Assembly: GCA_017608235.1 (NCBI GenBank) | Contig: JAFCGI010000003.1 | Span: 44,146 to 108,145 of the forward strand | DNA from: Candidatus Pacearchaeota archaeon | GTDB taxonomy: Archaea > Nanobdellota > Nanobdellia > UBA10117 > JAFCGI01 | Reading direction: 5' to 3' | Length of the DNA stretch: 64,000 nt | Shown: one piece after another, positions 1 through 64,000 of the stretch | Layout: every line of letters starts with the position of its first letter | How positions within the stretch are numbered: position 1 is the stretch's first letter | Program-made: the position numbers and the translations under genes | Notes under the pieces: generated by a model | Databases searched by the model: none | What the model was told of the DNA's origin: nothing | What the model saw: only the letters and a program-made list of their open reading frames with translations

Positions 1-161
1 AATTTTCTATACATGTTAAAGCATACTCAGATGAAAATCCAGATAACTTTTGTAGAGAAGAAATAAAAACCATAGACATCCATAAAAACACTCATGATGT
101 AATTATTGATGAATTCTTAATCAGACCCTCCAGTAGTATAGAATGTGGAAGATATGTTGAA

Positions 162-1064
162 ATGTGCGCAATACTAAAAAACATAGGAAATCATGATGAA
201 TCAGACATAACAGTTACCTTTGAAAATCCAAATCTAGGCATATCTGAAACCACAGAAACATTCAATCTAGACACAGATGAATCTGAATCTAGTTGTACTA
301 ATATATTAATCCCTACAAATGCAGCTCAGGGAAATTACTTGATAAAAGCAACTATGAAGTTTGCTAACAAGGAAGACTCTGTTTTTAAGAACATTTCAGT
401 CTCAGGAACTTGTTCTTCAACCCAAACCCAAACTCCACAACTACCAGAACCAGAAACCAAACCTATAACCACAGAGATAATGTCTTCAAAAGAGCTAATA
501 CTTACTGCTAGTACAGAGAATCTAGTATTCAAAGCTGAAAAAGAAACAAAAATTCCAATATTTATAACAAATAATGCTCCCATAACCAAAACATATAGTA
601 TAGATGTTAATACTTCTGGTTGGGCATTCACTAGAGTTGAGCCATCAGAACTAATTCTACCTCCAGGCTTTACTCTAGACTTTATTGCTTATATAATTCC
701 AAGCAAACAAGCAGAAGAAGGACTACAATCTATTAATATAGAAATAATCTCAAACAACCAAATAGTTGCAACACAAACATTAGCTATAGATCTTAAAGAC
801 GCTACCCCTTCAAAAAATCAAATAACTGGCTCTGGCCAAGTTGAAATAATCAGCACAGGACATGAAGATCTTAACATATATAATCCAGAACCTACTATAA
901 AATTAATTAGTGTAGCACTTGGAATCATATTCCTTTTTATAATATATTTCTTTTCAAATATAAACAATGCAGAAGCTGTAAGAAAAGCACTCAGTAAAAA
1001 ATCTCTAAGAAAAATCACAAAGAAAATCAAAAAAAAGTCTAAAAAAAAGCGCAAGAAAGCATAG
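162..1064 (+). CDS. Hypothetical cell-surface protein with a C-terminal TM helix and a Lys-rich cytoplasmic tail
   Basis: 300-aa ORF rich in Thr, Ser, Asn and Ile. Hydrophobic segment LISVALGIIFLFIIYFF is followed by KKSKKKRKKA. Same architecture as the surface-protein genes that follow. No recognisable catalytic motif. Confidence 0.45.
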   Translation: MCAILKNIGNHDESDITVTFENPNLGISETTETFNLDTDESESSCTNILIPTNAAQGNYLIKATMKFANKEDSVFKNISVSGTCSSTQTQTPQLPEPETKPITTEIMSSKELILTASTENLVFKAEKETKIPIFITNNAPITKTYSIDVNTSGWAFTRVEPSELILPPGFTLDFIAYIIPSKQAEEGLQSINIEIISNNQIVATQTLAIDLKDATPSKNQITGSGQVEIISTGHEDLNIYNPEPTIKLISVALGIIFLFIIYFFSNINNAEAVRKALSKKSLRKITKKIKKKSKKKRKKA

Positions 1065-1274
1065 TTTTTTAGATTTTTTAGTTTTTTTTATGTTTCTCAA
1101 TTGTTTACTCTAGACTATAGTAATTATTAGAAAGTAATGAAATCAAAAGTTTTTTATATATTAATGAAGTTTGCAGAAACTATTTCAAAACTCCAAAGTA
1201 ACAAAAAATCAAAAACTTTAAAAACATGTCGTTACTTTCGAGAAACTAACCAATATTTTGAGGTGAAATATGAA

Positions 1275-2225
1275 ATGTCAAATGAAAATAGAATTCCAAC
1301 TAGGAGTCAATTAAATAAAGCAAAGAAAGACCAACTAATTAATTGGTGTACTAAGTATAACTTGCCAACAAACGGAACTGTGAAAGACCTAATATTAAGA
1401 CTACGTGAATACTATGGATATGACACAAATACTGAAATACAAACTACAACTGATAATGAACAACCAGAACAATCACCTCAAAAAACATATGGTCAAACAC
1501 AAATAAATAATAGGGGAGATAATGAAATGGAAGAAGAACAAGATAATTTAGAAGCTAAACTAGGTAGAGGTGCAAGACTAAAAAACTGGATTGCAAATAA
1601 ATTTAGTGTATACAAAGATCCAGGAGTAAGTAAATGGAAAAAAGCAGCATATACAGCATATGGAATTGGTACTGTAGCATTGATTGGTGTACTTGTAAAT
1701 GAACTTTTCAAGTATGGTAATACTGCTATATTCGGTGGAATGCAAGAAGTACCACATGATGAAGTTACAATGTCCACAGAAAAAACAAGCGCAATCTATA
1801 CAAATGCTGATACAGGTCTAAAATACTCAGAACCTGCTGAAGGAAGATTTGAAACACCTTATGAAAGTGCATACTTTAACAACCATCCAAACACTGAATT
1901 AGGTCTTGGAGATACAGGTTCAAATGGAGAACTAATACGTCCAGAAGATGGTACTTATGACTACACACTTGGTGGAGCTACTAAAGAAGTAACTCTATAT
2001 GAAACAGAAAACCACCAATTATATGCAGAAAAACCAATGACTCCAATTACAGGTGAAGAAAGAGCATGGGCTGGACTATATAGTTTTGGTGCAGGTATTG
2101 CTGCAGTAGCTACAGCTTATGGACCAATTAGAATAGCAAAAAGTCTTTGGAATTATGGTAAAGCATACAAAGCTCAAAGAGCAGCAGCTAAAAATGCACT
2201 TGAAGAAACAGTAAAAGAGGAATAA
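1275..2225 (+). CDS. Hypothetical membrane protein with an N-terminal SAP-like DNA-binding motif
   Basis: The ORF track starts at 1137. I prefer the ATG at 1275, preceded by GAGGTGA. It gives an N-terminal SAP-like helix-loop-helix, LNKAKKDQLINWCTKYNLPTNGTVKDLILRLREYY, and one TM segment AAYTAYGIGTVALIGVLV. Confidence 0.4.
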   Translation: MSNENRIPTRSQLNKAKKDQLINWCTKYNLPTNGTVKDLILRLREYYGYDTNTEIQTTTDNEQPEQSPQKTYGQTQINNRGDNEMEEEQDNLEAKLGRGARLKNWIANKFSVYKDPGVSKWKKAAYTAYGIGTVALIGVLVNELFKYGNTAIFGGMQEVPHDEVTMSTEKTSAIYTNADTGLKYSEPAEGRFETPYESAYFNNHPNTELGLGDTGSNGELIRPEDGTYDYTLGGATKEVTLYETENHQLYAEKPMTPITGEERAWAGLYSFGAGIAAVATAYGPIRIAKSLWNYGKAYKAQRAAAKNALEETVKEE

Positions 2226-2260
2226 AGTCCTTTTTTACTTTATTTTTAAATGACAACCTT

Positions 2261-2266
2261 GGAGGT
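2261..2266 (+). promoter_or_regulatory. Shine-Dalgarno GGAGGT for the surface-protein gene
   Basis: GGAGGT lies 7 nt upstream of the ATG at 2274. The same hexamer recurs at 4443..4448 before the next surface-protein gene. Confidence 0.5.
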
Positions 2267-2273
2267 AGTAAAA

Positions 2274-3992
2274 ATGAATAAAAAAATAATCGTTTTCGCA
2301 TTGATCTTTGCACTTTTAGGTTCAATGCTTCCAGCAGCAAGTCTGGCAGTAGTGAACACAGGTCTATGTGATGAAGACGATGTATATATTGGAGATGACT
2401 CCTCAGATTTAGCAAAATCTCAGAAAAATGAAGGATATTACTGTGTACTTATCGCTGGTGGATATACTGCATGGAGAAATCTAGAAAATTCAAATCATGG
2501 AAACTTTGACTGGGATGAAGATGGAGTATCTGATAGAGCTGAATATGAAGCTGGATCAAACCCTGCAATAGCAGGAACCAGAAGTAATAGCAATACAGAT
2601 AATACAAACAATGAAAATACAGAAAGAATAGTAATTCCAGTTGATCAAGAATGTATAAAGGGAGACAACTCTTATGTAGATTATGGATATTACTGTGTAC
2701 AAGATGAAACTACAGGAATCTATATGTGGAAATGGCTAGCAGGAAAATATTATGGAGGCTATGATTATGATGGTGATAGAGTTTCCAATAAGGATGAAAT
2801 TCTAGCTGGAACTAACCCATTAGATGCTGAAGATACACCTATTATTATAACAACATCTTGTAGTACTGATGCATATCTAAAAATCAAAGATTTTGAAATA
2901 TCTAGTGATGATTTATATCCATTAGATGAAGTTGATGTAGAAGTTAAAACAAAGAACACCTACAGAGACGAAGATGGATATGCAGATTTAGATGATGTTG
3001 TATTAGTAGTATGGTTACATGATATAACAGATGATGAATCTATTGTAGAAGAAGATATAGAATTTGATATGGATAGATCTGAAACTATAACAAAAAAACT
3101 AACAATACAAGTTCCAGCAGATATTGATGAAACCCATAAATATAAGATATATGCAAAGGTTTATGACTCAAACACAGAAGATGTTACTCAATGTGCTATT
3201 AAATCAGATAATGTAGACATCAGAAGAAACAAGCATGAAATAAGAGTAGAAGACTTCGAAATTGAGCCAGAAAATGTAATTTGTGGTGGAACATCAACAT
3301 TAACACTAGATGTTGTAAATATTGGAAGATACGATGAAGAAGATGTCATTGTAACAATAAAGAGCGAAGAACTAGGAATTGATATAGCTGCTAGTACATT
3401 TGATCTTGATAGAGGAGATACAGAAAAAGATCTTGTATTTGCACTAGACATTCCAGCTATCGCAGAAAACAAGGAATACATAATTGATGTATTAATTGAG
3501 AATGAAGACATCAAAATAACAGAACAAATAATTGTTCCAGTATCCTGTGAGCCATTTAATGGAAATCTAGATAATACAATCTTAGATGCACCATTAACTG
3601 TAAATATGGCTAAAGGGGAAATAAACACAATACAAATTGCACTACAGAACATGAGAGAAAAGCCAGGAACTTACTCTGTTGAAGTAAGTAATATAAGTGA
3701 ATGGGCAGATATAAGCATCGAACCAAAATCACAAGTATTACAACCTGGACAAAAAGGAACATACTACATATACATAACACCAACAGCTGCTTCAGAGCAT
3801 AACTTTAAGATATATGCAAGAGCAGATGGTGAAGTTGTAGATGTACACTCTGTAACTGCAGTCATTGGAGAACCAGGATTCAAGATTCCAGGTATAGAAG
3901 AAATTCCAATGGAAGCAATATTTATTGGTGGAATTGTAATATTGATTCTGTTAATAACTGGAGTAGCAATCCTAGCTAGGAGAATATCCTAA
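2274..3992 (+). CDS. Secreted, C-terminally membrane-anchored surface protein
   Basis: Signal peptide MNKKIIVFALIFALLGSMLPAASLA. Acidic Ca-binding-like DxDxDG stretches. CARDB-like segment DVVNIGRYDEEDVIVTIKSEELG. C-terminal TM FIGGIVILILLITGVAILARRIS. Start chosen after the SD; the track ORF begins at 2250. Confidence 0.55.
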   Translation: MNKKIIVFALIFALLGSMLPAASLAVVNTGLCDEDDVYIGDDSSDLAKSQKNEGYYCVLIAGGYTAWRNLENSNHGNFDWDEDGVSDRAEYEAGSNPAIAGTRSNSNTDNTNNENTERIVIPVDQECIKGDNSYVDYGYYCVQDETTGIYMWKWLAGKYYGGYDYDGDRVSNKDEILAGTNPLDAEDTPIIITTSCSTDAYLKIKDFEISSDDLYPLDEVDVEVKTKNTYRDEDGYADLDDVVLVVWLHDITDDESIVEEDIEFDMDRSETITKKLTIQVPADIDETHKYKIYAKVYDSNTEDVTQCAIKSDNVDIRRNKHEIRVEDFEIEPENVICGGTSTLTLDVVNIGRYDEEDVIVTIKSEELGIDIAASTFDLDRGDTEKDLVFALDIPAIAENKEYIIDVLIENEDIKITEQIIVPVSCEPFNGNLDNTILDAPLTVNMAKGEINTIQIALQNMREKPGTYSVEVSNISEWADISIEPKSQVLQPGQKGTYYIYITPTAASEHNFKIYARADGEVVDVHSVTAVIGEPGFKIPGIEEIPMEAIFIGGIVILILLITGVAILARRIS

Positions 3993-4024
3993 GCTTTTTT
4001 CTTTCTTTATTTTATTCTTATTTC

Positions 4025-4068
4025 TAAAATCATAACAACTAAAATCATAACAACTAAAATCATAATAA
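4025..4068. repeat. Tandem 15-bp repeat AAAATCATAACAACT, about 2.6 copies
   Basis: Direct reading of the intergenic region after the surface-protein gene. Confidence 0.8.
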
Positions 4069-4179
4069 ATTTTATAATATCTAATAATTATAATATCATA
4101 TAATATCACTATAATAGAATATTTTTATAAAATCATAATAAGATATTTTTATAAACCACAAATTAGCTTATATTATTAT

Positions 4180-4252
4180 GGGGTCATAGCACAATCAGGC
4201 ACTGCGGCCGGCTCCAGACCGGCTGATCTGGGTTCAAATCCCAGTGACCCCA
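4180..4252 (+). tRNA. tRNA-Trp (anticodon CCA), no intron
   Basis: Manual cloverleaf. Acceptor GGGGTCA pairs with TGACCCC. U8. Anticodon stem GCCGG/CCGGC with loop CUCCAGA. T-arm CTGGG-TTCAAAT-CCCAG. Discriminator A. GC-rich island in AT-rich DNA. Confidence 0.8.
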
Positions 4253-4442
4253 CTCTTACTTTCTAGTTTATAATAATTAATAAAAAGGCAGAAATCCTTA
4301 TTTTTAAAAATTAACTCTTCCGCAATGTAAAATAAGTGTCAGCATTGATAAGGAAGGGCTACGCATAGCTATTTTGGAGTAACAAAAACCGAAAACTATT
4401 TATAGCTTTCATTACTAAAAAGTGTTATCCAACTAATGCTTT

Positions 4443-4448
4443 GGAGGT
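4443..4448 (+). promoter_or_regulatory. Shine-Dalgarno GGAGGT
   Basis: GGAGGT lies 7 nt upstream of the ATG at 4456. Confidence 0.5.
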
Positions 4449-4455
4449 ATTAAAC

Positions 4456-5730
4456 ATGAAACAAGGGTTAACTAAAATACTTTTAAGTATACTAAGTATA
4501 TTTCTGATAACTGGATTAACCTTACCAATTACTTCTACCTCTGTTCTAGCTAACAATGAAGATGTTAGCGAATTTGGAATTGAAGTAGCATATAATCCAG
4601 ATCTAGAAAAATTAAATCCAGGCGATCATATAAATATGGAAATTGAGATTGAAAAAGGAGATGTATCTTATGACAAGCTGCATCACTCAAAATTCATTGC
4701 TTGGATTGAAGATGAAGACGGAAAGGATCTAACAGATGAAGCTCAAGTAGGAACATTTACATTAAGAAATGAAGCAGAAGATAAAATAGAAACTATATCT
4801 TTAACAATTCCAAAAGATATAGATACAAGCAAGGAATATATATTAATTATAAATCTAGAAGCAGATGAGCTAGATGAACCAGTTGAAATAGACAGACAAG
4901 TATTATCTATCGAAAAAGAAGATTATAGCCTAATAATTGATGAAGCAAATCTAAGACAATCTGGTGAAAATGCTATTACTGCTGAAATAAAGGTCACAAA
5001 CAATGGTAACGAGGATCAAGAAAATATTATGATTAAAGTATCATCTGCAGATTTAAATATTGTTGAAACTTATGGACCTCTTACATTAGAAGCAGACGAA
5101 ACTAATATGAGATATTATGGCATAAATCTGCCAAAAGATATAGAATTAGGAACTCATAAGGTTTCTATTAAAGTATACAGCAACGATGCATATGATATAG
5201 TTACTAGAGAAGTAAGAATTTCTAACTATAATTCAATATCTACATATGATAGTGATGGCATAGCAAACGCAGATGCAAAATATATCACTGCTCAAAAGAA
5301 TGCAAAAAATATATTTTCTATAGAAGTAACAAACAAAGAATCTAATATAAGAACTATTGGATTTGAAGTAGCAGGTACAAATGCATGGGCAGATGTAAGC
5401 ATCGATGGACCAGTTACACTAGATGCTGGAGAAACCAGAAAATTAGATCTTCAAATAATTCCAAATTCAGATGCAACAGGATCTAATCCATTAACAATTT
5501 ACATAAAAGAAAATGGAGAAATCATAGATTCTATAACATATAATGTAGAAATCACTGGTGCTGCAAATGCAGAACTACCAGATCTAGGACTTACATTAGA
5601 TGAAGCAACAATAACTTCAGGCTTAAAATGGCTGTTTGGCGTATTAATTGTTATAGCAGTTATTTTGTTATCTGTCTGGATGTGGAAGAATAATGAAGAA
5701 AAAGATAAAGGAGAGCAAGTTTACTACTAA
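4456..5730 (+). CDS. Secreted surface protein with a C-terminal TM anchor
   Basis: Signal peptide MKQGLTKILLSILSIFLITGLTLPITSTSVLA. Ig/CARDB-like repeated modules (VTNNGNEDQENIMIKV, EVTNKESNIRTIGFEV). C-terminal TM LFGVLIVIAVILLSVWMW. The track ORF uses a TTG at 4441. Confidence 0.55.
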   Translation: MKQGLTKILLSILSIFLITGLTLPITSTSVLANNEDVSEFGIEVAYNPDLEKLNPGDHINMEIEIEKGDVSYDKLHHSKFIAWIEDEDGKDLTDEAQVGTFTLRNEAEDKIETISLTIPKDIDTSKEYILIINLEADELDEPVEIDRQVLSIEKEDYSLIIDEANLRQSGENAITAEIKVTNNGNEDQENIMIKVSSADLNIVETYGPLTLEADETNMRYYGINLPKDIELGTHKVSIKVYSNDAYDIVTREVRISNYNSISTYDSDGIANADAKYITAQKNAKNIFSIEVTNKESNIRTIGFEVAGTNAWADVSIDGPVTLDAGETRKLDLQIIPNSDATGSNPLTIYIKENGEIIDSITYNVEITGAANAELPDLGLTLDEATITSGLKWLFGVLIVIAVILLSVWMWKNNEEKDKGEQVYY

Positions 5731-5804
5731 TTGCTCTTTTTCTTTTTAATTTATTTTTTAATTATCTTATAATATAGTAATCAAAAATCAACAATAATTT
5801 GGAA

Positions 5805-8800
5805 ATGGCCGCTAAAAAAGGACATCTAAGCAGCATAGTTTTTTTTATATTAACTATATTTTTAGCTCCTTTTTTATCACATACTGCATATGCCTTTGAG
5901 GCAGTTTCTGATGACATTAGTACATATACTTGTCCCAGTAATACTAACATATTCATAATATCTGTTAAAAATGCAGATGTATCAGATAGTTACACCGTAA
6001 CATTGTCTGGAAGTGCAGCAAAATGGGCCGTAGCAGCTCCCTCAGGTTTCGTTTTAGGTCCACAAAAATCAAAGGATATATATGTTTATATAACTCCAAG
6101 CAGCCTTGCACTTCCAGGCACTTATGATCTTATAATAACAATAAATGCTGAAAATTCTGGAACAAAACAAATAAATCACAAAATATATGTTAATGATTGC
6201 CATAAAATATCATTAACATCAGTACAATCCTATATTAAGACATGTGCTTGCACGCTTTCTAGTTTTGATCTAAATTTAGCAAATAATGGTCAATATAGAG
6301 AATTATATGATCTTTCTTTATCAGGAAGCGGTGCAAAATGGGCTAGTCTATCTCAAGAAGTAACCATGATAGACAAGGGCGAAGATAAAGATCTAAAATT
6401 ATATGTTGCAGCTCCTTGTGATAAAAAAGGTAAATACGATATAAATGTAATCGCAAAATCAAGAGATAGCAATACATTCGCAAATAAAAACCTTGAATTT
6501 GAAATAGAACCTTGTTATAATTATGAAGCAGTTCCTGCAGTAAATTTCTATGAATTCTGTGAACATTCCCAAGTTAAGATTCCTATAGATATTAAAAATA
6601 CTGGAGTTAGAAATAATACATTCAAATTAAGCCTAACTGGACCTGCTTGGTCTGCACTAGAAAAATCATCTCTTGATCTTCTCCCAGATCAACAAAACCA
6701 ATCAAAGCTAATATTATTTCCAGATTATGGAGTTCAAGGAAACTATAAACTTGTTGTTAATATAGAAGATGAGCTTACTAAAAACAAAAAATCTCTTCCT
6801 ATAGACATTAAAGTAAAGAAATGTCATGATATTGATCTAGAAATCGGAACTACAGAAGATATTCTTTGCCCTGGCTCAGAAGAAATCTATGAATTAAGTC
6901 TAGAAAATAAGGGAGAATTTAATGATGAATATATTTTATCAGTAGACGGAGCAAGTTGGGTAAAATTAGAAAAAACATTAGTAAGTCTTGATGCTGGTAA
7001 CACTGAAAAAATAAATCTTATTGCAAATCCTAGTACAATCGACATTCCTGCAGACTATAATTTAGATATTTTTGCTAGATCTAAACACTCTCCTTTGATA
7101 TATGATCATGTACCATTAGACATAACTCTAAAATCTAATCTAAATTGTTTTGGAGTTGAACTATCTGCACAACAAAATAAAATAGAAGTTCCATATGGAG
7201 AAGGATCACTGATTCCCATAACCATTCAAAATAAAGGACAAGAAGAAAAAGAATTTCTATTAGATATTTCTGGAAACGGTGCTAGTTATGTACAACTAAA
7301 CCCATCAACCATTAAGATAAAACCAGAAAAACTAGAAACAGTCCACGCCTATATAGCAGTTCCAAAAGAAGCATTACTTGGAGAATATAAAGTAACTATA
7401 ACTGCAAGAACCAAAGATAATTATCTATCAAGCTCAGACTCAATCCAAATAAAAGTAATTGAACCACAAAAGTCAACCCAGACAGATAATACTACACAAG
7501 AAAAACCATCAAATTCTTTTTTAGTATCATTAATTTCATCTTTTAGCAAACTAGGAAATAAAATATCGGGTTTCTTTGCAGGAATTTTCACAAGCGAACC
7601 ACAAATCCCAGACACAGAAGAACCTAAAGAAACTTCATCAGAAAAATCTGAAGCTTCTGAGCAAGAACAAAAACAAGAAACAATTGAACTTGAAACTCAA
7701 ATTCTTGAAGAACAACAATCAGAAGAAAAAGAACCTGAAGAACAAGAATCAGAAATCACTGAGCCAGAAGTTCAAGAACAAGAGCCAAAAATAACAGAAG
7801 AGCTAAACAACACTGAACAAGAGCAAGAAAAGGTAAATGAATCAGAATCTATAGAACCTGAAGTTAACAAATCAGAATTAATAGAGCCTGAAGTTAACAA
7901 ATCAGAGACCTATAAGTCAGAAGCAAATGAATTAGAATCTATAGAACCAAAAGCAAATAATACAGAGCAGCAAAAAATAAATGAAACCAAAACAGAACAA
8001 CCAGATACTAATAAATCAAAATCTCAAGAACCAGAAGAACCAGAAGAACCAGAAGAACCTCAAGAACCAGAAGAACCAGAAGAACCAGAAGAACCAGAAG
8101 AACCAGAAGAACAAAAATCTGAAGAGAAAGAACCAGAGCCAATAATAGAAGTAAAAGAAGAATTTATTGAGTTATCAGAATTTACAAAGTCAACATATCA
8201 TATAGAAGGAAGCACTACAAAATTTATATATAATGATCAAGAACATACAGCAACTCTAGACACTGTAGATGAAACATCTATTATATTAATTATAGAATCT
8301 GATCCAATCTATCTAGACATGGATGTTGGAGATACAAAACAAGTAGATCTTGATAATGATAGCATAAATGATCTTGAAGTAACTCTAAGAGGCATAAAAG
8401 ATGGAGTTGCAGATGTTTCTTATAAAAAATTAGTCCCTATATCAGATACAGAAGAATCTCAGAAATCTCAAGAATCAGAAAAAGAGCCAATGAATAATAA
8501 TCCAGCATTCTTAGCAATTACAGGAATGTTTGCAAATATAGGAACATCAGCTAACAATGTATATAATACTATATTATCAAATAATTTCATAGATGAATAC
8601 AAATACTTTATTTTAGCAGCTATAATAATCTTGATTGGAATTATACTTATTAATCTATATAGTAGAAAATTCACAGACTATCTTGAAGAAGAGTTTGATG
8701 ATCAACTTGAATCAAAGGAAAAACCAAAAAAGATTAAACCTAAACCTAAATCTAAGGTACCAAAAGAAAAGAAATCTTTTTGGACAAAATTTAATGATTT

Positions 8801-9578
8801 CTTAGAGGATGAAGAAGCTAGAGAAAGGAAACAGAAAGAAGAACAAGAAGAAATTAAAAGAAAAATACAAAAAGATCTGGAAGAATCAAGAATAAAAAAA
8901 GAAGCTGCTAAAGAACCAGCTCAAGAAAACATAGAAGAATCAGAAAGCAAAGTAGAAGAAAACATAGAAGAATCAGAAAGCAAAGTAGAAGTAATTAAAG
9001 AATTAAAAGAAGTTAAAGAATTAGAAAAAACTAAGGAAATCCTTGAAGAAAAACCAAAAGAATTTGAATCAGAACCAAATATTATTGATAGTTCTGAAGA
9101 ACCAATTAAGGAAAAACCAAAACCTGAGGAAAAACAAGAACAAACACAAGAAGAAAAACAAGAACAAAAACAAGAACAAACACAAGAAGAAAAACAAGAA
9201 GAAAAACAAGAACCAATATCTGAGATTAAAGAAAAAAAGAAAAGTTTTTGGCAAAAGTTTAATGAGTTCTTAGAAGAGCCAGAAGATCAAGAACAAGCAT
9301 CCCAAGAACCAGAAAAACCAAAACCTGAAGAGAAAAAAGAACCAGAAAAACCAGAACAATTCAAAGAAGAAAAAGAAGACAGAATTATGACAAACATTCC
9401 TGAGGAAATCACTCAAGAACCAGAAAAACCAATAGAAGAGCAGAAACAAGAACCAGAAAAAACAGAATTAGCTAAGAAACCAAAAGAAAAGAAATCTTTT
9501 TGGAAAAAGTTCAATGATTTCCTAGAAGAATCTCCAGAACCTGAAGAGTCAAAGTATAAAGAGGAAAAGAAAGATTAA
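5805..9578 (+). CDS. Giant (1258-aa) surface protein with repeated about 110-aa Cys-pair modules, TM segments, an acidic E/P/K/Q low-complexity tract and a triplicated KKSFWxKFNDFLEE motif
   Basis: Signal peptide IVFFILTIFLAPFLSHTAYA. Six or more similar modules (…LSGSAAKWA…, …LSGSGAKWAS…, …LTGPAWSAL…, …VDGASWVKL…, …ISGNGASYVQL…). EPEEPEEPEEP-rich tract encoded by GAACCAGAA DNA repeats at 8030..8112. TM YFILAAIIILIGIILINLY. A C-terminal charged tail holds three copies of KEKKSFW(T/Q/K)KFN(D/E)FLEE. The track ORF starts at TTG 5799. Confidence 0.55.
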   Translation: MAAKKGHLSSIVFFILTIFLAPFLSHTAYAFEAVSDDISTYTCPSNTNIFIISVKNADVSDSYTVTLSGSAAKWAVAAPSGFVLGPQKSKDIYVYITPSSLALPGTYDLIITINAENSGTKQINHKIYVNDCHKISLTSVQSYIKTCACTLSSFDLNLANNGQYRELYDLSLSGSGAKWASLSQEVTMIDKGEDKDLKLYVAAPCDKKGKYDINVIAKSRDSNTFANKNLEFEIEPCYNYEAVPAVNFYEFCEHSQVKIPIDIKNTGVRNNTFKLSLTGPAWSALEKSSLDLLPDQQNQSKLILFPDYGVQGNYKLVVNIEDELTKNKKSLPIDIKVKKCHDIDLEIGTTEDILCPGSEEIYELSLENKGEFNDEYILSVDGASWVKLEKTLVSLDAGNTEKINLIANPSTIDIPADYNLDIFARSKHSPLIYDHVPLDITLKSNLNCFGVELSAQQNKIEVPYGEGSLIPITIQNKGQEEKEFLLDISGNGASYVQLNPSTIKIKPEKLETVHAYIAVPKEALLGEYKVTITARTKDNYLSSSDSIQIKVIEPQKSTQTDNTTQEKPSNSFLVSLISSFSKLGNKISGFFAGIFTSEPQIPDTEEPKETSSEKSEASEQEQKQETIELETQILEEQQSEEKEPEEQESEITEPEVQEQEPKITEELNNTEQEQEKVNESESIEPEVNKSELIEPEVNKSETYKSEANELESIEPKANNTEQQKINETKTEQPDTNKSKSQEPEEPEEPEEPQEPEEPEEPEEPEEPEEQKSEEKEPEPIIEVKEEFIELSEFTKSTYHIEGSTTKFIYNDQEHTATLDTVDETSIILIIESDPIYLDMDVGDTKQVDLDNDSINDLEVTLRGIKDGVADVSYKKLVPISDTEESQKSQESEKEPMNNNPAFLAITGMFANIGTSANNVYNTILSNNFIDEYKYFILAAIIILIGIILINLYSRKFTDYLEEEFDDQLESKEKPKKIKPKPKSKVPKEKKSFWTKFNDFLEDEEARERKQKEEQEEIKRKIQKDLEESRIKKEAAKEPAQENIEESESKVEENIEESESKVEVIKELKEVKELEKTKEILEEKPKEFESEPNIIDSSEEPIKEKPKPEEKQEQTQEEKQEQKQEQTQEEKQEEKQEPISEIKEKKKSFWQKFNEFLEEPEDQEQASQEPEKPKPEEKKEPEKPEQFKEEKEDRIMTNIPEEITQEPEKPIEEQKQEPEKTELAKKPKEKKSFWKKFNDFLEESPEPEESKYKEEKKD

Positions 9579-9584
9579 CCCAGC

Positions 9585-9603
9585 GAACTCACTATATGAG
9601 TTC
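9585..9603. terminator. Hairpin GAACTCA-ctata-TGAGTTC between convergent genes
   Basis: Perfect 7-bp inverted repeat lying 7 nt after the stop of the giant surface gene. Confidence 0.3.
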
Positions 9604-9623
9604 TCGTTATTCCTTCAGAAATA

Positions 9624-10544
9624 TTATAACTTAATTTCTAAAAAATCTTTAGCAGCAACTGTATTCTTAAAGAACTGTCTTGCTTCCCGTAACAGAGGTA
9701 AAAGATTTTTATATCTTTGACTGAAATGTGTTAAGATAAGCTTCTTAACTTTAGCTTTCTTAGCAATCTTAGCAGCTTGCTTAGCTGTTAGATGCTTTCT
9801 TTCTTTAGCCATATCTTTATGATCACTCATAAAAGTACTCTCACAAATAAACACATCAGAATCCATAGCTAATCTAACTAAATTATCACAAACACCAGTA
9901 TCAGCAGCATAACTTACCTTCTTGCCTGGCTTTTCTATTGTCGCCTTGCTAGCTTTAATCAATTTCCCTTTATATCTAATATCCTTGCCATCTTGCAATT
10001 TTTTAAGTATAGGATCCTGGCCTAAGCCAAACTTCTTAAGATAATCAAGATTTATTTTTCTCTTGCCTTTTTCTTGAAAAGCAAAACCAAGACAAGGTAT
10101 AAAATGATCTAATTTAGTAGCATACACCTCGTATTCATCTTTTTCACAAATCTTATCTACTGCTTTAGGAACTATTTCTTTTATTTTAATAGGAAATTGC
10201 ATGCATTTTTGATTAGATCCTTCGCATATACTGAATGATTTTAATAAATAACTAAAGAAAGTCTTAGTTCCTTTAGGACCATAGATCTCTAAAGGCCTAG
10301 TTCTTTTAGCCTGAGTTAAACTCTGAATCAATCCAGGCAATCCAAGTATATGATCTCCATGCCAATGACTTATAAAAATCTTAGAAACCTTCATAATACT
10401 CTCTCCAGAAATCGTAAATTGTCTTTGAGTTCCTTCACCACAATCAAACAATAATCCTTCACTGCCATATCTAATCAAGATTGCAGAATGATTTCTTTCT
10501 TTTGTTGGAAATACACTACTAGTCCCTAAAATCACAATTTTCAT
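9624..10544 (-). CDS. rnz: Ribonuclease Z (tRNA 3' endonuclease), metallo-beta-lactamase fold
   Basis: Motif ISHWHGDHILGLPGL (HxHxDH). Length 306 aa fits the short-form RNase Z. Conserved GDT..AAD and C-terminal HFS. Confidence 0.85.
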   Translation of the reverse strand: MKIVILGTSSVFPTKERNHSAILIRYGSEGLLFDCGEGTQRQFTISGESIMKVSKIFISHWHGDHILGLPGLIQSLTQAKRTRPLEIYGPKGTKTFFSYLLKSFSICEGSNQKCMQFPIKIKEIVPKAVDKICEKDEYEVYATKLDHFIPCLGFAFQEKGKRKINLDYLKKFGLGQDPILKKLQDGKDIRYKGKLIKASKATIEKPGKKVSYAADTGVCDNLVRLAMDSDVFICESTFMSDHKDMAKERKHLTAKQAAKIAKKAKVKKLILTHFSQRYKNLLPLLREARQFFKNTVAAKDFLEIKL

Positions 10545-10579
10545 ACAAATAAGGAATCAAACACTCTATATAAAATTAT

Positions 10580-11077
10580 TTACCAAGGTTCTTTCTTAAG
10601 ACCTAATTTATATCCCAAATAATTAGCAAGCAAATGCACTGAAGGTGTTAAAAACACTAACACTAAGAAATAACTATAGTTAATTTCCATAATAACACTC
10701 GAAAATATAAATGCACCAATCAAGAAATCTAACTGATCCAATAAAATAGCTCTTTCACCTCTTTCTAAACCAAATCTTCTTTTAACAAAACTTCCTACTA
10801 AATCTCCTATTAATGCTCCAGAAGCTAATAATATTCCTAAGATCAAGGTTCCTTGCAAAAACCCAATAATACTCCCAGCAATTATTCCAAATATCAATCC
10901 TAGCCAGGTTTTACCTGCCCCAAATAATTGTTTTCTACCATATTTTATTCCAAAGTCTACAGGCTTATTATATTTTTTAGCAAACTTAGTTTTAGCAACA
11001 AATACAGGAAACATATTTGCTGTATAAGCAGGCAAAATAAACCAAATCGCTCCAAAGATTAGTTTAAGGATATCCAT
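10580..11077 (-). CDS. carS: CDP-archaeol synthase (CarS, DUF46 family)
   Basis: About 165-aa polytopic membrane protein with PAYTANMFPVF, GKTWLGLIFG and GDLVGSFVKRRFGLERG…LDQLDF, which are CarS hallmarks. The ATG at 11077 is preferred over the upstream TTG because a TATA-like TTTATAT sits about 23 nt upstream, implying a leaderless mRNA. Confidence 0.65.
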   Translation of the reverse strand: MDILKLIFGAIWFILPAYTANMFPVFVAKTKFAKKYNKPVDFGIKYGRKQLFGAGKTWLGLIFGIIAGSIIGFLQGTLILGILLASGALIGDLVGSFVKRRFGLERGERAILLDQLDFLIGAFIFSSVIMEINYSYFLVLVFLTPSVHLLANYLGYKLGLKKEPW

Positions 11078-11101
11078 GCTAGAACAAAACAAATTAATCA
11101 A

Positions 11102-11108
11102 ATATAAA
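11102..11108 (-). promoter_or_regulatory. TATA-box-like element (TTTATAT) for carS
   Basis: Lies about 23 nt upstream of the carS ATG, which is archaeal leaderless-promoter geometry. Confidence 0.35.
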
Positions 11109-11195
11109 CATTTTTAAATCCTCAAAACCCAAAAATTAATAGGAAACACTTATGGTCTATCAGCAAAAGCTGAAGGCGAGTAGTTTCTAAATATA

Positions 11196-11789
11196 ATGGT
11201 TAAGAAAAAAACTAAATTCAAGAAAAAAGTTTCAGAAACTAAAGAAACTAAAATTAAAGAAGAAAAACTTAAAGGTTTGCTAATAAGTAACAGAACTATT
11301 GTATCAGAAAACATAGAATTAGCTCAAGCTCTCTATGATAGAAGTAGCTTTGGAGAATTTCATGGAAGAGAAAAAAAACTAGAACTATCATTAGTTGAAT
11401 CTCTTTTCCTTTTAGAAAAGAAAAAACTAGATCTATATTTTAAAGGAAAAAAGTTAAACTTCAAAACTTTTTTAGCTAAAGCCACAAGACTAGAAAAGAA
11501 TTTCTGGAATAGATTTTCTGTATATAGAGATTTTAGAAATAGAGGATACATCCTTAAGACAGCACTAAAGTTCGGTGCAGACTTTCGTGTATATCCTAGA
11601 GGAGTTAAGCCTGGGCAGCAGCATGCTAAATGGATTTTATTCTGTGCCTCAGAGGGAGAAAAACTCACTTGGAGGCAATTCTCTGCTATGAATCGTGTAG
11701 CTCACTCTACAAGAAAGAAACTTTTAGTAGGAATCGTAGACGATGAAGGTGATGTTACTTATTATCTTATAGGATGGATCAAACCATAA
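11196..11789 (+). CDS. endA: tRNA-splicing endonuclease, catalytic-type subunit (short, alpha-type)
   Basis: C-terminal catalytic domain KFGADFRVYPRG…QQHAKWILFC matches the EndA Y…H…K catalytic region. Length 197 aa with an N-terminal Lys-rich extension. Confidence 0.65.
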   Translation: MVKKKTKFKKKVSETKETKIKEEKLKGLLISNRTIVSENIELAQALYDRSSFGEFHGREKKLELSLVESLFLLEKKKLDLYFKGKKLNFKTFLAKATRLEKNFWNRFSVYRDFRNRGYILKTALKFGADFRVYPRGVKPGQQHAKWILFCASEGEKLTWRQFSAMNRVAHSTRKKLLVGIVDDEGDVTYYLIGWIKP

Positions 11790-11936
11790 ATATAAACTAA
11801 AATATATTTTATTTATATTATGTATATGAAATTGTTCATGTTCATAATTTTAATTTGAAACCAATAATAAATTATAAAATCCACTAAAAAACTTGATTAG
11901 AAAAAACTTATTAAAACTAAACTTATACTTGTAAAT

Positions 11937-13433
11937 ATGGCAGATATCTCTAAAATCCACACAATCTCAGATTTAGCAGCATTTTGTAAGAGAAAAGGCT
12001 TTGTATTTCCTAGCGCAGAAATCTATGGAGGTTTTTCAGGATTCTTTGATTATGGGCCTCTAGGCATAGAACTTAAGGAAAACATCAAAAAAGATTGGTG
12101 GAAAACTTTTGTTCAATCTCGTCAGGATGTTATTGGAATCGATGGCTCAGCTATAACAAATCCTAAAGTTCTAGAAGCTTCAGGGCATGTAGCTGGATTT
12201 AATGATCTTTTAGTAGATTGTAAAAAATGTAAATTCAGAGAAAGAGCTGACCATCTTATAGAAGATCTTCTCAAAATACCTGCAGAACATCTTTCTGCAA
12301 AACAAATCCAAAAGCTTATAGAAAAACATAAAATAAAATGTCCTAAATGTAAAGGTCCTCTTTCAGAACCAAAACAATACAACACAATGTTCAAAACATA
12401 TGTAGGCCCAGTTGAACAAGATTCTTCAGTAGCATACCTACGTCCTGAAACAGCTCAATCTATTTTTTCTAATTTTGAACTCATACAAAAATCTTCAAGA
12501 GCTCAACTTCCATTTGGTATAGCCCAGATAGGAAAAGCCTTCCGCAATGAAATTTCTCCTAGAGATTTTCTATTTCGTATGAGAGAATTTGAGCAAATGG
12601 AACTTGAGTTTTTCACGCACCCAAAAAAAATCAATGATTGCCCTTTCTATAATGACATCCAGACTAGTTCTGTGAACATGCTTTCAGCAGAAATGCAAAA
12701 TAAAGGCAAAAATCATAAAGCAATGACTATAAAATCAGCAGTTATTAAGAAAATAATTAAGAATAGATGGCATGCATATTGGTTATATTCACAATATCAA
12801 TGGTTCCTAAACTTAGGAATCAACCCAAAAAATCTTAGAATTCGCGAACATAAAAAAGAAGAGCTTGCTCATTATGCTAAAGCTTGTTTTGATCTTGAAT
12901 ATAAATTCCCATTTGGCTGGAAAGAACTTCAAGGAATGGCTGATCGTGGTCAATTTGATTTAAGTCAACATGGAAAATATTCTGGAAAAGAAATAACATT
13001 TTTTGACCAAGCTAAACAGGAACATGTTGTCCCTTATGTAGCTGCAGAACCTTCGCAAGGTCTAGACCGTGCTTTTTTAGCATTTCTAATAGATGCATAT
13101 ACTGTTGAAAAGGATAGAGTAGTCTTGAAATTAAATCCAAAGTTAGCTCCAATCAAGATAGCTATTTTTCCATTAGTAAACAAAGACAAACTTCCAGAAG
13201 TTGCTATGAAAATCTATAATTTGCTAAAGGATAAATATCCTATTTTTTATGATACCTCTGGTTCTATTGGAAGAAGATATAGAAGAATGGATGAATCTGG
13301 AACTCCTTTTTGCTTAACCATAGATCATGACACATTAAAAGATAAAGCAGTAACAGTTCGCCATAGAGACTCTATGAAGCAGAAGAGAGTTAAAATAAAA
13401 GATCTAGAAACTTATTTTTTAAAATTAATATAA
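11937..13433 (+). CDS. glyS: Glycyl-tRNA synthetase (archaeal/eukaryal alpha2 type)
   Basis: Class II motif 2 FRNEISPRDFLFRMREFEQMELEFF. The GlyRS N-terminus (FVFPSAEIYGG, GPLG) and insertion domain are recognisable. Length 498 aa. Confidence 0.85.
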   Translation: MADISKIHTISDLAAFCKRKGFVFPSAEIYGGFSGFFDYGPLGIELKENIKKDWWKTFVQSRQDVIGIDGSAITNPKVLEASGHVAGFNDLLVDCKKCKFRERADHLIEDLLKIPAEHLSAKQIQKLIEKHKIKCPKCKGPLSEPKQYNTMFKTYVGPVEQDSSVAYLRPETAQSIFSNFELIQKSSRAQLPFGIAQIGKAFRNEISPRDFLFRMREFEQMELEFFTHPKKINDCPFYNDIQTSSVNMLSAEMQNKGKNHKAMTIKSAVIKKIIKNRWHAYWLYSQYQWFLNLGINPKNLRIREHKKEELAHYAKACFDLEYKFPFGWKELQGMADRGQFDLSQHGKYSGKEITFFDQAKQEHVVPYVAAEPSQGLDRAFLAFLIDAYTVEKDRVVLKLNPKLAPIKIAIFPLVNKDKLPEVAMKIYNLLKDKYPIFYDTSGSIGRRYRRMDESGTPFCLTIDHDTLKDKAVTVRHRDSMKQKRVKIKDLETYFLKLI

Positions 13434-13697
13434 GATCTTAAAATCCTTGAATTCTCCAGTATATTTTTCCCAGCTAATCTTAACATCTTTAACTTTAGCA
13501 GATCTAGGACCTTTCTTGCACCACTCAAGCATATTTATCACTTTTAATTTTGGTCCTTCAAACACAGCTTCTACATCCATTCCAGAATTCCTAACCCATC
13601 CCTGCAGTCCTAGCTTCTTAGCCTGTTTTTTAGTGTTAGCTCTAAAAAATACTCCTTGCACTACTCCTCTTACACTAATATGAGCCCTTGTCTTCAT
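13425..13697 (-). CDS. acyP: Acylphosphatase
   Basis: Signature VRGVVQGVFFR and GWVRNSGMDVEAVFEG. Length 90 aa. Confidence 0.8.
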   Translation of the reverse strand: MKTRAHISVRGVVQGVFFRANTKKQAKKLGLQGWVRNSGMDVEAVFEGPKLKVINMLEWCKKGPRSAKVKDVKISWEKYTGEFKDFKILY

Positions 13698-13742
13698 TTT
13701 TTTCTATATACTAGATCTTATCTTCTCTAATGAATAAATGCT

Positions 13743-13752
13743 TTTATTTAAA
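13743..13752 (+). promoter_or_regulatory. TATA-box-like TTTATTTAAA upstream of pyrG
   Basis: Lies 17 nt before the pyrG ATG, consistent with a leaderless transcript. Confidence 0.35.
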
Positions 13753-13769
13753 TCTTACATAGTTCATAT

Positions 13770-15431
13770 ATGCGCACACACTATATATTTATTACTGGAG
13801 GTGTCTTCTCAGGTTTAGGAAAAGGCATAATTTCAAGCTCAATCGGAAAACTCCTACAATATCAAGGTTATGCAGTAACATCAATTAAAATTGATCCATA
13901 TATCAACTTTGATGCAGGCACTATGCGTCCTACAGAACATGGTGAAGTATGGGTCACAGATGATGGTGGAGAAATAGACCAAGATCTTGGAAACTATGAA
14001 AGATTTCTAAATATAGATCTAAATAAAGAAAATAATATCACTACAGGTAAAGTATATTATTCAGTCATACAAAGAGAACGTGCTGGTGAATATCTAGGAA
14101 AGACAGTCCAGCCTATTCCTCATGTTACTAATGAAATCAAGCGCCAAATCAAAAAACGAGCTGCTGAATCTTTAGCGAATTTTGTAATGGTTGAAGTAGG
14201 CGGACAAGTTGGAGACTATGAAAATATTCTATATTTGGAAGCAGCAAGACAGATGCATCAAGAAGGTAAGAATGTATTATTTATTCATATAGGTTTTCTT
14301 CCAATTCCAAATCATCTAGGTGAAATGAAAACCAAACCAATGCAACATTCAGTAAAAGCCCTCCAAGCCGCAGGAATCCAACCAGATTTCATAATAGGAC
14401 GTTCTTCAAAAGAAATGGATGAGGTAAGAAAAGAAAAAATATCATTATTTTGTAATGTGGATCCTGAAGCAGTTATTTCAGCCCCAGACGTTGAAAATAT
14501 TTATGAAGTACCATTAATCTTAGAGAAGCAAAAACTGACTGAAAAGATCCTAAGCTTTTTTGGATTAAAGTTCAAACCATCTCAAGACCTAATTAAGTGG
14601 CAAGAATTTATTAACAAAACAAAAAACATATCAAAAAAAGTTAAAATTGGAGTTATCGGAAAATATTTTGATACTGGTGATTTTAATCTTGTAGATTCTT
14701 ATATTTCTGTAATAGAAGCAATCAAACATGCAGCCTGGCATAATGATGCCTCTCCAGAAATAATCTGGTTGGATTCAAAAGATTTTGAAAAAGATAAAAA
14801 AAATCTTTTTCAATTAAAAAAGCTGGATGGAGTAGTGGTTCCTGGAGGCTTTGGAAGATCTGGAGTCGAAGGCAAGATTCTTGCAGTACAATATTGCAGA
14901 GAAAACAAAATCCCATATCTAGGATTATGCTATGGATTACAAATGGCAGTAATAGAATATGCAAGAAATGTATGTGGAATAAAAAAAGCAAACTCTCTGG
15001 AAATAGATGAAACCACAGAGCATCCAGTCATAACAATTCTTCCTGAACAAGCAAATATTTTAGATAAAAAACAATATGGTGCTTCTATGAGGCTTGGTGC
15101 ATACACTGCAGAACTAAAAGCAAACACAAAAGTTAGAAATCTTTATATGAATACAGAAGAAGTCTCTGAAAGACACAGACATAGATATGAAGTAAATCCA
15201 GAATATATCAAACAACTTGAAGACAATGGCTTAATATTTTCAGGATATTCTCCAAATAGAAGACTAATGGAATTTCTAGAACTTAAGAACCATCCTTTTT
15301 TCGTTGCAACTCAAGCACATCCAGAATTTAAATCCCGACCTATGCGTCCTGCTCCATTGTTTAATGGATTTCTAAGAGCAGCACTTAAATACTCCACTAA
15401 TTATAGTCAATCAGAACTTAAAAAAGATTAA
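13770..15431 (+). CDS. pyrG: CTP synthase
   Basis: N-terminus MRTHYIFITGGVFSGLGKGI. Glutamine amidotransferase domain with GLCYGLQ and HPEF. Confidence 0.95.
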   Translation: MRTHYIFITGGVFSGLGKGIISSSIGKLLQYQGYAVTSIKIDPYINFDAGTMRPTEHGEVWVTDDGGEIDQDLGNYERFLNIDLNKENNITTGKVYYSVIQRERAGEYLGKTVQPIPHVTNEIKRQIKKRAAESLANFVMVEVGGQVGDYENILYLEAARQMHQEGKNVLFIHIGFLPIPNHLGEMKTKPMQHSVKALQAAGIQPDFIIGRSSKEMDEVRKEKISLFCNVDPEAVISAPDVENIYEVPLILEKQKLTEKILSFFGLKFKPSQDLIKWQEFINKTKNISKKVKIGVIGKYFDTGDFNLVDSYISVIEAIKHAAWHNDASPEIIWLDSKDFEKDKKNLFQLKKLDGVVVPGGFGRSGVEGKILAVQYCRENKIPYLGLCYGLQMAVIEYARNVCGIKKANSLEIDETTEHPVITILPEQANILDKKQYGASMRLGAYTAELKANTKVRNLYMNTEEVSERHRHRYEVNPEYIKQLEDNGLIFSGYSPNRRLMEFLELKNHPFFVATQAHPEFKSRPMRPAPLFNGFLRAALKYSTNYSQSELKKD

Positions 15432-15448
15432 GGAGTAAATCATAGATC

Positions 15449-15757
15449 ATGTTAAGTCAGACTGATCAAGATAATATAGAACAAGAAGTTAGCTTAAGAG
15501 TTATTGAGAATTTAACAAGAGAGAAAGCAGCCTCTCGAGCTAAAAAACTTCTCGGACAAAGATGCGAACTCTGCGGTTATTCAAAATATGTAGATGCTTA
15601 TTTCATAACTCCAAAAAGCAAAGGGGGTACCAACTCTTTAAATAATATAATTATTCTCTGCCCCAACCATCATAAAGAATCCTCCTTAGGATTAATTTCA
15701 GAAGAACAACTTCTTAGTATTGTTGGAAAGCGAGGTAGCCTCAAGAATTTTTTTTAA
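15449..15757 (+). CDS. Small HNH-family endonuclease-like protein, possibly degenerate
   Basis: CELCG…FITPKSKGGTNSLNNIIILCPNHH resembles the HNH motif. The first His of the HH dyad is Phe (AYFITP versus AHHIVP in the paralogue at 39620..39904). Confidence 0.45.
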   Translation: MLSQTDQDNIEQEVSLRVIENLTREKAASRAKKLLGQRCELCGYSKYVDAYFITPKSKGGTNSLNNIIILCPNHHKESSLGLISEEQLLSIVGKRGSLKNFF

Positions 15758-15820
15758 TCAAGCTAACTTTTTAATCAAACTAAAACTTTTTAATATACTA
15801 AACACATATTACACCATAAA

Positions 15821-16666
15821 ATGGTCCTAGAATTAATTCTAAAAGAAAGATGGGTTGATAACATCCCAATCTATGCATTCTTTCTAGGAGTTATTTTTAC
15901 GTCTATAGGAGCAATGATTTCTAGCATTTTATTTTTAGATGTGTTATCTATAGCTATGATTTTCCTAATATCTTTATTTATAATACCTTCTCTTAGTGCA
16001 TTGCTTGTAGAAGAAGCAAAAGAGGGGGCAATCCGAGGATCTAAAGCTTTATTCAAAGATCATATAGATATTTTTCAAACATATCTTTTTTTATTCTTAG
16101 GAATCTTCCTTTTTTTTGCAATAATAGGAACATTTATTCCATTAGGAAGCTATATGCAAGTATTTGCTTATCAAATAGTGCAACTAAATAAAATCTTCCC
16201 AAATTTCTCACAAACAATACAAGGTTTAGCAACAGGCCCTTTACAATCACAAGCATATGCCTTTTCATCAATTATTAAAAATAATATGATTGTAAATATT
16301 TTAACATTTGCATTAAGCTTATTATATGGTGCTGGTGCTATGTTTATTATAGTATTAAATGCATCTATCTTCGGAGCAGCAATCTCTGGAGTAATAAGAT
16401 CATTTGCTTTTGGATTTATAGATAAGGCAGCAGAGCTATTCATAATTATAACTATAATTTCATTGCATTTAATCCCAGAAGTAGCAGCTTATTTGCTTGC
16501 TGCAATTGCTGGAGGAATCCTATCTAAAGGTCTGTTAGTAGAAAAATTCATGTCTGAACGCTTCATAAAACTAACCAAAGATTCTCTTACAATTTTTGCA
16601 GCATCTATCATCTTAGTGATTATAGCAGCATTCATTGAAGTTTTTATTACCTCAGGCATATTATAA
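15821..16666 (+). CDS. Polytopic integral membrane protein, possibly DUF95/SpoIIM-like
   Basis: Seven or more hydrophobic helices. No catalytic motif recognised. Confidence 0.35.
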   Translation: MVLELILKERWVDNIPIYAFFLGVIFTSIGAMISSILFLDVLSIAMIFLISLFIIPSLSALLVEEAKEGAIRGSKALFKDHIDIFQTYLFLFLGIFLFFAIIGTFIPLGSYMQVFAYQIVQLNKIFPNFSQTIQGLATGPLQSQAYAFSSIIKNNMIVNILTFALSLLYGAGAMFIIVLNASIFGAAISGVIRSFAFGFIDKAAELFIIITIISLHLIPEVAAYLLAAIAGGILSKGLLVEKFMSERFIKLTKDSLTIFAASIILVIIAAFIEVFITSGIL

Positions 16667-16668
16667 AA

Positions 16669-16756
16669 CTTATTCTTAATCTTAAACTTATCACAAATAT
16701 AAATATCATTAGCTTATTCTTAATTTTAAACTTATCACAAACATAAATATCATTAG
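16669..16756. repeat. Tandem duplication, 2 x 44 bp with 2 mismatches, upstream of the Lrp/AsnC regulator gene
   Basis: CTTATTCTTAATCTTAAACTTATCACAAATATAAATATCATTAG is immediately repeated. Confidence 0.8.
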
Positions 16757-16840
16757 ATTTCTATAGTGCGTAAAATAAGCAAAATATTTTAAAACATAGC
16801 TTATTATTATATATACACTGTATAAAAATGCGTAATTTGT

Positions 16841-17314
16841 ATGATGAATAAACAAATAGACCAAAAAGACAAGAAGATACTAAAAACCCTTTTTGAAGAT
16901 AGTAGAGCAACGATCGCAGAGATAGCAACAAAGACAGGAATTAGAAGAGACTCTGTTTCTAGAAGGCTAAACAGGCTAAGAAAAGATAAGATAATAACAG
17001 GATTTATCCCATTAGTAGATCCTGCTGCACTAGGTTATCCTAATGTAGCTATCTTGCTATTCAAGCTTAAAACCAGAAATGACGCTGATAAAAAGAAATT
17101 CTTGAAACAACTAGTTTCCAATAAGTTTGTATTTCGTATTTCAAAGCTAATTGGTAAGTATGACTTCCAATGCTCAATAGCATACGAAAATACAACTCAC
17201 CTAGACAGCATAGTTGAAGAGATCAAAACATACATTCCAAACATCGTTGATGAGTTTGAACTGTATCAGGTAGTTGACAATCCAAAAACAGAGAGGATTG
17301 ACGACCTAATATAA
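16841..17314 (+). CDS. Lrp/AsnC-family transcriptional regulator
   Basis: N-terminal HTH DKKILKTLFEDSRATIAEIATKTGIRRDSVSRRLNRL. C-terminal RAM domain. Length 157 aa. Confidence 0.8.
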   Translation: MMNKQIDQKDKKILKTLFEDSRATIAEIATKTGIRRDSVSRRLNRLRKDKIITGFIPLVDPAALGYPNVAILLFKLKTRNDADKKKFLKQLVSNKFVFRISKLIGKYDFQCSIAYENTTHLDSIVEEIKTYIPNIVDEFELYQVVDNPKTERIDDLI

Positions 17315-17332
17315 TTGGGAGTGTATAAAGGG

Positions 17333-19432
17333 ATGGTAAGAAGCTTGTCTACTAAACAGATTTTAGTACTTATTTTGCTAGTCATAATTATAATACCTCT
17401 AGCATATATATTCGCTCCAGCAGGCAAAGTTCCAACCCTAGTCTATAAAGAAGTAACCGTTAAAGTTCCAATCATAAGTTATAAGGAACCAACAGCTGAA
17501 TCTGGAATTACAGGCTATGCAAGTCAAGAAATAGTGCAAGGAACAATAACTTTAGAAGTTGGATCTCTTTTAGATATAAATCAAGTTAATGCAAATCCAA
17601 ATATAATAAACCCTACTCAACAAATAAACTTCACAGCAAATATTACATCTGCATATGCAATAAATCTAGTAACTCTGGAATTTGAAAACACATTATATGT
17701 AATGACCAATTCATCCTCAGATATATGGTATTATGATGCTCTTGACACTAATATTTCATTAGGAACTTATAATTTTACAATATATGCAAAAGATGCCACT
17801 AATTATACAGTAAGCAAGACAGGAAATTTCACAGTAACAGATGAACCACTACCAATAACCTGTCTATCACAAATAGGAGATGCAAAGATAAAGATAGAAA
17901 CAAATCTAAGAGATTATACAGTAATTCCTAAACAAATTCTACCTATAGAAAATTTCACGGCAGAAGTTTATAATAAAACTTGTATTGATAATTTAGCTGG
18001 ATATGATTCTGATACATGGAGCAAATTAAAAATCAAAGATCTTGACTTTAGAAGACAATATCTAAAGGACATTAGAGATAATTGTCCACTTGTAACTTGT
18101 TGTATAACAGGTGCAGATGGAAAATGTTTAGCTAATACTACCAGCCCATCAACTAAAGATGTTGTTATATTTGGACTATCAGATTATGAATTACTTAATA
18201 AAGATATTAAAGCATTTATAATACATAAAAATCCAATTTCAATTAAAGATGGAATCACTAAGAAAGCAAAACTTTTTATGAAAAAATTCTGGTCTTCTGT
18301 ATTTGGACAAGTAATATATATGCCACAATCTCACAATACACTAATTGGTTCTGAAATAGATATAATCTCAGATGACTTTATGTTTTCTGAGAATTATCCT
18401 GAAGACTTATTTTATGATATTATCTTTATAACCAATGATACTTGGGATGTCAACATATCTGCAACAGCACCTACAGAATATACTTGTACTGATTGCGAAA
18501 CAGATTTAAATATAAATAGTACTGAAGTCAATATAACTCTTGATTTGGATCTTATTGATTCTACTAGCTTAGATTCTGATATTTTAGACGAAGGAATAAA
18601 TATAGAGCATGGTGAAATAAATATATCTGCAACAAGTTATAATAGCTCAAACACAACCCAAAACTATATAGAATATTTCCCATTTTATGGAATCATAGCA
18701 TCTTCAATACAAGTAACAGAAGCAATAGCAACTCCTGAAGAGGTAAATGCAGGAGATGCAATAACTTTCAAGGCAAAGATAGTTAAACTAGGATTATTTG
18801 ATGTAGATACTGCTACTTTACAAATACAAGGCACCAAATATACTATGACTAAATCAGGAAATATTTGGTATTATAATACATTTAACACAAACATTGGTGC
18901 AGGCACATATACATTCAAAGTATATGCTAATGATACATCAGGAAAAGATACCTTTCCTAAATATGGTATATTTACAATCACAGCAGAAGAAGTTCCTGCA
19001 GAAGAACCAACACCAGGAAGAACAGGACTTATAACTCCTTCTGAACCAGCACCTCCAACTGAACCAGAAATTCCACCAGAGGAAGAAGTTCCATTAGAAG
19101 AGGAAGAAGTAATTCCTCCAGAAATTCCAGAAGTACCTTTATTTGGTCAGGCAATACAAACCCTTCTAGATCTAAGAGACTTAGGTACTTTGCGCATAAC
19201 ATTAGCTATAATAATTTGGATAGTTACAATAGCTCTAATCTGGTGGCTATGGCTGCTCTGGAAGAGAAAAAAAGAAAAAGAAAAAGAGAAATATGCTCCT
19301 AAAAAAGAAGAACCTTGGCCTCCAGACATCATAAAACTAAAGAGCCATTCAGATGAAGCAAAGAAGCATTATTCATCTGATTTATTTATTTTATATTCTC
19401 ATATAAAAAACTTCTTTAGAAATAAAAAATAA
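17333..19432 (+). CDS. Large surface or membrane protein with an N-terminal signal anchor, a Pro-rich stalk, a TM segment and a Lys-rich tail
   Basis: N-terminal TM ILVLILLVIIIIPLAYIF. N-glycosylation sequons (NxT/S) are abundant. PAEEPTPGRTGLITPSEPAPPTEPEIPPEEE stalk. TM LAIIIWIVTIALIWWLWLLW followed by KRKKEKEKEK. The track ORF starts at TTG 17315. Confidence 0.5.
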   Translation: MVRSLSTKQILVLILLVIIIIPLAYIFAPAGKVPTLVYKEVTVKVPIISYKEPTAESGITGYASQEIVQGTITLEVGSLLDINQVNANPNIINPTQQINFTANITSAYAINLVTLEFENTLYVMTNSSSDIWYYDALDTNISLGTYNFTIYAKDATNYTVSKTGNFTVTDEPLPITCLSQIGDAKIKIETNLRDYTVIPKQILPIENFTAEVYNKTCIDNLAGYDSDTWSKLKIKDLDFRRQYLKDIRDNCPLVTCCITGADGKCLANTTSPSTKDVVIFGLSDYELLNKDIKAFIIHKNPISIKDGITKKAKLFMKKFWSSVFGQVIYMPQSHNTLIGSEIDIISDDFMFSENYPEDLFYDIIFITNDTWDVNISATAPTEYTCTDCETDLNINSTEVNITLDLDLIDSTSLDSDILDEGINIEHGEINISATSYNSSNTTQNYIEYFPFYGIIASSIQVTEAIATPEEVNAGDAITFKAKIVKLGLFDVDTATLQIQGTKYTMTKSGNIWYYNTFNTNIGAGTYTFKVYANDTSGKDTFPKYGIFTITAEEVPAEEPTPGRTGLITPSEPAPPTEPEIPPEEEVPLEEEEVIPPEIPEVPLFGQAIQTLLDLRDLGTLRITLAIIIWIVTIALIWWLWLLWKRKKEKEKEKYAPKKEEPWPPDIIKLKSHSDEAKKHYSSDLFILYSHIKNFFRNKK

Positions 19433-19441
19433 AATAGAAGT

Positions 19442-19575
19442 GGGACCAGTGGGAATTTCTCAACCACGGAATTTTCCGTCAATGCTTTTGTTCTTACAGT
19501 TACAAAAGGGTTGTTTTGAACCCACGACACCTAGATCTTCAGTCTAGTGCTCTCCCAGTCTGAGCTATGGTCCCC
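19442..19575 (-). tRNA. tRNA-Phe (GAA) with an about 60-nt intron at T-loop position 59/60
   Basis: Minus-strand cloverleaf. Acceptor GGGACCA pairs with TGGTCCC; disc A. D-arm GCTC-AGACTGGGA-GAGC. Anticodon stem CTAGA/TCTAG with loop CUGAAGA. T-stem GTGGG; TTCAAA [60-nt insert] T; CCCAC. The insert begins ACAACCC and ends GGTTGAGAAAT. Confidence 0.7.
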
Positions 19576-19619
19576 TACTTAAAACACATACTTTTAGTTT
19601 TATAAAAGTATCGAGTCTT

Positions 19620-20315
19620 TTATTTTCTTAAGTATTCTTTACGTTTTTTTTCATCAAATCTTTCAATAGAATATCTAAGCATAACCCTAGGCATTTCTTT
19701 GTAATACTTGTCTAAAAATTTCTCTTCAGCTTTTTGATCTCTCTTGCCAACTTCTCTAAGCATCCATCCTACAGCTTTATGAATTAAATCATGTTTATCT
19801 CTAAGTAAAATCTCAGAAATTTTTAACATATCTTTAAAATCATTCGCCTTAATAAATTTATATGTAGCTAGAATAGAAATCCTGCGCTCCCATAGATTCT
19901 TTGATACTGCTAATTTATATAAAATAGTTCTATCCTTATCTAAAAGAAAGTCCCCAAGAATATTTGGCGCGCTTAAATCTACAAGATCCCAATTATTAAT
20001 TTGTTTTGTATTTTTAAGATAAAAATCAAATATTTTTTTCTTTAATTTAGAATTTCCTTTAGAATATTGATGCATAAGAATAAGCAAACTAACTAATCTG
20101 TATTCATGTATCTTGCTTTTTAATAAAATCTGAATATCTTTCAAAGATAAATCATAATATTTTCTAGCAATTTCTCTCTGTACCGGAACTTTAATCCCAA
20201 GGAATATATCACCTTCTCCATATTCTCCTTTACCAGTCTTAAAAAATCCAGAAAGAAGTTTTGCTTGATTTTTATCTTCTAATTTTTTAAGATCTTTCTT
20301 TACAGCATTTAACAT
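19620..20315 (-). CDS. DNA alkylation repair protein (AlkD-like HEAT-repeat DNA glycosylase family)
   Basis: N-terminus KLLSGFFKTGKGEYGEGDIFLGIKVPVQREIARKY is typical of the DNA_alkylation family. Length 231 aa. Confidence 0.7.
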   Translation of the reverse strand: MLNAVKKDLKKLEDKNQAKLLSGFFKTGKGEYGEGDIFLGIKVPVQREIARKYYDLSLKDIQILLKSKIHEYRLVSLLILMHQYSKGNSKLKKKIFDFYLKNTKQINNWDLVDLSAPNILGDFLLDKDRTILYKLAVSKNLWERRISILATYKFIKANDFKDMLKISEILLRDKHDLIHKAVGWMLREVGKRDQKAEEKFLDKYYKEMPRVMLRYSIERFDEKKRKEYLRK

Positions 20316-20316
20316 T

Positions 20317-20925
20317 TTACTTTAAAATTTTATCAATTTCTTTTTTAAGATACTTTATATCATGTTCTTGAGAATCATAATGAATTCCTTTAAATCCAGC
20401 TTTCTTAGCCATATCTACATGATATTCATCATTATCTATATATAATATTTCATCGGCAGACATCTTTATTTTATCAGTTATAATCTCAAAGATCTTTGTA
20501 CCATGTTTATCAGTTTTCACATCTCCAGAACTAATTAAAACATTAAACATATTTTCTAACTTAAATTTCTTTTTTAGCAAATCAAATCTGTATTTAGAAC
20601 TATCAGTTATAATTCCTAATAAATATTTGCCAAGATATTCTTTCTTAATTAATTCAAATATTTCTTCATTTAATCTAGCAGAACTCACAGCATAATCCCA
20701 AATCTTCATAGGAATTTTCATACCAAGACCAGCACACATTCCACTAATCACATGTTCTAATTTAATCATACTAATATTAAATGCATGCGCATACTTGCTA
20801 TAGGTTTCATTAACCAAATCATCTGAAACTCCAAGTTTCTCAGCTAAAGCCTTAACTATCACAATCCTTCCAGATCTGTCTAAAGTTAATACGCCATCAA
20901 AATCAAAAAATATTGCCTTAATCAT
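20317..20925 (-). CDS. HAD-superfamily hydrolase
   Basis: Motif I AIFFDFDGVLT. The K/S-G-D-x-D pattern occurs later. The internal ATG (MIKAIFF) is preferred over the track ORF start at 21036. Confidence 0.65.
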   Translation of the reverse strand: MIKAIFFDFDGVLTLDRSGRIVIVKALAEKLGVSDDLVNETYSKYAHAFNISMIKLEHVISGMCAGLGMKIPMKIWDYAVSSARLNEEIFELIKKEYLGKYLLGIITDSSKYRFDLLKKKFKLENMFNVLISSGDVKTDKHGTKIFEIITDKIKMSADEILYIDNDEYHVDMAKKAGFKGIHYDSQEHDIKYLKKEIDKILK

Positions 20926-21083
20926 TTCCTTTTTTTTACCTCTTTCTTTTTTGATGAAACCTTTTTTCCAAAAGTTTCTAAGAAAGGTTAAAGCGCTGGG
21001 AGAGGGACATTCCGAACCCTTGGTACATTCTTTCATGAACGTTTCTTTCCAAGAAAGGTTCTTTTGAACCCTCGCATCCTTGC

Positions 21084-21439
21084 GGAAACTAGCTTAGCAG
21101 GCCTACGCTTCATCCCAAGCTATAGGATTTAATAGCGCCATACCAGACTAGGCGATCCCAGCATAATAAAGTGGAGCATGCTTTAGGATGGACATAAACA
21201 ACATTTACTGTGATCCTAATAATCAGCTCCACCCCGTATCTCCAAAGCACCCCAAAACCAAGTTACGGTTGCTCCATTCCTGGCCTGGCCGGATTAGCTT
21301 GAAAGAGAGGCCCTTGAAGGCGAGGCTTCGACGCCAACTAAAAGGGCAGCAAGCATTCTTTACGCCGCTCCCAAAGCTTCATCTTCCCCTAAAGCGCATT
21401 GAGGATTACAGGCCCGCGCTAATGGCCCAGACTAGCCCC
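21084..21439 (-). ncRNA. Signal recognition particle RNA (archaeal 7S/SRP RNA); ends approximate
   Basis: GC-rich island on the minus strand. 5' GGGGCUAGUCUGGGCC…GGGCCUGUAAUCC is an Alu-domain-like UGUAAU. Helix-8 region CAGGCCAGGAAUGGAGCAACCGUAAC…GGGGUGC matches the archaeal CAGGCCCGGAAGGGAGCAACGGUAG…GGGUGCC. A 3' GCUAGUUUCC can pair with the 5' GGGGCUAG. The overlapping 90-aa ORF (21188..21460) is rejected. Confidence 0.6.
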
Positions 21440-21485
21440 ATAAAAAACACTTTTTATTGATTTAAAAACCTTATCCTTATATAAT

Positions 21486-22679
21486 TTATCTGATATCTAA
21501 CTCTAAGAACTCATTTATCTCTCTACCCATCTCAGGATTATTTTCTTGTATGAAATTATAATATGGTAAGAAATCCTTTGCTAACATTCCTGCAGAACAA
21601 TGTAACTTTGCTCCTATTTGTCTAGCTATTCCCTGAATCTTTGCTCGCTTAGCAGCCCGTATAAATATTTTTTTAAGTATCTCAGGACGTTTATGCATAA
21701 CATATCTTGGATTTACATCATTCTTTGCTTGTTGTACTCCCATCACAAGCAAAAGTCTAGCATAATACATAAATCTCCAGTGCTGCCATCTCATAATTCT
21801 ACTCATAAAAATATCATAATCACCAAGAGCTCTATATGCATTACGTCTTTCAGCAGGATTAAAATATTCTATAGGAATATTTTCTTCAAGCCAATAGCTT
21901 AACATCTTCAAGTCTTCTGAGAGATTATCAACCACATGGGAGGTTGCTTCAGAATTATATGACTTAAAGATTAACTTTAATGCAGAAAACAGACTTTCCT
22001 CTTGCTCACGTTTCCATAAAGTTAGCTCTTTTTCAACTATTTTTCCAGAACTTGATAACATTTGTAAATCATTAACTGCCGCTCTCAGATCTCCATCCAC
22101 ATACCCAGCTAATTTTTTAATAGCACTTTCTTCATAAACCACTCCTTCTTGAGAAAGAATCTGTTTAAGATATTTAGCAACACTTAATACATTTAATTTT
22201 CTAAGTTGAACCATCACACAATAATTTCTAAGAGTTTTCAACTTTTGGCTCCAAGGATCATTTGTAGTTAGAATTATTGGAAACTTAGTTTTTTTAATCA
22301 CATCAATTAGTGCTGTGGTTCCACCTCTGTCTTGTGACCCAGATAAACCATCAATTTCATCTACTAAAATCAATTTACTTCCGCCAAACAAACTCATCTG
22401 CATGCTAGCAGGTCCTAAGGTTTCAAGAACTTCATTTTTATTTCTTCTATCAGATGCATTTACTTCAATTAATTCATGTCCAAGTTCTTCAGCAATAGCA
22501 TAAACCATAGAAGTTTTTCCACATCCTGGCGGGCCATACAACATAATAGCTTTTTTCTTCTGTCTATCAAAACTCTTGATATAATTCAACAAATCCTCAG
22601 TAGCCTTAGTCTGTCCAACCACATCCCTTACAGTTTTAGGTCTATACTTAATAATCCAAGGACTTTTATCTTTTGACAT
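21486..22679 (-). CDS. rfcL: Replication factor C large subunit
   Basis: KYRPKTVRDVVGQ…LYGPPGCGKTS (Walker A) and LILVDEIDG (Walker B). RFC box architecture. Length 397 aa. Confidence 0.9.
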   Translation of the reverse strand: MSKDKSPWIIKYRPKTVRDVVGQTKATEDLLNYIKSFDRQKKKAIMLYGPPGCGKTSMVYAIAEELGHELIEVNASDRRNKNEVLETLGPASMQMSLFGGSKLILVDEIDGLSGSQDRGGTTALIDVIKKTKFPIILTTNDPWSQKLKTLRNYCVMVQLRKLNVLSVAKYLKQILSQEGVVYEESAIKKLAGYVDGDLRAAVNDLQMLSSSGKIVEKELTLWKREQEESLFSALKLIFKSYNSEATSHVVDNLSEDLKMLSYWLEENIPIEYFNPAERRNAYRALGDYDIFMSRIMRWQHWRFMYYARLLLVMGVQQAKNDVNPRYVMHKRPEILKKIFIRAAKRAKIQGIARQIGAKLHCSAGMLAKDFLPYYNFIQENNPEMGREINEFLELDIR

Positions 22680-23230
22680 TATTCTATTTCTTTTTTTAGT
22701 TGCTTTATCGCAGCCTTAGTAAGTTCAATCTTATTTTTGGAAAATTCTTTTGATCTATCTAGTATTAAATTCTCTGCACATAATCCAAGACAAAAATTCT
22801 CCCAAATATCTAAAACACCACTTAACGAATCTTTTTCCCACCAGTCTTCAGCAGTCATTCCAGAAAGTCTAGCAATTCCTGTTGCCCCTAAAAAATCTAA
22901 TAGATCTGCATCATGTAGCATTTTAGCTTCCACTGATATTGGATTTCCTGTAGGCACATGATTAATTATAGCATCCCAAACTAAATCAATTTTATTTTCT
23001 GGAAATTTAATTCTGTTTAGAAATTCAGAAGCGATTTCAGCTGATTTTTTCTGATGTGGATCTTCTCCCTGTCCAATATCATGCAAAAATGTTGCAGCAT
23101 GTAATATTTCATCATCAAACTCATCATTTAGTTTTTTAGCTAACTTATAAGTTCTCTTAAAATGATCAAACCCAGCAGGCAATTTTCCTTTTAATTCTTC
23201 TTTAGCAAAATTTTCAATTTCTTCCCTCAT
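22679..23230 (-). CDS. HD-domain phosphohydrolase
   Basis: ATFLHDIGQ motif (H…HD). Length 183 aa. Start overlaps the rfcL stop, so probably co-transcribed. Confidence 0.65.
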   Translation of the reverse strand: MREEIENFAKEELKGKLPAGFDHFKRTYKLAKKLNDEFDDEILHAATFLHDIGQGEDPHQKKSAEIASEFLNRIKFPENKIDLVWDAIINHVPTGNPISVEAKMLHDADLLDFLGATGIARLSGMTAEDWWEKDSLSGVLDIWENFCLGLCAENLILDRSKEFSKNKIELTKAAIKQLKKEIE

Positions 23231-23246
23231 TTTTTTTACCTCAAAA

Positions 23247-24197
23247 TCATGAAGATATTAAAGCAAACTCAGATATTAGCGCAGCTAACTGAGTAAATTC
23301 ATCTGAACCTTCCACCAATCTGAATTCATATTCTCCGCAAGCCCTTATAAGTTTCACTTTAATCTTATCATCAATATAAGAATTTAATACTTCTTTTTGA
23401 ATTTGCCTAATCATATCAATTCCAGACAACCCATGTTTAATCATTATGTTTTGCATCAATGATTTAGCTTTTTCAAATTCTCCAGAAGTAGCATCCTTAA
23501 TCAGCTGAGCAATCTCTTTAGGCTCAGCAAATGAAATAATCTCAGATACAATCTGTTTATCTACTTTTTTAGAAATCGCAGAACAAGCCTGCAGCATATT
23601 CTCTGCTCTTCTACAATCACCTTCACAAGCAACATATAATAAATCTAAAGCATCAGCATTAATATCAATTTCTTCATTCTTAGCAATATTTCCAAGTATA
23701 TTTTTAATTATTTCATCAGGCAATGGCTTAAATCTAAAAATCGCACATCTTGATTGTATCGGACTTATGATTTTACTAGAATAATTGCATGATAAAATAA
23801 AACGAGTATTCTGAGTATAGTCTTCCATAGTCCTTCTCAAAGCATGTTGAGCTTCTTTTGTTAGTGCATCTGACTCATCTAAGTAAATAATTTTAAATGG
23901 CACATCTTCTATAGCCTTAGATCTTGCAAAATCCTTAACTTTATTTCTAATAATATCAATTCCTCTCTCATCACTTGCATTTAATTCAAGAATATTATCT
24001 CTCCAAGTATCCCCATATAAGTCTCTAGCAATAGCTATTGCTGAAGCAGTTTTACCAGTTCCTGCAGGACCTGCAAACAGTAAATGAGGCATATTTCCAC
24101 TTTTTATGAAAGCAACTAACCTTTTTGTAACATCCTCTTGTCCTTTTACTTCAGCTAAAGTCTTAGGTCTATATTTTTCAGTCCAAACTTGTAACAT
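23247..24197 (-). CDS. rfcS: Replication factor C small subunit (no intein)
   Basis: WTEKYRPKTLAEVKGQ…LFAGPAGTGKTA, DESD, SRC-like SRCAIFRF. Length 316 aa. Confidence 0.9.
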   Translation of the reverse strand: MLQVWTEKYRPKTLAEVKGQEDVTKRLVAFIKSGNMPHLLFAGPAGTGKTASAIAIARDLYGDTWRDNILELNASDERGIDIIRNKVKDFARSKAIEDVPFKIIYLDESDALTKEAQHALRRTMEDYTQNTRFILSCNYSSKIISPIQSRCAIFRFKPLPDEIIKNILGNIAKNEEIDINADALDLLYVACEGDCRRAENMLQACSAISKKVDKQIVSEIISFAEPKEIAQLIKDATSGEFEKAKSLMQNIMIKHGLSGIDMIRQIQKEVLNSYIDDKIKVKLIRACGEYEFRLVEGSDEFTQLAALISEFALISS

Positions 24198-24302
24198 TTT
24201 CTTTTGACTAAACTTTTTTAAAAGTTAGTAGCACTCTCCAAAACTATCTTAAAAATTAAGATATATGTTTATAAGCTTTTATTTTTTAGAAGTCAATACT
24301 TC

Positions 24303-25430
24303 CTAAGAACTAGTATCTAATAATTCTTCTATTTGATGGTATTGATTTTTTATATCTTTTTCTAATCTATCCTGCTCTCTTACTTCTGTAGAGTTAAAAA
24401 ACATATACCAATCCTGCTTACACCTACAGTCCGGAAGGTTTCTAATATGTTCAAAATCTTTAGTAAGATTCCAAAAGACTATACTATCTATTACATAAGA
24501 AAAGCATTCTTCACAGGTTGAAGCAAACTCAATAGGCTGTGGGGAGGATCTTATCAGACCTTTAATAACTACTTTATTATGTTCTGGCACTATAACCCGT
24601 AAAACTTCTAAAGGCAACCAAAGTTTTGCTAACTCATACATTCCTTTGTCATACATAAATTTAGTTAAAGTGTATGGTTGAAGATTAGTGACCATTATTA
24701 TAATTGTATCCACATTATTTTCAATCGCAAATCTAGATGTTTCAACCGCATCCCTAACATCTTCTTTCATATTTAGAAATGGTTTCCCAACTAAAACATA
24801 AGCATCTGTAATGAGATCACATTCTTGAGCAGTTTGAAGAGCTTCTACATAGATTTCTAGCTTAGTGCCTTTATTTAAACAAAAATTTCTAATAAAATCA
24901 TTTTTTGATTCTAAGCCTATACCTACAGATACTTCATCAAAATATGATCTTACTATTTCAAGTTTTGTTCTATCAATAAGATATTCAGGTCTTGATTCAA
25001 AATTAAGAGCTTTATATCCTGCATCTCTTAGCATACCAAAAATCTTCTCTATAGTTTTAAATGGAATTTCTTTTTCATCTAGTAAGCTTCCAGCACTAGT
25101 AAAATTAATAAATGGATATTTCTCAGGATTATATTTATTTATAACCCATTCAGTTTGTTTAAGCATGTCTTTTTGATTATAAACCCCAGATAAATCAGCT
25201 ATCAATTGATAGCCGCAAGTAACACATCCCCCTCCAGCAGAAAACCAGCTACAAGGACGTGTTTTAAGTTCATTTAAAGGCATAATATATGGTTTTCCAT
25301 GCCATGTCCTTTCTTCATAATAAAAACCAGGCATATTCTCTTTATCAGATTTATCCTTACTATATATATGGCTAGAATACATAGGTGCTCTTATCTTTTG
25401 CATAACTCTAATAATATCTTTTTGATGCAT
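24303..25430 (-). CDS. Putative Fe-S / radical-SAM-like protein (TIGR01210-like), function uncertain
   Basis: Cys cluster CSWFSAGGGCVTCGY (Cx8Cx2C, not the canonical Cx3Cx2C). TIM-barrel-like length (375 aa). Assignment by recollection only. Confidence 0.35.
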   Translation of the reverse strand: MHQKDIIRVMQKIRAPMYSSHIYSKDKSDKENMPGFYYEERTWHGKPYIMPLNELKTRPCSWFSAGGGCVTCGYQLIADLSGVYNQKDMLKQTEWVINKYNPEKYPFINFTSAGSLLDEKEIPFKTIEKIFGMLRDAGYKALNFESRPEYLIDRTKLEIVRSYFDEVSVGIGLESKNDFIRNFCLNKGTKLEIYVEALQTAQECDLITDAYVLVGKPFLNMKEDVRDAVETSRFAIENNVDTIIIMVTNLQPYTLTKFMYDKGMYELAKLWLPLEVLRVIVPEHNKVVIKGLIRSSPQPIEFASTCEECFSYVIDSIVFWNLTKDFEHIRNLPDCRCKQDWYMFFNSTEVREQDRLEKDIKNQYHQIEELLDTSS

Positions 25431-25483
25431 GTTATTTTATTTAAAGATAATATTATAAATTTTATTGGAATACAAAACATATA

Positions 25484-26719
25484 ATGCTAACAAGAATTAA
25501 AAAATACTGGAATGATCAGCTGACAGAAACTATTAGACATGCATATAAGACTAAATATTATAGTAAACTTTTCAAAGAATTAAACATATCTTCTAGATCA
25601 GACCTTTCCGAAATTCCTATTACTTCTTCTTTGGATTACAGAAATAACATATTTGAATTTCTTGCTACAGATCTAAGCAAAATTAAGTTTATCTCACAGA
25701 CAACAGGCACTACAGGAGAACCTAAATTAATATTTTTCACACAAAAAGACTTAGATATTATGAGAACAAGAGCAGAAGTATGTTGGTCTTGGTTTAATTT
25801 TAATAAAGAAGACAGGATTGCTGTGCTAAGTTCATATACAAATCCGCCTTTAGGTCAATATTATGAAAATGCATTTGCAAGTTTAAGAGTTATGCAATAT
25901 CCAGCAGGTGTAACAAGGTGCCTGCAATCTCAGATGAATAATATTGCCAAACTAGGTATATCTATAATCGCAACACATCCATCAATTCTAACTAGGTTAA
26001 CAAAAACATATATTCAGTTAAATCCAAAAACCAATATAAAAAATATAATTTTATCAGGCGAACCATTTTCTAAAGAATATAGAACTAAAATGGAAAATAT
26101 TTGGAATACAAAATTAATTAACCTTTATGGCTCAATGGAAGCAGATATTATAGCAATTAATTGTAATAAATATCTAAACAAACATTTAATGTATAAAGAT
26201 ATTCTCGTAGAAATCCGTACAGAAGATAACAAAATAAAAGATCAGGGTACTGGAGAAATTATTCTAACAGTTTTAAACTCAGATGGTTTTTCGTTATTAA
26301 GATACGCAACTGGAGATCTTGGCACTCTAAGTTTTAGAGAATGTGATTGCAGTTTAAAGTGGCCAATACTTAATATAAAAGGCAGAGTTGATGATATTAT
26401 TTTTATAGCTGGAATGAATATCTTTCCTTCAGATATAGAACACTTTCTACTATCTTTTCCAGAGATTTCATCTAATTATCTTTGCTACCTCAAGGAAAAA
26501 GAAGGAGTAACAATATTAAAAATTATCATAGAAACAAAAATTCGGAAAGATAAATTAAAACTAAAAATACTAAAAAAAGCATATAAGATATCTCCTGAGG
26601 TTGATTTACTTTTAAATGAAGGGTCTATGGTCATTAAAATAGATTTTGTTAGCCCAGGATATTTAGCACAGACAAATAGAAAAACAAAAAGAATTATTGA
26701 CCTAAGAAAAAATAACTAA
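25484..26719 (+). CDS. Adenylate-forming enzyme of the phenylacetate-CoA ligase / coenzyme F390 synthetase family
   Basis: AMP-binding P-loop SQTTGTTGEPK. Length 411 aa. C-terminal PaaK-like small domain. Confidence 0.6.
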   Translation: MLTRIKKYWNDQLTETIRHAYKTKYYSKLFKELNISSRSDLSEIPITSSLDYRNNIFEFLATDLSKIKFISQTTGTTGEPKLIFFTQKDLDIMRTRAEVCWSWFNFNKEDRIAVLSSYTNPPLGQYYENAFASLRVMQYPAGVTRCLQSQMNNIAKLGISIIATHPSILTRLTKTYIQLNPKTNIKNIILSGEPFSKEYRTKMENIWNTKLINLYGSMEADIIAINCNKYLNKHLMYKDILVEIRTEDNKIKDQGTGEIILTVLNSDGFSLLRYATGDLGTLSFRECDCSLKWPILNIKGRVDDIIFIAGMNIFPSDIEHFLLSFPEISSNYLCYLKEKEGVTILKIIIETKIRKDKLKLKILKKAYKISPEVDLLLNEGSMVIKIDFVSPGYLAQTNRKTKRIIDLRKNN

Positions 26720-26764
26720 CTACCAAACATTACACTTATAAACTTAGTTTTCTAAATTTTATAA

Positions 26765-29146
26765 ATGAAAGAGCTCCCTAAGAAAATAGATTTCAATAGC
26801 CTGGAAAAATGGCAGGAATACTGGGAAAAAGAAAAAATCTTTAAATTTAATCCTAAATCCAATAAGAAAATCTTTTCTGTAGATGTTCCTCCAGTATATG
26901 CTTCTGCTGGGCATCTTCACATAGGACATGCCTTGCATTATACTCAATTTGAATTTCCAACAAGATATTGGAGAATGAATGGCAAGGAAGTTTACTTCTC
27001 TCCATGTTTTGATGATAATGGCTTACCAACTGAAAAGATGGTAGAAGAAAAATACAAAATAAACAAAGCCACAACCACTAGGGAAGAATTTGTAAAACTT
27101 TGTCTAAAAGAATCAAAAGAAGTAGAGAAATTATATTCTGAAAAAGTATATAAGAAACTTGGACATGCTTATGATTGGGATTTGCTTTACGTTACAATAA
27201 GTAAAGAAGCTCAAAAAGTAGCCCAAACTTCATTTTTAGATTTAGTTGAAAAAAATCTAGCCTATCGTGGAGAAGAGCCAACTATCTGGTGTATACATCA
27301 TCAAACAGCACTAGCCCAAGCAGAAGTGGAAGACACACAAAGAACTACTATATTAAATCATATTAACTTCAAGCTAGAAGATGGAGAAATAATAAATATT
27401 GCTACTACACGTCCTGAATTTTTACCAGCCTGCGTAGCTATTTTTGTAAACCCTCAAGATAAAAGATATAAAAAACTTATTGGAAAGCAAGCAATAGTTC
27501 CAATCTTTAAACATAAAGTAAAGATAATGACAGATGAAGCTGTAGATCCAGAATTTGGAACTGGAATTTTAATGGTTTGTACTTTTGGAGATAATGCAGA
27601 CATAGAAAAATGGAGAAAATACAAACTAGATACAAAAATAATTATAGATAATGATGGCAAACTAAATGACATTGCTGGTAAATATAAAGGCCTAACATTA
27701 GAAGAAGCAAAAGCTAAAATAATTAAAGAATTAAAATCCCAAGATTTAATAACAAAACAAGAACCATTACAACAAACTATAGGAACCTGTTGGAGATGTT
27801 CCACTCCTGTAGAATATATAGTAACAAAACAATGGCATATAGACATACTAAGTCATAAAAAAGAACTTATTGCTCAAGGAAAGAAAGTAAACTGGCACCC
27901 TGCTTTTTATAGAAAAAGATTCGAAGATTGGGTAAGTAATCTTAATTGGAACTGGGGAATCTCAAGACAAAGATTTTATGGAATTCCTATTCCTGTTTGG
28001 TATTGTAAAGATTGTGATAGTCCAGTATTTCCAGATAAGAAAGATCTTCCTATAGATCCATTAAAAGATCCTGCTCCAAAAAAATGTAGCTGCGGGTCTA
28101 CAGATTTAATTCCAGAGGATGATGTCTTTGATACATGGATGACTTCTAGCATGACACCGCAAATTGCTTCACAATGGTTAGAAAATCCTAAAGTCTTTGA
28201 TAAAGTATTTCCTATGACTCTTCGCCCGCAATCTCATGATATAATAAGAACCTGGGCATTCTATACAATAACAAAATCATACTACCATCTAAAATCTATT
28301 CCTTGGAAAGATGTAATGATTGGAACATATATTTTAGATCCTAAAGGAAAAGGTATGCACAAATCCAAAGGAAACGCTATTTGGTTTGATGACTTAATAA
28401 AAAAATATGATGTAGATTCTTTTAGATACTGGGTTTCCACAGCAGGAATTGGAGAAGACATACCTTTCAAAGAAAAAGATATAATTAGAGGCACAAAAAT
28501 CTTAATTAAACTCTGGAATACAGCCAGATTTATTTTCATAAATATAGATAAAGTTCCAAATAGTAAACAAAAATTCACTCCTTTGGATTTATGGATTACA
28601 AATCAATTACATAAAGTTCTAAACAACTATCATAAATTCTTCCAGGAATATAAAATTACAAAAGCAAGAAAAGAACTAGAAATGTTTTTCTTGCATGATT
28701 TCTGTGACTTCTATCTTGAGGCAGTTAAACATAGAATTTATTCTGAAAATAAAGAAACCAAAAATGCAGCAGTCTATACTTTATACAATATATTCTTTAA
28801 CATAATTAAAATGTGGGCTCCAATCATCCCGCACATAACAGAAGAAATCTATCAGACTGCTTTCAAAGAACAAGAAAAAGAGAAATCCATACATCTCTGT
28901 CAATTTCCAAAGCAAAAAAAGCCAAACAAAAAATCTCTAGAATTAGGAGTCCTTGCTAAGATGTTAATTTCTGAACTAAGAAAATGGAAGCAAGAAAATA
29001 ACATCAAACTCGGAGAAGAATTCGACTTAGTAAATCTTACACATCCAGATGTAGACAAACTAAAAACTCTTAAGCCAGAACTTGAAGGAACACTAAGAAT
29101 AAAAAACCTTCACATCTCAAAAGGAAAATTCTCTATAAGTATGTAA
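26765..29146 (+). CDS. valS: Valyl-tRNA synthetase (short form, no C-terminal coiled coil)
   Basis: HIGH motif PPVYASAGHLHIGHAL. The ValRS hallmark TTRPEFLPACVAIFVNPQDKRYKKLIGK (compare E. coli ATTRPET…VNPEDPRYKDLIGK). KMSKS-like GMHKSKGN. Confidence 0.75.
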   Translation: MKELPKKIDFNSLEKWQEYWEKEKIFKFNPKSNKKIFSVDVPPVYASAGHLHIGHALHYTQFEFPTRYWRMNGKEVYFSPCFDDNGLPTEKMVEEKYKINKATTTREEFVKLCLKESKEVEKLYSEKVYKKLGHAYDWDLLYVTISKEAQKVAQTSFLDLVEKNLAYRGEEPTIWCIHHQTALAQAEVEDTQRTTILNHINFKLEDGEIINIATTRPEFLPACVAIFVNPQDKRYKKLIGKQAIVPIFKHKVKIMTDEAVDPEFGTGILMVCTFGDNADIEKWRKYKLDTKIIIDNDGKLNDIAGKYKGLTLEEAKAKIIKELKSQDLITKQEPLQQTIGTCWRCSTPVEYIVTKQWHIDILSHKKELIAQGKKVNWHPAFYRKRFEDWVSNLNWNWGISRQRFYGIPIPVWYCKDCDSPVFPDKKDLPIDPLKDPAPKKCSCGSTDLIPEDDVFDTWMTSSMTPQIASQWLENPKVFDKVFPMTLRPQSHDIIRTWAFYTITKSYYHLKSIPWKDVMIGTYILDPKGKGMHKSKGNAIWFDDLIKKYDVDSFRYWVSTAGIGEDIPFKEKDIIRGTKILIKLWNTARFIFINIDKVPNSKQKFTPLDLWITNQLHKVLNNYHKFFQEYKITKARKELEMFFLHDFCDFYLEAVKHRIYSENKETKNAAVYTLYNIFFNIIKMWAPIIPHITEEIYQTAFKEQEKEKSIHLCQFPKQKKPNKKSLELGVLAKMLISELRKWKQENNIKLGEEFDLVNLTHPDVDKLKTLKPELEGTLRIKNLHISKGKFSISM

Positions 29147-29220
29147 TCATATTAGCTTATTCTCTATAAGTATGTAATCATATTAGCTTATTCTCTATAA
29201 GTATGTAATCATATTAGCTT
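29128..29220. repeat. Tandem 31-bp direct repeat x3 (ATTCTCTATAAGTATGTAATCATATTAGCTT) containing the stop codons of both convergent genes
   Basis: Copy 1 carries the valS stop (TAA at 29144..29146). Copy 3 carries the pyrBI stop (reverse complement, 29209..29211). Confidence 0.85.
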
Positions 29221-30693
29221 AACTCTATTTTCACCAAATCTAATATTACAATAATGACAAATAAACATTGCAGGTTCTCTATTAATAACATAAATCATAG
29301 GCATAGCGCCCTCTTTATAAATTAAATTAGAAATACAACTACTATTAGGACAAGCTACTATATTATTAAGAATCTCTGGAAGTTTAACTTTACCTTTTCT
29401 AACAACATTAGAGTGTTCTATGAAACTAACAGTTGAATCTGGAGTAACCACTGCCAACATATTAAGCAAAGATTCAGAAATATTTCTATTAGATACTTTC
29501 AAGATTAATTTCTTCTCCCCATTAGTTCTTGTAACTCTTCCAAGACTAAAATTAATTTCAGGATCCTTTAGTCCTAATATAGAAGATACTTCTTTGAATT
29601 TATCTGGAGCAATATGATCTATAACTATACCATTTTCAATAGGTGCAATAATTCCTTTCTTAGCACTAGGTCTAGGCTTAACATTTTGAAATGAAGCAGT
29701 CTTATACTCTTGCTTTTTCTCAGTATATATTTCAGAGTCATTAAATATTAAATCTAACAAAGCTTCTCTTATATATATTCCATTCTGTGCTTGTTGAATA
29801 TAATAAGCATACTCAGTATTATCAACAGAATAATCTAACTCAATTGCATTCTTGTTTCTTGGCAAAGGATGTAATACTTTTAAATTAGGTTTAACATTCT
29901 TTAACAACTTAGCATGAAGACTAAATAAATTTTTTACTCTATCATAGTCTTCCTTACCTTCCATAGTATCTGGGAATCTCTCTTGCTGTATTCTAGTCAT
30001 ATATAAAATATCAACTTTTTCAGCAACTTCTTGCAAATCATTAGAAATCTCATAATCATGTCCTCTATTCTTTATCAAATCTAAATAATATAAAGGCATT
30101 TTAAGGACATCTGGAGAAACAAAATAAAATTTGTTACTACTAAACATCGTAAGTGCACTAACTAAAGAATGTGTAGTCCTTCCATATTTCAAGTCTCCAA
30201 CAACCCCAATTTTTAATCCATCTAATTTTCCCTGAGTTTCTTTAATGCTTAACAAATCAAGCATAGTCTGAGTAGGATGCTGATTTTTACCATCACCAGC
30301 ATTTATAATAGGAATCTTTAGAGAATCAGCAGCAAATCTAGCAGCACCATCTAAATTATGTCTTATAATTATAGCTTGAGCATCATAATTTTCAAACATT
30401 CTCAATGAATCAACTAATGGCTCGCCCTTAACCACAGAAGTGTTTGATGGATTCCCAAAACCAATAGCTTCTGCACCAAGATTTTTGATTGCTGCATCAA
30501 AGCTTTTCTCAGTTCTTGTACTAGGTTCAAAGAAAAGTGATGCAATTCTTTTTCCTTTAAGAAGGTCACTAATTTTATTAGCATTCCCTTGCTTATGCAA
30601 ATTCTTAAACTCCTCAGCCCGCTTTAGAACTATATCAAAATCTCTAGCAGAGAAATCATTCACAGAAATTACGCTTCTTCCTTTAAATCCCAT
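29209..30693 (-). CDS. pyrB: Aspartate carbamoyltransferase, fused catalytic (PyrB) and regulatory (PyrI) chain
   Basis: N-terminal 310 aa: FEPSTRTEKSF (STRT), HPTQTMLDL (HPTQ), HPLP. C-terminal 150 aa: PyrI-like with Zn-site cysteines ACPNSSCISN and CHYCNIRF. A single 494-aa ORF with no internal stop. Confidence 0.85.
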   Translation of the reverse strand: MGFKGRSVISVNDFSARDFDIVLKRAEEFKNLHKQGNANKISDLLKGKRIASLFFEPSTRTEKSFDAAIKNLGAEAIGFGNPSNTSVVKGEPLVDSLRMFENYDAQAIIIRHNLDGAARFAADSLKIPIINAGDGKNQHPTQTMLDLLSIKETQGKLDGLKIGVVGDLKYGRTTHSLVSALTMFSSNKFYFVSPDVLKMPLYYLDLIKNRGHDYEISNDLQEVAEKVDILYMTRIQQERFPDTMEGKEDYDRVKNLFSLHAKLLKNVKPNLKVLHPLPRNKNAIELDYSVDNTEYAYYIQQAQNGIYIREALLDLIFNDSEIYTEKKQEYKTASFQNVKPRPSAKKGIIAPIENGIVIDHIAPDKFKEVSSILGLKDPEINFSLGRVTRTNGEKKLILKVSNRNISESLLNMLAVVTPDSTVSFIEHSNVVRKGKVKLPEILNNIVACPNSSCISNLIYKEGAMPMIYVINREPAMFICHYCNIRFGENRVKLI

Positions 30694-30757
30694 AATTATT
30701 CAAAAAAAATATAGTCAGTTAATCATTTATATTATTATTGCAACTGAAATAAATACA

Positions 30758-31543
30758 ATGAATAATCTAGATACTATTCACTTAGATCAGCATCTAATGA
30801 TAGATAAAAGACTACTTAATAGATTAACTAAATATGCAGATCTTACTAGTAAAGATATTGTATTAGAAATCGGCGCAGGCTCTGGCAACCTAACAAAAAG
30901 ACTAGTAGAAAAAGCAAAAAAAGTTTATGCTTTTGAAATTGATCCACACTTCAAACCAGACTTAAACGAAATCAAAGAAAATCATCCAAATCTCATAATG
31001 AAATATCAAGATATCCTTAAAGCAAAGCTTCCTAAAGTAGATAAAGTTATAGCAAATATCCCATATAGTCTTTCAGAACAAATTATAACATTATTAGCTG
31101 GCTATAAATTCAAACTAGCAGTATTAACTCTTGGAAAAAACTTTGCTGAATTAATAACTCTAAAGAAAAACAACAGAAGAATTTATTTTTTAGCAAGAGC
31201 ATACTTTGATATTCATATAAAAGAACTTGTTCTACCAACCGCATTCAACCCAGCACCAAGAATAAATTCTGTTGTAATAACAATAACACCAAGATCAAAA
31301 TCCCAACTAACCAGACAAGAGTTCATAACTAGAGAACTCTGGCAGCAAAAAACCAAGAAAACCAAGAATGCATTAATGGAAGCAATAATAAATCATTCCA
31401 GACATCATAAAGAGCCTTTAACTCAAAAACAAGCTAAAACACATATCTCAAAACTCAAACTTCCAAAGAAGATTCTAGAAAAAACAGTACAAAGACTTTC
31501 AGGAACAGAATTATCTTTAATTCTTAAGCAAGTACAAAAATAA
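30758..31543 (+). CDS. ksgA: 16S rRNA (adenine1518/1519-N6)-dimethyltransferase KsgA/RsmA (Dim1)
   Basis: SAM-binding VLEIGAGSGNLT and NIPYSLSEQI. The internal ATG at 30758 is chosen because the track ORF's N-terminal 106 aa overlap pyrBI on the opposite strand. Confidence 0.85.
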   Translation: MNNLDTIHLDQHLMIDKRLLNRLTKYADLTSKDIVLEIGAGSGNLTKRLVEKAKKVYAFEIDPHFKPDLNEIKENHPNLIMKYQDILKAKLPKVDKVIANIPYSLSEQIITLLAGYKFKLAVLTLGKNFAELITLKKNNRRIYFLARAYFDIHIKELVLPTAFNPAPRINSVVITITPRSKSQLTRQEFITRELWQQKTKKTKNALMEAIINHSRHHKEPLTQKQAKTHISKLKLPKKILEKTVQRLSGTELSLILKQVQK

Positions 31544-31627
31544 TCTAATAAAAGTTTTTTTAAAAGCTTAAAACATATATCTACTAAGGAAAAAAACTTT
31601 ATAAATAGCTAATTAAAGCCATTAAAA

Positions 31628-34600
31628 ATGACAATATACAATCCATTAGAGATCGAGCCAGAAATATTAAAATTCTGGGACAAAGATAAAAGCTTCCAAA
31701 AGTTAATGTCTAAGCTTAGCAAGAGCAAGAAGCAATTCTCGTTCTTAGATGGGCCTATAACAGCAAATAACCCTATGGGAGTTCATCATGCCTGGGGCCG
31801 TGCATACAAAGACCTCTTCTTAAGATTCAAAGCAATGCAAGGTTATAATCAAAGAAGGCAAAATGGATTTGATTCTCAGGGTTTATGGATTGAAAGGGAA
31901 GTAGAAAAAGAAAAAGGCTTCAAATCCAAAGAAGACATTGAAAAGTTTGGAATTTTAAATTTTGCAAAAGCCTGTAAGGAAAGAGTAGAAAAATTCTCAA
32001 AGTTAATAATCCAAGATTCCATAAGACTTGGTTATTGGATGGATTGGGGCAACGATTACTATACTATGACTGATAATAATAATTTACATAACTGGTACCT
32101 CATTAAATCATACTATGATAAGGGATGGCTATACAAAGGAAAAGATGTTGTTCCTTGGTGTGCAAGATGTGGAACCGCTTCATCTAAACATGACATAATA
32201 ACAGAAGGTTATCTTGAGATTACACATCCAGCAATTTTCATGAAATTTCCAGTAATTGGAAAAGAAAAAGAATTCCTTTTAGTATGGACAACAACTCCTT
32301 GGACAATGCCTGCTGATTCTGCAGTAGCAGTAAGTCCTGATATTGTTTATGCTAAAGTAAAACAAAAAGATGAAATATACTATCTTGCAAAAGATAGATT
32401 AGATATTTTAGAAGGAAATTATGAAGAACTAGATACTCTATCAGGAGCAGATATAGTAGGAATAAGCTATGTTGCTCCATACAAAGATCTTCCAGCTGCA
32501 AAAGAAGCCACATATTCAGTAATAACTTGGGACTTGGTAAGTTCAGAAGAAGGAACTGGAATGGTTCATATAGCACCTGGCTGTGGTCCTGAAGACTATG
32601 AACTTGGCAAGAGAGAAAGACTTGCAACTATAGCTCCTTTGGATCAAGCAGGAGTTTATATAGAAGGTTATGATTGGTTGACAGGCATGTCTGCAAAAGA
32701 TGCAAATCCAAAAATCATAGAAGACATGAAAAAACGAGGCTTCATTTACAAAATCGAAAATTATACTCATCGTTATCCACATTGCTGGCGTTGTAGCGAA
32801 GAACTTGTTTTCAGATTAGTAGATGAATGGTATATTAGATCAGCTGACATCCGTGGAAAACTAATCTCAGAAAACAAGAAAATAAAATGGTATCCAGAAT
32901 ATGGAAAAACTAGACAAGAAACCTGGTTCAAGAACATGAGCGACTGGCTCATCTCAAGAAAAAGATTCTGGGGACTTCCGCTTCCAATTTGGGAATGTGA
33001 ATGTGGTAAGATTCATGTTTTTGGCAGCTTAGAAGAACTAAAGAAGCTAGCTCTAAGTCCAAAGAAAGTAGACAAGCTTCCTGAATTACATAGACCATGG
33101 ATTGATGAAATTAAGATCAGGTGTGAAACTTGTGGAGCAGAAGTGGAAAGAATTCCAGATGTAGGAGATGCTTGGTTAGATGCAGGCATAGTTCCACTAT
33201 CAACAATTGGCCCATATCTCAAAAATAAAAAATATTGGGAAAAATGGTTCCCAGCAGATATGATCTCAGAAAATTATCCAGGTCAGTATCGTGGTTGGTT
33301 TAATGCACTATTTTGGGCATCAGTAACTTTAACAGGAAAAGCTCCATTCAAATCTGTTTTTGGATATGAAACTTTAAAAGATGAAAATGGAGAAGAGATG
33401 CACAAATCCAAAGGAAATGCTATCTGGGCTAGCGAAGCATTAGAAACTGCAGGTGCAGACCCAATAAGATGGCTCTATATAAAACAAGATCCAACAAGAG
33501 AATTATTATTTGGCTATAACAATGTAAATGAAGCTAAAAGATCTTTGAATGTTTTCTGGAACATGGCAAACTATCTAAAAATCTTAATAAACTCTGATTT
33601 CAAACCAAAAGAACCAAAGATAGAATCCTTGCAAGATCGTTGGATAATATCAAGATTAGAATCCACAAAACAAGAAGTTACAGAATCTCTAGAAAATCTA
33701 ATGCCCCATATAGCTTCAGCAGCATTAGAAAAATTTTTCCTAGAGGATCTATCAAGAACATATATTCAATGGGTTCGTGATATCTTAAGTAAAGAATCCA
33801 AAGAAGCTCAAAATACTATACAAATAATATACAAATGTCTTTTTGATACTACAAAGCTACTTGCACCTTTTATCCCATTTTTAACAGAAAAACTTTATCA
33901 AGATATATTTAAACAATATAATAAAGAATCAAGTATTCATCATATAGATTGGCCTTCTGCAAATAAAGCAAAAATAGACTCTACTTTAGAAAACCAAATA
34001 TCAATAGTAAATGAAGTTTCCTCACAAATCCTCTATCTAAGGGAAAAAGCTCAAAGAAATGTAAGATGGCCTATTAAAGAAGCAATCATAGTAACTACAG
34101 ATCCAAAAATAAAAAAAGCAATCAAAAAACATCAATCTATAATCTCAGAAAAAACCAATACTCTTGAGATAAAAACCCAGGAAAAAGAAATTAAAGGCGC
34201 TGAATATAAAGTAAAAGCAAACTATTCAAGATTATCTAGATTTGGAAAAGATGTTAGCAAAGTAGTAGTTAAATTATCTCAACAAAGTCCTAAATCTATA
34301 TTAAAGAAGTTCGAAAAAGATAGTAAACTTACAATTAAAGCAGAAGGTACAAACTTTGAAATTCTAAAAACAGACTTAATAATTCAAACAAAAGCACCAA
34401 AAGGATTCCTTGGAAACTCAGCACATAAATATTCTATCTATATAGATTTAGAGGAAACAAATGAAATGCTAGCCTCTGGTTTTGCTAGAGAACTAACAAG
34501 AAAGATTCAGGAGCTAAGAAAGAAATCTGGACTAAAGAAACCAGACAGGATTCTATTACATCTTGAAGTCTCAGATGATCTAAAAGAACAACTTTTAGCA

Positions 34601-34729
34601 TTCATAGCAGACATAAAAGAAAAAGTTGGAGCAGATGAATTTGCATTTGAATCCACATATCCAAAAAAATTCAAAGATGATTTCAAAATCAAAGATGAAG
34701 AAATAAAGATTGGATTTAGTGTTGTTTAA
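31628..34729 (+). CDS. ileS: Isoleucyl-tRNA synthetase
   Basis: N-terminus EPEILKFWDKDKSF. HIGH-like PMGVHHAWG. The IleRS hallmark WTTTPWTMPADSAVAV. FPADMI…GQYRGWF. KMSKS-like EMHKSKGN. Length 1033 aa. Confidence 0.85.
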   Translation: MTIYNPLEIEPEILKFWDKDKSFQKLMSKLSKSKKQFSFLDGPITANNPMGVHHAWGRAYKDLFLRFKAMQGYNQRRQNGFDSQGLWIEREVEKEKGFKSKEDIEKFGILNFAKACKERVEKFSKLIIQDSIRLGYWMDWGNDYYTMTDNNNLHNWYLIKSYYDKGWLYKGKDVVPWCARCGTASSKHDIITEGYLEITHPAIFMKFPVIGKEKEFLLVWTTTPWTMPADSAVAVSPDIVYAKVKQKDEIYYLAKDRLDILEGNYEELDTLSGADIVGISYVAPYKDLPAAKEATYSVITWDLVSSEEGTGMVHIAPGCGPEDYELGKRERLATIAPLDQAGVYIEGYDWLTGMSAKDANPKIIEDMKKRGFIYKIENYTHRYPHCWRCSEELVFRLVDEWYIRSADIRGKLISENKKIKWYPEYGKTRQETWFKNMSDWLISRKRFWGLPLPIWECECGKIHVFGSLEELKKLALSPKKVDKLPELHRPWIDEIKIRCETCGAEVERIPDVGDAWLDAGIVPLSTIGPYLKNKKYWEKWFPADMISENYPGQYRGWFNALFWASVTLTGKAPFKSVFGYETLKDENGEEMHKSKGNAIWASEALETAGADPIRWLYIKQDPTRELLFGYNNVNEAKRSLNVFWNMANYLKILINSDFKPKEPKIESLQDRWIISRLESTKQEVTESLENLMPHIASAALEKFFLEDLSRTYIQWVRDILSKESKEAQNTIQIIYKCLFDTTKLLAPFIPFLTEKLYQDIFKQYNKESSIHHIDWPSANKAKIDSTLENQISIVNEVSSQILYLREKAQRNVRWPIKEAIIVTTDPKIKKAIKKHQSIISEKTNTLEIKTQEKEIKGAEYKVKANYSRLSRFGKDVSKVVVKLSQQSPKSILKKFEKDSKLTIKAEGTNFEILKTDLIIQTKAPKGFLGNSAHKYSIYIDLEETNEMLASGFARELTRKIQELRKKSGLKKPDRILLHLEVSDDLKEQLLAFIADIKEKVGADEFAFESTYPKKFKDDFKIKDEEIKIGFSVV

Positions 34730-34815
34730 TTTAATTATAAAATTTAATTATAAAATTCAATTTATAAAATTCAGTTATAAAATTCAATTATGAAATTTAA
34801 TTTATAATATTATAT
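34728..34815. repeat. AT-rich degenerate tandem repeats (TTATAAAATTCAA-like units)
   Basis: Direct reading downstream of the ileS stop. Confidence 0.6.
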
Positions 34816-35266
34816 TCAAATGAACCTTTGTAGTGCTTGCTTACTTAGAATACTGTTTTACTTAGAATAAATTGCTTAGAATAAATTATAAAATATAATA
34901 AAAAAAATTTATAATCAATCCCCTTTCTGCTGTTCTTTGAACCAGGTTTCCTTATACATTTTCTTTCCAAGAAACCAAGAACCTATTCCTGTTAAGCCAA
35001 TTCCTATCAAAAGCAGCCAACTATAATCACTTTGTACACCAATTCTGATTTGTATGACAAACAGCCAAAAAATTAGAAAAAGTAATGCACCAAAGCTAAT
35101 CATATAATATTTTTTCTCCATGTTTCAGTTAGGAAGATTCATAAAGAGGTTTAGCTTCCTTATTTTCACTCCCTTAAAGAAACGTTATATTTATAAAAGC
35201 CTTTTTAAAGGTTCCTCCCTTTTAAAGACCCTGTAACAAATATAACTTTGTGAGGTGCTTTTAGAA

Positions 35267-35824
35267 ATGGGAAAGGTTTTTGCTAAAACCCAAAATGTTG
35301 TAGTCTCAGCTACAATACATCGAGATCTGCCTTTAGAAAAACTAGCAACAAAATTAGAAGGCGCAGAATATAATCCAGAACAATTTCCAGGATTAATTCT
35401 AAAAATTGAAGAACCAAAAGCTTCTGCTCTTTTATTTAGCTCTGGTAAAATAATATGTACAGGAACCAAATCTATAAAGGAAGCAGGAAAAGCAATAGCA
35501 GCAATTGTAAGATTAATAGAAAAACTTGGCTTAAAAGTTAAAGGCCGACCAGAAATCGAAGTTCAAAACATGGTTGCTTCTGGCAGCGTAGGTGGAAAAC
35601 TAAATTTAAACGAAATAGTATTCAAATTCGAAAACACAGAATATGAACCAGAACAATTTCCAGGATTAGTTTACAAGCTCCCAGAGTCCCATATAACTTT
35701 TTTATTGTTTGGAACAGGAAAGATTGTAATCACAGGAGCCAAATCAGAAAAAGAAATCATCGACTCAGTACATGTTCTTAGAAAACAATTAATAGATGCA
35801 GAAGAACTCGGCGAACCAAACTAA
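35267..35824 (+). CDS. tbp: TATA-box binding protein
   Basis: Two TBP repeats: ATIHRDLPLEKLA…EQFPGLILKI…GKIICTGTKS and ASGSVGGKLNLNEI…EQFPGLVYKL…GKIVITGAKS. ATG at 35267 is preceded by GGTG; the track ORF begins at GTG 35255. Confidence 0.9.
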   Translation: MGKVFAKTQNVVVSATIHRDLPLEKLATKLEGAEYNPEQFPGLILKIEEPKASALLFSSGKIICTGTKSIKEAGKAIAAIVRLIEKLGLKVKGRPEIEVQNMVASGSVGGKLNLNEIVFKFENTEYEPEQFPGLVYKLPESHITFLLFGTGKIVITGAKSEKEIIDSVHVLRKQLIDAEELGEPN

Positions 35825-35867
35825 ATTCTTTTCTTTTTATTAATTCTATTAATAATTCTATTAATTT

Positions 35868-36593
35868 TTAAAGAAGCCATATAATCAAAATCAGAATAGG
35901 CTGATGCAATAAATAAATTAACAAAGAGTTTCTTCCAAGAAAAGATAATGGCCTAGAAATTAAAGAATCCTTTCTTTCTCTATAAATTCTCCTGCCATCC
36001 TTAAAAAATATGCTTCCAGCCCAAAGTCCTAGTAGCATCACACCCAACCAAGGAAATAATGGAAAATAATCTACACTATAAAAGCTGCCAGATCTAATTC
36101 CTAACCATAAAAGCCAATTATATTCTGCCTGTAAACTATTAAGAAACAAACCAAATCCAATTATTAGTCCAGCTAATACAGGATTATATAACTTATATTT
36201 CAAAGCAAAATATCCTAGTATTACAGCAACTCCAATAAAATGCAAAATTCCAAATACAACTGTGCCTTCTTTAAGGAAGAAATAAGTCATTCCAGTAATT
36301 AGCAAACCATATCCAAATATTTTCAAGCCCCTAAAGAAATATTTTTTCCAAAGATTCTTATCAGATTTATCTTTAACACGGGAATAACTTATAGCAAGAG
36401 AGATTCCAACCAAGAAGATAAAGATTGTTGCAGTACTTCTAGCTAGCAGCCACCAAGGCAAAGAATCTATAGGAATTTCTTTAATCTTAAAATAATTCAA
36501 ATCAAAAAAACCATGATAAACAATCATCATGATTATAGCTATACCCCTAAATGCATCAATCTCCCAGAATCTTTCAGCGCAGCCCTTTTTCAT
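35868..36593 (-). CDS. DUF1624-like (acyltransferase-3 / HGSNAT-like) integral membrane protein
   Basis: N-terminus RFWEIDAFRGIAIIMMIVYHGFFD is typical of the DUF1624 family. Several TM helices. Confidence 0.45.
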   Translation of the reverse strand: MKKGCAERFWEIDAFRGIAIIMMIVYHGFFDLNYFKIKEIPIDSLPWWLLARSTATIFIFLVGISLAISYSRVKDKSDKNLWKKYFFRGLKIFGYGLLITGMTYFFLKEGTVVFGILHFIGVAVILGYFALKYKLYNPVLAGLIIGFGLFLNSLQAEYNWLLWLGIRSGSFYSVDYFPLFPWLGVMLLGLWAGSIFFKDGRRIYRERKDSLISRPLSFLGRNSLLIYLLHQPILILIIWLL

Positions 36594-36702
36594 TTAATTT
36601 TACTTAACTTTATTTAGATATCCATTCAAAATAAGCATAGCATCTGGTCTTTGATTTCTTCATGAAAATCCAAACTGCTATAAATAACAATTTTATTTTA
36701 AA

Positions 36703-37131
36703 TTATTTTAAAGTTCTTACAGATGATTTAGCACCACAAGCAGCACATCTCTTAAATGTCAAGCCACGTTCTTTCATAAGTTCAGTATCTGGCTTACCAC
36801 ATTGATCACACATCACAAACTCTTTAACATATTTCTCGATCTTTTCATTCAAGAAACTAGAATTAAATCTCCCTACAAAAATAGTTCCTCCACTCTTTAT
36901 ATCACCAGTGGTAGCTAGTTCTCTAAGCAAGAACTTAAAAACATGATTAATATCTCTTCTAAGATCATTAGCAATCTGTTGTAAGTTAGTTATGATAGTC
37001 CTATTTCCTTGAATACTTCCTTTCACTTTAGGAATTTCAAATCTTACTTCTTCCTTACTAACTTCAGGAAGTTCCTTGTATGCTTTATCAAGCATTTCAT
37101 CATAATTATACTTAAACACCATAAAATCCAT
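36703..37131 (-). CDS. Translation initiation factor 2 beta subunit (aIF2-beta)
   Basis: FLLRELATTGDIKSGGTIFVGRF core and C4 zinc ribbon CDQCGKPDT…CAACGA. Length 142 aa. Confidence 0.85.
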   Translation of the reverse strand: MDFMVFKYNYDEMLDKAYKELPEVSKEEVRFEIPKVKGSIQGNRTIITNLQQIANDLRRDINHVFKFLLRELATTGDIKSGGTIFVGRFNSSFLNEKIEKYVKEFVMCDQCGKPDTELMKERGLTFKRCAACGAKSSVRTLK

Positions 37132-37212
37132 GAGAAAACTTTGCTTTAAGAAGTTTTTGTTTTAACTGGCCTTGTAGAAACCCTTGTCAAATCTAGCTAG
37201 ATTTAGCAGGTG

Positions 37213-37452
37213 AAAGGCGATGTTAGAGATGACTGTGGCAGATATTCTAGTAGTTTTGGGTTTGAAATAAAAGGGAATGTTGGAAATGATTGTGGTTGGT
37301 ATTCGGAGAACTCTGAATTTAAGATAAATGGGAATGTTAGAGATATGTGTGGTTGTAATTCTGAGAGTTCTAGGTTTAAGGTAAAAGGGAATATTGGAAT
37401 GAATTGTGGTTACGGTTCTAAAAATTCTAAATTTTATCAAAGAGGAAAGCTA
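37213..37452. repeat. Tandem repeat of 4 x about 60 bp; possibly codes a Cys/Gly-rich 20-aa repeat peptide on the + strand
   Basis: Units GGGAATGTTGGAAATGATTGTGG…; the + frame gives (F)xIKGNVxxDCGxxSExSxF four times (track ORF 37210..37467). The - frame gives IPFYLKPRTLRI… repeats (37162..37440). Coding status unresolved. Confidence 0.7.
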
Positions 37453-37504
37453 ATTAGGATAAGATGAAGACTATTGATGTTCTATAAGAAAAAAAATAAT
37501 TGTG

Positions 37505-37807
37505 CTAAAGTCTCATTGAGGCAAATCCAAGAACTATAAGCACTAACACCCAGGTAGGTATTGTGGTAAGGTAGCCTGCATAATTTAATGCATATAACAC
37601 TCCTATTATAAATAACAACCTACCAAAGCCTCCTTCATGTATTTTATGATAACACATCCAAGATTTCATATATGGTGGTTTATCTATAGTATATGAAGAA
37701 GATGGGATAATAGTCTTAGAAGATGCTTCTATCTTTGTTCCTATAGCTTTGCCAATTTCATCCCATGTAGGTTCTTTTTTAGTTGTTTTTTTCTTCTTTT
37801 TAGCCAT
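37505..37807 (-). CDS. Small membrane protein with an N-terminal Lys-rich segment (hypothetical)
   Basis: MAKKKKKTTKKEPTW… with two C-terminal TM helices. Confidence 0.35.
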   Translation of the reverse strand: MAKKKKKTTKKEPTWDEIGKAIGTKIEASSKTIIPSSSYTIDKPPYMKSWMCYHKIHEGGFGRLLFIIGVLYALNYAGYLTTIPTWVLVLIVLGFASMRL

Positions 37808-37839
37808 TTTAGCTCCTCCTTATTAATTTATTTGTCGAA

Positions 37840-38055
37840 TTATTTGGTAGATATTTTTACCCATTTGTCTTGCTTCTTTTGATATTTGGTTTTAACAGCT
37901 TTCCAAGCAATCCTATGTGAGATTTCTTCCTGTCTAGGATTATCCTTATATTGTTTGAAAGCAGAATTAAAAGCTTTCATATATATTGTTTGAGCACTTT
38001 TAGGAAGGTTTTCTTTAACTTTGTCTGGTAGATCTTCTGTTTTGTTATAGGGCAT
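37840..38055 (-). CDS. chaB: ChaB-family protein
   Basis: Whole-length resemblance to ChaB: MPY…DLPDKVKENLPKSAQTIYMKAFNSAFKQYKD…EEISHRIAWKAVK. Length 71 aa. Confidence 0.7.
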   Translation of the reverse strand: MPYNKTEDLPDKVKENLPKSAQTIYMKAFNSAFKQYKDNPRQEEISHRIAWKAVKTKYQKKQDKWVKISTK

Positions 38056-38214
38056 CTTAGGACTATAACGTTAGTAATATAAAAGTTAAACGCTTAGAGA
38101 ACCAAAAAGAAATGATTTCTTTAAGTAATTTATAGTCTTAGTAGACAATATAGTCATAAGGTCATGAGTTCTTTTAATAGATTATTATTTAATACATTAT
38201 ATATTTGTTAGATA

Positions 38215-38333
38215 TGGGCCTACTGGGAATTTCTCAGCTATAGGGGTTTCTACTAATGGTTTCCCGAAAAACTGTATCGAACCCAGGTCTTTTGGTCCGC
38301 AACCAAACATTCTATCCACTAGACTATAGGCCC
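38215..38333 (-). tRNA. tRNA-Arg (GCG) with an about 47-nt intron at T-loop 59/60
   Basis: Acceptor GGGCCTA pairs with TAGGCCC; disc A. Anticodon stem TTTGG/CCAAA with loop UUGCGGA. T-stem CTGGG; TTCGAT [insert ACAG…GCTGAGAAAT] T; CCCAG. The D-stem is weak (GTCT/GAAT has one mismatch and two G-U). Confidence 0.6.
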
Positions 38334-38452
38334 ATAGAAAAGTGTTTTAGAGAGATTAAAAAACTTATGTTTAGCTATTTTTGTATACTATAATGTTGAA
38401 AGACATATGCTGTATTAAGATTATAGTAAAAATATTACAATAAAAAATATAA

Positions 38453-38607
38453 TAGCCCCGACCGGACATTCTCAACCGCGGATTTCTTCCGCCAATGCTT
38501 CTTTCTAAGAAGGGTTGTTTCGAACCAGTGTCCTAAGGTCCAGAACCTCAGATGCTTGACTTATAGATCTAATAATTTTTTTATTAAATTCACTACACTA
38601 CGGGGCT
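38453..38607 (-). tRNA. tRNA-Gln (CUG) with a 52-nt T-loop 59/60 intron and an additional about 30-nt AT-rich insertion in the D-loop
   Basis: Acceptor AGCCCCG pairs with CGGGGCT; disc A. D-stem GTGT/GCAT. Anticodon stem TGAGG/CCTTA with loop UUCUGGA. T-stem ACTGG; TTCGAA [ACAACCC…GGTTGAGAATG] T; CCGGT. The D-region insert forms the hairpin TTAATAA-AAAAA-TTATTAG. Confidence 0.5.
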
Positions 38608-38754
38608 ATGTCTAAAATAATAATAAGCTAGTTTTTAAAGTATTCGAATGTTATGGACTTTTAAATTATGATAGTGCTTCTATACCTTTTTTAGTAACTC
38701 TCTAGCAGTAGTATAAATCATAAAATTTATAAGGTGAAGCACAAAGGCATAATT

Positions 38755-39561
38755 ATGGCATTACCATTTTATATCATGGCAGAGAATGATGATAGAGAAC
38801 TTCTTAAGATAGTTGAAGATTCATTTAGTTTTTTAGAATCACTAAGTGGAATAAGTATTCCTAGGAAAGTATTTGGTTCTTATTTTTGTAAGGATGATTA
38901 TGGAAGCATAGATTGGTATATCAAAGAATCTACTGATTATAATCCATATGCTAAAAAGAAGCAAGTTAATGCTGCTAATTTATTTAATTTATTTGGTAAA
39001 GAACCCTGGCAGGAACAAAATAGACATTATGAATTAATGGTTTTAAATAATGATTTATTTGTTAAAAATACTAGGTTTATATTTGGCCTTACTTGTAAAA
39101 AAATAGATTTTAATGGGAAATTAAAAGATGATTTACTTTGTGAGCAAATATATGGTAGAGCTGAGAATAAAGTTATTAGAGAACGGAAACCATATATATC
39201 TGGGATTGTTCAATCTGCTTATAGAATTAAGAATTGGTATGGAGAAGAATGGAAACCTGCTTTTAAGACTATGATATTACACGAGCTTGGGCATTTCTAT
39301 GGATTGGCTGCAGAATCTAATCCTAATATGCTAAAACCTGGTGATAGACGTACAAAAAATATGTTAGATGTTTGGCATTGTAACAATAGAGATTGTATTA
39401 TGGAGCAAGTTAATATCGCAGGGAGGTTAGATTTGTTAGAAAAAACAAAATATCTAAATAAACATAATTCTAAGCTATTCTGCGAGTATGATTTAGAAGC
39501 ATTAAAAAAAAACATCTGCAAGTTGTATTCTTCAAGAAATGGAATTAAAATCTTAAATTAG
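38755..39561 (+). CDS. Archaemetzincin-like zinc metallopeptidase (M54-like)
   Basis: HELGHFYGL (HExxHxxG) followed by HCNNRDCIM, which is the archaemetzincin CX4CXM element. The track ORF starts at GTG 38734. Confidence 0.55.
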   Translation: MALPFYIMAENDDRELLKIVEDSFSFLESLSGISIPRKVFGSYFCKDDYGSIDWYIKESTDYNPYAKKKQVNAANLFNLFGKEPWQEQNRHYELMVLNNDLFVKNTRFIFGLTCKKIDFNGKLKDDLLCEQIYGRAENKVIRERKPYISGIVQSAYRIKNWYGEEWKPAFKTMILHELGHFYGLAAESNPNMLKPGDRRTKNMLDVWHCNNRDCIMEQVNIAGRLDLLEKTKYLNKHNSKLFCEYDLEALKKNICKLYSSRNGIKILN

Positions 39562-39619
39562 AGGAGTTATTTACTTTTCTGTTATTTACTTTTACTAGTT
39601 GAGTTTGTAAAGCTAATTT

Positions 39620-39904
39620 TTAGAATGAATAATAATTTTCAAAAAGTATTTTAGATTTGGAGTTCTTATGCTTTGTTTTTTCTTTTTCTCGCTCCTGTAA
39701 ATGAACATGGTATTTTAAGTGACAAGTATAACAGATTGCTTTTAGATTATCTAAAGTATTTCTACCTCCTTTTGAAATTGGAACTATGTGATGTGCATAT
39801 AATCTTATGCGCGTCTTTCCACAATCTTCGCAAGTATAGTTTGCTAGCTCTTTTACGCGCTTACTTAAATCTTTCCAATAAGGCCATTTATTGCTATAAT
39901 CCAT
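39620..39904 (-). CDS. HNH endonuclease (small, stand-alone)
   Basis: CEDCGKTRIRLYAHHIVPISKGGRNTLDNLKAICYTCHLKYH is an intact HNH/zinc motif. Length 94 aa. Confidence 0.65.
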   Translation of the reverse strand: MDYSNKWPYWKDLSKRVKELANYTCEDCGKTRIRLYAHHIVPISKGGRNTLDNLKAICYTCHLKYHVHLQEREKEKTKHKNSKSKILFENYYSF

Positions 39905-39956
39905 AATTTTCTATTCCTGTATTTTTCAGCTGTGTTTAAGATTTGTTTTTTATTTC

Positions 39957-40478
39957 CTAATTTAATTCCATATGAAAAATTCTTTTTTTATTTTGGATTT
40001 GTTTATCTTTATCTAATATGTCCAAAGAGAATTTTGTTTGAGTTACTCCTAAGTCTTGCAGAAAGCAAAGACATTGATAATAGATGCTATTTTTAGATTC
40101 TTCTAAATTATAAAGATTTGAAACTGTTAGATTTAGTAATCTTTGTGCTACTAAATTCTCAAGATCTTGTTCTGATATTGCATTGTAATTACTATATGCT
40201 ATTAATTTATGTGCATCGCTTGGGAATATCTCATAATTTATGGAATATACTATAGTTGTATTAGCATTGACTTTATAATTTAGTCTTAAATTATGTTCTC
40301 TTCTATCTATAAATGCTATTTTCTTTTTAAAAAGATAAGATAGATTGCTCTCAGTATAGTGATTATTCAGAGGACCTTTAATTTCATCTTTTGTAATTAT
40401 ATATTTAGTATTTGGATTATTCTGGAGGTACTTTTTAAAGGCCCTCTTTCTAACATTTATTACTTGCATAAGATACAT
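39957..40478 (-). CDS. Hypothetical protein (last gene of the 8-gene operon)
   Basis: 173 aa with no recognisable motif. Start lies 3 nt after the AAA ATPase stop. Confidence 0.4.
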   Translation of the reverse strand: MYLMQVINVRKRAFKKYLQNNPNTKYIITKDEIKGPLNNHYTESNLSYLFKKKIAFIDRREHNLRLNYKVNANTTIVYSINYEIFPSDAHKLIAYSNYNAISEQDLENLVAQRLLNLTVSNLYNLEESKNSIYYQCLCFLQDLGVTQTKFSLDILDKDKQIQNKKRIFHMELN

Positions 40479-40480
40479 GG

Positions 40481-41677
40481 TTATTTATACTCATAGACTA
40501 GATTTACAAGATCTTGTCCTAATCCTCCCTCACCATTCTTTTTAATATGGTCTTTAGCTTCTTTGATCCAATCTAAGAATACAGATGTGTTAGGGTGATA
40601 AAGTGCATATTCTAAATCTCTGTTGTTAATTGGATCTAAGCTATTAATATCATTATCTTTATTTCTAGCTAATGCTAGTTCTGCTGCAATATTACAAATA
40701 TTTTCAATATCTTTTCCAGTATATATACCAAAGTTATTTGATGCTTGTGCTAATAATTTTAAGTTAACATTTGAACTAATTTTACTTTTTTTAAGTTTAA
40801 CTTTATAAATTTCCTCTATAGCTTTAATATCTGGTTGTGGGACAAATAGTGTTCTATTGAATCTTCTTCTTACTGCAGGATCTATCTTCCAGATATAGTT
40901 TGTGGCACCTATTACAATTGCTGCATGATTATTTTCTTTTATATATTCATCAAAATCAGATAATGAAGTTAGTAGCTGATTAGTTTGGGACTGCGCATAA
41001 TGGGATCTAGTCTTGGTTCTCCTGCCTGCTATTGCATCTATTTCATCTAGTAATACTATACATGGAGAGTATTCTTTTGCTTCTTCAAAAATTGCTTTTA
41101 TGTTTTTTTCTGTATTACCTACATATGGATCTAGTATTTCTGCTAAAGACCTATGAATAAAATATGCTCTTGCTTCACCTGCTGCTGCTTCCACACTAAA
41201 AGTTTTACCACATCCTTGCGGGCCATGAAGCAATATGCTTCCTCCGCTAGATAATCCAAGAGCTTGCCTCTTTTGGCTATAAGTTTGATCTCTTAGTGGA
41301 GTTATGATCATATTATAGATTTGTTCTTTGAAGTAATTCATGCCTCCAATGTCTCTAAAAGTTGTTTTTGGTATTTCTGGCTTTCTGAAGTTTTTCTCAT
41401 AGTCTAGATTTCTTCTTGCTTTAGACTTTCTCTGATTTTTTGGAAATGCGGAAGGTTTATCATCTTCTACATAATATATAGCTTCTATCTTTAATGCTCT
41501 TTTTTTAAGATTTAGTGCTTTTTTTTTAGCATCAAAATCTAAGCTTTCTTTGAATCTTTTACTATATTCAGCTACTGCTGCTTGGTAATTTATTAGTGCT
41601 CCATATAGATCGCCTTTTTTTTCTTTACGCCGTGCTTGAATTTCTAATCTGCGTGCAGAGTCAATCAACTTAATCAC
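40481..41677 (-). CDS. MIT-domain AAA+ ATPase of the Vps4/CdvC (meiotic-clade) type
   Basis: N-terminal MIT-like three-helix region RRLEIQARRKEKKGDLYGALINYQAAVAEYSKRFKE…ALKIEAIYY (compare Vps4 …GNYEEALQLYQHAVQYF…). Walker A LLHGPQGCGKT. Walker B IVLLDEIDA. GATNYIWKIDPAVRRRFNRTLFVPQP matches the Vps4 GATNIPW.LD.AIRRRFE.RIYIPLP. Confidence 0.85.
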   Translation of the reverse strand: MIKLIDSARRLEIQARRKEKKGDLYGALINYQAAVAEYSKRFKESLDFDAKKKALNLKKRALKIEAIYYVEDDKPSAFPKNQRKSKARRNLDYEKNFRKPEIPKTTFRDIGGMNYFKEQIYNMIITPLRDQTYSQKRQALGLSSGGSILLHGPQGCGKTFSVEAAAGEARAYFIHRSLAEILDPYVGNTEKNIKAIFEEAKEYSPCIVLLDEIDAIAGRRTKTRSHYAQSQTNQLLTSLSDFDEYIKENNHAAIVIGATNYIWKIDPAVRRRFNRTLFVPQPDIKAIEEIYKVKLKKSKISSNVNLKLLAQASNNFGIYTGKDIENICNIAAELALARNKDNDINSLDPINNRDLEYALYHPNTSVFLDWIKEAKDHIKKNGEGGLGQDLVNLVYEYK

Positions 41678-41742
41678 CTCCTAGCTATAAAATTTCTAAA
41701 TATATAAAATCAGATTCCAAAAGTTCTGACTCTGGAATCATT

Positions 41743-42360
41743 TTACTCTTCTTCATTTGCTAACGAATTTGATCTGTTCTGTACTGGTCTATATATTTGG
41801 TTTATAAAATCATCCATATTCCCTTCAGCATATTGTGGATCATTATCTAGCTGTTCTCTTTCATAAAGAAGTTCTTGCGAATACTCAGATAGTTCTCTCA
41901 TATTCCCTGCATGGTCATATTTTCTTGAGTTACTAATTATACTAAATAGGCTTTTTTTAGGGATTATGCGTCTGCTATGTTTTGCAACTTTGATTAATTC
42001 TCTATCTGCTTTTTTTCCTATAATACCTGCTTCTGCTCTTGCTGTAGCCTCGCATACAATTAAAAATCTTTCAGCCATTAGATCCATAGCAATTCTTGCT
42101 TGCTCATATATCTCTGACTTAACATTAAGCTCTGCTTCTCCTATCTTTTTATCATTATATTTTTTAGCAGCAACTAATGCTTCTTTTCGCTTTTGTCTAT
42201 AATCCTTACATGCTTCTTCATATAGTGCTTCTATTTTAGTTCTTGAGTTAGTAATGGTATCTATTTTTTTCATTTCCCTATGTTCTTTCCTTATTTTTCT
42301 ATTCTGTTCATAACCTAATGCTTTGAGTGCTTTTTTTCTTCTCATTTTAATAACCTCCAT
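41743..42360 (-). CDS. Small charged alpha-helical protein (candidate ESCRT-III/Snf7/PspA-like; speculative)
   Basis: 205 aa. The N-terminal half is basic (MRRKKALKAL…RKIRKEHREMKK). It is predicted helical with heptad character, and the C-terminus is acidic (…DDFINQ…ANEEE). The ORF overlaps neighbours on both sides. Confidence 0.4.
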   Translation of the reverse strand: MEVIKMRRKKALKALGYEQNRKIRKEHREMKKIDTITNSRTKIEALYEEACKDYRQKRKEALVAAKKYNDKKIGEAELNVKSEIYEQARIAMDLMAERFLIVCEATARAEAGIIGKKADRELIKVAKHSRRIIPKKSLFSIISNSRKYDHAGNMRELSEYSQELLYEREQLDNDPQYAEGNMDDFINQIYRPVQNRSNSLANEEE

Positions 42361-43529
42361 CCTCCCCTACTTTCTTTATAGAGGAAAAGATCATGAAGAA
42401 TATCTGTGGCTATGCTGCCTCTGATGTTAAACTTTTTCTCTAGATAATTTGATTTTATATCAAAGGCATCTACATTATTATAGAGAAAACTTGCAAATGA
42501 ATCTGAGGAGCTTGATCTTTTTATCCAAGTAGAAAAATATTCATTTACTTTGTTATGCATGCAAACTAGCTTATTATTTGTAAGGTTTAATAAGAATATA
42601 GAAGATGTTTCAAATTCATTATTTTCAAGTTTACTTAGATCCAAATTTCTACTGAATTTATTTGTTAGAAGTATTTCTAATTTATATGTTAAAAGGTCTT
42701 CATTAGCTCTTAATATTAGTGAGTTTAAATCTGCATTTTTGGCTTCAGATACATACTTGACAGAAATTGCTAATGGAAACTTTCTATTAGGTCTTAGTGT
42801 TAAACCATAATTATCTATTTCTAGTTGTTTTTGGATTTGTTTTCTTTTTGGTTTTTTATATATGTTTGGAGGAATAAATTCTATTGGAGTTTTAATTAGT
42901 TTATATTGCAAATTTTTAATATATGTTTTTGCAAGATCTGGTAATGGCTCTAAGTCTTTTTTTGCTAAAGTTATAGTTTTATTATATATTGAAGTATTAG
43001 GTTCTATTGTTTCTGAGTTTCCTAATCTATAGAATACGGATTGGATGTTTTCTTGCTCTTTTAGGAGCCAAGATTTATTTAGTATATCTAGGTAAGATTC
43101 TAAACTCTCTAGTTCTGAGTTTAAATTGTTTTTAAATTTTAGTTCTGTAGCTGCTTCTGTAAAATATTTTGATAGCTCCTTATCAAAAAAGAAGATATAG
43201 TTTCTGATATTTTGTGCAAGAGCTATATCTTGTAAATGATAATTTTTTTCTGGAGTAGAGATTAGTTTATCTTGAGTATCTATGTTTTTCTTTAAGAGGA
43301 TTGCCTTGTTTAGAGTTGTTTTTATATTTTGAAAATAAGGGTCATTGCTATCTAAATGTTCAGCCATTAGAGATTCTAGATCTGAAATTGTTTGATTTAA
43401 GCTTAAAATTATATTGGATCTTGCATAAGATGCTTTTCTCTCATATCTTGAGATTACTGCCTCCCAAATATGTGGGAGTATCTTAAATCCAATACTTGTT
43501 ATATTTGTTATAGGTTCAATAGTTGTCAT
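42342..43529 (-). CDS. Hypothetical protein (operon member)
   Basis: 395 aa with no known motif. Tightly packed in the operon. Confidence 0.4.
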   Translation of the reverse strand: MTTIEPITNITSIGFKILPHIWEAVISRYERKASYARSNIILSLNQTISDLESLMAEHLDSNDPYFQNIKTTLNKAILLKKNIDTQDKLISTPEKNYHLQDIALAQNIRNYIFFFDKELSKYFTEAATELKFKNNLNSELESLESYLDILNKSWLLKEQENIQSVFYRLGNSETIEPNTSIYNKTITLAKKDLEPLPDLAKTYIKNLQYKLIKTPIEFIPPNIYKKPKRKQIQKQLEIDNYGLTLRPNRKFPLAISVKYVSEAKNADLNSLILRANEDLLTYKLEILLTNKFSRNLDLSKLENNEFETSSIFLLNLTNNKLVCMHNKVNEYFSTWIKRSSSSDSFASFLYNNVDAFDIKSNYLEKKFNIRGSIATDILHDLFLYKESRGGWRLLK

Positions 43530-43765
43530 AGAAATATTAAGACGATACTAATATAAGTATGAATTTAGCTTAAATTTTCTGAATAAAGACTTCATAAGTT
43601 GTAAGATCTTTCAGTAACTTTTATTTTTATCTAGTGGCAATATGCTAAAATATATATTTTATGTATGTGAGCTATATTTGTATATGTATTTTTTATGTTT
43701 TGAACTTATATATTTTATAGATTATTTAAATATGTCTTTTATAGTTCTCAGGCTAATAGAATATT

Positions 43766-45055
43766 CTAGGGTTTATATTTTTTGTACATATTTAGTTTTT
43801 GTATTTTTTCTTGCAGATCTTCATACTTATCAAAATCTTTGTAAATATTAATTCTTGTATTTTTTACACCACTATTTTTTAATAATTTTCCTATAATCAA
43901 TATACTTGACATTCCATAGAAATCCATATCTGTTAAACAAATATTTGTTTCTCCTAAATAAAAATCATATAGATGGTATACAAAATATGCTATTAATATA
44001 TCGTATGTAGTTATTCCCCCCATACCTCTTTTGCTTTTTCTTGCATCTTCTTGGCGAATCTTACGCCTTATACATCTAGTACCTGGAATTTTTTTAAGAA
44101 CTATATCTATAGCACGTCTATTTTTCTTAAAGCCTTCTAAAAAATCTAAAATCGATATAGTATAGTCTCTAAATCTATAATTAACTACTACACTAAGATC
44201 ATTCTTTACGTGAACATACTTAAAATTATTTTTATTGGTATGAATCACTAACTGGGATAAATATTCTGTTATAATTAGATTTTTTTTATAATGCTCTGCT
44301 TCTTCTTTTGCAAAGTTTAAAAAATCTGATATTATTTCTTTTTGTAATTCATAAATTTCTTTTTGTGACTTATAATTTAACTTTGGATTATTTATTCTTT
44401 CTTCTAAATTAGAAGAATATAGTCTAGAAGGATGTAGTTTTTTTCTTTTTTTAATAAGCGACTTTAATATTTCCTCTTGTCTGTGTGCAGAATCATAATT
44501 GGGATCAATTTCAATAGATTTTCTAATATAATTGAGCGCTTCTTCATACCTCCCAGACCATTTTAAAGCTAGTGCTTTATTATAAAACAAAATAGGATTA
44601 GGTAGTTTTTCTAGAGTTAATGCTTTGTCATAGTATACTATTGCTTCTTTATATTTTTTAAGTTCAGTAAGTATTTTACCTTTTAAATTATAATACTTAG
44701 AATTATTTGGGTCTATTTTAATAGCTTTGTTAATTATTTCTAATGACTCCTGATGATTGTTGGCTTCCCTTACTTTCTTATAATATGCATTTGCAAATTG
44801 TGGATCTATAGATATAGATGGAGCGAGCTTTTTGGCAGAATCCATATCTTTTAGGGCGCTATCTGTTTGATTTAATTTTAAAAGAATTAATGCTCGCTGA
44901 TGGTATGCTCTAGCACTTTCAGAATATTCTGATATGTAGTTATTGATTATTCTCAGAGCTTTTTGATATTCTTTAAGCTTATAAAGTGTTCTTGCTTCTG
45001 CAAACCAGGCATCTTGTTCTATATCCATATTAGTTCTTCCAAGCTTTTTATACAT
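43766..45055 (-). CDS. TPR-repeat protein with a C-terminal domain of unknown function
   Basis: Five or more 34-aa TPR-like units (…AYHQRALILLKLNQTDSALKDMDSAKKLAP…, …NAIKIDPNNSKYYNLKGKILTELKKYKEAIVYYDKALTLEK…). Length 429 aa. Confidence 0.55.
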   Translation of the reverse strand: MYKKLGRTNMDIEQDAWFAEARTLYKLKEYQKALRIINNYISEYSESARAYHQRALILLKLNQTDSALKDMDSAKKLAPSISIDPQFANAYYKKVREANNHQESLEIINKAIKIDPNNSKYYNLKGKILTELKKYKEAIVYYDKALTLEKLPNPILFYNKALALKWSGRYEEALNYIRKSIEIDPNYDSAHRQEEILKSLIKKRKKLHPSRLYSSNLEERINNPKLNYKSQKEIYELQKEIISDFLNFAKEEAEHYKKNLIITEYLSQLVIHTNKNNFKYVHVKNDLSVVVNYRFRDYTISILDFLEGFKKNRRAIDIVLKKIPGTRCIRRKIRQEDARKSKRGMGGITTYDILIAYFVYHLYDFYLGETNICLTDMDFYGMSSILIIGKLLKNSGVKNTRINIYKDFDKYEDLQEKIQKLNMYKKYKP

Positions 45056-47777
45056 TTTCTCTTACCTTGCGATAACAATCGTAAGCTTCTTTAAATTTAC
45101 CTTGTGCTTCGAGTACTTGACCTTTTTGATAGTTTGCTTGTTTATTTTCTGGTTCTAGATATAAAATTGAATCTAAGGTGCTCATTGCATGAGCATATAG
45201 TCTTCGATTGCTATAATACTTTGATATAAAAATTGCTTTATCTAAGTACCCTAAAAAATCCGAATAATAATGAAGTCTGTGCTTTCTTTTATTTTTAACA
45301 AGCTGCCTTTTCATTAGGCTCATAATTGCTGCGCCTATTGCAAATTCTAAATAAGAATAATTTACCAATCCTCCTATTAGTAATACTTCTAATATGTTTT
45401 TTGGATAGATTTTTCGTTTTAATTTCTTAATTTTAGGTGTATGTTTGACTAAAGTATCTAATGCTGTTCTTTTGAAATATCTTTTACCAAGTTTTTTATT
45501 GATTTCTTCAACACTTACTGGTTCCTCATATATTTTTCTCTCATTTAGACCTTGTCGTACAGATATATTTATTTTAGTATCATCTGCAGTATATGTTATT
45601 CTATAATTTTTAAATCTTAAAGTCATACTATTTTTATATATTTGCTCTATCGAAAATGCAGACTTATATAGCCTTGCTTCCATTAATACTAATCTTAATA
45701 TATTTTTAGAAGAAAATCTACAGTTTCTTAGCTTTGATATTTTAGTCTTTGGCAATATTATGTTATATTGCTTTAGAACTGCATCCATATGAATCGGGCT
45801 TAAATCTAGAGCTTTTTTTGGGTCAGTTTTAAAAAGGTACCAAGCCTCTGCATTATATCTGTTTAATTCTAAAGCGCGAGTATATGATTTTATTCTTTGA
45901 TCAGATTCTTGGCGACTTGCTAGATCTAAATAGGCATTAGCTAGTTCTGAAGAAACTTCAGAATTTTTTGCTAATGCTATTGATTTCTCAAATAAATAAA
46001 TTGCTTCCTCTAAATTTTTAGAAGATTTCCGTTTATTATATATTTTATGCCCTAGTTCATAGAATGCTTCTGCTGCAATCTTTTTGATTTCTTTATTAGA
46101 AGAATAACTTAGAGCTTTTTCGAAATGTTTGATGGCTTTTCTATGTTTTTTCTTATTTAGTACTTTTTTAGCTTGTCTAAAATGAATTTGGGAGATATAG
46201 CTTTCTGCAGCAAAATTTTTGTAAGGTAGTATTGCTTCCAAATAGTTTAGGGCAGACTTATACTTTTTTTTATTTATAAGCTGTTTTGCTAGGCTAAACC
46301 AAATTTTTGGGCTGATATCATTATTTTTCTTTAGATAAATACGCTTAGCTCTCTTACTAAACTTATATGCTTTTTTATGCTGTCCATCTTTTTCTAATGC
46401 TAATGCCTTATAATATAAAGCCTCATAATTCTTAGAATCTAGTTCTATAGCCTTTTCAGAGTTTATGATTGCTCGTTTATAACTATTTAATTCAATATTT
46501 GTTTTAGCTTCTAAAATTCTTAGCTGAATTTGATTTGGATTATAGTCTAATGCTCTATTTATTAATCTTAATTTTCGTTTCAAAAAGATACTATTTTTTT
46601 TATCTTCTGGTTTTGTTTGCAAATTTGCAAAACTAAAATAGGCATCTGCTAGATCTGGTTTTATTTCATTTGCTCTATCTGGTGCAAATACTAATATTTC
46701 TTCAAGAATTTTTATTCTTTCTTTGAGGTTAGTTTCAGTTTTAGAAATGCCTATTCTTGCGTTTATAGAAAAAGGATCATATTTTAATGTTTGATCAAAG
46801 AATTTTTTAGCTTTTTTAAGATTTTTTTGTCTTAGAGCTAACTTTCCTCGTATCTCTAAAGTATATGGGTCTAAATTTTGTTCTAGAAGTTCTTCTAATT
46901 TCATATCTGCAGACGTATCAGCAAATTCATCAATAGAATTATTATTTGAGAATTGAAGCTTACTAATTTGCTCGCTAAAAAATAAATTTAGTGCTGTAAG
47001 CTGATCTATTTTTTTATAGGCTAAGTCTATGAAGTTATCTATTTTTTTATTGCATCTTTCTTTGTTAATCTTTGATTTATTATTTGGCGATAACTTTTTA
47101 CTTAATTCGTAATGTTTTGATATAATTTTTTTTTCTTTATTTTTAAGTTTAACTATATCTAAAATTACTTGAAGATAGTCTAGAACTTCTTTTTGTTTTT
47201 CTAAAAAATCAGATTGTATGTCTTGATATTTTATACTTAGTGCATTACTTAACTTGTATATTTTCTTATTCCAAGAAATATTTGACTTTAAATCTTTTTT
47301 TAATTGTCTTAGATTTTTAGCTTTTAGTATTTTTCTTACTTTTTGATCTTTTTTTGCAACCAAAGATGTTACAAATGGATTATTAAAATATTTAGTAACT
47401 GTATAATTTTGGCTGTCTTCTGGCATAATTATTTCTTGTCCAAATGATAATGCAGTATTTAGAAAAATCTCATTTAGGTCTGAAAATAAATGCTTATATA
47501 GTTCATAACTATGAGCTAATATATGTGCATTGTCTAGTATTTTAAATTCTTTTGCACCTAGATTAGCACTCTCTTCTAATATATCAAGCATATATAATGC
47601 TTTATTTAGTTTTTTATCTCTTCGTCTATTATAGAAGTTTAAATATGATTGATATTTTATATCTTGTTTTGCTATATTTTTTTTAGTAATCTTTTGTAAT
47701 CTAGCTTTGATTTTTTTTAGATTCTTCTTTCTACGCTTATTTTTCTTTGCTTCAGATATAAATTCCTTCCTATTCAT
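45048..47777 (-). CDS. Large TPR-repeat protein (909 aa) with an N-terminal Lys-rich coiled-coil region
   Basis: Many TPR units (…YEALYYKALALEKDGQHKKAYKFSKRAKRI…, …AEAWYLFKTDPKKALDLSP…). The C-terminal region has a hydrophobic segment LLIGGLVNYSYLEFAIGAAIMSLM. Confidence 0.55.
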   Translation of the reverse strand: MNRKEFISEAKKNKRRKKNLKKIKARLQKITKKNIAKQDIKYQSYLNFYNRRRDKKLNKALYMLDILEESANLGAKEFKILDNAHILAHSYELYKHLFSDLNEIFLNTALSFGQEIIMPEDSQNYTVTKYFNNPFVTSLVAKKDQKVRKILKAKNLRQLKKDLKSNISWNKKIYKLSNALSIKYQDIQSDFLEKQKEVLDYLQVILDIVKLKNKEKKIISKHYELSKKLSPNNKSKINKERCNKKIDNFIDLAYKKIDQLTALNLFFSEQISKLQFSNNNSIDEFADTSADMKLEELLEQNLDPYTLEIRGKLALRQKNLKKAKKFFDQTLKYDPFSINARIGISKTETNLKERIKILEEILVFAPDRANEIKPDLADAYFSFANLQTKPEDKKNSIFLKRKLRLINRALDYNPNQIQLRILEAKTNIELNSYKRAIINSEKAIELDSKNYEALYYKALALEKDGQHKKAYKFSKRAKRIYLKKNNDISPKIWFSLAKQLINKKKYKSALNYLEAILPYKNFAAESYISQIHFRQAKKVLNKKKHRKAIKHFEKALSYSSNKEIKKIAAEAFYELGHKIYNKRKSSKNLEEAIYLFEKSIALAKNSEVSSELANAYLDLASRQESDQRIKSYTRALELNRYNAEAWYLFKTDPKKALDLSPIHMDAVLKQYNIILPKTKISKLRNCRFSSKNILRLVLMEARLYKSAFSIEQIYKNSMTLRFKNYRITYTADDTKINISVRQGLNERKIYEEPVSVEEINKKLGKRYFKRTALDTLVKHTPKIKKLKRKIYPKNILEVLLIGGLVNYSYLEFAIGAAIMSLMKRQLVKNKRKHRLHYYSDFLGYLDKAIFISKYYSNRRLYAHAMSTLDSILYLEPENKQANYQKGQVLEAQGKFKEAYDCYRKVRENV

Positions 47778-48760
47778 TCTTCTTCAGTAGCTTTTTCGCA
47801 CAGCGAGTCCAGCGCATAATAAATAGCTTCTTCTTCAAAATCTTCTCCAATCATTGAGTCTAAAAATTTATCATAGAAATCTGTGTGAATACTGCTTAGA
47901 TCTAATGTATCTGAAAGTACAAAATCTCTTGCCCTATTTAAGATAAGCTTGTTAAGTTCCATTAATTCATTTATTCTGTAATATGAGAAGCTGCAAAATT
48001 CAGTAATTATTTTAGTTTCTAGATTTCTATTATACTTTGCATCTTCACTATCTTTGCTACATAATTTGGCATCAGCTTCATAAAAAGAGATTAATACTTC
48101 TGCTTCGTCTAGCTTTTGATAAATCCTTTTAATAACTTTTTTTCTATAACTAATAACTTTTTTTTGCAGATTTATAAATTTATTATGTAATCTCTTAGTC
48201 CTTTCTTCACTTTCTAGCATATTTGTTGGTATAATTCTATTCCATTTTAAACTAGATTTTAAGAATTTTCTAATATATTTAAAATTAATATCTTCTTTTT
48301 TAAGTTCTGGCTTATTTATATTTAAGGTAAAGAAAGCATCTTTGTATTCATTAAGCAATATATTATCTTTTGTATCATACTTTAATTCCTTAAGGAATGA
48401 TTCTGTTAGATAACTTAATTCCTCTTTTAAATTATTAGTCCATATAGGAGCATTATTATCATAATTAAATACATATCCATCAACCCATGTTCCTACTGGG
48501 TGCGATATGTTAGCACCCCTTTTTGCATTATCTGAGATTTTGCTATTTAGTTTAATTATATTTTCAAAACACTTATCTAGCTGCTTATAATATTCACTTC
48601 TAATTTCTTTATGTTTTTCTGCAAAAGAATTAAATTTTGTTCTTGCTTTTTTTGCTTTTTTTTTTCTTTTATTATATTTTTTACTCTCCATATTTAATCT
48701 TTTTCTAGTTTTAGCTAATTGACTCATAATATCACCTTTGGAGATCTTTAGATATATCAT
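47774..48760 (-). CDS. Hypothetical coiled-coil protein (operon member)
   Basis: 328 aa. Lys-rich N-terminus. No known motif. Confidence 0.4.
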   Translation of the reverse strand: MIYLKISKGDIMSQLAKTRKRLNMESKKYNKRKKKAKKARTKFNSFAEKHKEIRSEYYKQLDKCFENIIKLNSKISDNAKRGANISHPVGTWVDGYVFNYDNNAPIWTNNLKEELSYLTESFLKELKYDTKDNILLNEYKDAFFTLNINKPELKKEDINFKYIRKFLKSSLKWNRIIPTNMLESEERTKRLHNKFINLQKKVISYRKKVIKRIYQKLDEAEVLISFYEADAKLCSKDSEDAKYNRNLETKIITEFCSFSYYRINELMELNKLILNRARDFVLSDTLDLSSIHTDFYDKFLDSMIGEDFEEEAIYYALDSLCEKATEEE

Positions 48761-50744
48761 ACATTTCAGACTGTAGCCTGTCTAAAGTTACATTATATCT
48801 TCTTAGAGTAGAAACATATTTTGTGATTCCCATGCTAATTTGTAGATTGTCTTTTGCAGCATATAATATGCTATTTACTTTCCGAATCTCTTTTATTTCG
48901 CATGTTATTGCCTGAACTATAGATTTAAGATTTGAAATTAAATCTTCATGCAATTTTTCTTTGGCAGAACTATATGATTCATATTCTTCTTTTTTTTGTT
49001 TGGTCTCATAATATATATATTTGGAAAATTTTTTTCTATGTTGTTTTATTTTTTTAAGTTCTTGTTTTATAATTTTAGATATAGTTTTTTTTCTCTTTCT
49101 CAGAATTTGTTTCTTATTAAATCTAATGCCTAACTTAGATAATTCATTCCAAATCTCAGGCTCATTCTTTCCATGAATTAAATAATTTTGGATATGTTTT
49201 ACTTTTTCTTTTTTATTTTTAGTTAAGTATATGAGTTCCAAAAATGTTTCTGCTTTTGTATTAAATGTGTTAAAATTATTTGGCTTTATTTCTTTAGAAA
49301 GTATTGTTAATGCTGAATATGCGTTTATATTATATGCTTCAGCTTTAATCTTATCCTCTACTACTTCTGCAAGAGTTATCTGTGCATGAGCTAAGGATAG
49401 TACTATATCATTATAGTCTGATTGTGCTTTTTCTTTTGGGAAAGGGCTTTCTTCTGCTTCAACCTTCTGTTTAGTATTTTCCTGCGCATTCAATAGACCC
49501 TTCATTCCACGTTCAAGAAGATCTAAAAGTTTTGTTTTTTCGACTTTACTTAAATTTTGAGAATAGTTTCTTAGAAATCCAGATAGTTCTGAAATATAAA
49601 ATGCTGCTATACTAGTAATTTCTAATTTTGAGTTAGAAATAACTAATAAGTCATCTGCTAATTCTATAAGAGTAGTTCTGAAATATTCTTTTACTTTTTC
49701 ATAATTATGATGCTTATTTTCATTTATTTCTGACAATTTAAAGTTAATAGCGCTTCTTAAGGTATTTACATAATTAACTACTCTCTCAAGAATTTCTTGA
49801 TCAATTTTAAGATCTTTTCCAAAATTAAATAAGTGCGTTTTTGGAATTTTCTCTGGTATTGTTCCTCTTTTTATACTTAGCGCCTCTTGGAATAAGTCTG
49901 CATGCGAATGAAATTCCTCAGGGCGGAATAAATACCTAGTGCATTCTTTTTCTAGCTCTATAAGATTTTTCTTAGGTATTACTATATCTGTAGATGCTAT
50001 GTAATATGAATGAGCCATTCTGCAAATAGCTTTAGATAATTCTGCTACTGCTTCTTCTCTTTTTTCATCATCATCTTTATTTTTTAGGATGTCTGCTAAG
50101 CTTGAAAGAGTATATCTTGTATATATCAAAAATAATTCGAATGCCTCATATCTTGGGATATTTATTTTTGGCAGATCTTCAAATTCTTCAAATACATCAT
50201 AGCCCATTAAAATTTTATGGCAATTCCAAATATAAGAGAAAAGGAATTTACTAGCTAAACCTCGCCAATTATTAATTTGTTTTTTAGATCTACCGATTGC
50301 TCCACTTTTAAATGCATCTATATTTTTAGGATTTATGCTATTCTTATCTCTTACCCATATTTGCGCCTTAACTTTACATCCGAGGTCTGCATTTATCTTT
50401 TCAAGATCTTCATTCAGCTTATCTTCTAAAGTGTTAATTTCTGTTTCTATGTCTTTAATTTTGTTAAATTCAATTGATCCATAATGTTCCTTATATAGTT
50501 CAGGATTATCTTTGTATTCCTCTAAGGCATTATATACATTTGGATTAACTAAGAAATCTATATCAAAATCAGAATATTTATTCATGTCCCCTGAATAAAT
50601 GCTACCAGAACTAAATGCGCTATGGCAATAAAAGCAAGAAGCATCATCATCTTCTATTGAAAATTTAGAGTCCATAAAGTAATTGCAAAATTTGTCTTCT
50701 AGAAAGCTTGGAATATCTTGAATAGTTTGGATAGGTTTTGACAT
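48732..50744 (-). CDS. Large protein with an N-terminal Pol-beta-superfamily nucleotidyltransferase signature and a long helical C-terminal region
   Basis: SAFSSGSIYSGDMNKYSDFDIDFLV fits hG[GS]x9-13DhDh (GS + 10 aa + DFDID). Preceded by a CFYCHS Cys/His cluster. A candidate third acidic residue lies in IWVRDKN. Length 670 aa. First gene of the operon. Confidence 0.55.
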   Translation of the reverse strand: MSKPIQTIQDIPSFLEDKFCNYFMDSKFSIEDDDASCFYCHSAFSSGSIYSGDMNKYSDFDIDFLVNPNVYNALEEYKDNPELYKEHYGSIEFNKIKDIETEINTLEDKLNEDLEKINADLGCKVKAQIWVRDKNSINPKNIDAFKSGAIGRSKKQINNWRGLASKFLFSYIWNCHKILMGYDVFEEFEDLPKINIPRYEAFELFLIYTRYTLSSLADILKNKDDDEKREEAVAELSKAICRMAHSYYIASTDIVIPKKNLIELEKECTRYLFRPEEFHSHADLFQEALSIKRGTIPEKIPKTHLFNFGKDLKIDQEILERVVNYVNTLRSAINFKLSEINENKHHNYEKVKEYFRTTLIELADDLLVISNSKLEITSIAAFYISELSGFLRNYSQNLSKVEKTKLLDLLERGMKGLLNAQENTKQKVEAEESPFPKEKAQSDYNDIVLSLAHAQITLAEVVEDKIKAEAYNINAYSALTILSKEIKPNNFNTFNTKAETFLELIYLTKNKKEKVKHIQNYLIHGKNEPEIWNELSKLGIRFNKKQILRKRKKTISKIIKQELKKIKQHRKKFSKYIYYETKQKKEEYESYSSAKEKLHEDLISNLKSIVQAITCEIKEIRKVNSILYAAKDNLQISMGITKYVSTLRRYNVTLDRLQSEMYDISKDLQR

Positions 50745-50982
50745 AGGGAATCACTTTTTAGTATTATTAAGTAACTAATCCTATATTTTTTTAAACATTT
50801 CTAAATTATATATTCTAGTCACTCAATAAACTTAAGACGCTACCTATATTTTAATGTAAGTTCTAAACTATATATTAATAAATTTTAAACATTCTGAAAT
50901 TGTTTTCAGTATTTAGATATACTTAGGATGTGGTCGTTATTTAGGACATCTAAATTAGAATTAAAATAATAATTGTATTACG

Positions 50983-51567
50983 CTAAGACATTTCTTTGCA
51001 GTATTGTTTTGCTCTTTGTAATAATTTGCTCAGGAATTTTTTTCCTGCTTTTGTCTTGAATCTCGAAGCTTTTTCTTTTTCAAAAAAGTCTAAAAACCTA
51101 ATGTAGTCTTTTTTAGAAAATGTAGGAGTTACTCTATCTACATTAATTTGTCCTAAGCTATCTGCTTCAAAAACTAGTTGCCCATCTGGAGAAGAAGTTA
51201 TTTTATCTAAATTATCATGAGTTCCTACTAAATAGACTATCTTTTCAATTTCTTCTGTAGAGTATTCTCTAATTTCACTTAATATTATTTTAGATAATTT
51301 TATTCCATTATCCATTTGCTTTTGTTTTAATTGTTCCTGAGATTCAAAACTAAGATTTTTTTTATTGAGAATGTTTGCTCCTCCAATATCATGTAAATAC
51401 ATTGTAGAAATTAGAATCTTTGGATCTCCTTCTTCATAAACCAATAGCTTTTTCATCCAATAGACTGTAGCCATTGTGTGTGGTATATCCCAGTTAGGGC
51501 GAGCTTTATCTAAATATTTTATGGCTTCATTCTTTAGTTTTTCCTCTAGTCCTGCATTTAGATCCAT
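50983..51567 (-). CDS. HD-domain protein
   Basis: H…STMYLHDIGG (HD)…GTHDNLDK…D pattern. Length 194 aa. Directly upstream (same strand) of the operon promoter region. Confidence 0.6.
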   Translation of the reverse strand: MDLNAGLEEKLKNEAIKYLDKARPNWDIPHTMATVYWMKKLLVYEEGDPKILISTMYLHDIGGANILNKKNLSFESQEQLKQKQMDNGIKLSKIILSEIREYSTEEIEKIVYLVGTHDNLDKITSSPDGQLVFEADSLGQINVDRVTPTFSKKDYIRFLDFFEKEKASRFKTKAGKKFLSKLLQRAKQYCKEMS

Positions 51568-51657
51568 AATTTAAAAAAGATCTACATATACTTTAATGAA
51601 TACACCTAAACTTTGCTGTAATGTTTTAAAGAAGATAGGAAAAGTTTTTATTTTAGT

Positions 51658-52959
51658 ATGTGTTTGGCGGAAATGATGAAATCCTTTACAATTAAAGATA
51701 TAGAAGATGCAATAAAATCCAGTGCAGATTATATGCTTTCCTTGCAAAAACCAGAGGGGTTCTGGGGAGTGGATAAGGTAGAACATAGAGAACCTCCATA
51801 TTATCAAAAAAAAATAGTTCTTACTGCTCAAGCAATATCTGTATTAGTTTTGTCTGAAAGTAAAAACCTTAAAGCAATTCAGAAGGGGCTTAGATTTTGT
51901 ATTAATGAAGAACTAAATAATAATGATGTAATTGACTTATGGGCTTGGAAGTCTATTGCGCTAGGTTTTTCAAATACCAAGATTGCTAGAGATAAAATGG
52001 CTAAAGTAGATAACTATATTCTTTCCAAACAAGATCCAAAAGGATTTTGGCCTAATTATCCTATTACAAACAACTTATCTAATAAAATAGTAGTTAGTGC
52101 ATTTAGAAATAAGATATATGATAAAAGCCTTAAACTAATTAAAAGCTGGTTTTTAAATAATAAAGCTAAAGATGGAATTGGTTGGGGGTTTAATAGCTTA
52201 TCTAATAAATCAGAAATAACATTTACTAATAATGTGCTATTGGCTTTATTTATTTTAGGATTAAATCCAGATAATAAAGATCTTAGAAAAATATTAGACT
52301 TTATATTTAAAAAACAAAGAAAAGATGGAGGTTGGCCTTCCTCTAAAATGACAATCTCTAACAAATCTACATGTTATTCAACTTCTTTATCTCTAGCAAG
52401 TTTGCTTTGTCTTAGAGGAGAATGTAAAGAAACAGACAGAGCAATAAAATTTCTGTTAGACATGCAAAATGAAGATGGAGGTTGGCCTTTTGTAAAAGGA
52501 GAGGAATCAAAAATATATGTTACTTATTATGTTGCTAGAACATTAAGTTTTTATCTGTATTTGAAAAAGATGCATAGGACTTCTAAAATAAGGTTTTTAA
52601 AAAATTATATGAGTGTATCTCAGATTAATACTTTCTTGTTTAGTGAATTTGATGATGCAGTTATTAAGGATTTTAGAAAGAGCATGTTTGAGGCTATTTT
52701 AAATTCAAGAACTTTGGGTGTTACAAAAAAAGCTATTGATAGAAGAGTGAATATTCTTAGATTATTAAATGAGCGCGGAGATATGGATATAGCAGAGATT
52801 ATAGATGCTTTAAAAGAATTTCCAGAATATAGTTATTTGAATAAAAAATCACATATGACTCAAATAAAACTTGATGTAGAGTATCTTAGAGATATGAATT
52901 TATTAAATGTGCAAGATTATAGATATTACCTAATTTATAATTTTTTTGAAAACAATTGA
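51658..52959 (+). CDS. Prenyltransferase/squalene-cyclase-type alpha/alpha-toroid repeat protein with a C-terminal HTH-like region
   Basis: Repeated xxDGGW(P) units: QKPEGFWGV, QDPKGFWPN, AKDGIGWGF, RKDGGWPSS, NEDGGWPFV. Length 433 aa. Confidence 0.5.
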   Translation: MCLAEMMKSFTIKDIEDAIKSSADYMLSLQKPEGFWGVDKVEHREPPYYQKKIVLTAQAISVLVLSESKNLKAIQKGLRFCINEELNNNDVIDLWAWKSIALGFSNTKIARDKMAKVDNYILSKQDPKGFWPNYPITNNLSNKIVVSAFRNKIYDKSLKLIKSWFLNNKAKDGIGWGFNSLSNKSEITFTNNVLLALFILGLNPDNKDLRKILDFIFKKQRKDGGWPSSKMTISNKSTCYSTSLSLASLLCLRGECKETDRAIKFLLDMQNEDGGWPFVKGEESKIYVTYYVARTLSFYLYLKKMHRTSKIRFLKNYMSVSQINTFLFSEFDDAVIKDFRKSMFEAILNSRTLGVTKKAIDRRVNILRLLNERGDMDIAEIIDALKEFPEYSYLNKKSHMTQIKLDVEYLRDMNLLNVQDYRYYLIYNFFENN

Positions 52960-52989
52960 AAGGAAAGTAACTAAGAAAATAAACTATAA

Positions 52990-54252
52990 TCATAAATTAT
53001 ATGACTCTTTTATTATTTCTGCTATATCTTTAGGGCTTAAATTAAATGCCCTATCATCTTTGGGCCCAAATAAAATAGTATCTTTTCCAAACCAAGGCGC
53101 ATTATTTTCTTTAGTTAATTTAGGCATAATTTTAATAAGTAAGTATGGGCTATTTGGCTGGTCTGGTCCTTGGTCTGCTGATGCGAGATTATATCCTATA
53201 TTTGTTTTAATTAAAGCAAATCTTGTATTATATATCCATTTACCATATCCTTCTGCCAACCAAAAAGGAGCATCAGGAGAGATATCTAATGGACCTCCAC
53301 CGTTTGGAGTTAGATCAAAATATACAAACTTTTTATTAAGATATGTTTTTGCTCTTTTAGTGGCTTCATAGTTTATATCTTTTAATCTCCTAACAAAAAT
53401 ATGTGCATATATTTCATTTTTAAATTCAGACTCTTCTATTTGGCGAACATAGGTATTGATAAGTTGTCCGCTTGGTTCTCTTGCAGTAAAATACAAATCT
53501 GAAAGAGTATCTATAGATATTTCCATGTATTTATTATTTTTGAAAGTTTCTGTATTTCTAGTTATATCTTCAAATATATTTTCTGTTATAGCTAATAATG
53601 TTTTGTAGCCATCTATCACTGCACGTGCTGTGCCATCAATATTTGCAGGTGGGAATCCTTTTAGAATTTCAATTGCTGGAGTATCTCCAAATGGCTTTAT
53701 GTGTTCATTAAATTCGAGTAGAGTGGCTTCAAATATTTTTTGTAATAATGAAAAAGCTATTTTTTCATAATTTTCTGTTATTTTATAATCTTCATTAAAA
53801 ATTTGTCCACCAAATGCAGTATTGTCTGAGAAGAATGCTACTTCCTTTATTAATTTTGAATATTTTTTTGCAAAATTAGGGTTTAAGAAACTAGTCATTG
53901 ATAATACTCCATCAGGATCAAAGTTTGATTGTCCTGTAATTACTATAGTATTATCTGAAGTATAGTTTGCTTTACTTAGACCTTTTAATGAATCTATAAC
54001 TCCTGCAGTAGCAGTTTCATAAGATTTATTATATGCTCCATGATGATCTATTACTTTAACCCATTCTGGTAGAAAATCTTCTATCTCTTCTCTAGATCCA
54101 GAAAACAAAGGATAGTCTACTACTAGAATATTTTTATTTTCTCTAGACGCATCTAATTTCTGAATAATTTCTTCATTAGATCCGAATCCAAATTGATGGT
54201 TTATTATTCCAATAGTCTTATCAGAATTTAAAATAAGTTCTAAATCTTTCAT
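52990..54252 (-). CDS. DHH-superfamily phosphoesterase-like protein (divergent)
   Basis: VIDHHG (the DHH motif) and NGGGPLD (GGGH-like) are present. The motif-I region is IINHQFG rather than the Dx D pattern. Length 420 aa. Confidence 0.45.
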   Translation of the reverse strand: MKDLELILNSDKTIGIINHQFGFGSNEEIIQKLDASRENKNILVVDYPLFSGSREEIEDFLPEWVKVIDHHGAYNKSYETATAGVIDSLKGLSKANYTSDNTIVITGQSNFDPDGVLSMTSFLNPNFAKKYSKLIKEVAFFSDNTAFGGQIFNEDYKITENYEKIAFSLLQKIFEATLLEFNEHIKPFGDTPAIEILKGFPPANIDGTARAVIDGYKTLLAITENIFEDITRNTETFKNNKYMEISIDTLSDLYFTAREPSGQLINTYVRQIEESEFKNEIYAHIFVRRLKDINYEATKRAKTYLNKKFVYFDLTPNGGGPLDISPDAPFWLAEGYGKWIYNTRFALIKTNIGYNLASADQGPDQPNSPYLLIKIMPKLTKENNAPWFGKDTILFGPKDDRAFNLSPKDIAEIIKESYNL

Positions 54253-54464
54253 TTTATTGCCTTCAAAAGTTGCTGTAAAAAAGAATGGTTAAAAAAGTTT
54301 CTATAATAGATAACAGAGCCAGTATGGTTTTCTATAATAGATAAAAGAGCTGATATATTTAGCCTGAATCAGAGTCTGATCTTCTAGTGTGCAACTGAAG
54401 ATATTATTTATCAGGACTGGAATATATAAAGAATATATCATATAGATATTAATTGTTTATTATA

Positions 54465-54770
54465 TTAGTCTGTCATGATTATTACTTGTGCATGAGGTAT
54501 GTTATCTATAAAAACTATATTTTCCTGGTTTACAAGGCCTGCTTCTATTCCTGCTTGAACTGCTTCTTTTCCAATTAAATTTATGTTAACAGCTTTCCTT
54601 AGAAGTGATATAATTTCCTTCTTAGTAGCTTGTTCTCCTTGGTAAAAACGAGGATTTACAAAAAACTCTATTTTAGTTTCTGAAGATCTAAGAGTTTTTC
54701 CTAAAAGAGATTTATCACAGACTGCTATCATAAATCCATGTTTTCTGTTATATAATTTATAGTATAACAT
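54465..54770 (-). CDS. DUF424-like small conserved archaeal protein
   Basis: 101 aa; …IAVCDKSLLGK…NIPHAQ… is a family resemblance from memory only. Confidence 0.35.
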   Translation of the reverse strand: MLYYKLYNRKHGFMIAVCDKSLLGKTLRSSETKIEFFVNPRFYQGEQATKKEIISLLRKAVNINLIGKEAVQAGIEAGLVNQENIVFIDNIPHAQVIIMTD

Positions 54771-55441
54771 TATTCTTCCTCCTTAGACTTGTAGCCATAT
54801 TTTCCAATTAATGGAACAAATCCATACGTTCCTAGTATTTCTTGTTTTTGCTCTCCAGAGACTTTTATGATTTTATACATTTCCTGAATATTTTGTTCTT
54901 GGTTCTTAGTTATTGGAATTATCATAATGCCTTGTTCTTTAAGCTGGGAAAACAAAGTATTTGGTAATGTTGGTGCTGCTGCAGTTACTATTATTCTATC
55001 ATAAGGTGCTTCTTTTGGGTATCCTAAAGTGCCATCTTCTAAAATTAATTCAATATTCTTATAATTAATTAAATTTGATTTTGCATAATCATATAGTTCT
55101 GGAATACGTTCTATGCTAACTATTTTACCTTTCTGTCCAACTATTTCAGATAAGATTGCAGATTGATAGCCAGATCCTGAACCAATCTCTAGGATTTTAT
55201 GTCCTAAGTTAGGTTCTAGTGATTCAGTCATTACTGCAATAGTATATGGTTGAGATATAGTTTGATGTGCAAGTATTGGTCTGGCTTCATCAACATATGC
55301 GTGTTTTTTATACTCTGGGAGCATAAAATCCTCTCTTGGTACTTTCTCAAATGCATGTATTATTTCTGGAGTTTTAAGAATACCTATATCTTTTAGATTT
55401 TTAATTAATTTTACTTTTGCTTGCTTTAATCTGCCCAGCAT
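54770..55441 (-). CDS. pcm: Protein-L-isoaspartate O-methyltransferase
   Basis: AHQTISQPYTIAVM, SAM-binding ILEIGSGSGYQSA and YDRIIVTAAA. Internal ATG (MLGRLKQ…) chosen; the track ORF extends to 55489. Confidence 0.85.
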   Translation of the reverse strand: MLGRLKQAKVKLIKNLKDIGILKTPEIIHAFEKVPREDFMLPEYKKHAYVDEARPILAHQTISQPYTIAVMTESLEPNLGHKILEIGSGSGYQSAILSEIVGQKGKIVSIERIPELYDYAKSNLINYKNIELILEDGTLGYPKEAPYDRIIVTAAAPTLPNTLFSQLKEQGIMIIPITKNQEQNIQEMYKIIKVSGEQKQEILGTYGFVPLIGKYGYKSKEEE

Positions 55442-55570
55442 ATAGATGTAAAAATGACTTAAGAATAAAAGGTTTTCCACAGGAAACATTGGAAATTAAG
55501 GCGTTTGGAATACAAATATTTTAAATATAGGAAAGTCTTCAAGATTTTTAATGGCTTTGGAGATGCGCTC

Positions 55571-57598
55571 ATGCTAGATTATGAAGATATGATTACAAAG
55601 TTTAGAACTTTCTTTGAGAGATATTATTATAATTCTCTTCTGACTAATATTAAGAAAGGCAAGAAATATATTAATATTAAATTTGGAGATTTAGCTAAGT
55701 TCGACTTAGACTTATCTGAGGAGTTGATTTCTAAGCCTCAGGAGATTTTAGATTTAGCTGAGAAGTCTCTAAAAGAGTTTGATATTCCTGAAGCTGAGCA
55801 TCCTATTAGAGTTAGAGTTATTGATTTGCCTCAAGCCTATTATCTTTCTATTCGAAATATTCGAAGTAGTCATTTGGGAAAGTTAATTTGGACTGAGGGT
55901 TTGATAAGACAGGCATCTGATATCAGACCTAAAGTTACGATTGCTACATTTGAGTGTCCTAGCTGTAATGCACAGATTGTTGTAGAACAAAGAGATACAA
56001 GTTTCAAGGAACCTGCAAGATGTCAGTGTGGCAGGAAAGGTAAATTTAGACTATCTAGCAAGAAGATGGTTGATGTTCAGAGATTAGTTATAGAAGAAGT
56101 CCCTGAGAGTTTAAGCGGAGGGGAGCAGCCAAAAAGAATCAGAGCATATCTTTCAGAAGATCTTTTGGATGCAGATCTAGAGAAGAGAAGATATCCTGGA
56201 AATAAAGTTAGGATTGCTGGTGTGATTAAAGAGGTTCCAGTATCTACAAGAACTGGAGGTAGAAGTACAACCTATGATTTAATGATTGATGCGAATTCTG
56301 CAGAAACTGTTGAAGAAGAGTTTGGAGAACTTCAGATATCTGCTAAAGATGAAGAGTTAATTAAGGATCTAGCTTCAAAGTCAAATATTTTTGAAAAGTT
56401 AGCTAGGAGCATTGCTCCAAGTATTTATGGGTTGAATGAGATTAAGCAGGCGATTGTTTTGCAGTTGTTTGGAGGTACAAGAAAAACTAGAGAGGATGGT
56501 ACAAGTACAAGAGGAGATATTCATATATTCTTGGTTGGAGATCCTGGAGCAGGCAAGTCTCAGATTTTAAGTTATGTTTCTAATCTAGCACCAAAAGCAA
56601 GAATGGTAACTGGAAGAGGCGCTAGCGCAGCTGGAATCACAGCAAGTGTTGTTAAGGATGAATTTATGGGCGGCTGGGCTTTAGAAGCTGGCGCACTTGT
56701 TTTAGCGAATAATGGAATAGCATTGCTAGACGAACTAGATAAAATCTCAAGAGAGGATACTTCAGCAATGCATGAAGCTATGGAGCAACAGCGTGTTACT
56801 ATTAGCAAAGCAAATATTCAAGCAACTCTAAGAGCACAAACTTCTATTCTTGCGGCTGCAAATCCAAAGTTTGGAAGGTTTGATCCTTATAGTCCTATAG
56901 CTTCACAAATAGATCTTCCTCCCACGCTGATTAACAGGTTTGATCTTATCTTTACTGTGAGAGATATTCCAAACATAGAAAAAGATGAATTAATAGCTAG
57001 GCATGTTTTGGAGTTACATAGAGATGATGATGCTAAAAAAGCAGATATTAGTCCTGAGGTAATTAGGAAATATATTGCATATGCAAAGCAGCATTGCAAG
57101 CCAGTGTTAAGTTCTGGTGCTCTAGATGAGATTAGAGAGTTTTATGTTAATTTAAGAAGTACAGCTGCCTTGGAAGATTCTGAAGTAAAATCAATTCCAA
57201 TTTCTGCAAGACAGCTTGAAGCTCTAATCAGGCTGTCGGAAGCAAGCGCTAGAATCAGGCTTTCTGATAAAGTAACCAAAAGGGATGCACAGAGAGCAAT
57301 TGGATTGCTAAGAAGCTGTATGGAAGCAGTAGCACTAGATGTGGAAACTGGTAAGTTTGATATAGATAGAATTGCTACAGGAATCACAGCTACTGATAGA
57401 AGTAGGATTACGATAGTTAGAAGAATTATTGATGAGTTAGAAGGTAGAGTTGGAAAAAACATTCCAATTTCAGATATTCTAAATGAAGCAGAGAATGAAG
57501 GACTAGAAAAAGCTAAGGCAGAGGATGTTATTGAAAACTTAAAGAAAAAAGGAGACATCTTTGAACCTAAGCCTGGATTGATTCAGAAGATTGGTTAG
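55571..57598 (+). CDS. mcm: MCM replicative helicase
   Basis: Zn finger CPSCN…CQCG. Walker A IHIFLVGDPGAGKSQ. Walker B and arginine finger region ALLDELDK…SILAAANP. Winged-helix C-terminus. ATG at 55571; the track ORF starts at TTG 55505. Confidence 0.9.
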   Translation: MLDYEDMITKFRTFFERYYYNSLLTNIKKGKKYINIKFGDLAKFDLDLSEELISKPQEILDLAEKSLKEFDIPEAEHPIRVRVIDLPQAYYLSIRNIRSSHLGKLIWTEGLIRQASDIRPKVTIATFECPSCNAQIVVEQRDTSFKEPARCQCGRKGKFRLSSKKMVDVQRLVIEEVPESLSGGEQPKRIRAYLSEDLLDADLEKRRYPGNKVRIAGVIKEVPVSTRTGGRSTTYDLMIDANSAETVEEEFGELQISAKDEELIKDLASKSNIFEKLARSIAPSIYGLNEIKQAIVLQLFGGTRKTREDGTSTRGDIHIFLVGDPGAGKSQILSYVSNLAPKARMVTGRGASAAGITASVVKDEFMGGWALEAGALVLANNGIALLDELDKISREDTSAMHEAMEQQRVTISKANIQATLRAQTSILAAANPKFGRFDPYSPIASQIDLPPTLINRFDLIFTVRDIPNIEKDELIARHVLELHRDDDAKKADISPEVIRKYIAYAKQHCKPVLSSGALDEIREFYVNLRSTAALEDSEVKSIPISARQLEALIRLSEASARIRLSDKVTKRDAQRAIGLLRSCMEAVALDVETGKFDIDRIATGITATDRSRITIVRRIIDELEGRVGKNIPISDILNEAENEGLEKAKAEDVIENLKKKGDIFEPKPGLIQKIG

Positions 57599-57723
57599 AG
57601 CCTTTCTTTGGCAAGAAACACTCACAAAAGAAGCTAAAAAAGATTTATGCAATAAGTAAGTTGATTTTGAGATACTATTAGATTGAATAAAACTTTATAT
57701 ATTAGCTATAATTTTGATTTAAA

Positions 57724-58419
57724 ATGCCAGCTGAATCTCAAGAGATAAAAGAAGGGGAAGTTCAGATTAAGAGACAGGTAGCTTTCAAAGTATATATTTC
57801 TGATATAATTAATGGAGAATATGTTAAACAGGAAGGCTGGAATCCTAATTATGTGATTTTGGATGATAAAAAAGTTTCCAGGGTAAACCTTTTAGCTACT
57901 GTTGTGTCAAAGTTTTCTAGTGAAGATGGAAACTATGCTGCATTGACTTTAGATGATGGCACAGAAACTATTAGGGTTAAGGCATTTGGTCCAGATGTTA
58001 TGAAAGTTAGAGAGATTGGGATTGGAAATATTGTTAGCTTTATAGGAAAGGTAAAACAATACAATAATGAAACTTATCTTGCCCCAGAAGGAGTTAGGAA
58101 AGTAGATGATATTAATTGGATTCTTGTTAGAAAGCTTGAGTTAGGAAAACCTAGGAAGATTGCTGGGATGAATGGTAAGAAGATCAAAGTTATATCAGAA
58201 GATGAGGCTAGGGAGAAACTTAAGGAAGAAGATAAGAATATTACTGAAAAAGTAGCTAATCTTATTAGAGCCTTGGATAAAGGAGAAGGTGCTGAAATCG
58301 ATCAAGTTATAGCAGGATCTGGTTTAGATGAAGACGAGGCTAAGAACATAATTATTTCTTTATTAAAATCTGGGGATGTTTATGAACCTAAAAAAGGCAA
58401 GCTAAAGATGCTGGATTAA
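57724..58419 (+). CDS. OB-fold nucleic-acid-binding protein (RPA/SSB-like; tentative)
   Basis: VSRVNLLATVVSKFS…GNYAALTLDDGTETIRVKAFG…IGNIVSFIGKV is the typical RPA OB-fold pattern. Acidic C-terminus. Directly downstream of mcm. Confidence 0.5.
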   Translation: MPAESQEIKEGEVQIKRQVAFKVYISDIINGEYVKQEGWNPNYVILDDKKVSRVNLLATVVSKFSSEDGNYAALTLDDGTETIRVKAFGPDVMKVREIGIGNIVSFIGKVKQYNNETYLAPEGVRKVDDINWILVRKLELGKPRKIAGMNGKKIKVISEDEAREKLKEEDKNITEKVANLIRALDKGEGAEIDQVIAGSGLDEDEAKNIIISLLKSGDVYEPKKGKLKMLD

Positions 58420-58602
58420 AACAGCCTTCTAGAAACCCTTAAAGCAAATAATTTACACAACAACTTATTCTTCTATCTTAAAATTTCTAGACTTTAGTTT
58501 AGAATCATAGCATCTTTTCCTTTGCTTATAAGGATACTAGTCATATAATAACACAAAACTTTATAAGTTATATAGTCTTAATTTTTCAAAGGAGATGATA
58601 TC

Positions 58603-59118
58603 ATGGGAGCAATAATAGGTGAATCCCTAAAAAAAATAAATGCAGTAAGAGAAAAATTAGAACCAAAATTAAAAATTGCTAACAATATCGTAATAAAAGA
58701 TGTTTATATAAAAGACTTATTTGTGGGCGCGCAAGCTGAAAAAGTACTAGCCTTCGATTATCTTTTTACTTCAAATTATGGAGAAACCACAGGCCATATT
58801 AACATAGAAGGATCTGTATTTTATAGAGATACTCAAGATAAGTTAAATAAAATAGTTGAATCCTGGAAAACCAATCAAAATCTAAGTCAAGAAATAGCTC
58901 TTCCTGTATTGAATAAAGCATTAGAAGCAAGTCAAGTTCAGGCAATAAATATAGCAACCCAACTTAAACTACCAATGCCTGTAAGAATGCCTGTTTTCAA
59001 AGCAGGAGGCTCCACTCAAGAAGTAAAAGGTGCAGAAGATACACAAGAAGTAGAAGCTCCAGCTCCAGAAACCCATAAAGAAGGCGGAGAAGCACCAGCT
59101 GAACAACCTTCAGAGTAA
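58603..59118 (+). CDS. Hypothetical protein
   Basis: 171 aa. RBS AAAGGAGATGA. Acidic Pro/Ala/Glu-rich tail. Confidence 0.4.
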   Translation: MGAIIGESLKKINAVREKLEPKLKIANNIVIKDVYIKDLFVGAQAEKVLAFDYLFTSNYGETTGHINIEGSVFYRDTQDKLNKIVESWKTNQNLSQEIALPVLNKALEASQVQAINIATQLKLPMPVRMPVFKAGGSTQEVKGAEDTQEVEAPAPETHKEGGEAPAEQPSE

Positions 59119-59121
59119 AGG

Positions 59122-59814
59122 ATGAGTGATCCTGTACTTAAAGATATAAAAGAAGCTTTTAGGGACCTTGAGCAAGATTTTGAGAGCAAAGAAAACTCAA
59201 AAAAAGGCCCAGGGAAGCTCATTTTATCACTTTTTATTATCTTTATTTTCTTTTTTAGTTTTATTCCTTATTACTCTCTAAAGCTTGACCCGCATCCTGA
59301 TTTGCAAGTTATAGAGGATTTTAAGCTTACATCTCAAGAAAAAGAGCTGTTTAGAGATAATATAGCTCATTTTTCGTCTGTAAAGCAGGCTGCTAACAAA
59401 GTAGACCCCTCACTTTATCGACCATTTACAACAAGATTAGTGACTACAGCATGTCCATTTAAGTCAAAAACATGCTACGCAAAGGCTATTTACCTATATG
59501 TAAGAGATAATATCTATTATGTCTCAGATCCAGACTTCGAATACGTGCAAAATCCTGCTGAAACTCTCACTTCTGGAGGAGATGATTGCGACGGCAAAGC
59601 CCTTTTATTGGCTACAATGCTTGAATCTATAGGGATTGATGCTGATATAGGTCTCACTTTTTCCCATGCTTTTGTTCGAGCTCAAATTCCAGAAGCACTC
59701 ACAAAATATAAACATCAGGGATCTGACTATGTCTGGCTGGATTCAACCTCTCACTTTTCCTTTGGGTCTCACAACATAAAAGACTCTGAAATCAGAGGTT
59801 TTATCGAAATTTAA
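59122..59814 (+). CDS. Transglutaminase-like cysteine protease-fold protein with an N-terminal TM segment
   Basis: GGDDCDGKALLLATMLESIGIDAD (Cys core), SHAFVRAQI (His) and WLDST (Asp) match the transglutaminase-like triad spacing. Confidence 0.55.
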   Translation: MSDPVLKDIKEAFRDLEQDFESKENSKKGPGKLILSLFIIFIFFFSFIPYYSLKLDPHPDLQVIEDFKLTSQEKELFRDNIAHFSSVKQAANKVDPSLYRPFTTRLVTTACPFKSKTCYAKAIYLYVRDNIYYVSDPDFEYVQNPAETLTSGGDDCDGKALLLATMLESIGIDADIGLTFSHAFVRAQIPEALTKYKHQGSDYVWLDSTSHFSFGSHNIKDSEIRGFIEI

Positions 59815-59862
59815 TTTTTCAATTTTATCTCAACTTTTCCTCTCAAATTTCCTTATTTTTAG

Positions 59863-60023
59863 CGTTATAACGTTATAACGCAGGCTTTACGCGTAAAGAA
59901 GTAACGTTATAACGCGTTATAACGCATAATATTAAATAAGGGATAAGTAAGCCATATTTACGATAACTAACCGTTATAACGCACGACATAACGTTATAAC
60001 GTATAAGATTTACCGTTATAACG
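59863..60023. repeat. Array of seven perfect copies of the 10-bp palindrome CGTTATAACG plus the palindrome TTTACGCGTAAA, immediately upstream of the wHTH gene
   Basis: Copies at 59863, 59871 (overlapping), 59905, 59915, 59972, 59992 and 60014. A degenerate copy CGATAACTAACCG is also present. Confidence 0.85.
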
Positions 60024-60059
60024 CAAGATTTTTATATCTTAAAACTCTAATTATTAGTA

Positions 60060-60623
60060 ATGTTTAAAAAAATAAGTTTTGCTTTAGGTATGAAGAATAA
60101 ATGGGATAAACTTATAGATGAGATAAATAAAGGATTCAGACTAACAAAGCAAGACATGATTTCTAATTTTTTTGAAGTTAGACAAAATCGAGAATATATA
60201 CTTAAACAACATAAACATATTAATTTACTCACAAATGAGATAATGAAGTTTAGACATGAAATAGAAGATCTAAAGAAAATCGCATTACATCGCCCTCAAT
60301 CTTATCAAGAAGATTATGAAATAAGCTCACCAACGCCTGTACTTAAAGAATCTATGGCAGAACTTAAGAAAACAATACCGCAAGCTAAATATCAAACAAT
60401 AACAAACTCAGAAAGAGCTGTTCTTTCAGTTTTATTTGATGCTGAAATGCCTCTAAGCTATGAAGTTATAGCACATAGATTAAATATCAGTCCAAACAGT
60501 GCCAAAGTACATATCAATTCCCTAAAGCGAAAAGGCTATCCTTTAGAAACGTTCCAAGGACCTAAAAAATCAAAACTTTATGCAATAAGAAATACAGAAA
60601 AAATTAGACAATTTTATGGTTAA
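60060..60623 (+). CDS. Winged-helix DNA-binding protein (hypothetical regulator or site-binding protein)
   Basis: C-terminal wHTH ERAVLSVLFDAEMPLSYEVIAHRLNISPNSAKVHINSLKRKGYPLE. N-terminal coiled-coil. Confidence 0.5.
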   Translation: MFKKISFALGMKNKWDKLIDEINKGFRLTKQDMISNFFEVRQNREYILKQHKHINLLTNEIMKFRHEIEDLKKIALHRPQSYQEDYEISSPTPVLKESMAELKKTIPQAKYQTITNSERAVLSVLFDAEMPLSYEVIAHRLNISPNSAKVHINSLKRKGYPLETFQGPKKSKLYAIRNTEKIRQFYG

Positions 60624-60696
60624 TATTTATAATTAAAAACTAAAACATATAATTATTAAATAACTAAAAGAAATAATCATAAATCAAAAGATATGA

Positions 60697-61272
60697 TCAG
60701 ATCATTTCTTGAATTTTTTTCTTATATTCCTCCTCAATATCTATTTGACTTGGAGTACCATAAACATCAATAGTAGTCTTAATGCTGCTATGCCCTACTA
60801 TTTGTTGAACATATTGCAAAGGCATGCCTGCCTTAAGAGCATTTCTTACAAAACTATGTCTAAACAAATGTGGGTTTATCTTATTTCTTCCCGGATTTGG
60901 ATGATTTACTCCTGCCCTTTTAGCACATTTGCATACTATCTCATTAATTTGTTTCAAACTTAATGGTCCAGGATAACTTTTAGCACTCGTGAATACATAT
61001 CCCTGTTTCCTATTCCCAAGAAGTTGCTTAATATCCATAATAGTTAAATTATCTATTGGCACAGTTCTAGGCTTAGCCCCTTTTCCTTCTTTAATATAAA
61101 TATGATTTTTTTCAAAATCCACATTTTCAATTTTCAAATTTCTGAGTTCAGCTCTTCTAATCCCAGTTCTAGAAAAAACCTCAATAATCACCCGATCACG
61201 GAATGTTGGAGCATTTTCTATTATGCTTTTGATCTCATCAGAACTTAAACAATAAGTACTCTCTTTGGCCAT
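60697..61272 (-). CDS. Tyrosine recombinase/integrase, catalytic domain only (about 191 aa)
   Basis: R…K…HLFRHSFVRNAL…VGHSSIKTTIDVYG (R-K-HxxR-H-Y). ATG at 61272 preceded by TGGAGA RBS; the track ORF extends to 61302. Confidence 0.8.
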   Translation of the reverse strand: MAKESTYCLSSDEIKSIIENAPTFRDRVIIEVFSRTGIRRAELRNLKIENVDFEKNHIYIKEGKGAKPRTVPIDNLTIMDIKQLLGNRKQGYVFTSAKSYPGPLSLKQINEIVCKCAKRAGVNHPNPGRNKINPHLFRHSFVRNALKAGMPLQYVQQIVGHSSIKTTIDVYGTPSQIDIEEEYKKKIQEMI

Positions 61273-61290
61273 ATTTATTCTCCAATGTAA

Positions 61291-61385
61291 TTTACGTAAC
61301 ACTTCTATAAAAAGATTACGTTAACGTAACTTTTTACCTTTTTTACGTAACAGAATAGCCAAAATGTAACCTTTTCGTTACTTTT
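61291..61385. repeat. Cluster of TTACGTAAC / GTTAACGTAAC palindromic motifs in the recombinase promoter region
   Basis: TTTACGTAAC (61291), GATTACGTTAACGTAAC (61315) and TTTTACGTAAC (61342). Inverted half-sites GTAACC…CGTTAC at 61365..61381. Confidence 0.75.
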
Positions 61386-61984
61386 ATCCTTTTAGTTAGC
61401 AGATCTAGCAAAATATCTATAAATCAAAAGGAATTAAAGAAATAATTAAAAGATTTAATCAAAAACTAAAATATGTAAGATAGATATACAATCAAAACTT
61501 TTAATCAAAGATTAAAATATTTTATCTTAAAAATTTTGAATCTAACTCTTTAAACATAGTTTGTTTTTGGTCTTCAGTATTATTATGATGTATAATATAT
61601 GAAAAATCATAATCCCAAACTATTTTTCCCTTTTTATAATTTTAGGATTTTCATAATCAAAAGGACTATAATATTTTCCATAAAACTCATCTCTAATCAT
61701 ATCTGAAGATAGTCTTAGAAAGTCATAATTAGAAATAATTTATTTCAAGAATTATTAGGAAAGAAATATTGATTAGAACATTAAAACACATATAGATATT
61801 TCTTTTATTGTAATAAAGAAATTTTAAAAAAAGAAAAATAAATATTATTTACCAATCTATACTTATAAAGTTTTCAAATATAAAAATTTTACAAATTTAT
61901 AATATAAAAATTCAAAAACATAAAAATAAGGAAATTAAGATTTCAAAATATATTTATACCATAGTCTTCTAATAGTAAAAAGTA

Positions 61985-62233
61985 ATGGCTAAAAAGAAGA
62001 CCTCAAATAAAAAAACCTGTGTTGTTTGTGGGGATTGTGATTATAATTTAATGAAGCAGCTAACCAAACTTAACCAACTACTTTGGAATATTGATGGATA
62101 TATCTCAGATGCAAAGAAAGCAAAACATAAAGAATGCCAGAAAGTGCTTGAAAGGCTTAGAGATGACACACAGAAAAACGCTGAAAGACTTAAGCAAATT
62201 TTAATAAAGAAGTGTTGTGAAGGCAAATTATAA
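61985..62233 (+). CDS. Small Cys-rich hypothetical protein (possible zinc ribbon)
   Basis: CVVCGDC…CC motif. Length 82 aa. Followed by a 10-bp perfect inverted repeat hairpin at 62353..62388. Confidence 0.3.
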   Translation: MAKKKTSNKKTCVVCGDCDYNLMKQLTKLNQLLWNIDGYISDAKKAKHKECQKVLERLRDDTQKNAERLKQILIKKCCEGKL

Positions 62234-62530
62234 GAATCCTATATTAATAGTGCAGAACTAACGCATATTCAGAATTATCTTTGAGTTTTTCTAATTAATT
62301 TACTTTAGTTTTCTAATTAATTTATTCTAGCTATCTGTTTTTATACAAAATAAGCTGTGTTGTTTTTCATGAATCATGCAACACAGCTGTTAAAACAAAA
62401 TAGAAAGTATTATAGAGGCATAATTACCACTATTGCTGCTTAAAAATTTAAATTTACGCAAATAAATCAGATAGAGTTGAAATTATGCCAAATAATATAT
62501 CAATTACAACAAGAAAAGAATTAACAGACT

Positions 62531-63706
62531 TTATTTTCTCTTTCTTGATTTTATTTTATCTTTAATAGCACCTAACTTAGCAACTAATCCTATAGGTCCA
62601 TAATAAAATGGAACTAAAGGTAGCAATGCTAGAGTTTCCTTAGGATTTTCAATCTCTTCTTCATTATACGCTGTAAGTGCAGAAGCTATTCCTAAACCAA
62701 TACCATACCCCCATAAAAGGAATTTAGAATAAGATTCACTAAAGTAGTTTGCTAACCTATCCCAATCAAAATCAAAATTTTGAAGATAGTCTGCAATTAC
62801 ATCTCCAAAACCATAGGCTGCACCAGCCAAAGACGCTCCCAATAATCCCCATCCAAAATATTCCCATACAGATACTACACCATACCTATTCCTAGGAATA
62901 TTTTTAGCTATAAAACCAGCCTTATTGCCAAGCTTAACATTCAGATCGCCAACAAACCATTCTCTTAATTTTTTATAATGGTCTTTTATTGTATTTGGAA
63001 CTTGTGTGGTAACTAATACATTATTAAAATACCTCATTTTATATTTTTGCTTACCCTCATCTTTTCTACTTAAAGTTTGAGTAGTTATTTGATAGTCATC
63101 TCCTTGGAAGAAAACTCCAGGATATCTTTTGGCTTCTTCTATGAATACTTCTTTATCATAAATATTTCCTGCACCAGCAGCATTATTACACATGCCTTTT
63201 TTAGCAGAAAATTTTCTCATAGAATTGGCTATTAAATACTGTAACCTTTGCATTTTTACAGCAAAACTATTTTTATTGGCTTTTGGTATTAATCTAAATG
63301 CGCCTCCAGCTGCTTCAGGATCATTTTCTAAACTCCTAACAACACCATCTAAGGTTTCAGGGTTTTCTATGCTAGAATCATCATCTAAACAAACCACATA
63401 ATCAACCTCATATCCAAGAAGATCATTTGCTTGTTCAGCAGCAGCTCTTAAAGCACCAATCTTAAGTCCATTTTTCTCTTGGTATAAAAAATGTATTTTA
63501 CTATCATTCTCTTTTTCATATTTTCTAAGATAGTTTGGAGTATCATCTTCTGAGCCATCATCCACTAAGATCATAGGGTGTCCTTTCTCGGCTAGATCTT
63601 CAAGGGTTGGAAGAGTTCTATAAATATCTCCGCTAAGTCTCCCATTATACATAGGAGTTATAATAACATAATTATGTCTATCCAGTTCAACTTCTCTCAT
63701 TTTCAA
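62531..63706 (-). CDS. Family-2 glycosyltransferase with C-terminal TM helices
   Basis: N-terminal GT-A fold IITPMYNGRLSG…ILVDDGSEDDT (DxD). Hydrophobic C-terminus. Length 391 aa. Confidence 0.7.
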   Translation of the reverse strand: MKMREVELDRHNYVIITPMYNGRLSGDIYRTLPTLEDLAEKGHPMILVDDGSEDDTPNYLRKYEKENDSKIHFLYQEKNGLKIGALRAAAEQANDLLGYEVDYVVCLDDDSSIENPETLDGVVRSLENDPEAAGGAFRLIPKANKNSFAVKMQRLQYLIANSMRKFSAKKGMCNNAAGAGNIYDKEVFIEEAKRYPGVFFQGDDYQITTQTLSRKDEGKQKYKMRYFNNVLVTTQVPNTIKDHYKKLREWFVGDLNVKLGNKAGFIAKNIPRNRYGVVSVWEYFGWGLLGASLAGAAYGFGDVIADYLQNFDFDWDRLANYFSESYSKFLLWGYGIGLGIASALTAYNEEEIENPKETLALLPLVPFYYGPIGLVAKLGAIKDKIKSRKRK

Positions 63707-64000
63707 TCTCTAATAATTTTAAGAAAGCACGCTCTAAGGCATGGCTTTTATTTCTAAATCTGCCCTCTCTGATTGGATCTTCTATCTTCTTTAAAGTGTC
63801 CAAGCTTACGCTTATACTTAGCATAGGTTTCATTACCTAATAGTATTAAATACTACTTTAAAAGCTTTATGCTAAAGTCCATTGATTTTCATAGGAAATG
63901 ACTAAACTTTTTAATCAAAAGCGAAATCTTTTTATATAAGAACAATAATTTTAATAATTGATTATAGAAAATGATTAAAATACTTTTAACTGCTCAAGAA

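Follow-up and report, generated by a model that had tools for sequence, protein, structure and literature searches.

A tRNA-Phe(GAA) gene with a predicted bulge-helix-bulge intron at T-loop position 59/60, and introns at the same site in other tRNA genes of a DPANN-like archaeon

The junction between nucleotides 59 and 60, in the T-loop, is listed among the recurrent non-canonical sites of archaeal tRNA introns (PMC4090602). Within the DPANN, the pre-tRNA-Cys of ARMAN-2 contains a 13-nt intron at 59/60 that is cleaved in vitro by the organism's epsilon2 splicing endonuclease (EndA) (PMC3239211; Hirata et al. 2012, PMC3488258), and its tRNA-Pro is interrupted at both 53/54 and 59/60 (PMC3239211, PMC3488258). 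The ARMAN-2 Cys junction is of the relaxed hBH (bulge-helix-loop) form, and it is processed by a three-unit epsilon2 enzyme equipped with a specificity loop. In the Thermoproteales the mean intron load reaches 0.84 per tRNA gene (PMC8450103), and the occurrence of similar intron sequences in different tRNAs has been described there as 'intron transposition', as relayed in later papers (Sugahara 2008; Fujishima 2010, via PMC4090602, PMC4033280). These TACK organisms, in which related introns occupy many positions, possess an (alpha-beta)2 heterotetrameric EndA with a Crenarchaea-specific loop. Nanoarchaeum equitans, by comparison, has trans-split tRNA genes and an alpha-beta heterotetrameric EndA. 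The Lys-rich loop of this enzyme is implicated in broad specificity (PMC3488258).

Here we describe a tRNA-Phe(GAA) gene with an insert at 59/60 in a stretch of archaeal DNA of 64,000 nucleotides, the whole of which is referred to as the window. The locus resembles ARMAN-2 in the 59/60 position, the DPANN host and a bulge-helix-bulge (BHB) type junction that employs the T-stem as outer helix. Unlike those of ARMAN-2, however, the window introns are 47-60 nt in length, display both bulges and both flanking helices, contain one or two hairpins and are accompanied by an alpha4-like EndA that lacks loop insertions. The heavy intron load (six in five genes) and the presence of similar introns in unrelated tRNA species are reminiscent of the Thermoproteales, although the host in this case is DPANN-like and the related copies are all at 59/60. 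As with the canonical intron at 37/38, which adopts the strict hBHBh' form, EndA is predicted to cut in two 3-nt bulges with 3-4-3 geometry prior to ligation; in contrast to the canonical intron, it is the T-stem and T-loop that carry the motif, and at the fourth position of the central helix two purines face each other, a mismatch that we attribute to the conserved R57. With N. equitans the locus shares a phylum-level neighbourhood (Nanoarchaeota/Nanobdellota) and an EndA catalytic unit of which the N. equitans protein is the closest solved relative, but the window genes are contiguous and the Lys-rich loop is absent. The intron class, the 59/60 position and paralogous introns all have precedent, while in the open-access papers searched we found no description of a long, structured, single-site intron family in a Woesearchaeota-like genome.

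The gene was delineated by ARAGORN after in-silico splicing and by synteny with four related loci (L021-L024). An earlier note, made from the DNA alone, had found the right locus but placed it at 19442-19575, one base off, and had left its minus-strand orientation unstated. The parts of the gene are as follows:

19441-19574, minus strand: tRNA-Phe(GAA) gene, 134 nt including discriminator A73
19515-19574, minus strand: 5' exon, 60 nt, positions 1-59, ending GUGGG UUCAAA
19455-19514, minus strand: intron at 59/60, exactly 60 nt, ACAACC...GGUUGAGAAAU
19441-19454, minus strand: 3' exon, UCCCACUGGUCCCA, consisting of U60, the T-stem 3' strand CCCAC, the acceptor 3' strand UGGUCCC and A73

On the minus strand 19441-19574 reads GGGACCAUAGCUCAGACUGGGAGAGCACUAGACUGAAGAUCUAGGUGUCGUGGGUUCAAA / 60 nt / UCCCACUGGUCCCA; the 5' exon terminates in ...GUGGGUUCAAA, and CCA is not encoded. 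ARAGORN called no tRNA in the unspliced gene, and the Rfam tRNA model matched its 5' part only (positions 7-64), with a score of 30.4 bits against a threshold of 29. When the 60 nt were deleted ARAGORN reported a 74-nt tRNA-Phe(GAA) in which all stems are fully paired and the 7-nt T-loop is UUCAAAU, the predicted spliced junction being GGUUCAAA|UCCCAC. The insert therefore interrupts a complete tRNA, its exact removal restoring a standard cloverleaf. The earlier proposal of a tRNA-Phe(GAA) with a 60-nt BHB-type intron at 59/60 was upheld by splicing and ARAGORN, by the BHB check and by the T-arm of an orthologue, as were its two components: that the exons form a perfect cloverleaf once about 60 nt are removed, and that the insert begins ACAACC and ends GGUUGAGAAAU. 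TATA-like A/T-rich boxes are present upstream, and T-runs downstream, of the tRNA genes, features that carry little weight at the G+C content of the window (about 30%).

We consider it highly probable (about 0.88) that the archaeal tRNA-Phe(GAA) gene at this locus is functional and that its intron at 59/60 is protein-spliced, cleavage, ligation and the fate of the intron being predicted. This reading draws on the anatomy of the gene, on BHB geometry at the boundaries that the cloverleaf and the orthologues require, on covariation of the flanking helices and on the presence of an EndA gene, each of which is an observed feature of the DNA.

In a BHB each strand comprises an outer helix, a 4-nt central helix, a 3-nt bulge that is cut after its second base, and the other helix. 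Of this geometry the cited papers supply the 3-nt bulges and the four-position helix; the cut after the second bulge base was assumed. The standard geometry was applied to the intron boundaries, which the cloverleaf had fixed on its own, with the following outcome:

T-stem GUGGG/CCCAC, 5 bp: outer helix h
19517-19520, minus strand: 5' strand of the central helix H, U54 U55 C56 A57, pairing with AGAA at 19457-19460
19514-19516, minus strand: 5' bulge A58 A59|A, between H and h', with predicted 5' cleavage after 19515
19509-19513, minus strand: helix h', CAACC, pairing with GGUUG at 19461-19465 (C-G, A-U, A-U, C-G, C-G)
19454-19456, minus strand: 3' bulge A U|U60, between H and the T-stem, with predicted 3' cleavage between 19455 and 19454

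Each junction thus falls in a 3-nt bulge, AA|A on one strand and AU|U on the other, with a four-position helix between them. Three positions of H are Watson-Crick pairs (U54-A, U55-A and C56-G) and the fourth is an A57.A mismatch, and so the strict hBHBh' form is not attained, even though the bulges and the flanking helices, of 5 bp each, are present. As modelled, the Phe junction comes close to a canonical hBHBh', from which a single non-standard pair separates it. The minimum free energy fold of the precursor (-43.4 kcal/mol, z = -2.85) keeps the four tRNA stems and contains a symmetric 7x7 internal loop, the CAACC/GGUUG helix and two hairpins (CUUUUGU/ACAAAAG and ACGGA/UCCGU) that are enclosed by h'. 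Folding of the exon-intron junctions had been put forward in the earlier note as a check, and it returned a near-canonical BHB at the boundaries fixed by the cloverleaf. The splice sites do fall in bulges, as that note had claimed, the 5' site in A58 A59|A and the 3' site in A U|U60. CAACC and GGUUG do pair, as seen in the minimum free energy folds and in covariation, but they form the inner flanking helix h' and not the central helix of the BHB for which they had been taken. The description of the motif as 'relaxed' holds mildly, in that both 3-nt bulges and both flanking helices are in place and only the fourth pair of H is non-standard.

From this geometry a route to the mature tRNA can be proposed. 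In the precursor the T-stem GUGGG/CCCAC would run on into the BHB, where U54 U55 C56 (A57) are predicted to pair with the (A)GAA at the 3' terminus of the intron to generate the central helix; this helix would be flanked by the A58 A59|A and A U|U60 bulges, and CAACC/GGUUG would close the intron side. In each bulge the cut predicted for the EndA of 11196-11789 follows the second base; an RtcB-type tRNA ligase encoded outside the window would join the exons to create the normal T-loop UUCAAAU, and the 60-nt structured intron would be released and probably circularised. Points that count against this scheme are that H, as modelled, offers three Watson-Crick pairs and an A.A, and yet EndA looks like a narrow-specificity alpha4 enzyme, and that no ligase gene was found in the window.

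It could be argued that the intron is real and spliced but that the motif should be read differently, as a 3-bp helix with a 4-nt 5' bulge, which would move the cuts and the T-loop by one nucleotide, to 58/59 or 60/61. The non-standard fourth pair, in which A57 faces A, invites such a reading, and the A and U runs at the junctions permit other 7-nt loops, UUCAAUU or UUCAAAA. However, UUCAAAU, which is the T-loop of the Phe orthologues and of the relatives' tRNA-Ser, is obtained from cuts at 59/60 only, and the Arg, Gln and Ser introns described below conform to this register although their junction bases differ. A shifted register is, in our view, very unlikely. Insertion between T-loop nucleotides 59 and 60 accordingly rests on the one register that yields UUCAAAU as in the orthologues.

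Two further readings dispense with protein splicing. In the first the insert is retained, giving a tRNA with an expanded T-loop or an RNA with another, non-tRNA role. The insert is indeed structured; a T-loop of 67 nt, however, is incompatible with the conserved tertiary contact between the T-loop and the D-loop that is established for tRNA, and retention leaves both the BHB geometry of the junction and the EndA gene in the window unexplained. We regard this explanation as scarcely credible. The second makes of the insert either a group I or group II intron that splices itself or a scar left by the integration of a mobile element. Integration into tRNA genes is common, and the window contains a tyrosine recombinase gene at 60697-61302. 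The core of a group I or II ribozyme, however, occupies hundreds of nucleotides and is recognisable by covariance models. At 60 nt the insert is far too short for a ribozyme intron, and no ribozyme family in Rfam matched 19380-19640 at E<=10. The only non-tRNA Rfam matches in this interval, Plastid-ycf2 and Bacteroid-trp, were far below threshold (E 3.4 and 6.9) and were taken as chance. Nor does the locus display a duplicated tRNA 3' segment or a direct repeat, as a mobile-element scar might, and there are no free-standing copies in the window. The probability of this second reading is close to negligible. The tyrosine recombinase/phage-integrase-family gene (60697-61302, minus strand, 201 aa) lies beside a gene for an HTH protein (60060-60623), and no link between it and the tRNA genes was found. 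An additional function for the intron was also considered. Box C/D sRNAs, such as the one encoded in the intron of Haloferax tRNA-Trp, have a C box, RUGAUGA, and a D box, CUGA. The 60 nt of the Phe intron contain neither UGAUGA nor CUGA (CUGU only), and no C/D-box family in Rfam was matched; a box C/D sRNA was rejected on these grounds.

The gene order RFC-L / SRP RNA / tRNA-Ser / tRNA-Phe is conserved in L021-L024, and partly in L025, which enabled the window genes to be compared with orthologues in relatives. None of the syntenic orthologues of tRNA-Ser(GCU) (five loci) or tRNA-Phe(GAA) (four loci) contains a T-loop intron, and in alignments the window inserts sit precisely between UUCAAA and UCC. 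The T-loop UUCAAAU is common to all four orthologous tRNA-Phe genes and to the tRNA-Ser of four relatives. In the Woesearchaeota sequence CP070803.1 (L023) the T-arm and acceptor 3' strand of tRNA-Phe, GUGGGUUCAAAUCCCACUGG, are identical to the predicted spliced product; this gene has an uninterrupted T-loop and is split in its anticodon arm, by inserts of 41 and 37 nt. The absence of a T-loop intron from the relatives' Ser and Phe orthologues favours a recent, lineage-specific gain, and the T-loop introns of the window are thus probably gains of this lineage; on the sequences compared, the distribution of inserts shows an apparently rapid turnover of intron positions between related genomes. 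In L023 a free-standing ORF with a LAGLIDADG domain (11705-12503) is situated between tRNA-Ser and tRNA-Phe. As regards the host, a protein search of the genome contigs with RFC-L identified no close relative; the best homologues of RFC-L and EndA were labelled Candidatus Woesearchaeota, Nanoarchaeia or DPANN, the closest RFC-L being about 54% identical. These labels, together with the archaeal SRP RNA of the window, point to a divergent Woesearchaeota-like member of the DPANN as the probable host.

The orthologues also bear on the possibility that this tRNA-Phe gene is dead, having lost its function when 60 nt were inserted into its T-loop, with a working tRNA-Phe elsewhere in the genome. Such a gene would be missed by standard finders, as the Phe gene is, and could tolerate a mismatch in the BHB central helix; it should be emphasized, too, that our tRNA inventory covers the window only. 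The exons, however, are flawless, no difference separates the T-arm and anticodon arm from those of a relative's functional-looking orthologue, and the locus occupies the conserved syntenic position of tRNA-Phe. In addition, the acceptor stems of the four Phe orthologues (GGGACCA/UGGUCCC, GGAGCCA/UGGCUCC, GGGAACG/CGUUCCC and GGAGUUG/CAACUCC) differ by compensatory changes that span the insert, and the 14-nt 3' exon has therefore co-evolved with the 5' exon. Covariation of this kind, to judge from the aligned stems, argues strongly against a pseudogene. Inactivation would also require three other tRNA genes to be dead in the same manner, each interrupted at that very nucleotide and each with the helix geometry seen in Phe. 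We thus view a dead gene as highly improbable, and prefer the reading of a functional, spliced tRNA-Phe(GAA).

The endonuclease that this reading requires is represented in the window, 8 kb from the tRNA-Phe gene:

11196-11789, plus strand: EndA, 197 aa, a single alpha unit with N- and C-terminal domains, Pfam PF01974 (6.7e-30) and PF02778

Among proteins of solved structure it comes closest to the alpha subunit from N. equitans (3IEY_A, E 2e-32) and the alpha4 enzyme from M. jannaschii (1A79, E 1e-30). The catalytic residues Tyr133, His143 and Lys174 do not vary when the protein is aligned with EndAs of solved structure, and the complete triad is therefore present. The acidic loop VDDEGD aligns with VDADGD of M. 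jannaschii, and the catalytic domain is collinear, with no loop insertion. Indeed the 6-aa Lys-rich loop that precedes the catalytic His in the N. equitans type is absent from the window protein and from its Woesearchaeota homologues, while the N-terminal tail of the window EndA is Lys-rich. The features used to define the alpha4 type were a unit of about 180 aa, N- and C-terminal domains, the triad, an acidic L10 loop and no CSL-, ASL- or NEQ-type insertions; judged by these the window EndA looks like the single-unit alpha4 type, for which narrow specificity would be expected. No RtcB ligase was found among the window ORFs scanned. Kaneta et al. (PMC5829648) describe DPANN organisms with alpha4-type EndAs, increased tRNA disruption and incomplete tRNA sets. 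The combination of a near-strict BHB with an alpha4-like EndA makes the window a test case for how intron position and the specificity of the endonuclease evolve together.

The Phe gene is not the sole interrupted tRNA gene in the window. Three more, all on the same strand as Phe, were traced through a sub-threshold Rfam match and a scanner that looks for a T-stem, UUCRA, an insert, the complementary T-stem strand, an acceptor 3' strand and, upstream, an acceptor 5' strand. The tRNA genes other than Phe, together with the SRP RNA, are listed below; the interrupted genes were established by splicing and ARAGORN and by the BHB check, with Gln and Ser located by the scanner:

4180-4253, plus strand: tRNA-Trp(CCA), the sole uninterrupted tRNA gene in the window
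20994-21162, minus strand: tRNA-Ser(GCU), with 55 nt at 59/60 (21008-21062) and 30 nt at 29/30 (21103-21132)
21170-21442: archaeal SRP RNA, 127.5 bits
38215-38333, minus strand: tRNA-Arg(GCG), with 47 nt at 59/60 (38229-38275) and no second intron
38453-38607, minus strand: tRNA-Gln(CUG), with 52 nt at 59/60 (38467-38518) and 30 nt in the D-loop (38561-38590)

The Arg, Gln and Ser genes become ARAGORN-valid tRNAs only once spliced, and alignment with orthologues demonstrates that the Ser T-loop insert is a precise insertion. Four of the five window tRNA genes (Phe, Arg, Gln and Ser) thus contain introns of 47-60 nt at 59/60, which is the commonest position among the six introns of these five genes. 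The earlier statement that introns at 59/60 are rare is not sustained, as the site is a documented, recurrent one (PMC4090602) and is occupied in most of the tRNA genes of the window. The uninterrupted gene is tRNA-Trp, which harbours a canonical intron in many other archaea. Three features of the additional genes may be recorded here. The D-stem of tRNA-Arg(GCG) has a single Watson-Crick pair (G.U, U-A, C x A, U.G), the D-loop intron of tRNA-Gln has an HBh'-type junction with a weak outer helix, and tRNA-Ser(GCU) starts 7 nt downstream of the SRP RNA, a spacing that suggests the two are co-transcribed.

These genes largely escape routine annotation. Gln and Ser go unseen by ARAGORN, and Rfam does not report them even at E<=5; Arg, too, is overlooked by ARAGORN and scores 26.4 bits with Rfam, below threshold; and Phe is barely at the Rfam threshold. 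The BHB models of tRNAscan-SE were trained on introns of Crenarchaeota/Euryarchaeota and Thaumarchaeota (PMC8450103). Of 208 complete Nanobdellota genomes surveyed in 2026, only 96 had the full set of 20 isotypes, and split tRNAs were invoked as a possibility (10.64898/2026.05.13.725050). Hidden genes with T-loop or multiple introns might explain 'missing' isotypes in Nanobdellota, and are a simpler possibility than split tRNAs to test first.

The architecture of the T-loop introns was compared across five examples, the four from the window and one from a tRNA-Arg(CCU) gene of a Woesearchaeota MAG (L007). The latter emerged from a scan for the junction pattern GGTTCRAWACA-N{30,60}-TGAGAAATTCC, which gave nine matches in genome contigs and six in metagenome contigs, approximately the level expected by chance; the single real match was the tRNA-Arg(CCU) locus (L007 = L015). 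Two tRNA genes of this MAG (CAZGVA010000032) are of note, at 2633-2868 and 7793-7955. tRNA-Arg(CCU) has three inserts, in the D-loop, at 37/38 and, with a length of 66 nt, at 59/60, the last of which has the ends ACAG...GCUGAGAAAU that are also the ends of the window Arg(GCG) intron. The exact boundaries of its D-loop intron could not be fitted to a BHB. A second tRNA gene in L007 has about 91 extra nt and is without a T-loop intron, and ARAGORN found neither of the two L007 genes.

Folded independently, all five T-loop introns adopt the same arrangement of T-stem, 7x7 loop and h' helix. The UUC/GAA pairs are invariant in the five, and the base opposite R57 (window positions 19460, 38234, 38472 and 21013, and its L007 counterpart) is in every case a purine, A or G, and never the pyrimidine with which H would have four pairs, the fourth position of H being G.A or A.G in the introns other than Phe. 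Standard BHB geometry fits each of the four window T-loop introns, as well as the Ser anticodon-stem and Gln D-loop introns. In the junction constructs 96.9% of cells pair, and six pairs exhibit double changes, three of them in h', such that three of the five h' pairs covary across the five introns. Among 500 shuffled controls none reached the observed pairing, none the covariation score and one the number of double-change pairs, while sliding the structures by 1-3 columns reduced pairing to 20-55%.

Beyond this common architecture, some of the introns appear to be related in sequence. To exclude similarity imposed by the junctions, the junction-constrained ends were removed, the interiors aligned and P values derived by shuffling. 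The Phe and Gln interiors align in 24 of 29 columns (P < 0.0005) and those of Gln and Ser in 12 of 13 (P about 0.0015). Taken whole, the introns of Phe and Gln share 74% identity, compared with 56% for the mature tRNAs. The interiors of the Arg(GCG) intron and of the L007 Arg(CCU) intron showed no significant similarity to those of Phe, Gln and Ser, with which they share junction motifs only. As tRNA-Phe, tRNA-Gln and tRNA-Ser are ancient paralogues, shared intron sequence means copying between genes; the similarity of the interiors thus implies that the Phe, Gln and Ser introns were probably copied between unrelated tRNA genes. No free-standing copies of the introns were detected in the window or in the relatives' loci. 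How copying might have occurred is a matter for speculation, with reverse splicing and short-homology conversion across GGUUCRAAUCC as candidate routes. Homologous 59/60 introns in Phe, Gln and Ser that are absent from orthologues offer a clean, datable example of the gain of tRNA introns by copying.

A wider proposal can be advanced tentatively, at somewhat less than even odds: BHB introns specific to the T-loop may form a family, with the Phe intron among its copies, that has multiplied by copying itself between unrelated tRNA genes in a single Woesearchaeota-like lineage, with 59/60 as its dominant site, at a density like that of the Thermoproteales, and with a loop-less, alpha4-like enzyme as the only visible EndA. 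If true, such a family would break the accepted tie of heavy non-canonical intron loads to (alpha-beta)2, epsilon2 or loop-bearing EndAs, and would provide a concrete explanation for the 'missing' tRNAs of many Nanobdellota genomes. It should be emphasized that the Phe gene alone is a textbook-compatible case of a documented class to which its context adds value. That value resides in how densely homologous T-loop introns occur here, in their absence from orthologues, in an EndA of alpha4-like type and in the escape of the genes from routine annotation.

Several minor observations concern the surroundings of these genes. A HAD-type hydrolase-like ORF (20317-21036, minus strand) overlaps tRNA-Ser with its N-terminus, and its true start is probably the internal Met of MIKAIFFDFDG; a 90-aa ORF (21188-21460, plus strand) antisense to the SRP RNA is probably spurious. 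Near EndA, on the opposite strand, is a gene for an RNase Z-like metallo-beta-lactamase (9624-10544, minus strand), the two being separated by a CDP-archaeol synthase gene (10580-11101, minus strand). In the relatives L016 and L018, the EndA neighbourhoods of which contain one tRNA only, RNase Z and EndA are directly adjacent, and a class II aminoacyl-tRNA synthetase gene comes next both in the window and in L016. The RNase Z/EndA region may therefore constitute a small tRNA-processing neighbourhood.

What the first reader, a model, noticed from the sequence alone, without database searches (positions are those of the whole stretch)
38215..38607. tRNA-Arg(GCG)/tRNA-Gln(CUG) pair carrying homologous 59/60 introns related to the tRNA-Phe intron 19 kb away
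All three intron-containing tRNAs share the architecture T-stem; TTC(G/A)A(A/T) | intron | T; T-stem. The Gln and Phe introns are alignable over most of their length (ACAACCCTT…AAGCATTG(A/G)CGGAA(A/G)A(A/T)TCCG(T/C)GGTTGAGAA(A/T)(T/G)). The Arg intron keeps the terminal …CTGAGAAAT. A shared intron in three different isoacceptors implies intron spread by transposition-like duplication, or strong co-evolution with the splicing endonuclease. The tRNA-Trp in the same window has no intron.
Basis: seen in the sequence. Interest (0 to 1): 0.75.

Follow-up and report, generated by a model that had tools for sequence, protein, structure and literature searches.

The report
Related T-loop introns in archaeal tRNA genes
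Three of the four tRNA genes in this small-archaeon (DPANN) genome fragment are split by short protein-spliced introns at the same spot in the T-loop, and two of those introns are copies of one intron family also found in another DPANN genome, which extends a known kind of intron spread to a new lineage.

Summary
On the minus strand lie tRNA-Arg(GCG) 38215-38333, tRNA-Gln(CUG) 38453-38607 and tRNA-Phe(GAA) 19441-19574. Each has an intron between T-loop positions 59 and 60 (47, 52 and 60 nt). Removing the introns in silico gives canonical tRNAs. Each junction folds into a near-standard bulge-helix-bulge (BHB) motif. The splicing endonuclease EndA is encoded in the same window (11196-11789).

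The Gln and Phe introns are truly homologous (88% identity over aligned positions, z about 9 against shuffles), while their exons differ. The Arg intron shares only the junction module (ACA...TGAGAAAT). Its core is not detectably related.

The Gln/Phe intron type recurs in a Nanoarchaeota MAG (L012). There at least ten related introns sit in D-, anticodon- and T-loops of four tRNA genes. A relative (L044) has an intronless tRNA-Phe whose T-arm equals the predicted spliced product.

This matches the "tRNA intron transposition" described for Thermoproteales, here in DPANN. I class it as a new member of a known kind, of moderate interest.

The parts
38215..38333 (-). tRNA-Arg(GCG) gene, 119 nt including one intron
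   Evidence: Sequence read. ARAGORN calls Arg(gcg), 72 nt, after in-silico splicing. Rfam tRNA partial match of 26.4 bits.
38229..38275 (-). 47-nt BHB intron at T-loop position 59/60 of tRNA-Arg. The junction module is shared with Gln and Phe; the core is not detectably related.
   Evidence: Top BHB candidate in the pre-tRNA: outer helix 5 bp, central helix 3 of 4 bp, inner helix 5 bp. Pair counts. No core similarity.
38453..38607 (-). tRNA-Gln(CUG) gene, 155 nt including two introns
   Evidence: ARAGORN calls Gln(ctg), 73 nt, only after both inserts are removed.
38467..38518 (-). 52-nt BHB intron at 59/60 of tRNA-Gln, a paralogue of the Phe intron. It has an inner helix CAACC/GGTTG plus two hairpins.
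38561..38590 (-). 30-nt AT-rich intron in the D-loop of tRNA-Gln (AGTG|AATTT...TATAA|GTCAA, between the two conserved D-loop G's). It is a relaxed HBh' type and unrelated in sequence to the T-loop introns.
   Evidence: BHB scan: central helix 4 of 4 bp, inner helix 9 bp, no outer helix. Local fold. Its removal is required for a tRNA call. No similarity to the other introns.
19441..19574 (-). tRNA-Phe(GAA) gene, 134 nt including one intron
   Evidence: Rfam tRNA 30.4 bits for the 5' part. The unconstrained minimum-energy fold is a cloverleaf with the T-arm extended by the intron.
19455..19514 (-). 60-nt BHB intron at 59/60 of tRNA-Phe, a paralogue of the Gln T-loop intron
   Evidence: The spliced T-arm equals that of the intronless tRNA-Phe in L044.
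11196..11789 (+). tRNA-splicing endonuclease EndA (197 aa, alpha-type with N- and C-terminal domains). It is the enzyme expected to cut all four introns.
   Evidence: Pfam PF01974 (6.7e-30) and PF02778. Best solved relatives are the N. equitans alpha subunit 3IEY_A and M. jannaschii 1A79. Catalytic Tyr, His and Lys columns are invariant in the alignment.
4180..4253 (+). tRNA-Trp(CCA), intronless. It is the only uninterrupted tRNA gene in the window and serves as a comparison.
   Evidence: No further hidden tRNA was found by a scan for GC-rich islands in intergenic DNA.

Best explanation
The window comes from an AT-rich DPANN archaeon of Nanoarchaeota/Woesearchaeota type. tRNA-Arg(GCG), tRNA-Gln(CUG) and tRNA-Phe(GAA) are functional genes, each interrupted between T-loop nucleotides 59 and 60 by a short protein-spliced (BHB) intron. 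tRNA-Gln has an extra intron in its D-loop.

In the precursor the T-stem serves as the outer helix. T54-T55-C56 pair with the GAA of the intron's 3' ...AGAA. R57 faces an A. A58-N59|A and (A/T)(T/G)|T60 are the two 3-nt bulges. Intron nucleotides 2-6 pair with the 5 nt before AGAA to form the inner helix. This copies the geometry of a canonical 37/38 intron in the anticodon arm.

The EndA encoded at 11196-11789 is inferred to cut in both bulges. A ligase encoded outside the window (RtcB-type, not seen here) would join the exons and restore the 7-nt T-loop.

The Gln and Phe introns are paralogous copies of one intron family. Its members have the inner helix CAACC/GGTTG, a pyrimidine/purine hairpin, the motif AAGC-R-TTG-R-CGG and a second hairpin. 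The family also populates D-, anticodon- and T-loop sites of tRNA genes in another Nanoarchaeota genome.

It most likely spread by intron-specific duplication or transposition between tRNA genes, as proposed for Thermoproteales. The T-loop is an easy target because TTC is invariant, so the same 3' adaptor fits any tRNA.

The Arg intron uses the same junction module, but its core is unrelated or diverged beyond recognition.

Shown here: gene structures, BHB geometry, homology, the presence of EndA, and an intronless orthologue. Inferred: actual splicing, and the transposition mechanism and its direction.
For: - In-silico splicing gives canonical tRNAs.
- The 59/60 site is the top BHB candidate in each precursor.
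- On seven such T-loop introns, 90.8% of cells pair. Three of the 5 inner-helix pairs and 3 of the 5 T-stem pairs show compensatory changes. Slid controls give 21-54% pairing.
- The unconstrained fold of pre-tRNA-Phe gives a cloverleaf plus an intron extension of the T-arm, z = -2.85.
- EndA with an intact catalytic triad is encoded in the window.
- Gln/Phe core homology: z 9.1, 0 of 5000 shuffles; 88% versus 73% identity for intron versus exons. There are compensatory changes in hairpin 2 (G-C to A-U) and hairpin 1.
- The core motif occurs only in these two introns in the window, against 0.03 expected.
- Cross-genome family members: L012 tRNAs Asn, Ile, Glu and Leu carry related introns at D, anticodon and T positions. 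win_Phe versus L012_Asn_T gives z 9.5, and win_Gln versus L012_Leu_T gives z 7.8.
- The intronless tRNA-Phe in relative L044 has a T-arm identical to the predicted spliced product.
- The junction signature found true tRNA hits only in DPANN genomes among 185,579 species genomes.
- Literature: intron families shared among isoacceptors in Thermoproteales (Fujishima 2010, as summarised in PMC4033280 and PMC4090602); 59/60 introns cleaved in vitro in ARMAN-2 (PMC3239211); increased tRNA disruption in Pace- and Woesearchaeota (PMC5829648).
Against: - There is no RNA evidence, so splicing is inferred.
- The central helix has only 3 Watson-Crick pairs plus an R.A apposition in all seven cases.
- The D-loop intron lacks an outer helix. 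The EndA lacks both published 'broad-specificity' insertions, so cleavage of the relaxed sites is not guaranteed by what is known.
- The Arg intron is not a detectable family member.
- Family members other than L012_Leu_T at 59/60 were retrieved with a pattern that fixed the junction, so junction conservation across genomes is partly circular.
- The evolutionary distance between the window organism and L012 is unknown: no shared genes were found. Vertical inheritance therefore cannot be separated from transfer.
- The poly-pyrimidine/poly-purine hairpins are low-complexity sequence and inflate similarity among some family members.
Confidence: 0.75

Rival explanations
1. Convergence rather than common descent. 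All 59/60 introns must pair with the invariant T-loop and satisfy one endonuclease, so similar sequences arise independently in each tRNA.
For: GAA of the 3' AGAA is forced by pairing with T54-T55-C56. The Arg intron shares only this junction module and has no core similarity. This reading is therefore adequate for Arg.
Against: It cannot explain a 31-nt internal block in Gln and Phe (AAGCATTGRCGGAA..TCCGYGGTTG) that takes no part in the BHB. It also cannot explain the same core at D-loop and anticodon-loop sites in L012, where the adaptors differ. The junction signature is absent from 59/60 introns of other archaeal lineages in the genome scan, so it is not a universal structural requirement.
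Confidence: 0.1
2. The inserts are not spliced. The three loci would be tRNA genes inactivated by insertion of a small repeat element, and functional copies would lie elsewhere in the genome.
For: No expression data exist. ARAGORN and Rfam do not call the genes as they stand. A weak family-like element lies in intergenic DNA at 57601-57633 (E 0.38).
Against: The inserts sit at one exact position and form BHB motifs with compensatory changes. Exons are otherwise perfect cloverleaves with intact anticodons. DPANN genomes are small and usually carry single tRNA copies (general knowledge). EndA is present. The same architecture recurs in four adjacent tRNA genes upstream of the 16S rRNA gene in L012.
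Confidence: 0.04
3. The conserved intron core is itself a functional RNA module, for example a protein-binding site or a stable circular RNA after excision. Purifying selection, not recent copying, would then explain why Phe(window) resembles Asn(L012) as closely as it resembles Gln(window). This can coexist with the best explanation.
For: Cross-genome similarity is as high as within-genome similarity (z 9.5 versus 9.0), despite different GC content (0.31 versus 0.39). Compensatory changes maintain both hairpins. A related element lies in the 16S leader of L012 (E 0.005).
Against: There is no match to any Rfam family and there are no C/D or H/ACA boxes. The Arg and D-loop introns lack the core yet presumably splice. 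The relatedness of the two genomes is unknown, so conservation may simply reflect a short divergence time or transfer.
Confidence: 0.15

Closest known systems
Non-canonical BHB tRNA introns at position 59/60, e.g. ARMAN-2 pre-tRNA-Cys(GCA) and pre-tRNA-Pro(GGG) (PMC3239211), and Thermoproteales tRNAs
   Same: Same insertion site in the T-loop. Exon-intron junctions fold into a bulge-helix-bulge motif cut by the archaeal splicing endonuclease. The host is an ultrasmall DPANN archaeon.
   Different: Here the introns are 47-60 nt with a near-strict hBHBh' motif; the ARMAN-2 Cys intron is 13 nt and of hBH type. Three of the four tRNAs in the window use this one site. The endonuclease here is a single alpha-type protein, not the epsilon2 three-unit enzyme.
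[quoted passage not shown] 2010, Mol Biol Evol 27:2233; read only through the summaries in PMC4033280 and PMC4090602)
   Same: [quoted passage not shown] This implies intron-specific gain.
   Different: The lineage is different (DPANN, not Crenarchaeota) and so is the sequence family. The organism's EndA has no Crenarchaea-specific loop. Only one 64-kb window plus a few loci were examined, so the scale is unknown.
Canonical archaeal 37/38 tRNA introns
   Same: Identical geometry: a 5-bp stem, loop nucleotides 1-4 pairing with the intron 3' end, 3-nt bulges and an inner intron helix. Position 59/60 in the T-arm is the structural counterpart of 37/38 in the anticodon arm (my derivation).
   Different: The location differs. 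The adaptor pairs with invariant TTC instead of anticodon-loop bases, so it needs no tRNA-specific adaptation.
DPANN alpha4-type EndA associated with increased tRNA gene disruption (Kaneta et al. 2018, PMC5829648)
   Same: Single alpha-type EndA in a Woese-/Pacearchaeota-like genome that carries multi-intron and non-canonical-intron tRNAs.
   Different: That paper links the trait to an 'L3' insertion. The window EndA and its 15 closest homologues show no insertion relative to M. jannaschii at the N. equitans Lys-rich site or at the CSL site. They carry a variable Lys-rich N-terminal tail instead.

Membership tests
Archaeal BHB (endonuclease-spliced) tRNA introns | The insert interrupts an otherwise canonical tRNA gene, and its removal restores a cloverleaf with an anticodon | tested here: met
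   ARAGORN calls Arg(gcg), Phe(gaa) and Gln(ctg) only after removal. The spliced Phe T-arm equals that of the intronless orthologue in L044.
Archaeal BHB (endonuclease-spliced) tRNA introns | Two 3-nt bulges separated by a 4-bp helix and flanked by helices (hBHBh') at the splice sites | tested here: met
   T-loop introns have a 5-bp outer helix, 3 Watson-Crick pairs plus one R.A in the central helix, a 5-bp inner helix and 3-nt bulges. This is slightly relaxed. The D-loop intron of Gln is HBh' (4-bp central helix, 9-bp inner helix, no outer helix).
Archaeal BHB (endonuclease-spliced) tRNA introns | The genome encodes a splicing endonuclease with the catalytic Tyr-His-Lys triad | tested here: met
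   EndA at 11196-11789: PF01974 and PF02778, PDB relatives, invariant Y133, H143 and K174.
Archaeal BHB (endonuclease-spliced) tRNA introns | Cleavage at the bulges and exon ligation observed at the RNA level | not testable with these tools
   No transcript data. No RtcB ligase gene in the window.
Transposed or duplicated tRNA intron families (Thermoproteales type, Fujishima 2010) | Significantly similar intron sequences in tRNAs of different isoacceptor identity | tested here: met
   Gln versus Phe: z 9.1, 0 of 5000 shuffles. Also against the L012 Asn, Leu and Ile introns. Not met for the Arg intron.
Transposed or duplicated tRNA intron families (Thermoproteales type, Fujishima 2010) | Similarity is confined to the intron, and the tRNA bodies are not specially related | tested here: met
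   Intron identity is 88% of aligned positions, against 73% for the mature tRNAs with many gaps. The T-stems are GTGGG/CCCAC versus ACTGG/CCGGT.
Transposed or duplicated tRNA intron families (Thermoproteales type, Fujishima 2010) | The same family occurs at different positions, and presence or absence differs between related genomes | tested here: met
   L012 carries family members in D-, anticodon- and T-loops. L044 has an intronless tRNA-Phe. Only a few genomes were sampled.
Transposed or duplicated tRNA intron families (Thermoproteales type, Fujishima 2010) | A demonstrated mechanism or direction of transfer | not testable with these tools
   The mechanism is unknown even for Thermoproteales (PMC4090602).
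Intron-encoded C/D box sRNA (archaeal tRNA-Trp intron type) | C (RUGAUGA) and D (CUGA) boxes with guide regions; a match to snoRNA or sRNA models | tested here: not met
   No Rfam match in 38100-38700 or in the whole window at E<=5, other than tRNA and SRP. No C box by inspection. Only the Arg intron has a CUGA, which is part of the junction.
Self-splicing group I / group II introns | A catalytic core of hundreds of nucleotides; Rfam Intron_gpI or group-II models | tested here: not met
   The inserts are 30-60 nt. No Rfam hit.

The most novel reading that the evidence does not exclude
The Gln/Phe-type element would be a currently or recently mobile, position-promiscuous BHB intron family specific to DPANN Nanoarchaeota. 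It would have a conserved functional core (AAGC-R-TTG-R-CGG plus hairpins) and exchangeable junction adaptors, and would spread between tRNA genes and possibly rRNA leaders and genomes. The invariant T-loop would act as a universal landing pad. It would be serviced by an alpha-type EndA that achieves broad specificity without any of the known specificity loops.
Probability: 0.2. Interest if true: 0.7.

Novelty: new member of a known kind. Interest (0 to 1): 0.4.

Why it matters
Standard tRNA finders miss these genes: ARAGORN and Rfam called only one of the four tRNAs in the window cleanly. DPANN genomes therefore look tRNA-poor, and completeness or 'missing tRNA' claims can be wrong.

The data extend the idea that archaeal tRNA introns multiply as sequence families from Thermoproteales to DPANN. 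They offer a compact test system with three substrates and their endonuclease in one 64-kb fragment. The enzyme has none of the insertions currently thought necessary for cutting non-canonical or relaxed sites.

If the cross-genome conservation of the intron core reflects function or mobility, how BHB introns are gained would become experimentally tractable.

Tried and rejected
1. Exact-protein look-ups for the window's own contig failed, so the rest of the genome could not be read.
2. Synteny-based retrieval of orthologous Arg/Gln loci through IleRS relatives failed. Gene order is not conserved in L044, L045 or L046. L044 did yield an intronless tRNA-Phe.
3. The metagenome scan with the junction pattern gave 26 loci. 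Only L028 and L039 (the latter the same as L011) are tRNAs; the rest are chance matches in coding DNA. The genome scan gave 17 loci, of which 3 are true.
4. Viral-contig scans with the junction pattern and with the core motif gave only coding-region chance matches, so there is no link to viruses.
5. RNAalifold on the MAFFT alignment of 13 family introns predicted no consensus structure, because low-complexity arms were misaligned. I used a sequence-only model instead.
6. C/D-box or other known RNA families inside the introns: none found.
7. Hidden extra tRNAs in the window: the GC-island scan found none. The one candidate (13425-13697) is an acylphosphatase-like ORF.
8. tblastx between the window and L011, L012, L016 and L028 to estimate relatedness found no useful shared genes.
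9. Exact boundaries of some L012 anticodon-loop introns could not be fixed with my simple BHB scorer, because low-complexity sequence gives many near-equal solutions. Those elements are therefore quoted from inner helix to inner helix.

Full report
**What is in the sequence**

The window is 30.6% G+C. It carries archaeal markers: an archaeal SRP RNA at 21170-21442, TBP, aIF2-beta, RFC subunits and IleRS. The IleRS is identical to a database protein on a 117,730-nt contig. Its next relatives are only 59% identical, and where they are named they are Nanoarchaeota, Woesearchaeota or Nanoarchaeia archaea. The source is therefore a DPANN archaeon without close sequenced relatives.

ARAGORN finds only tRNA-Trp (4180-4253). 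Rfam at gathering threshold adds a partial tRNA hit at 19505-19568.

Reading the minus strand shows three more tRNA genes:
- tRNA-Arg(GCG), 38215-38333
- tRNA-Gln(CUG), 38453-38607
- tRNA-Phe(GAA), 19441-19574

Each has the layout T-stem, TTCRA-N | insert | T, T-stem. That places the insert between nucleotides 59 and 60. The inserts are:
- Arg: 47 nt, 38229-38275
- Gln: 52 nt, 38467-38518
- Phe: 60 nt, 19455-19514

After removing them, ARAGORN calls Arg(gcg) and Phe(gaa). Gln is called only after a second, 30-nt AT-rich insert in the D-loop is also removed (38561-38590; AGTG|AATTT...TATAA|GTCAA).

A scan for GC-rich islands in intergenic DNA found no further hidden tRNA. So three of the four tRNA genes in the window carry a 59/60 intron.

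**Are they BHB introns?**

I wrote a scorer for the archaeal motif: outer helix, 4-bp helix, two 3-nt bulges cut after the second bulge nucleotide, and inner helix. It ranks the 59/60 site first in each precursor. The geometry is:
- The T-stem is the 5-bp outer helix.
- T54, T55 and C56 pair with the GAA of the intron's ...AGAA.
- R57 faces an A.
- The bulges are A58-N59|A and (A/T)(T/G)|T60.
- Intron nucleotides 2-6 pair with the five nucleotides before AGAA (CAACC/GGTTG in Gln and Phe, CAGUU/AGCUG in Arg).

This is the same geometry as a canonical 37/38 intron, moved from the anticodon arm to the T-arm.

I aligned seven such T-loop introns, three from the window and four from other DPANN loci. 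On that alignment:
- 90.8% of cells pair, against 21-54% when partners are slid.
- Three of the five inner-helix pairs show compensatory changes.
- The R57.A apposition is never a standard pair.

The unconstrained fold of the whole pre-tRNA-Phe is a cloverleaf whose T-arm is extended by the intron, which forms a Y of two hairpins (z = -2.85). Local folds of the Gln and Arg T-arm plus intron show the same outline.

The D-loop intron of Gln has a perfect 4-bp central helix and a 9-bp inner helix but no outer helix. That makes it a relaxed HBh' type.

**The enzyme**

The window encodes the splicing endonuclease EndA at 11196-11789. It is 197 aa and has both Pfam endonuclease domains.

Its closest solved relatives are the N. 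equitans catalytic subunit (3IEY_A) and the M. jannaschii homotetramer subunit (1A79).

In an alignment with 15 DPANN homologues, the catalytic Tyr, His and Lys columns are invariant. There is no insertion at the Crenarchaea-specific-loop site; compare 2CV8. There is also no insertion at the Lys-rich site of N. equitans (KKGKRSE). The DPANN proteins instead share a Lys-rich N-terminal tail of variable length.

Published work ties cleavage of relaxed or non-canonical sites to such insertions (PMC5829648, PMC3239211). The near-strict T-loop motifs fit a plain alpha-type enzyme. The HBh' D-loop site is the one that is not explained.

No RtcB ligase gene lies in the window.

**Homology of the introns**

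The Gln and Phe introns align over their full length, and their similarity is not a by-product of the junction:
- With the junction-constrained ends removed, the alignment score is 9.1 SD above shuffles (0 of 5000). It is 6.5 SD when the inner helix is also removed.
- Identity is 88% of aligned positions, against 73% for the mature tRNAs, and the T-stems differ. The similarity therefore belongs to the intron and not to a duplicated gene segment.
- Both hairpins are kept by compensatory changes, for example G-C to A-U in GRCGGA...UCCGYG.
- The core motif AAGCRTKSRCG occurs in the window only in these two introns, against 0.03 expected.

The Arg intron is different:
- After removal of ACA and TGAGAAAT it is no more similar to Gln or Phe than shuffled sequence (z 0.2-1.5).
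- A profile built from 13 family members does not hit it at E<=10.
- Its best z against any family member is 2.8.
- It shares the junction module, only part of which (GAA) is dictated by pairing with the T-loop.
- The remaining shared junction bases (A1, the C-G and A-U pairs, the A opposite R57, and the AU bulge) point to one of two things: a common enzyme preference, or a family member with a replaced or decayed core. I cannot tell which.

**Relatives elsewhere**

I scanned one genome for each of 185,579 species with the junction pattern GGTTCRAWACA-N(25-55)-TGAGAAWKTCC. This gave 17 loci. The only true tRNA hits were three DPANN MAGs: L011 (Woesearchaeota), L012 (Nanoarchaeota AUK188) and L016 (labelled Parvarchaeota). 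The junction signature is therefore lineage-specific and not a general property of 59/60 introns.

The metagenome scan added only L028.

L012 is the informative locus. In 4.6 kb upstream of its 16S rRNA gene it has four tRNA genes (Asn, Ile, Glu, Leu by my reading). Together they carry at least ten inserts in D-, anticodon- and T-loops. All have the same build: CA(C/A)C, a pyrimidine run, a purine run, AAGC-(G)-T(T)G-(C/A)-AC(G), an A-rich stretch, a purine run and G(G/U)UG.

The T-loop intron of the L012 tRNA-Leu was not selected by my pattern, yet it has the same two-hairpin architecture as the window's Gln and Phe introns. That includes the ACGGAAAGAAAUCCGU hairpin. Pairwise scores against shuffles:
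- window Phe versus L012 Asn T-loop: z = 9.5
- window Phe versus window Gln: z = 9.0
- window Gln versus L012 Leu T-loop: z = 7.8

So the family crosses genomes and insertion positions. The 3' adaptor next to the bulge differs by position, as each local loop requires. That last point is my inference.

Conversely, L044 is a relative whose IleRS is 58% identical to the window's, and it shares the SRP-RNA/RFC adjacency. It has an intronless tRNA-Phe(GAA) whose T-arm GUGGGUUCAAAUCCCAC is exactly the predicted spliced product of the window gene. The intron is therefore present in one lineage and absent in the other.

**Comparison with what is known**
- 59/60 introns are known. ARMAN-2 pre-tRNA-Cys and pre-tRNA-Pro have them, and the Cys intron is cleaved in vitro (PMC3239211).
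- Families of similar introns in different isoacceptors, at canonical and non-canonical sites, are the basis of the 'large-scale intron transposition' proposal for Thermoproteales (Fujishima 2010, as summarised in PMC4033280 and PMC4090602). Its mechanism is still unknown.
- Increased tRNA disruption in Pace- and Woesearchaeota has been noted (PMC5829648).
- Full-text searches found no description of this intron family, or of intron families in these DPANN lineages. That search covers open-access papers only.

**Verdict**

This is a new member, in a new lineage, of a known kind of system. Three points go beyond routine:
- the concentration of introns at one site (three of four genes);
- the cross-genome, cross-position conservation of the intron core;
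- an EndA without the known specificity insertions.

Actual splicing, the mechanism of spread, and whether the core is functional are all inferred, not shown.

Noticed in passing
window 11196-11789 (+): The EndA splicing endonuclease has a 23-aa Lys-rich N-terminal extension. DPANN homologues share such a tail at variable length (0 to about 60 aa). It has no insertion at the Crenarchaea-specific-loop site or at the N. equitans Lys-rich loop site, although the genome carries non-canonical and one relaxed (HBh') intron.
   Followed up: partly
window 57601-57633 (+): An intergenic element lies directly after the stop codon of ORF 55505-57598: AGCCTTTCTTTGGCAAGAAACACTCACAAAAGAAGCT. It weakly matches the intron-family model (E 0.38) and resembles the L012 anticodon-loop introns. 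It could be a solo copy, a terminator hairpin or chance.
   Followed up: no
L012 1-6325 (Nanoarchaeota archaeon AUK188, JAGGYW010000002.1): Four tRNA genes (about 241-464 Asn, 993-1175 Ile, 2400-2580 Glu, 4276-4548 Leu) carry at least ten mutually related introns upstream of the 16S rRNA gene. ARAGORN calls none of them. The family model also hits the 16S leader at 5444-5480 (E 0.005).
   Followed up: partly
L011 7792-7975 and 2630-2870; L028 about 960-1125: Further multi-intron tRNA genes in DPANN loci, by my reading: Thr(CGU) with D- and anticodon-loop introns; Arg(CCU) with three introns; and a Val-like tRNA with a canonical and a 59/60 intron. All are invisible to ARAGORN.
   Followed up: partly
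window 9624-10544 (-): A metallo-beta-lactamase protein with a tRNase Z N-terminal domain match, the likely tRNA 3'-end processing enzyme. It lies about 650 bp upstream of EndA on the opposite strand, with a CDP-archaeol synthase gene between them.
   Followed up: no
window 29209-30693 (-): A single 494-aa ORF combines the aspartate carbamoyltransferase catalytic domains (PyrB) with both regulatory-chain domains (PyrI). It appears to be a PyrB-PyrI fusion.
   Followed up: no
window 21170-21442 (-) and L044 4834-5106 (-): The archaeal SRP RNA lies directly downstream of the RFC large-subunit gene in both the window and the 58%-IleRS relative L044. This is one of the few conserved adjacencies between them.
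   Followed up: no
window 61303-62530: A 1.2-kb stretch with no ORF of 100 aa or more and 23% G+C. It was not examined. Also, the large ORFs 5799-9578 (1259 aa) and 48732-50744 (670 aa) have no Pfam match.
   Followed up: no

Follow-up and report, generated by a model that had tools for sequence, protein, structure and literature searches.

The gene for tRNA-Gln(CUG) at positions 38453..38607 of the window (the window being the whole stretch of 64,000 nucleotides analysed here) is very probably functional and would give rise to a 155-nt precursor with two protein-spliced archaeal introns, one in the D-loop and one in the T-loop. We infer from the sequence that this precursor is transcribed, cleaved and ligated. 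The gene lies on the minus strand and thus reads from 38607 to 38453; the initial annotation had placed it correctly, and the strand is added here. CCA is not encoded, and the identity of the tRNA follows from ARAGORN applied to the spliced form. Exon 1 (gene nt 1-17, 38591..38607, minus strand as all parts of the gene) contains the 5' strand of the acceptor stem, U8, A9, the 5' half of the D-stem and the D-loop up to G18. It is followed by the D-loop intron (30 nt, gene nt 18-47, 38561..38590), which interrupts the G18/G19 bond and has a relaxed HBh' motif. Exon 2 (nt 48-89, 38519..38560) comprises the remaining D-arm, the anticodon arm with CUG, the variable region, the 5' strand of the T-stem and the T-loop up to A59, and the T-loop intron (52 nt, gene nt 90-141, 38467..38518) at 59/60 has a near-canonical hBHBh' motif. 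Exon 3 (nt 142-155, 38453..38466) provides U60, the 3' strands of the T-stem and of the acceptor stem, and the discriminator A.

The acceptor stem has 7 bp. In the anticodon arm, which is intact, a 5-bp stem carries the loop UUCUGGA, from which CUG is read as the anticodon. A distance of 39 nt (4 + 30 + 5) separates the two halves of the D-stem, GUGU (nt 10-13) and GCAU (nt 53-56); the initial annotation had rightly recognized this enlargement but counted 38 nt. The hairpin that it had described within the D-loop is real, but its length was misjudged, as it has 9 bp, including one G.U pair, and a 5-nt loop of A residues. The sequence TTTAAAAA (38632..38639, minus strand), 25-32 nt upstream of the mature 5' end, resembles a TATA box and, from general knowledge of archaeal promoters, is the putative promoter of the gene. 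A run of six T (38442..38447, minus strand) located 6-11 nt downstream of the gene is a putative terminator. The flanking ORFs are at 37840-38055 (minus) and 38734-39561 (plus); the interval between them has no ORF of at least 60 aa and contains tRNA-Gln(CUG) and, 118 nt downstream of it, a gene for tRNA-Arg(GCG). The fold of the whole precursor has an energy of -48.6 kcal/mol (z = -3.55). ARAGORN did not report the locus, whether its intron mode was on or off, and the only tRNA that it found in the window was tRNA-Trp. Likewise, the locus had no match to the Rfam tRNA model at the gathering score in the window, and none of the 38 matches of this model in the whole genome (E ≤ 1) fell on the gene. 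Two further features of the window may be mentioned: a small ORF for a 94-aa HNH endonuclease (39620-39904, minus) about 1 kb from the pair of Gln and Arg tRNA genes, and an archaeal SRP RNA (21170-21442, minus; 127.5 bits, 51% G+C), which marks the window as archaeal DNA.

The borders of both introns were taken from homology, because an enumerator combining BHB motifs with ARAGORN also accepted wrong solutions; the assignment of the locus to "tRNA-Leu(aag)" was one of these and was rejected. The compact 73-nt tRNA-Gln(CUG) of one relative served as the query against the 39 species genomes of the order and found matches in 29 of them (E ≤ 0.01), which according to our reading of the table are contiguous and full-length in 22 genomes. 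The best match was extracted from 21 of these 22 (G032 was left out). All 21 compact relatives are 73 nt long, and ARAGORN assigned the anticodon CUG to 16 and UUG to 5 of them. When the window gene was compared with 11 compact tRNA-Gln(CUG) genes of the order in a 14-sequence alignment, it differed by two extra blocks only, namely by 30 nt in the D-loop, after the G aligned with G18 and before the next G, and by 52 nt in the T-loop, between A59 and U60. Removal of both inserts (nt 18-47 and 90-141) leaves 73 nt, which ARAGORN recognizes over positions 1-73 as tRNA-Gln(ctg) with all four stems paired, and the D-loop restored in silico resembles the AGYGGYCAA of the relatives. The D-loop insertion is exactly 30 nt long (nt 18-47, 38590..38561), as had been noted initially, and is indeed AT-rich, with 7% G+C compared to 56% in the exons.

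Exactly at these homology-defined borders of the D-loop insert lies a relaxed BHB motif. Its central helix (H) is formed by exon nt 12-15, GUAG (38593..38596, minus), and intron nt 42-45, CUAU (38563..38566, minus), with all four of four positions paired (G-C, A-U, U-A, G.U). The 5' strand is followed by a 3-nt bulge, UG/A, which includes the 5' splice site, and by the inner helix (h'), in which nt 19-27 pair with nt 33-41 around a 5-nt loop (38567..38589, minus; 9 bp, all of them A-U or G.U). The 3' splice site, AA/G, is two bases past the central helix. An outer helix (h) is missing at this intron (h = 0), as U11 and U49 form a mismatch that is followed by the G10-C50 pair only, and the motif is therefore of the relaxed HBh' form rather than a strict hBHBh'. 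This is the outcome of the BHB prediction that the initial annotation had recommended for the insertion. Motif and D-arm are mutually exclusive, since nt 12-13 are also part of the D-stem. When the intron was shuffled with the borders fixed by homology, H 4/4 together with h' of at least 3 bp was obtained in 460 of 200,000 cases, and the observed combination of H 4/4 and h' of 9 bp in none. Similarly, H 4/4 with h' of at least 5 bp was reached by 2 of 9,180 placements within the 155-nt gene, one of them being the observed D-loop intron. The inner helix has a local folding energy of -5.5 kcal/mol at 37°C and of -0.9 kcal/mol at 55°C, and it is absent at 70°C; the G+C content of the 16S rRNA (52.2%), judged by general experience, suggests a non-hyperthermophile. 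A paralogue of the D-loop intron was not found in its own genome, where only short AT-rich matches were obtained (E ≥ 0.05), and the intron thus appears to stand outside the dispersed family of 59/60-type introns of this genome. A C/D-box guide RNA within the 30-nt intron was considered as well and rejected on account of its length and of the box motifs, which by eye seem to be absent.

The T-loop intron, unlike the D-loop intron, has an outer helix (h = 5), which is the 5-bp T-stem. Its central helix has 3 pairs and a G.A mismatch, its inner helix 5 bp, and the bulges are AA/A and UG/U; this score (H 3/4, h' 5, h 5) was reached by 205 of 200,000 shuffles. The Gln 59/60 intron represents a sequence family common to several tRNA genes of the genome, and it matches the tRNA-Phe gene with 71% identity over 87 nt (E 5e-5). 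T-loop inserts at 59/60 are present in six tRNA genes, i.e. those for Ala(UGC), Gln(CUG), Arg(GCG), Ser(GCU), Phe(GAA) and Pro(UGG), and several of the six introns are similar in sequence. Besides the gene for Gln, these genes are located at 38215-38333 and 19441-19574 of the window (both minus) and, elsewhere in the same genome (G000), at C39:107313-107438, C1:65139-65307 and C1:33135-33239. Sequence like that of the 59/60 introns was also seen near 38/39 in tRNA-Glu(CUC) (C39:61650-61803) and in anticodon-loop introns elsewhere. The similarities suggest that one intron family may have been dispersed over different tRNA sites. With borders drawn by eye, the gene for tRNA-Ser(GCU) (C1:65139-65307, minus) has a second insert near 29/30, and an initiator-like tRNA gene (G000:C19:129931-130069, minus) apparently has two inserts in the anticodon arm.

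D-loop introns of the same design can be found in other lineages. The tRNA-Gln(CUG) of genome G004, which belongs to another family of the same order, has a 31-nt intron at 18/19, and a metagenome scan for the 18/19 design yielded four loci (L123-L126). Two of these, L124 and L125, which are identical over their shared part, are tRNA-Gln(CUG) genes whose sole intron is the 30-nt one at 18/19; L123 and L126 are chance matches outside any tRNA and were discarded. The intron ends with CUAUAA in the window gene, in G004 and in L124/L125, and the genes of G004 and L124/L125, spliced in silico, give tRNA-Gln(ctg). The three-sequence alignment has 12 aligned pairs, and every one of its 36 cells holds a standard pair; no change is seen in the four pairs of the central helix, and four of the eight aligned pairs of the inner helix are changed on both sides, i.e., in a compensatory manner. 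The ninth inner pair, misaligned by one gap column, is by eye A-U, C-G and G-C in the three sequences. If the partners were slid by 1-3 columns as a control, pairing dropped to 33-47%, and 4 of 500 shuffles reached the observed values. This covariation comes from three sequences only, two of which, G004 and L124, have closely similar helices, agreeing at 8/9 positions of the 5' strand.

A pattern scan for any D-loop insert of at least 9 nt in this type of Gln gene detected such inserts in 10 of 401 genomes sampled from the class, its own genome included. For all ten there is one placement that gives the consensus D-arm; it lacks an outer helix and has 3-4 pairs in the central helix, and nine of the ten inserts terminate in AA on the 3' side. 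The sites differ, being 15/16 in two genomes, 18/19 in two and 21/22 in six. Besides its D-loop intron, the tRNA-Gln(CUG) of G004 (L113; G004:C1, ~594,920-595,790, minus) has an additional 843-nt intron at 37/38 with an ORF, a 267-aa stretch of which shows a LAGLIDADG_3 match (E 5.3e-7, above the cut-off) and an N-terminal helix-turn-helix; to judge from these matches, it looks like a homing-endonuclease-like gene within a tRNA intron. The tRNA-Gln(CUG) of genome G019, a further relative, is also enlarged in the D-arm, but by a different insert of ~54 nt that lies on its 3' side. The window, L124 and G019 have in common that tRNA-Gln(CUG) is adjacent to the gene for tRNA-Arg(GCG), with orientations that differ.

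The assembly comprises 1.20 Mb in 56 contigs (30.8% G+C) and is 93% complete; the other 38 of the 39 species genomes of the order have sizes of 0.3-1.0 Mb. A second tRNA-Gln(CUG) gene, for which the initial annotation had proposed to search the genome, was found in this 93%-complete assembly neither by BLAST with the spliced sequence nor by a structural scan. Besides the locus itself, the sole BLAST match was tRNA-Gln(UUG) (C39:39999-40116), whose D and T arms are contiguous and which has one intron of ~45 nt in the anticodon region. CAG accounts for 1,448 of the 6,226 Gln codons (23%) in open frames of at least 300 codons. The structural scan, based on the T-arm motif, the acceptor stem and U8, gave 55 candidates, 12 of which were dropped as AT-rich or overlapping chance matches. 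Among the 43 plausible tRNA genes, 23 are interrupted, i.e., longer than a compact tRNA, and D-loop introns occur in at least four tRNA genes of the genome. The genes for Val(GAC) (G000, C19:154542-154646, minus), one Leu (C39:66250-66413, plus) and Ala(GGC) (C39:105192-105326, minus) have D-loop inserts of 29-31 nt that follow the HBh' design of Gln(CUG), with H 4/4, h' of 3-6 and h of 0-1, and end with AA. In the gene for Glu(CUC) (C39:61650-61803, plus), the D-loop probably contains an insert too, ~32 nt long by comparison with Glu(UUC), for which no placement with H 4/4 and h' of at least 3 was obtained. ARAGORN mis-calls or misses all these genes (Val(GAC), Leu, Ala(GGC) and Glu(CUC)).

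The initial annotation had left the choice between a second intron and a degenerate gene, and the results favor the former: the excision restores a canonical D-loop, the borders coincide with the relaxed motif, compensatory changes are found in two other lineages, and genes for splicing enzymes are present. If the gene were a pseudogene that had received AT-rich DNA in its D-loop and no longer gave a usable tRNA, CAG would have to be read by tRNA-Gln(UUG) alone. A gene for the latter does exist, the composition of the insert (7% G+C) is intergenic-like, and standard tRNA finders reject the gene; yet all four stems are intact once both inserts are removed in silico, none of the 200,000 shuffles matched the splice motif at the borders of the insert, the insert has been kept in two other lineages with compensatory changes, and CAG makes up 23% of the Gln codons in long open frames of an assembly whose sole tRNA-Gln(CUG) gene this is. 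We thus consider degeneration very improbable, bearing in mind that a second tRNA-Gln(CUG) gene could have escaped the assembly, given its 93% completeness.

It is also conceivable, with a probability that we regard as smaller still, that the insert is retained and the mature tRNA has an enlarged D-loop with an extra hairpin, in line with the missing BHB outer helix at the D-loop site. G18 and G19 dock on the T-loop, and a retained insert would separate them from each other. Furthermore, what has been conserved (the 4-bp helix to the exon, the 3-nt bulge and the terminal AA) characterizes a splice motif rather than a tRNA arm, and the compact relatives do without such an arm. The slightest chance is that of a fortuitous AT-rich palindrome, a mobile-element scar or an assembly artefact without defined processing, for although hairpins form readily in AT-rich DNA and the insert has weak, AT-rich short matches elsewhere, the shuffle test speaks against it, and the independent assemblies of G004, L124 and L125 hold an insert of like length and structure at the same bond.

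For the functional gene with two introns, the following processing can be proposed. The 4-bp central helix of the precursor would arise from pairing between intron nt 42-45 and exon nt 12-15, the latter being half of the D-stem together with A14 and G15. The 5' cut would be made in the 3-nt bulge between this helix and the 9-bp A/U inner hairpin; as the outer helix is absent at the D-loop site, the 3' cut must fall in unpaired RNA, two bases past the central helix. The T-loop intron at 59/60 would present a nearly complete BHB motif with the T-stem as the outer helix. A single alpha-type EndA would cut all four sites, RtcB would join the exons, and the CCA-adding enzyme would complete a 73-nt tRNA with a D-loop like that of its intronless relatives. 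The missing outer helix, an EndA without a specificity loop, the weak A/U inner helix and a covariation drawn from three sequences count against this proposal.

The window itself encodes the sole splicing endonuclease gene found (11196..11789, plus), a single alpha-type EndA of 197 aa with the domains PF02778 and PF01974. Its closest solved relatives are the alpha subunit of N. equitans (E 2.3e-32) and the alpha4 enzyme of M. jannaschii (E 1.4e-30), and an EndA paralogue was not found in the assembly at E ≤ 10. The catalytic EndA domain is present in 35 of the 39 genomes of the order and is single-copy in 32 of these 35. Through the whole catalytic domain, the window EndA equals the M. jannaschii enzyme in length. 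Relative to the S. tokodaii alpha subunit, it lacks 9 residues at a site that we take to be the Crenarchaea-specific loop. In the alignment with the N. equitans enzyme, it is 6 residues shorter exactly at the loop of the latter, which consists of residues 90-98 and includes K93, K94, K96 and R97 (Hirata et al. 2012, PMC3488258). In five relatives, EndA is likewise short at the loop and has a Lys-rich N-terminal tail whose length varies; the window EndA has a Lys-rich N-terminal extension of 23 residues that does not align to the M. jannaschii enzyme. RtcB is encoded within one frame of 975 aa (G000:C56:18796-21552, minus). Its Pfam match is split into positions 1-72 and 49-426, ~1.4 kb apart, as would be expected for an intein-like insertion.

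Broad specificity of the endonuclease has been tied to the inserted loops L1-L3, and where the enzyme had no specificity loop, cleavage of an HBh' D-loop substrate was inefficient and occurred mainly at the bulge (Kaneta et al. 2018, PMC5829648). That a single plain alpha-type EndA splices relaxed introns without an outer helix, in D-loops and elsewhere, across the order is a tentative idea, which we would sooner doubt than accept. This enzyme has none of the Crenarchaea-specific, ARMAN-specific and N. equitans-type basic loops to which current work ascribes a wide range of substrates. If it were true, either the minimal alpha4 enzyme would be laxer than thought or a helper factor would exist; such laxity is perhaps aided by the Lys-rich N-terminal tail or by a two-residue KK insert at the loop site. 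Alternatively, a partner of EndA could be unassembled, as the assembly is 93% complete, or unrecognised. The 18/19 intron kept in three lineages, together with a single insert-less alpha-type EndA, offers a pair of substrate and enzyme for tests of relaxed-motif recognition. A practical consequence concerns annotation: ARAGORN and the Rfam tRNA model miss tRNA-Gln(CUG) and several more genes of this genome, and as tRNA finders miss interrupted genes, automated annotation would wrongly report tRNAs as missing in such small archaeal genomes.

The structure of a tRNA gene with two introns or with a D-loop intron is in itself already documented for A. pernix, M. kandleri, ARMAN-2 and Asgard archaea. 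The 18/19 site was not found named in the passages of the literature compared here. Non-canonical and multiple tRNA introns are described for Thermoproteales, N. equitans, M. kandleri, Korarchaeum and ARMAN-1/2 (PMC4033280), and the gene studied here likewise has two introns, neither of them at the canonical position. However, its D-loop intron has no detectable paralogue in the genome, and its orthologues came to light solely in tRNA-Gln(CUG) of other lineages. The D-arm intervening sequences of Asgard archaea, which tRNAscan-SE overlooks (bioRxiv 10.64898/2026.10.13.758758), are similar to the present insert in being short, located in the D-arm, missed by annotators, defined against compact relatives and often endowed with relaxed motifs; they belong to another archaeal group, and the text of that preprint does not mention DPANN.

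The D-loop intron of the Aeropyrum pernix pre-tRNA-Thr2(UGU) was cut in vitro by EndA alone, albeit at a lower rate than a canonical intron (Hirata et al. 2011, PMC3241643). There, as predicted here, a protein-spliced D-loop intron interrupts an essential tRNA. The A. pernix intron is nevertheless described as a full BHB motif, and the (alpha-beta)2 enzyme that cuts it has the Crenarchaea-specific loop, whereas the motif of the Gln intron is relaxed and the loop is not seen in the alignment of the window EndA. The two-intron pre-tRNA-Glu(UUC) of Methanopyrus kandleri has an HBh' D-loop intron at 20b/21 that is cut in vitro (Kaneta et al. 2018, PMC5829648), and it shares with tRNA-Gln(CUG) the location in the D-loop, the central helix, the single bulge, the inner helix, the missing outer helix and the presence of a second intron. 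The positions are different, with introns at 20b/21 and 37/38 in M. kandleri but at G18/G19 and 59/60 here, and so is the host, here a small AT-rich archaeon whose one EndA gene is of the alpha type, while the M. kandleri comparison involves an alpha-beta enzyme.

Follow-up and report, generated by a model that had tools for sequence, protein, structure and literature searches.

A lineage-specific gene cluster encoding a putative Vps4-like AAA+ ATPase and TPR proteins in a DPANN archaeon

Results

Organization of the locus

ORF calling in the window (the whole 64,000-nt stretch of DNA that was analyzed) identified eight co-directional minus-strand ORFs, g8 to g1, at exactly the coordinates given in a preliminary description of this DNA (Table 1). 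That description had also reported tight packing throughout, with overlaps of 0–29 nt or 3-nt gaps, and a single functional module. Four junctions do overlap (g8/g7 by 29 nt, g7/g6 by 4 nt, g6/g5 by 8 nt and g4/g3 by 19 nt, or 4 nt with the better g3 start), and a 2-nt gap lies between g2 and g1. The packing is not uniform, however: 236 nt separate g5 from g4, and 65 nt (74 nt with the better g2 start) separate g3 from g2. These two gaps break the gene row into g8-g7-g6-g5 and g4-g3 | g2-g1, and we conclude that the eight genes do not form a single continuous operon. The 236-nt gap, together with the pattern of ribosome-binding sites, also weakens the proposal of a single functional module.

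Table 1. Coordinates of the features at the locus, counted from the first letter of the window
Feature	Coordinates	Strand	Size	Description
TBP	35255–35824			
Lineage-specific segment	35868–55489		~19.7 kb	between TBP and MCM
tRNA-Arg(GCG)	38215–38333			identified after intron splicing
tRNA-Gln(CUG)	38453–38607			identified after intron splicing
HNH nuclease, stand-alone	39620–39904	-	94 aa	PF01844, E 4.7e-13
g1	39957–40478	-	173 aa	no Pfam match
g2, AAA+ ATPase	40481–41677	-	398 aa	PF00004 (Pfam AAA), E 7.6e-35
g2 three-helix bundle	41459–41674	-		aa 2–73, N-terminal (AF2)
Hairpin	41713–41739	-	10 bp	followed by T-rich tail; between g3 and g2
g3	41743–42360	-	205 aa	N-terminal part basic, C-terminal part acidic
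g4	42342–43529	-	395 aa	recognizable domain not found
Intergenic gap g5-g4	43530–43765	-	236 nt	AT-rich, TATA-like sequence
g5	43766–45055	-	429 aa	TPR_2, E 1.8e-24
g6	45048–47777	-	909 aa	TPR_2, E 6.4e-17, and related families
g6 hydrophobic segment	45303–45395	-		aa ~795–825
g7	47774–48760	-	328 aa	Lys-rich; N-terminus basic, C-terminus acidic
g8	48732–50744	-	670 aa	Pol-beta-type NTase-like motif in N-terminal ~140 aa
g8 motif GS-x10-DFDID	50554–50604	-		aa 47–63
MCM	55505–57598			

The gap between g5 and g4 holds no minus-strand ORF in an ORF scan, no stable RNA fold (fold z-score +0.96) and no Rfam match, and it is likely an internal promoter region for g4, with which the downstream unit probably begins. 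In the upstream unit, g8 probably comes first, because this gene has no Shine-Dalgarno site and is preceded, ~25–30 nt upstream, by an AT-rich TATA-like stretch. The hairpin between g3 and g2, which comes from a scan that found no more terminator-like sites overall than shuffled sequences did, may act as an attenuator and so control the ratio of g3 to g2.

Among the eight genes, only g3 and g2 are preceded by GGAGG Shine-Dalgarno motifs. These two genes have a housekeeping-like GC content (0.319), against 0.25–0.28 in the other six, where the drop sits at codon positions 1 and 2. No other gene of the cluster combines a strong ribosome-binding site with a base composition like that of housekeeping genes, and g3 and g2 therefore look like its constrained core. 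Third-position codon usage (GC3) is native throughout the cluster and equals the value found elsewhere in the genome. The host is classified as a Pacearchaeota/Woesearchaeota-like DPANN archaeon, because the window contains an archaeal SRP RNA and because the MCM and TBP it encodes share 50–75% identity with Pacearchaeota/Woesearchaeota proteins.

Genomic context and conservation

A stand-alone HNH nuclease gene and two tRNA genes lie near the cluster, as previously described. The HNH gene follows g1 in the same orientation after 52 nt and may be co-transcribed with the cluster; both tRNA genes were missed by ARAGORN and Rfam because of their non-canonical introns. The HD-domain gene reported on the other side is a weak match to PF01966 (E 0.002), whose cut-off of 22 bits it misses with 18.8 bits.

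The cluster, these flanking genes, several ORFans and a relocated eIF2-beta gene make up a lineage-specific segment inserted between TBP and MCM, which are a conserved pair elsewhere. Of 80 related DPANN loci, 52 have TBP at most 400 nt upstream of MCM, and in all 67 loci where TBP was found the distance is 3.3 kb or less. Neither repeats nor an integrase flank the segment, and a PHROGs search of the cluster gave no viral or defense hint. A gene-neighborhood search, suggested earlier as a check on conservation of the module, with lack of co-occurrence in other genomes named as a refuting outcome, was negative over the sets covered: homologues of the eight proteins were absent from the MCM neighborhoods of 80 related DPANN genomes (1.25 Mb), and none of g8 was found among 1.84e9 representative proteins. 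Six cluster genes are singletons in the public protein collection, and most partner proteins resemble nothing in ~15 billion known sequences.

The AAA+ ATPase

The g2 product more likely starts at a TTG at 41668, with AGGAGGTGA upstream, which would give 395 aa. It carries a Walker A (GPQGCGKT), a Walker B (LLDEID) and a YVG pore loop, and when it was aligned with 20 Cdc48 D2 domains, Walker A/B, the pore-loop Gly, the sensor-1 Asn and both Arg fingers were invariant. Its second region of homology (SRH; ...DPAVRRRFNRTLFVPQPD) aligns without the two-residue ‘PG’ insertion. By these motifs g2 is a single-cassette classical AAA+ ATPase with intact catalytic residues; a single cassette of the classical clade in which Walker A/B, the pore loop and the Arg fingers are all intact is what is expected of Vps4/CdvC. 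PADLOC returned generic AAA matches for the cluster, and its IetA and TRIP13 models match g2, the latter weakly (E 8e-13 and 4e-10). We assign g2, from its sequence, to the classical clade and not to the Pch2/TRIP13 type.

The preliminary description had called g2 a Vps4/CdvC-type MIT-AAA protein, and its layout bears this out in part. In an AF2 model (overall pLDDT 82.8), helices 2–20, 24–45 and 48–73, each at pLDDT ~90 without any alignment cover, form a confidently predicted N-terminal bundle that a disordered linker (aa ~71–92) connects to the AAA cassette, as in the Vps4/CdvC layout. g2 aligns with the CdvC profile over its full length (aa 3–374), and the MIT assignment draws on the structure prediction together with the ~10 extra bits that the first 95 aa contribute, on the CdvC profile only. 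The best single-domain score of the C-terminal half was obtained with katanin p60 (56 bits, vs. 44–47 for p97 D2). The family assignment did not hold, since g2 scores 134.2 bits with NCBIfam CdvC (NF041006) against a cut-off of 650, and CDC48, PAN and FtsH models score as high or higher. No MIT domain was detected in aa 1–100 by Pfam, NCBIfam or PDB sequence search, and pairwise comparison with approximate MIT sequences was not significant (z 1.6 and 0.4). The C-terminal oligomerization helix Vps4_C (PF09336) had no Pfam match in g2, where a C-terminal helix (aa 368–380) is predicted at only pLDDT ~66.

The partner proteins

TPR repeats were confirmed in the two proteins previously described as such, g5 and g6, which their domain content marks as TPR scaffolds. 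In g6, a ‘domain X’ (aa 1–270) is followed by a TPR array (~aa 300–640), a region without an assigned domain and a C-terminal TPR; the region without a domain contains a single, borderline hydrophobic segment (Kyte-Doolittle maximum 1.44). g5 consists of an N-terminal TPR array (aa ~15–200) and a 230-aa C-terminal domain with no Pfam match, and is weakly similar to g6 aa 661–850 (z 2.9). g7, which ends in ...ATEEE and has no Pfam match, aligns with domain X, the N-terminal ~270 aa of g6 (Smith-Waterman z = 10.1, 0/300 shuffles; tblastn E 5e-5), and the similarity identifies the two as paralogues.

The g3 product is more likely the 200-aa form that starts at an ATG at 42345, 13 nt downstream of a GGAGG; the public sequence collection holds it in this form. 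Its N-terminal 140 aa are basic (pI 10.0, net +16) and its C-terminal 60 aa acidic (pI 4.4, net -8), ending in ...ANEEE, and its gene lies directly upstream of g2. No match was obtained to Snf7 (PF03357) or PspA_IM30 (PF04012), or indeed to any Pfam family even at E<=10, nor in NCBIfam, PHROGs or the PDB sequence search. g3 is a candidate polymer or substrate of the g2 ATPase and, in size, charge polarity and position only, the leading ESCRT-III-like candidate. The ESCRT-like reading proposed earlier stays unproven: those three features fit it, and the Snf7/PspA signal is missing. For g4, Pfam, NCBIfam and PHROGs gave no domain, and PADLOC gave faint matches to Cas5 models only (E 0.006 and 0.016); the gene has no Shine-Dalgarno site and is a singleton cluster in the public protein collection.

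The GS-x10-DFDID motif reported in g8 is present, and the hG[GS]-x9-13-DhD form reads GSIYSGDMNKYSDFDIDF (aa 47–64). By chance, this loose form occurs in 6% of shuffled operon proteomes and 1.8% of shuffled g8 sequences. Pfam NTP_transf_2 scored 14.0 bits with the whole protein and 17.0 bits (E 0.008) with aa 1–340, both below the gathering score of 21 bits. Of the Pol-beta NTase active-site signature claimed for g8, the motif stands and the family match does not reach threshold. AlphaFold modeling followed by Foldseek, the check put forward in the preliminary description, was uninformative: the AF2 single-sequence model was unusable (pLDDT 43), and Foldseek with it found no match at E<0.27. 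The predicted strand order is compatible with an NTase core, in which D134 would be a candidate third carboxylate; the protein beyond the N-terminal ~140 aa is predicted to be helical. A word-based search found g8 itself only.

Comparison with known systems

Vps4/CdvC and ESCRT-III occur in Cdv and other archaeal ESCRT loci (PMC11188069). Like these, the present locus has, immediately before the ATPase gene, a gene for a ~200-aa protein whose core is basic and whose tail is acidic, and it also encodes lineage-specific accessory proteins. Unlike them, it has an ATPase far below the CdvC family score and without Pfam MIT or Vps4_C, a g3 without Snf7/PspA similarity, and TPR and NTase-like proteins in place of a winged-helix, CdvA/PRC-barrel or adaptin-like partner. 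Its host also belongs to DPANN, a group reported to lack ESCRT-III (PMC7619361), which lowers the prior for an ESCRT-like reading.

Bacterial operons of the type ‘MIT+Vps4-like AAA -> TPR+TM(s)’, such as Oter_1429 (PMC11237479), and the metagenomic loci L081 and L082 share with our cluster an AAA protein with a short helical N-domain, one or more TPR proteins and no recognizable Snf7. The best single-domain match to g2 found was the bacterial AAA of L081 (34% over 291 aa, 174 bits, extending into the C-terminal tail). In L081 and L082, a TPR + multi-transmembrane protein is encoded directly downstream of the AAA. The bacterial operons have their TPR gene, with ~six clear TM helices, immediately downstream, whereas here g5 and g6 are upstream of the ATPase gene, with two genes and the 236-nt gap in between; the L081 TPR-TM protein has nine windows above Kyte-Doolittle 1.6, against a single borderline hydrophobic segment at most in g5/g6. 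The ‘RPGR’ insertion missing from g2 is present in the SRH of L081, and the two N-domains show no similarity (z -1.2). With no TPR multi-TM gene immediately after the AAA, the cluster does not fit this operon type.

Among defense systems, type III CBASS (CD-NTase + HORMA + TRIP13) likewise combines an NTase-motif protein and an AAA+ ATPase in one cluster. The locus does not match it: PADLOC found neither CD-NTase nor HORMA, the TRIP13 models score far below classical-clade models, and no effector is fused or adjacent here except the generic HNH. IetAS (IetA AAA ATPase + IetS protease) is not matched either. The IetA/IteA models cover most of g2 (114 and 108 bits), but IteA, at 107.7 bits against an NCBIfam cut-off of 510, falls below generic AAA models, and no IetS-like serine protease was found in the locus by Pfam or PADLOC. 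As in minimal nucleotidyltransferases (MNT/KNTase-type Pol-beta NTases), g8 aa 44–66 fit hG[GS]-x9-13-DhDh followed by a hydrophobic strand; unlike them, g8 has a sub-threshold Pfam score, a ~55-aa helical insertion following the DxD strand, a further ~500 aa of helical sequence without homologues, and no HEPN partner.

Discussion

We tentatively propose that the locus is a lineage-specific Vps4-like remodeling module that acts on the helical and TPR proteins it encodes. The N-domain of g2 would act like an MIT domain and dock C-terminal motifs that are short and helical or acidic; the sequence ...EEE closes both g3 and g7. Hexameric g2 would thread the docked partners through its YVG pore, and this threading would disassemble or recycle an assembly of g3, in an ESCRT-III-like role, and the helical/TPR proteins g8–g5, an assembly perhaps located at the membrane via the single hydrophobic segment of g6. 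In the weakest step, g8 would modify a partner as a regulatory nucleotidyltransferase, provided that its N-terminal NTase-like domain is real. Because two genes and the 236-nt gap stand between the TPR genes and the ATPase gene, co-function is assumed, not shown, and because the full gene set is not known from any other genome, co-occurrence lends it no support.

That missing co-occurrence also fits a different reading, which we consider rather unlikely: two or three unrelated same-strand units with no common mechanism, in which a general-purpose AAA+ chaperone/unfoldase (g2, perhaps with g3 and g1) would sit beside a fast-evolving, lineage-specific helical/TPR block (g8–g5) with a different role, e.g., host or surface interaction. 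The TATA-like sequence in the gap before g4, the hairpin-containing gap before g2 and the restriction of Shine-Dalgarno sites to g3 and g2 are consistent with separate units, as is the lower GC of the other genes at codon positions 1 and 2, which is typical of weakly constrained proteins. Yet all eight genes (nine with the HNH) point the same way and overlap at four junctions, the duplication seen in g7 and g6 shows that the upstream block evolves as a unit, and the pairing of AAA with TPR recurs in the closest g2 relatives found and in the literature.

A stronger form of our proposal, a true but highly diverged Cdv/ESCRT system for cell division or vesicles with g3 as ESCRT-III, g2 as Vps4 and g4 + g1 as CdvA or ESCRT-II-like components, appears improbable. 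The MIT-like bundle, linker and AAA of g2, its full-length alignment with the CdvC profile, and the charge polarity and position of g3 (PMC11188069) point toward it. No Snf7/PspA, winged-helix, PRC-barrel or Vps4_C signal was found anywhere in the cluster, however, and ESCRT-III is the component reported absent from DPANN (PMC7619361). A division machine would moreover be expected in sister genomes, which is at odds with the lack of g8 homologues among the representative proteins and of all eight near MCM in the 80 genomes.

The nucleotide-signaling or defense island suggested in the preliminary description, with g8 as an active NTase for sensing invasion or producing a signal, TPR sensors/scaffolds, a TRIP13- or IetA-like AAA+ regulator and HNH + HD effectors, found little support and is the most doubtful, its motif, NTase-compatible secondary-structure order, E 0.008 match, IetA and TRIP13 hits, flanking HNH and weak HD genes, and synteny-breaking, lineage-specific position near tRNA genes being set against a sub-threshold NTase with an unusable model and no Foldseek match, PADLOC matches to generic AAA without CD-NTase, HORMA, IetS or any non-AAA defense component, an IetA score (114 bits) below generic CDC48, PAN and FtsH scores, PHROGs without viral or defense hints, genome-like GC3, and the lack of flanking repeats or integrase.

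The remodeling module built around g2 remains our tentative choice. It is improbable that the locus is the first ESCRT-type (Vps4 + ESCRT-III-like polymer) membrane-remodeling system in DPANN; its polymer subunit would then have diverged beyond sequence recognition, and TPR scaffolds and an NTase-fold regulator would replace winged-helix, CdvA or adaptin-like partners.

An eight-gene cluster in a rearranged segment of a DPANN chromosome

The window is a piece of archaeal chromosome (~30% GC) carrying an archaeal SRP RNA and the housekeeping genes for IleRS, TBP, eIF2-beta, MCM and PCMT. The host had been described as a DPANN archaeon, and this is borne out because its MCM and TBP share 50–75% identity with their counterparts in Pacearchaeota, Woesearchaeota and Nanoarchaeia MAGs. 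As a comparison set we used 80 MCM loci from related DPANN genomes, together 1.25 Mb, in which the gene order IleRS-TBP-MCM-o231-eIF2beta-o101 is kept. TBP lies upstream of MCM within 400 nt in 52 of the 80 loci and within 3.3 kb in all 67 where TBP was found, and eIF2-beta follows MCM within 3 kb in 51. The distance between TBP and MCM in the window is 19.7 kb, and the intervening segment holds the cluster, two tRNA genes, a stand-alone HNH nuclease gene, an HD-domain gene, several other ORFans, eIF2-beta and o101 (a 101-aa ORF). These last two genes, normally downstream of MCM, are inverted and sit at the two ends of the segment. We therefore conclude that the cluster lies in a lineage-specific, rearranged segment.

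Recent import of the cluster, with foreign composition, was rejected because GC3 in the cluster (0.18) does not differ significantly from that in the rest of the window (0.20). The lower GC of the cluster lies in the first and second codon positions, the pattern that drift under AT pressure should give in proteins under weak constraint. Neither att-like flanking repeats nor an integrase were found around the segment. Between eIF2-beta and a 100-aa ORF we observed a 57-nt tandem repeat (3.5 copies, 71% identity), which would encode 19-aa repeats (...ISNIPFYLKP...) on the minus strand, in a putative 92-aa TTG-started ORF.

Among the neighbours of the cluster, the HNH gene was confirmed (PF01844, E 4.7e-13) and the HD domain is weak (18.8 bits, cut-off 22). 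Both tRNA genes proposed nearby exist: missed by ARAGORN and by Rfam at the gathering score when unspliced, they were called normally once their non-canonical introns had been spliced in silico. A marginal match adjoining the SRP RNA may represent one more tRNA that is truncated or has an intron.

Features of the window (nt; gaps and overlaps are with the next gene downstream)
Feature	Position	Strand	Detail
Marginal tRNA match	19505-19568	-	30.4 bits, model positions 7-64
Archaeal SRP RNA	21170-21442	-	Rfam, 127.5 bits
P-loop/AAA-like ORF	21486-22679	-	397 aa
TBP-MCM span	35255-57598		
57-nt tandem repeat	37213-37411		
tRNA-Arg(GCG)	38215-38333	-	47-nt intron 38228-38274, just after the T-loop
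tRNA-Gln(CUG)	38453-38607	-	30-nt D-loop intron 38561-38590; 52-nt intron after the T-loop 38466-38517
HNH nuclease	39620-39904	-	
g1	39957-40478	-	52 nt gap to HNH
g2 (AAA+ ATPase)	40481-41677	-	2 nt gap to g1
Hairpin and T-rich tail	41713-41739	-	10-bp stem
g3	41743-42360	-	65 nt gap to g2; 74 nt with the better start 41668
g4	42342-43529	-	19 nt overlap with g3; 4 nt with the better-supported start 42345
g5	43766-45055	-	236 nt gap to g4
g6	45048-47777	-	8 nt overlap with g5
g7	47774-48760	-	4 nt overlap with g6
g8	48732-50744	-	29 nt overlap with g7

Gene layout and expression signals

The eight co-directional minus-strand ORFs of the preliminary description (g8 to g1, from upstream to downstream) are all present, with identical coordinates. 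Their proposed tight packing holds for the four overlapping junctions and the g2–g1 junction, but not for g5–g4 and g3–g2, where wider gaps intervene. The g5–g4 gap is AT-rich, contains no minus-strand ORF and has neither a stable RNA fold nor an Rfam match. A scan for bacterial-type promoters and terminators returned no more sites than in shuffled sequences. Ribosome-binding sites of the GGAGG type precede g3 and g2 only; g8 and g4 have none, and an AT-rich TATA-like sequence lies ahead of each, which fits g8 and g4 being the leaderless first genes of two units. The hairpin in the g3–g2 gap, just upstream of the strong g2 ribosome-binding site (AGGAGGTGA), may be a candidate attenuator setting the g3:g2 ratio.

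The g2 ATPase is Vps4-like

The g2 product is a classical AAA+ protein with a single cassette (PF00004, E 7.6e-35); aligned with 20 Cdc48 D2 domains, it shows conservation at every catalytic position. Whole-protein profile scores place it in no clear subfamily (CDC48 154, PAN 151, FtsH 147 and CdvC 134 bits, each far below its cut-off). Several features nonetheless speak for the Vps4/meiotic side of the classical clade. CdvC is the only profile that aligns with g2 from end to end (aa 3–374), and removal of aa 1–95 lowers its score by 10 bits and leaves those of CDC48, PAN and FtsH unchanged. The SRH (DPAVRRRFNRTLFVPQPD) is without the PG insertion of two residues found in p97, and the C-terminal half has its best single-domain score with katanin p60.

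An AF2 model of g2 (pLDDT 82.8), for which the alignment was trimmed to Cdc48 D2 and gave the N-terminus no cover, predicts three helices at aa 2–73 (pLDDT ~90) followed by a disordered linker (aa 71–92). Foldseek matches of the model in the PDB are dominated by p97 and uninformative on the N-domain. No MIT match was obtained with aa 1–100 alone in Pfam, NCBIfam or PDB sequences, and pairwise comparison of the N-domain with approximate MIT sequences was not significant. Pfam gave no Vps4_C match either. Of the MIT-AAA ATPase of Vps4/CdvC type originally proposed, the AAA domain, a predicted three-helix N-domain and the linker thus stand, but since MIT and Vps4_C matches are absent and the CdvC score falls far short of its cut-off, we call g2 Vps4-like and not a member of the Vps4/CdvC family.

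A homologue search with g2 returned the protein itself and then only Cdc48-type proteins, at up to 40% identity over the AAA domain. The window encodes a second P-loop/AAA-like ORF, 32% identical to g2 over the Walker region, which is probably a housekeeping ATPase of PAN or RFC type; g2 would then be an extra, non-housekeeping paralogue.

An AAA and TPR pairing recurs outside a cluster found in one genome

A metagenome scan gave the best single-domain match found for g2 (34% over 291 aa, 174 bits, through the C-terminal tail), the ATPase of two near-identical high-GC bacterial loci (metagenome Ga0308157; L081, 9611–12517, and L082, 9677–12562). This AAA ATPase has a TPR-like N-terminus, and the L081 and g2 N-domains show no significant pairwise similarity. 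Directly after it comes a TPR protein that has several strong TM segments, so that AAA and TPR are paired here as in the cluster. This recurring pairing is the only outside evidence that ties g2 to the TPR proteins g5 and g6.

Occurrence of the cluster in other genomes had been put forward as a test of the proposed module; nothing similar to any of its eight proteins was found in the 80 related DPANN MCM loci. An exhaustive phmmer search of 1.84 billion cluster representatives, standing for ~15 billion proteins, returned no g8 homologue at E<=0.001, and a word-indexed search returned g8 itself only. The proteins g8, g6, g5, g4, g3 and the 395-aa g2 are each the sole member, or one of two, of their own 90% cluster. 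With the set in a single genome only, a shared function gains no support from comparison. The main rival to a joint module, that the two units are functionally unrelated, would suit this distribution and the break at the g5–g4 gap, and the AAA and TPR pairing speaks against it; we consider it rather unlikely.

Partner proteins and the ESCRT comparison

Both g5 and g6 are genuine TPR proteins by Pfam, as first described. A collinear paralogue of g7 makes up the first ~270 aa of g6 (Smith-Waterman z 10.1, 0/300 shuffles; tblastn E 5e-5), and the upstream block therefore grew by internal duplication. Similarity between the g5 C-terminus and g6 aa 661–850 is weak (z 2.9), and no paralogy was detected between the g8 C-terminus and the g7/g6 N-terminus, between g4 and g1, or between g3 and g7. 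One borderline hydrophobic stretch occurs in g6 (aa ~795–825), and no credible TM or signal sequence in the other cluster proteins. No matches were obtained for g1, g4, g7, the g5 C-terminal domain or the C-terminal 330 aa of g8, and sub-domain Pfam scans (g4 N and C halves, g1, g7, g5 C-terminus, g6 N-terminus and middle, g8 C-terminus) gave nothing credible. Two faint matches of g4 aa 198–295 to PADLOC Cas5 models (E 0.006 and 0.016, ~14 bits) are probably chance; no further CRISPR-Cas signal was found near g4.

The 200-aa g3 protein combines a basic 140-aa core (pI 10.0, net +16) with an acidic 60-aa tail (pI 4.4, net −8), and g7 likewise has a basic N-terminus and an acidic C-terminus. Both end in EEE-COOH (SLANEEE in g3, EKATEEE in g7), resembling the acidic C-terminal peptides bound by carboxylate-clamp TPR domains as well as the tails engaged by meiotic-clade AAA ATPases; as a speculation, these tails could dock into a TPR groove or onto the ATPase. 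The base composition of g3 and g2 is housekeeping-like. The g3 gene lies directly upstream of g2, the position usually held by the ESCRT-III gene relative to the ATPase in archaeal ESCRT loci (PMC11188069). No match of g3 to Snf7, PspA or other profiles was obtained even at E<=10. A Cdv/ESCRT system in the strict sense, which the position of g3 would suit, is improbable in our estimate because the cluster shows no ESCRT-III signal and ESCRT-III is reported absent from DPANN (PMC7619361).

The NTase signature of g8

The NTase motif assigned to g8 is present (GSIYSGDMNKYSDFDIDF), but Pfam NTP_transf_2 stays below its cut-off of 21 over that stretch (14.0 bits with whole g8, 17.0 bits with aa 1–340). 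Shuffling gave a match to a loose regular expression for the motif in 1.8% of cases for g8 and in 6% for operon proteomes. An AF2 model of aa 1–340 built without an alignment reached pLDDT 43 and gave no significant Foldseek match (none better than E 0.27); the predicted order of helices and strands would suit a minimal NTase into which a helical stretch of ~55 aa is inserted. Viral contigs gave no match to g8 or g6, and PHROGs returned a TPR match only. A defence or NTase-signalling function, to which the motif had pointed, is less probable again, as PADLOC detected neither a CD-NTase nor a HORMA protein, and no defence component outside the AAA class.

Discussion

We tentatively read the cluster as a Vps4-like remodelling module, a possibility that we place first while holding it short of probable. 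Such a module would use the three-helix N-domain of g2 to dock partner proteins, which its YVG pore would then unfold. The prime candidate for a polymerising substrate would be g3, and the upstream unit could supply scaffolds or co-substrates in its TPR and helical proteins, possibly near the membrane; g8 might have some role as well. Of this picture, the g2 fold and its intactness, the TPR proteins, the g7/g6 duplication and the gene layout are shown, and docking, polymer formation, membrane association and a part for g8 are inferred. Nothing beyond domain anatomy links the parts. The ATPase and the TPR proteins are of known kinds; their combination, and the six orphan partners, were not found described in the literature and databases searched.

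Known from one genome and made up mostly of orphan proteins, the cluster is for now a lead and not a field-changing result. The ESCRT-III/Vps4 machinery is considered as old as the last archaeal common ancestor. The DPANN superphylum is reported to lack it (PMC7619361). In this archaeon, a Vps4-like ATPase beside a small ESCRT-III-shaped protein and new TPR partners could mean that DPANN retain ESCRT-like remodelling in a form no longer recognisable, or that Vps4-like ATPases have taken on a new task, the remodelling of TPR-based scaffolds, as has been suggested for some bacteria. Each of these, if true, would bear on division or on membrane shedding and remodelling in ultra-small symbiotic archaea.
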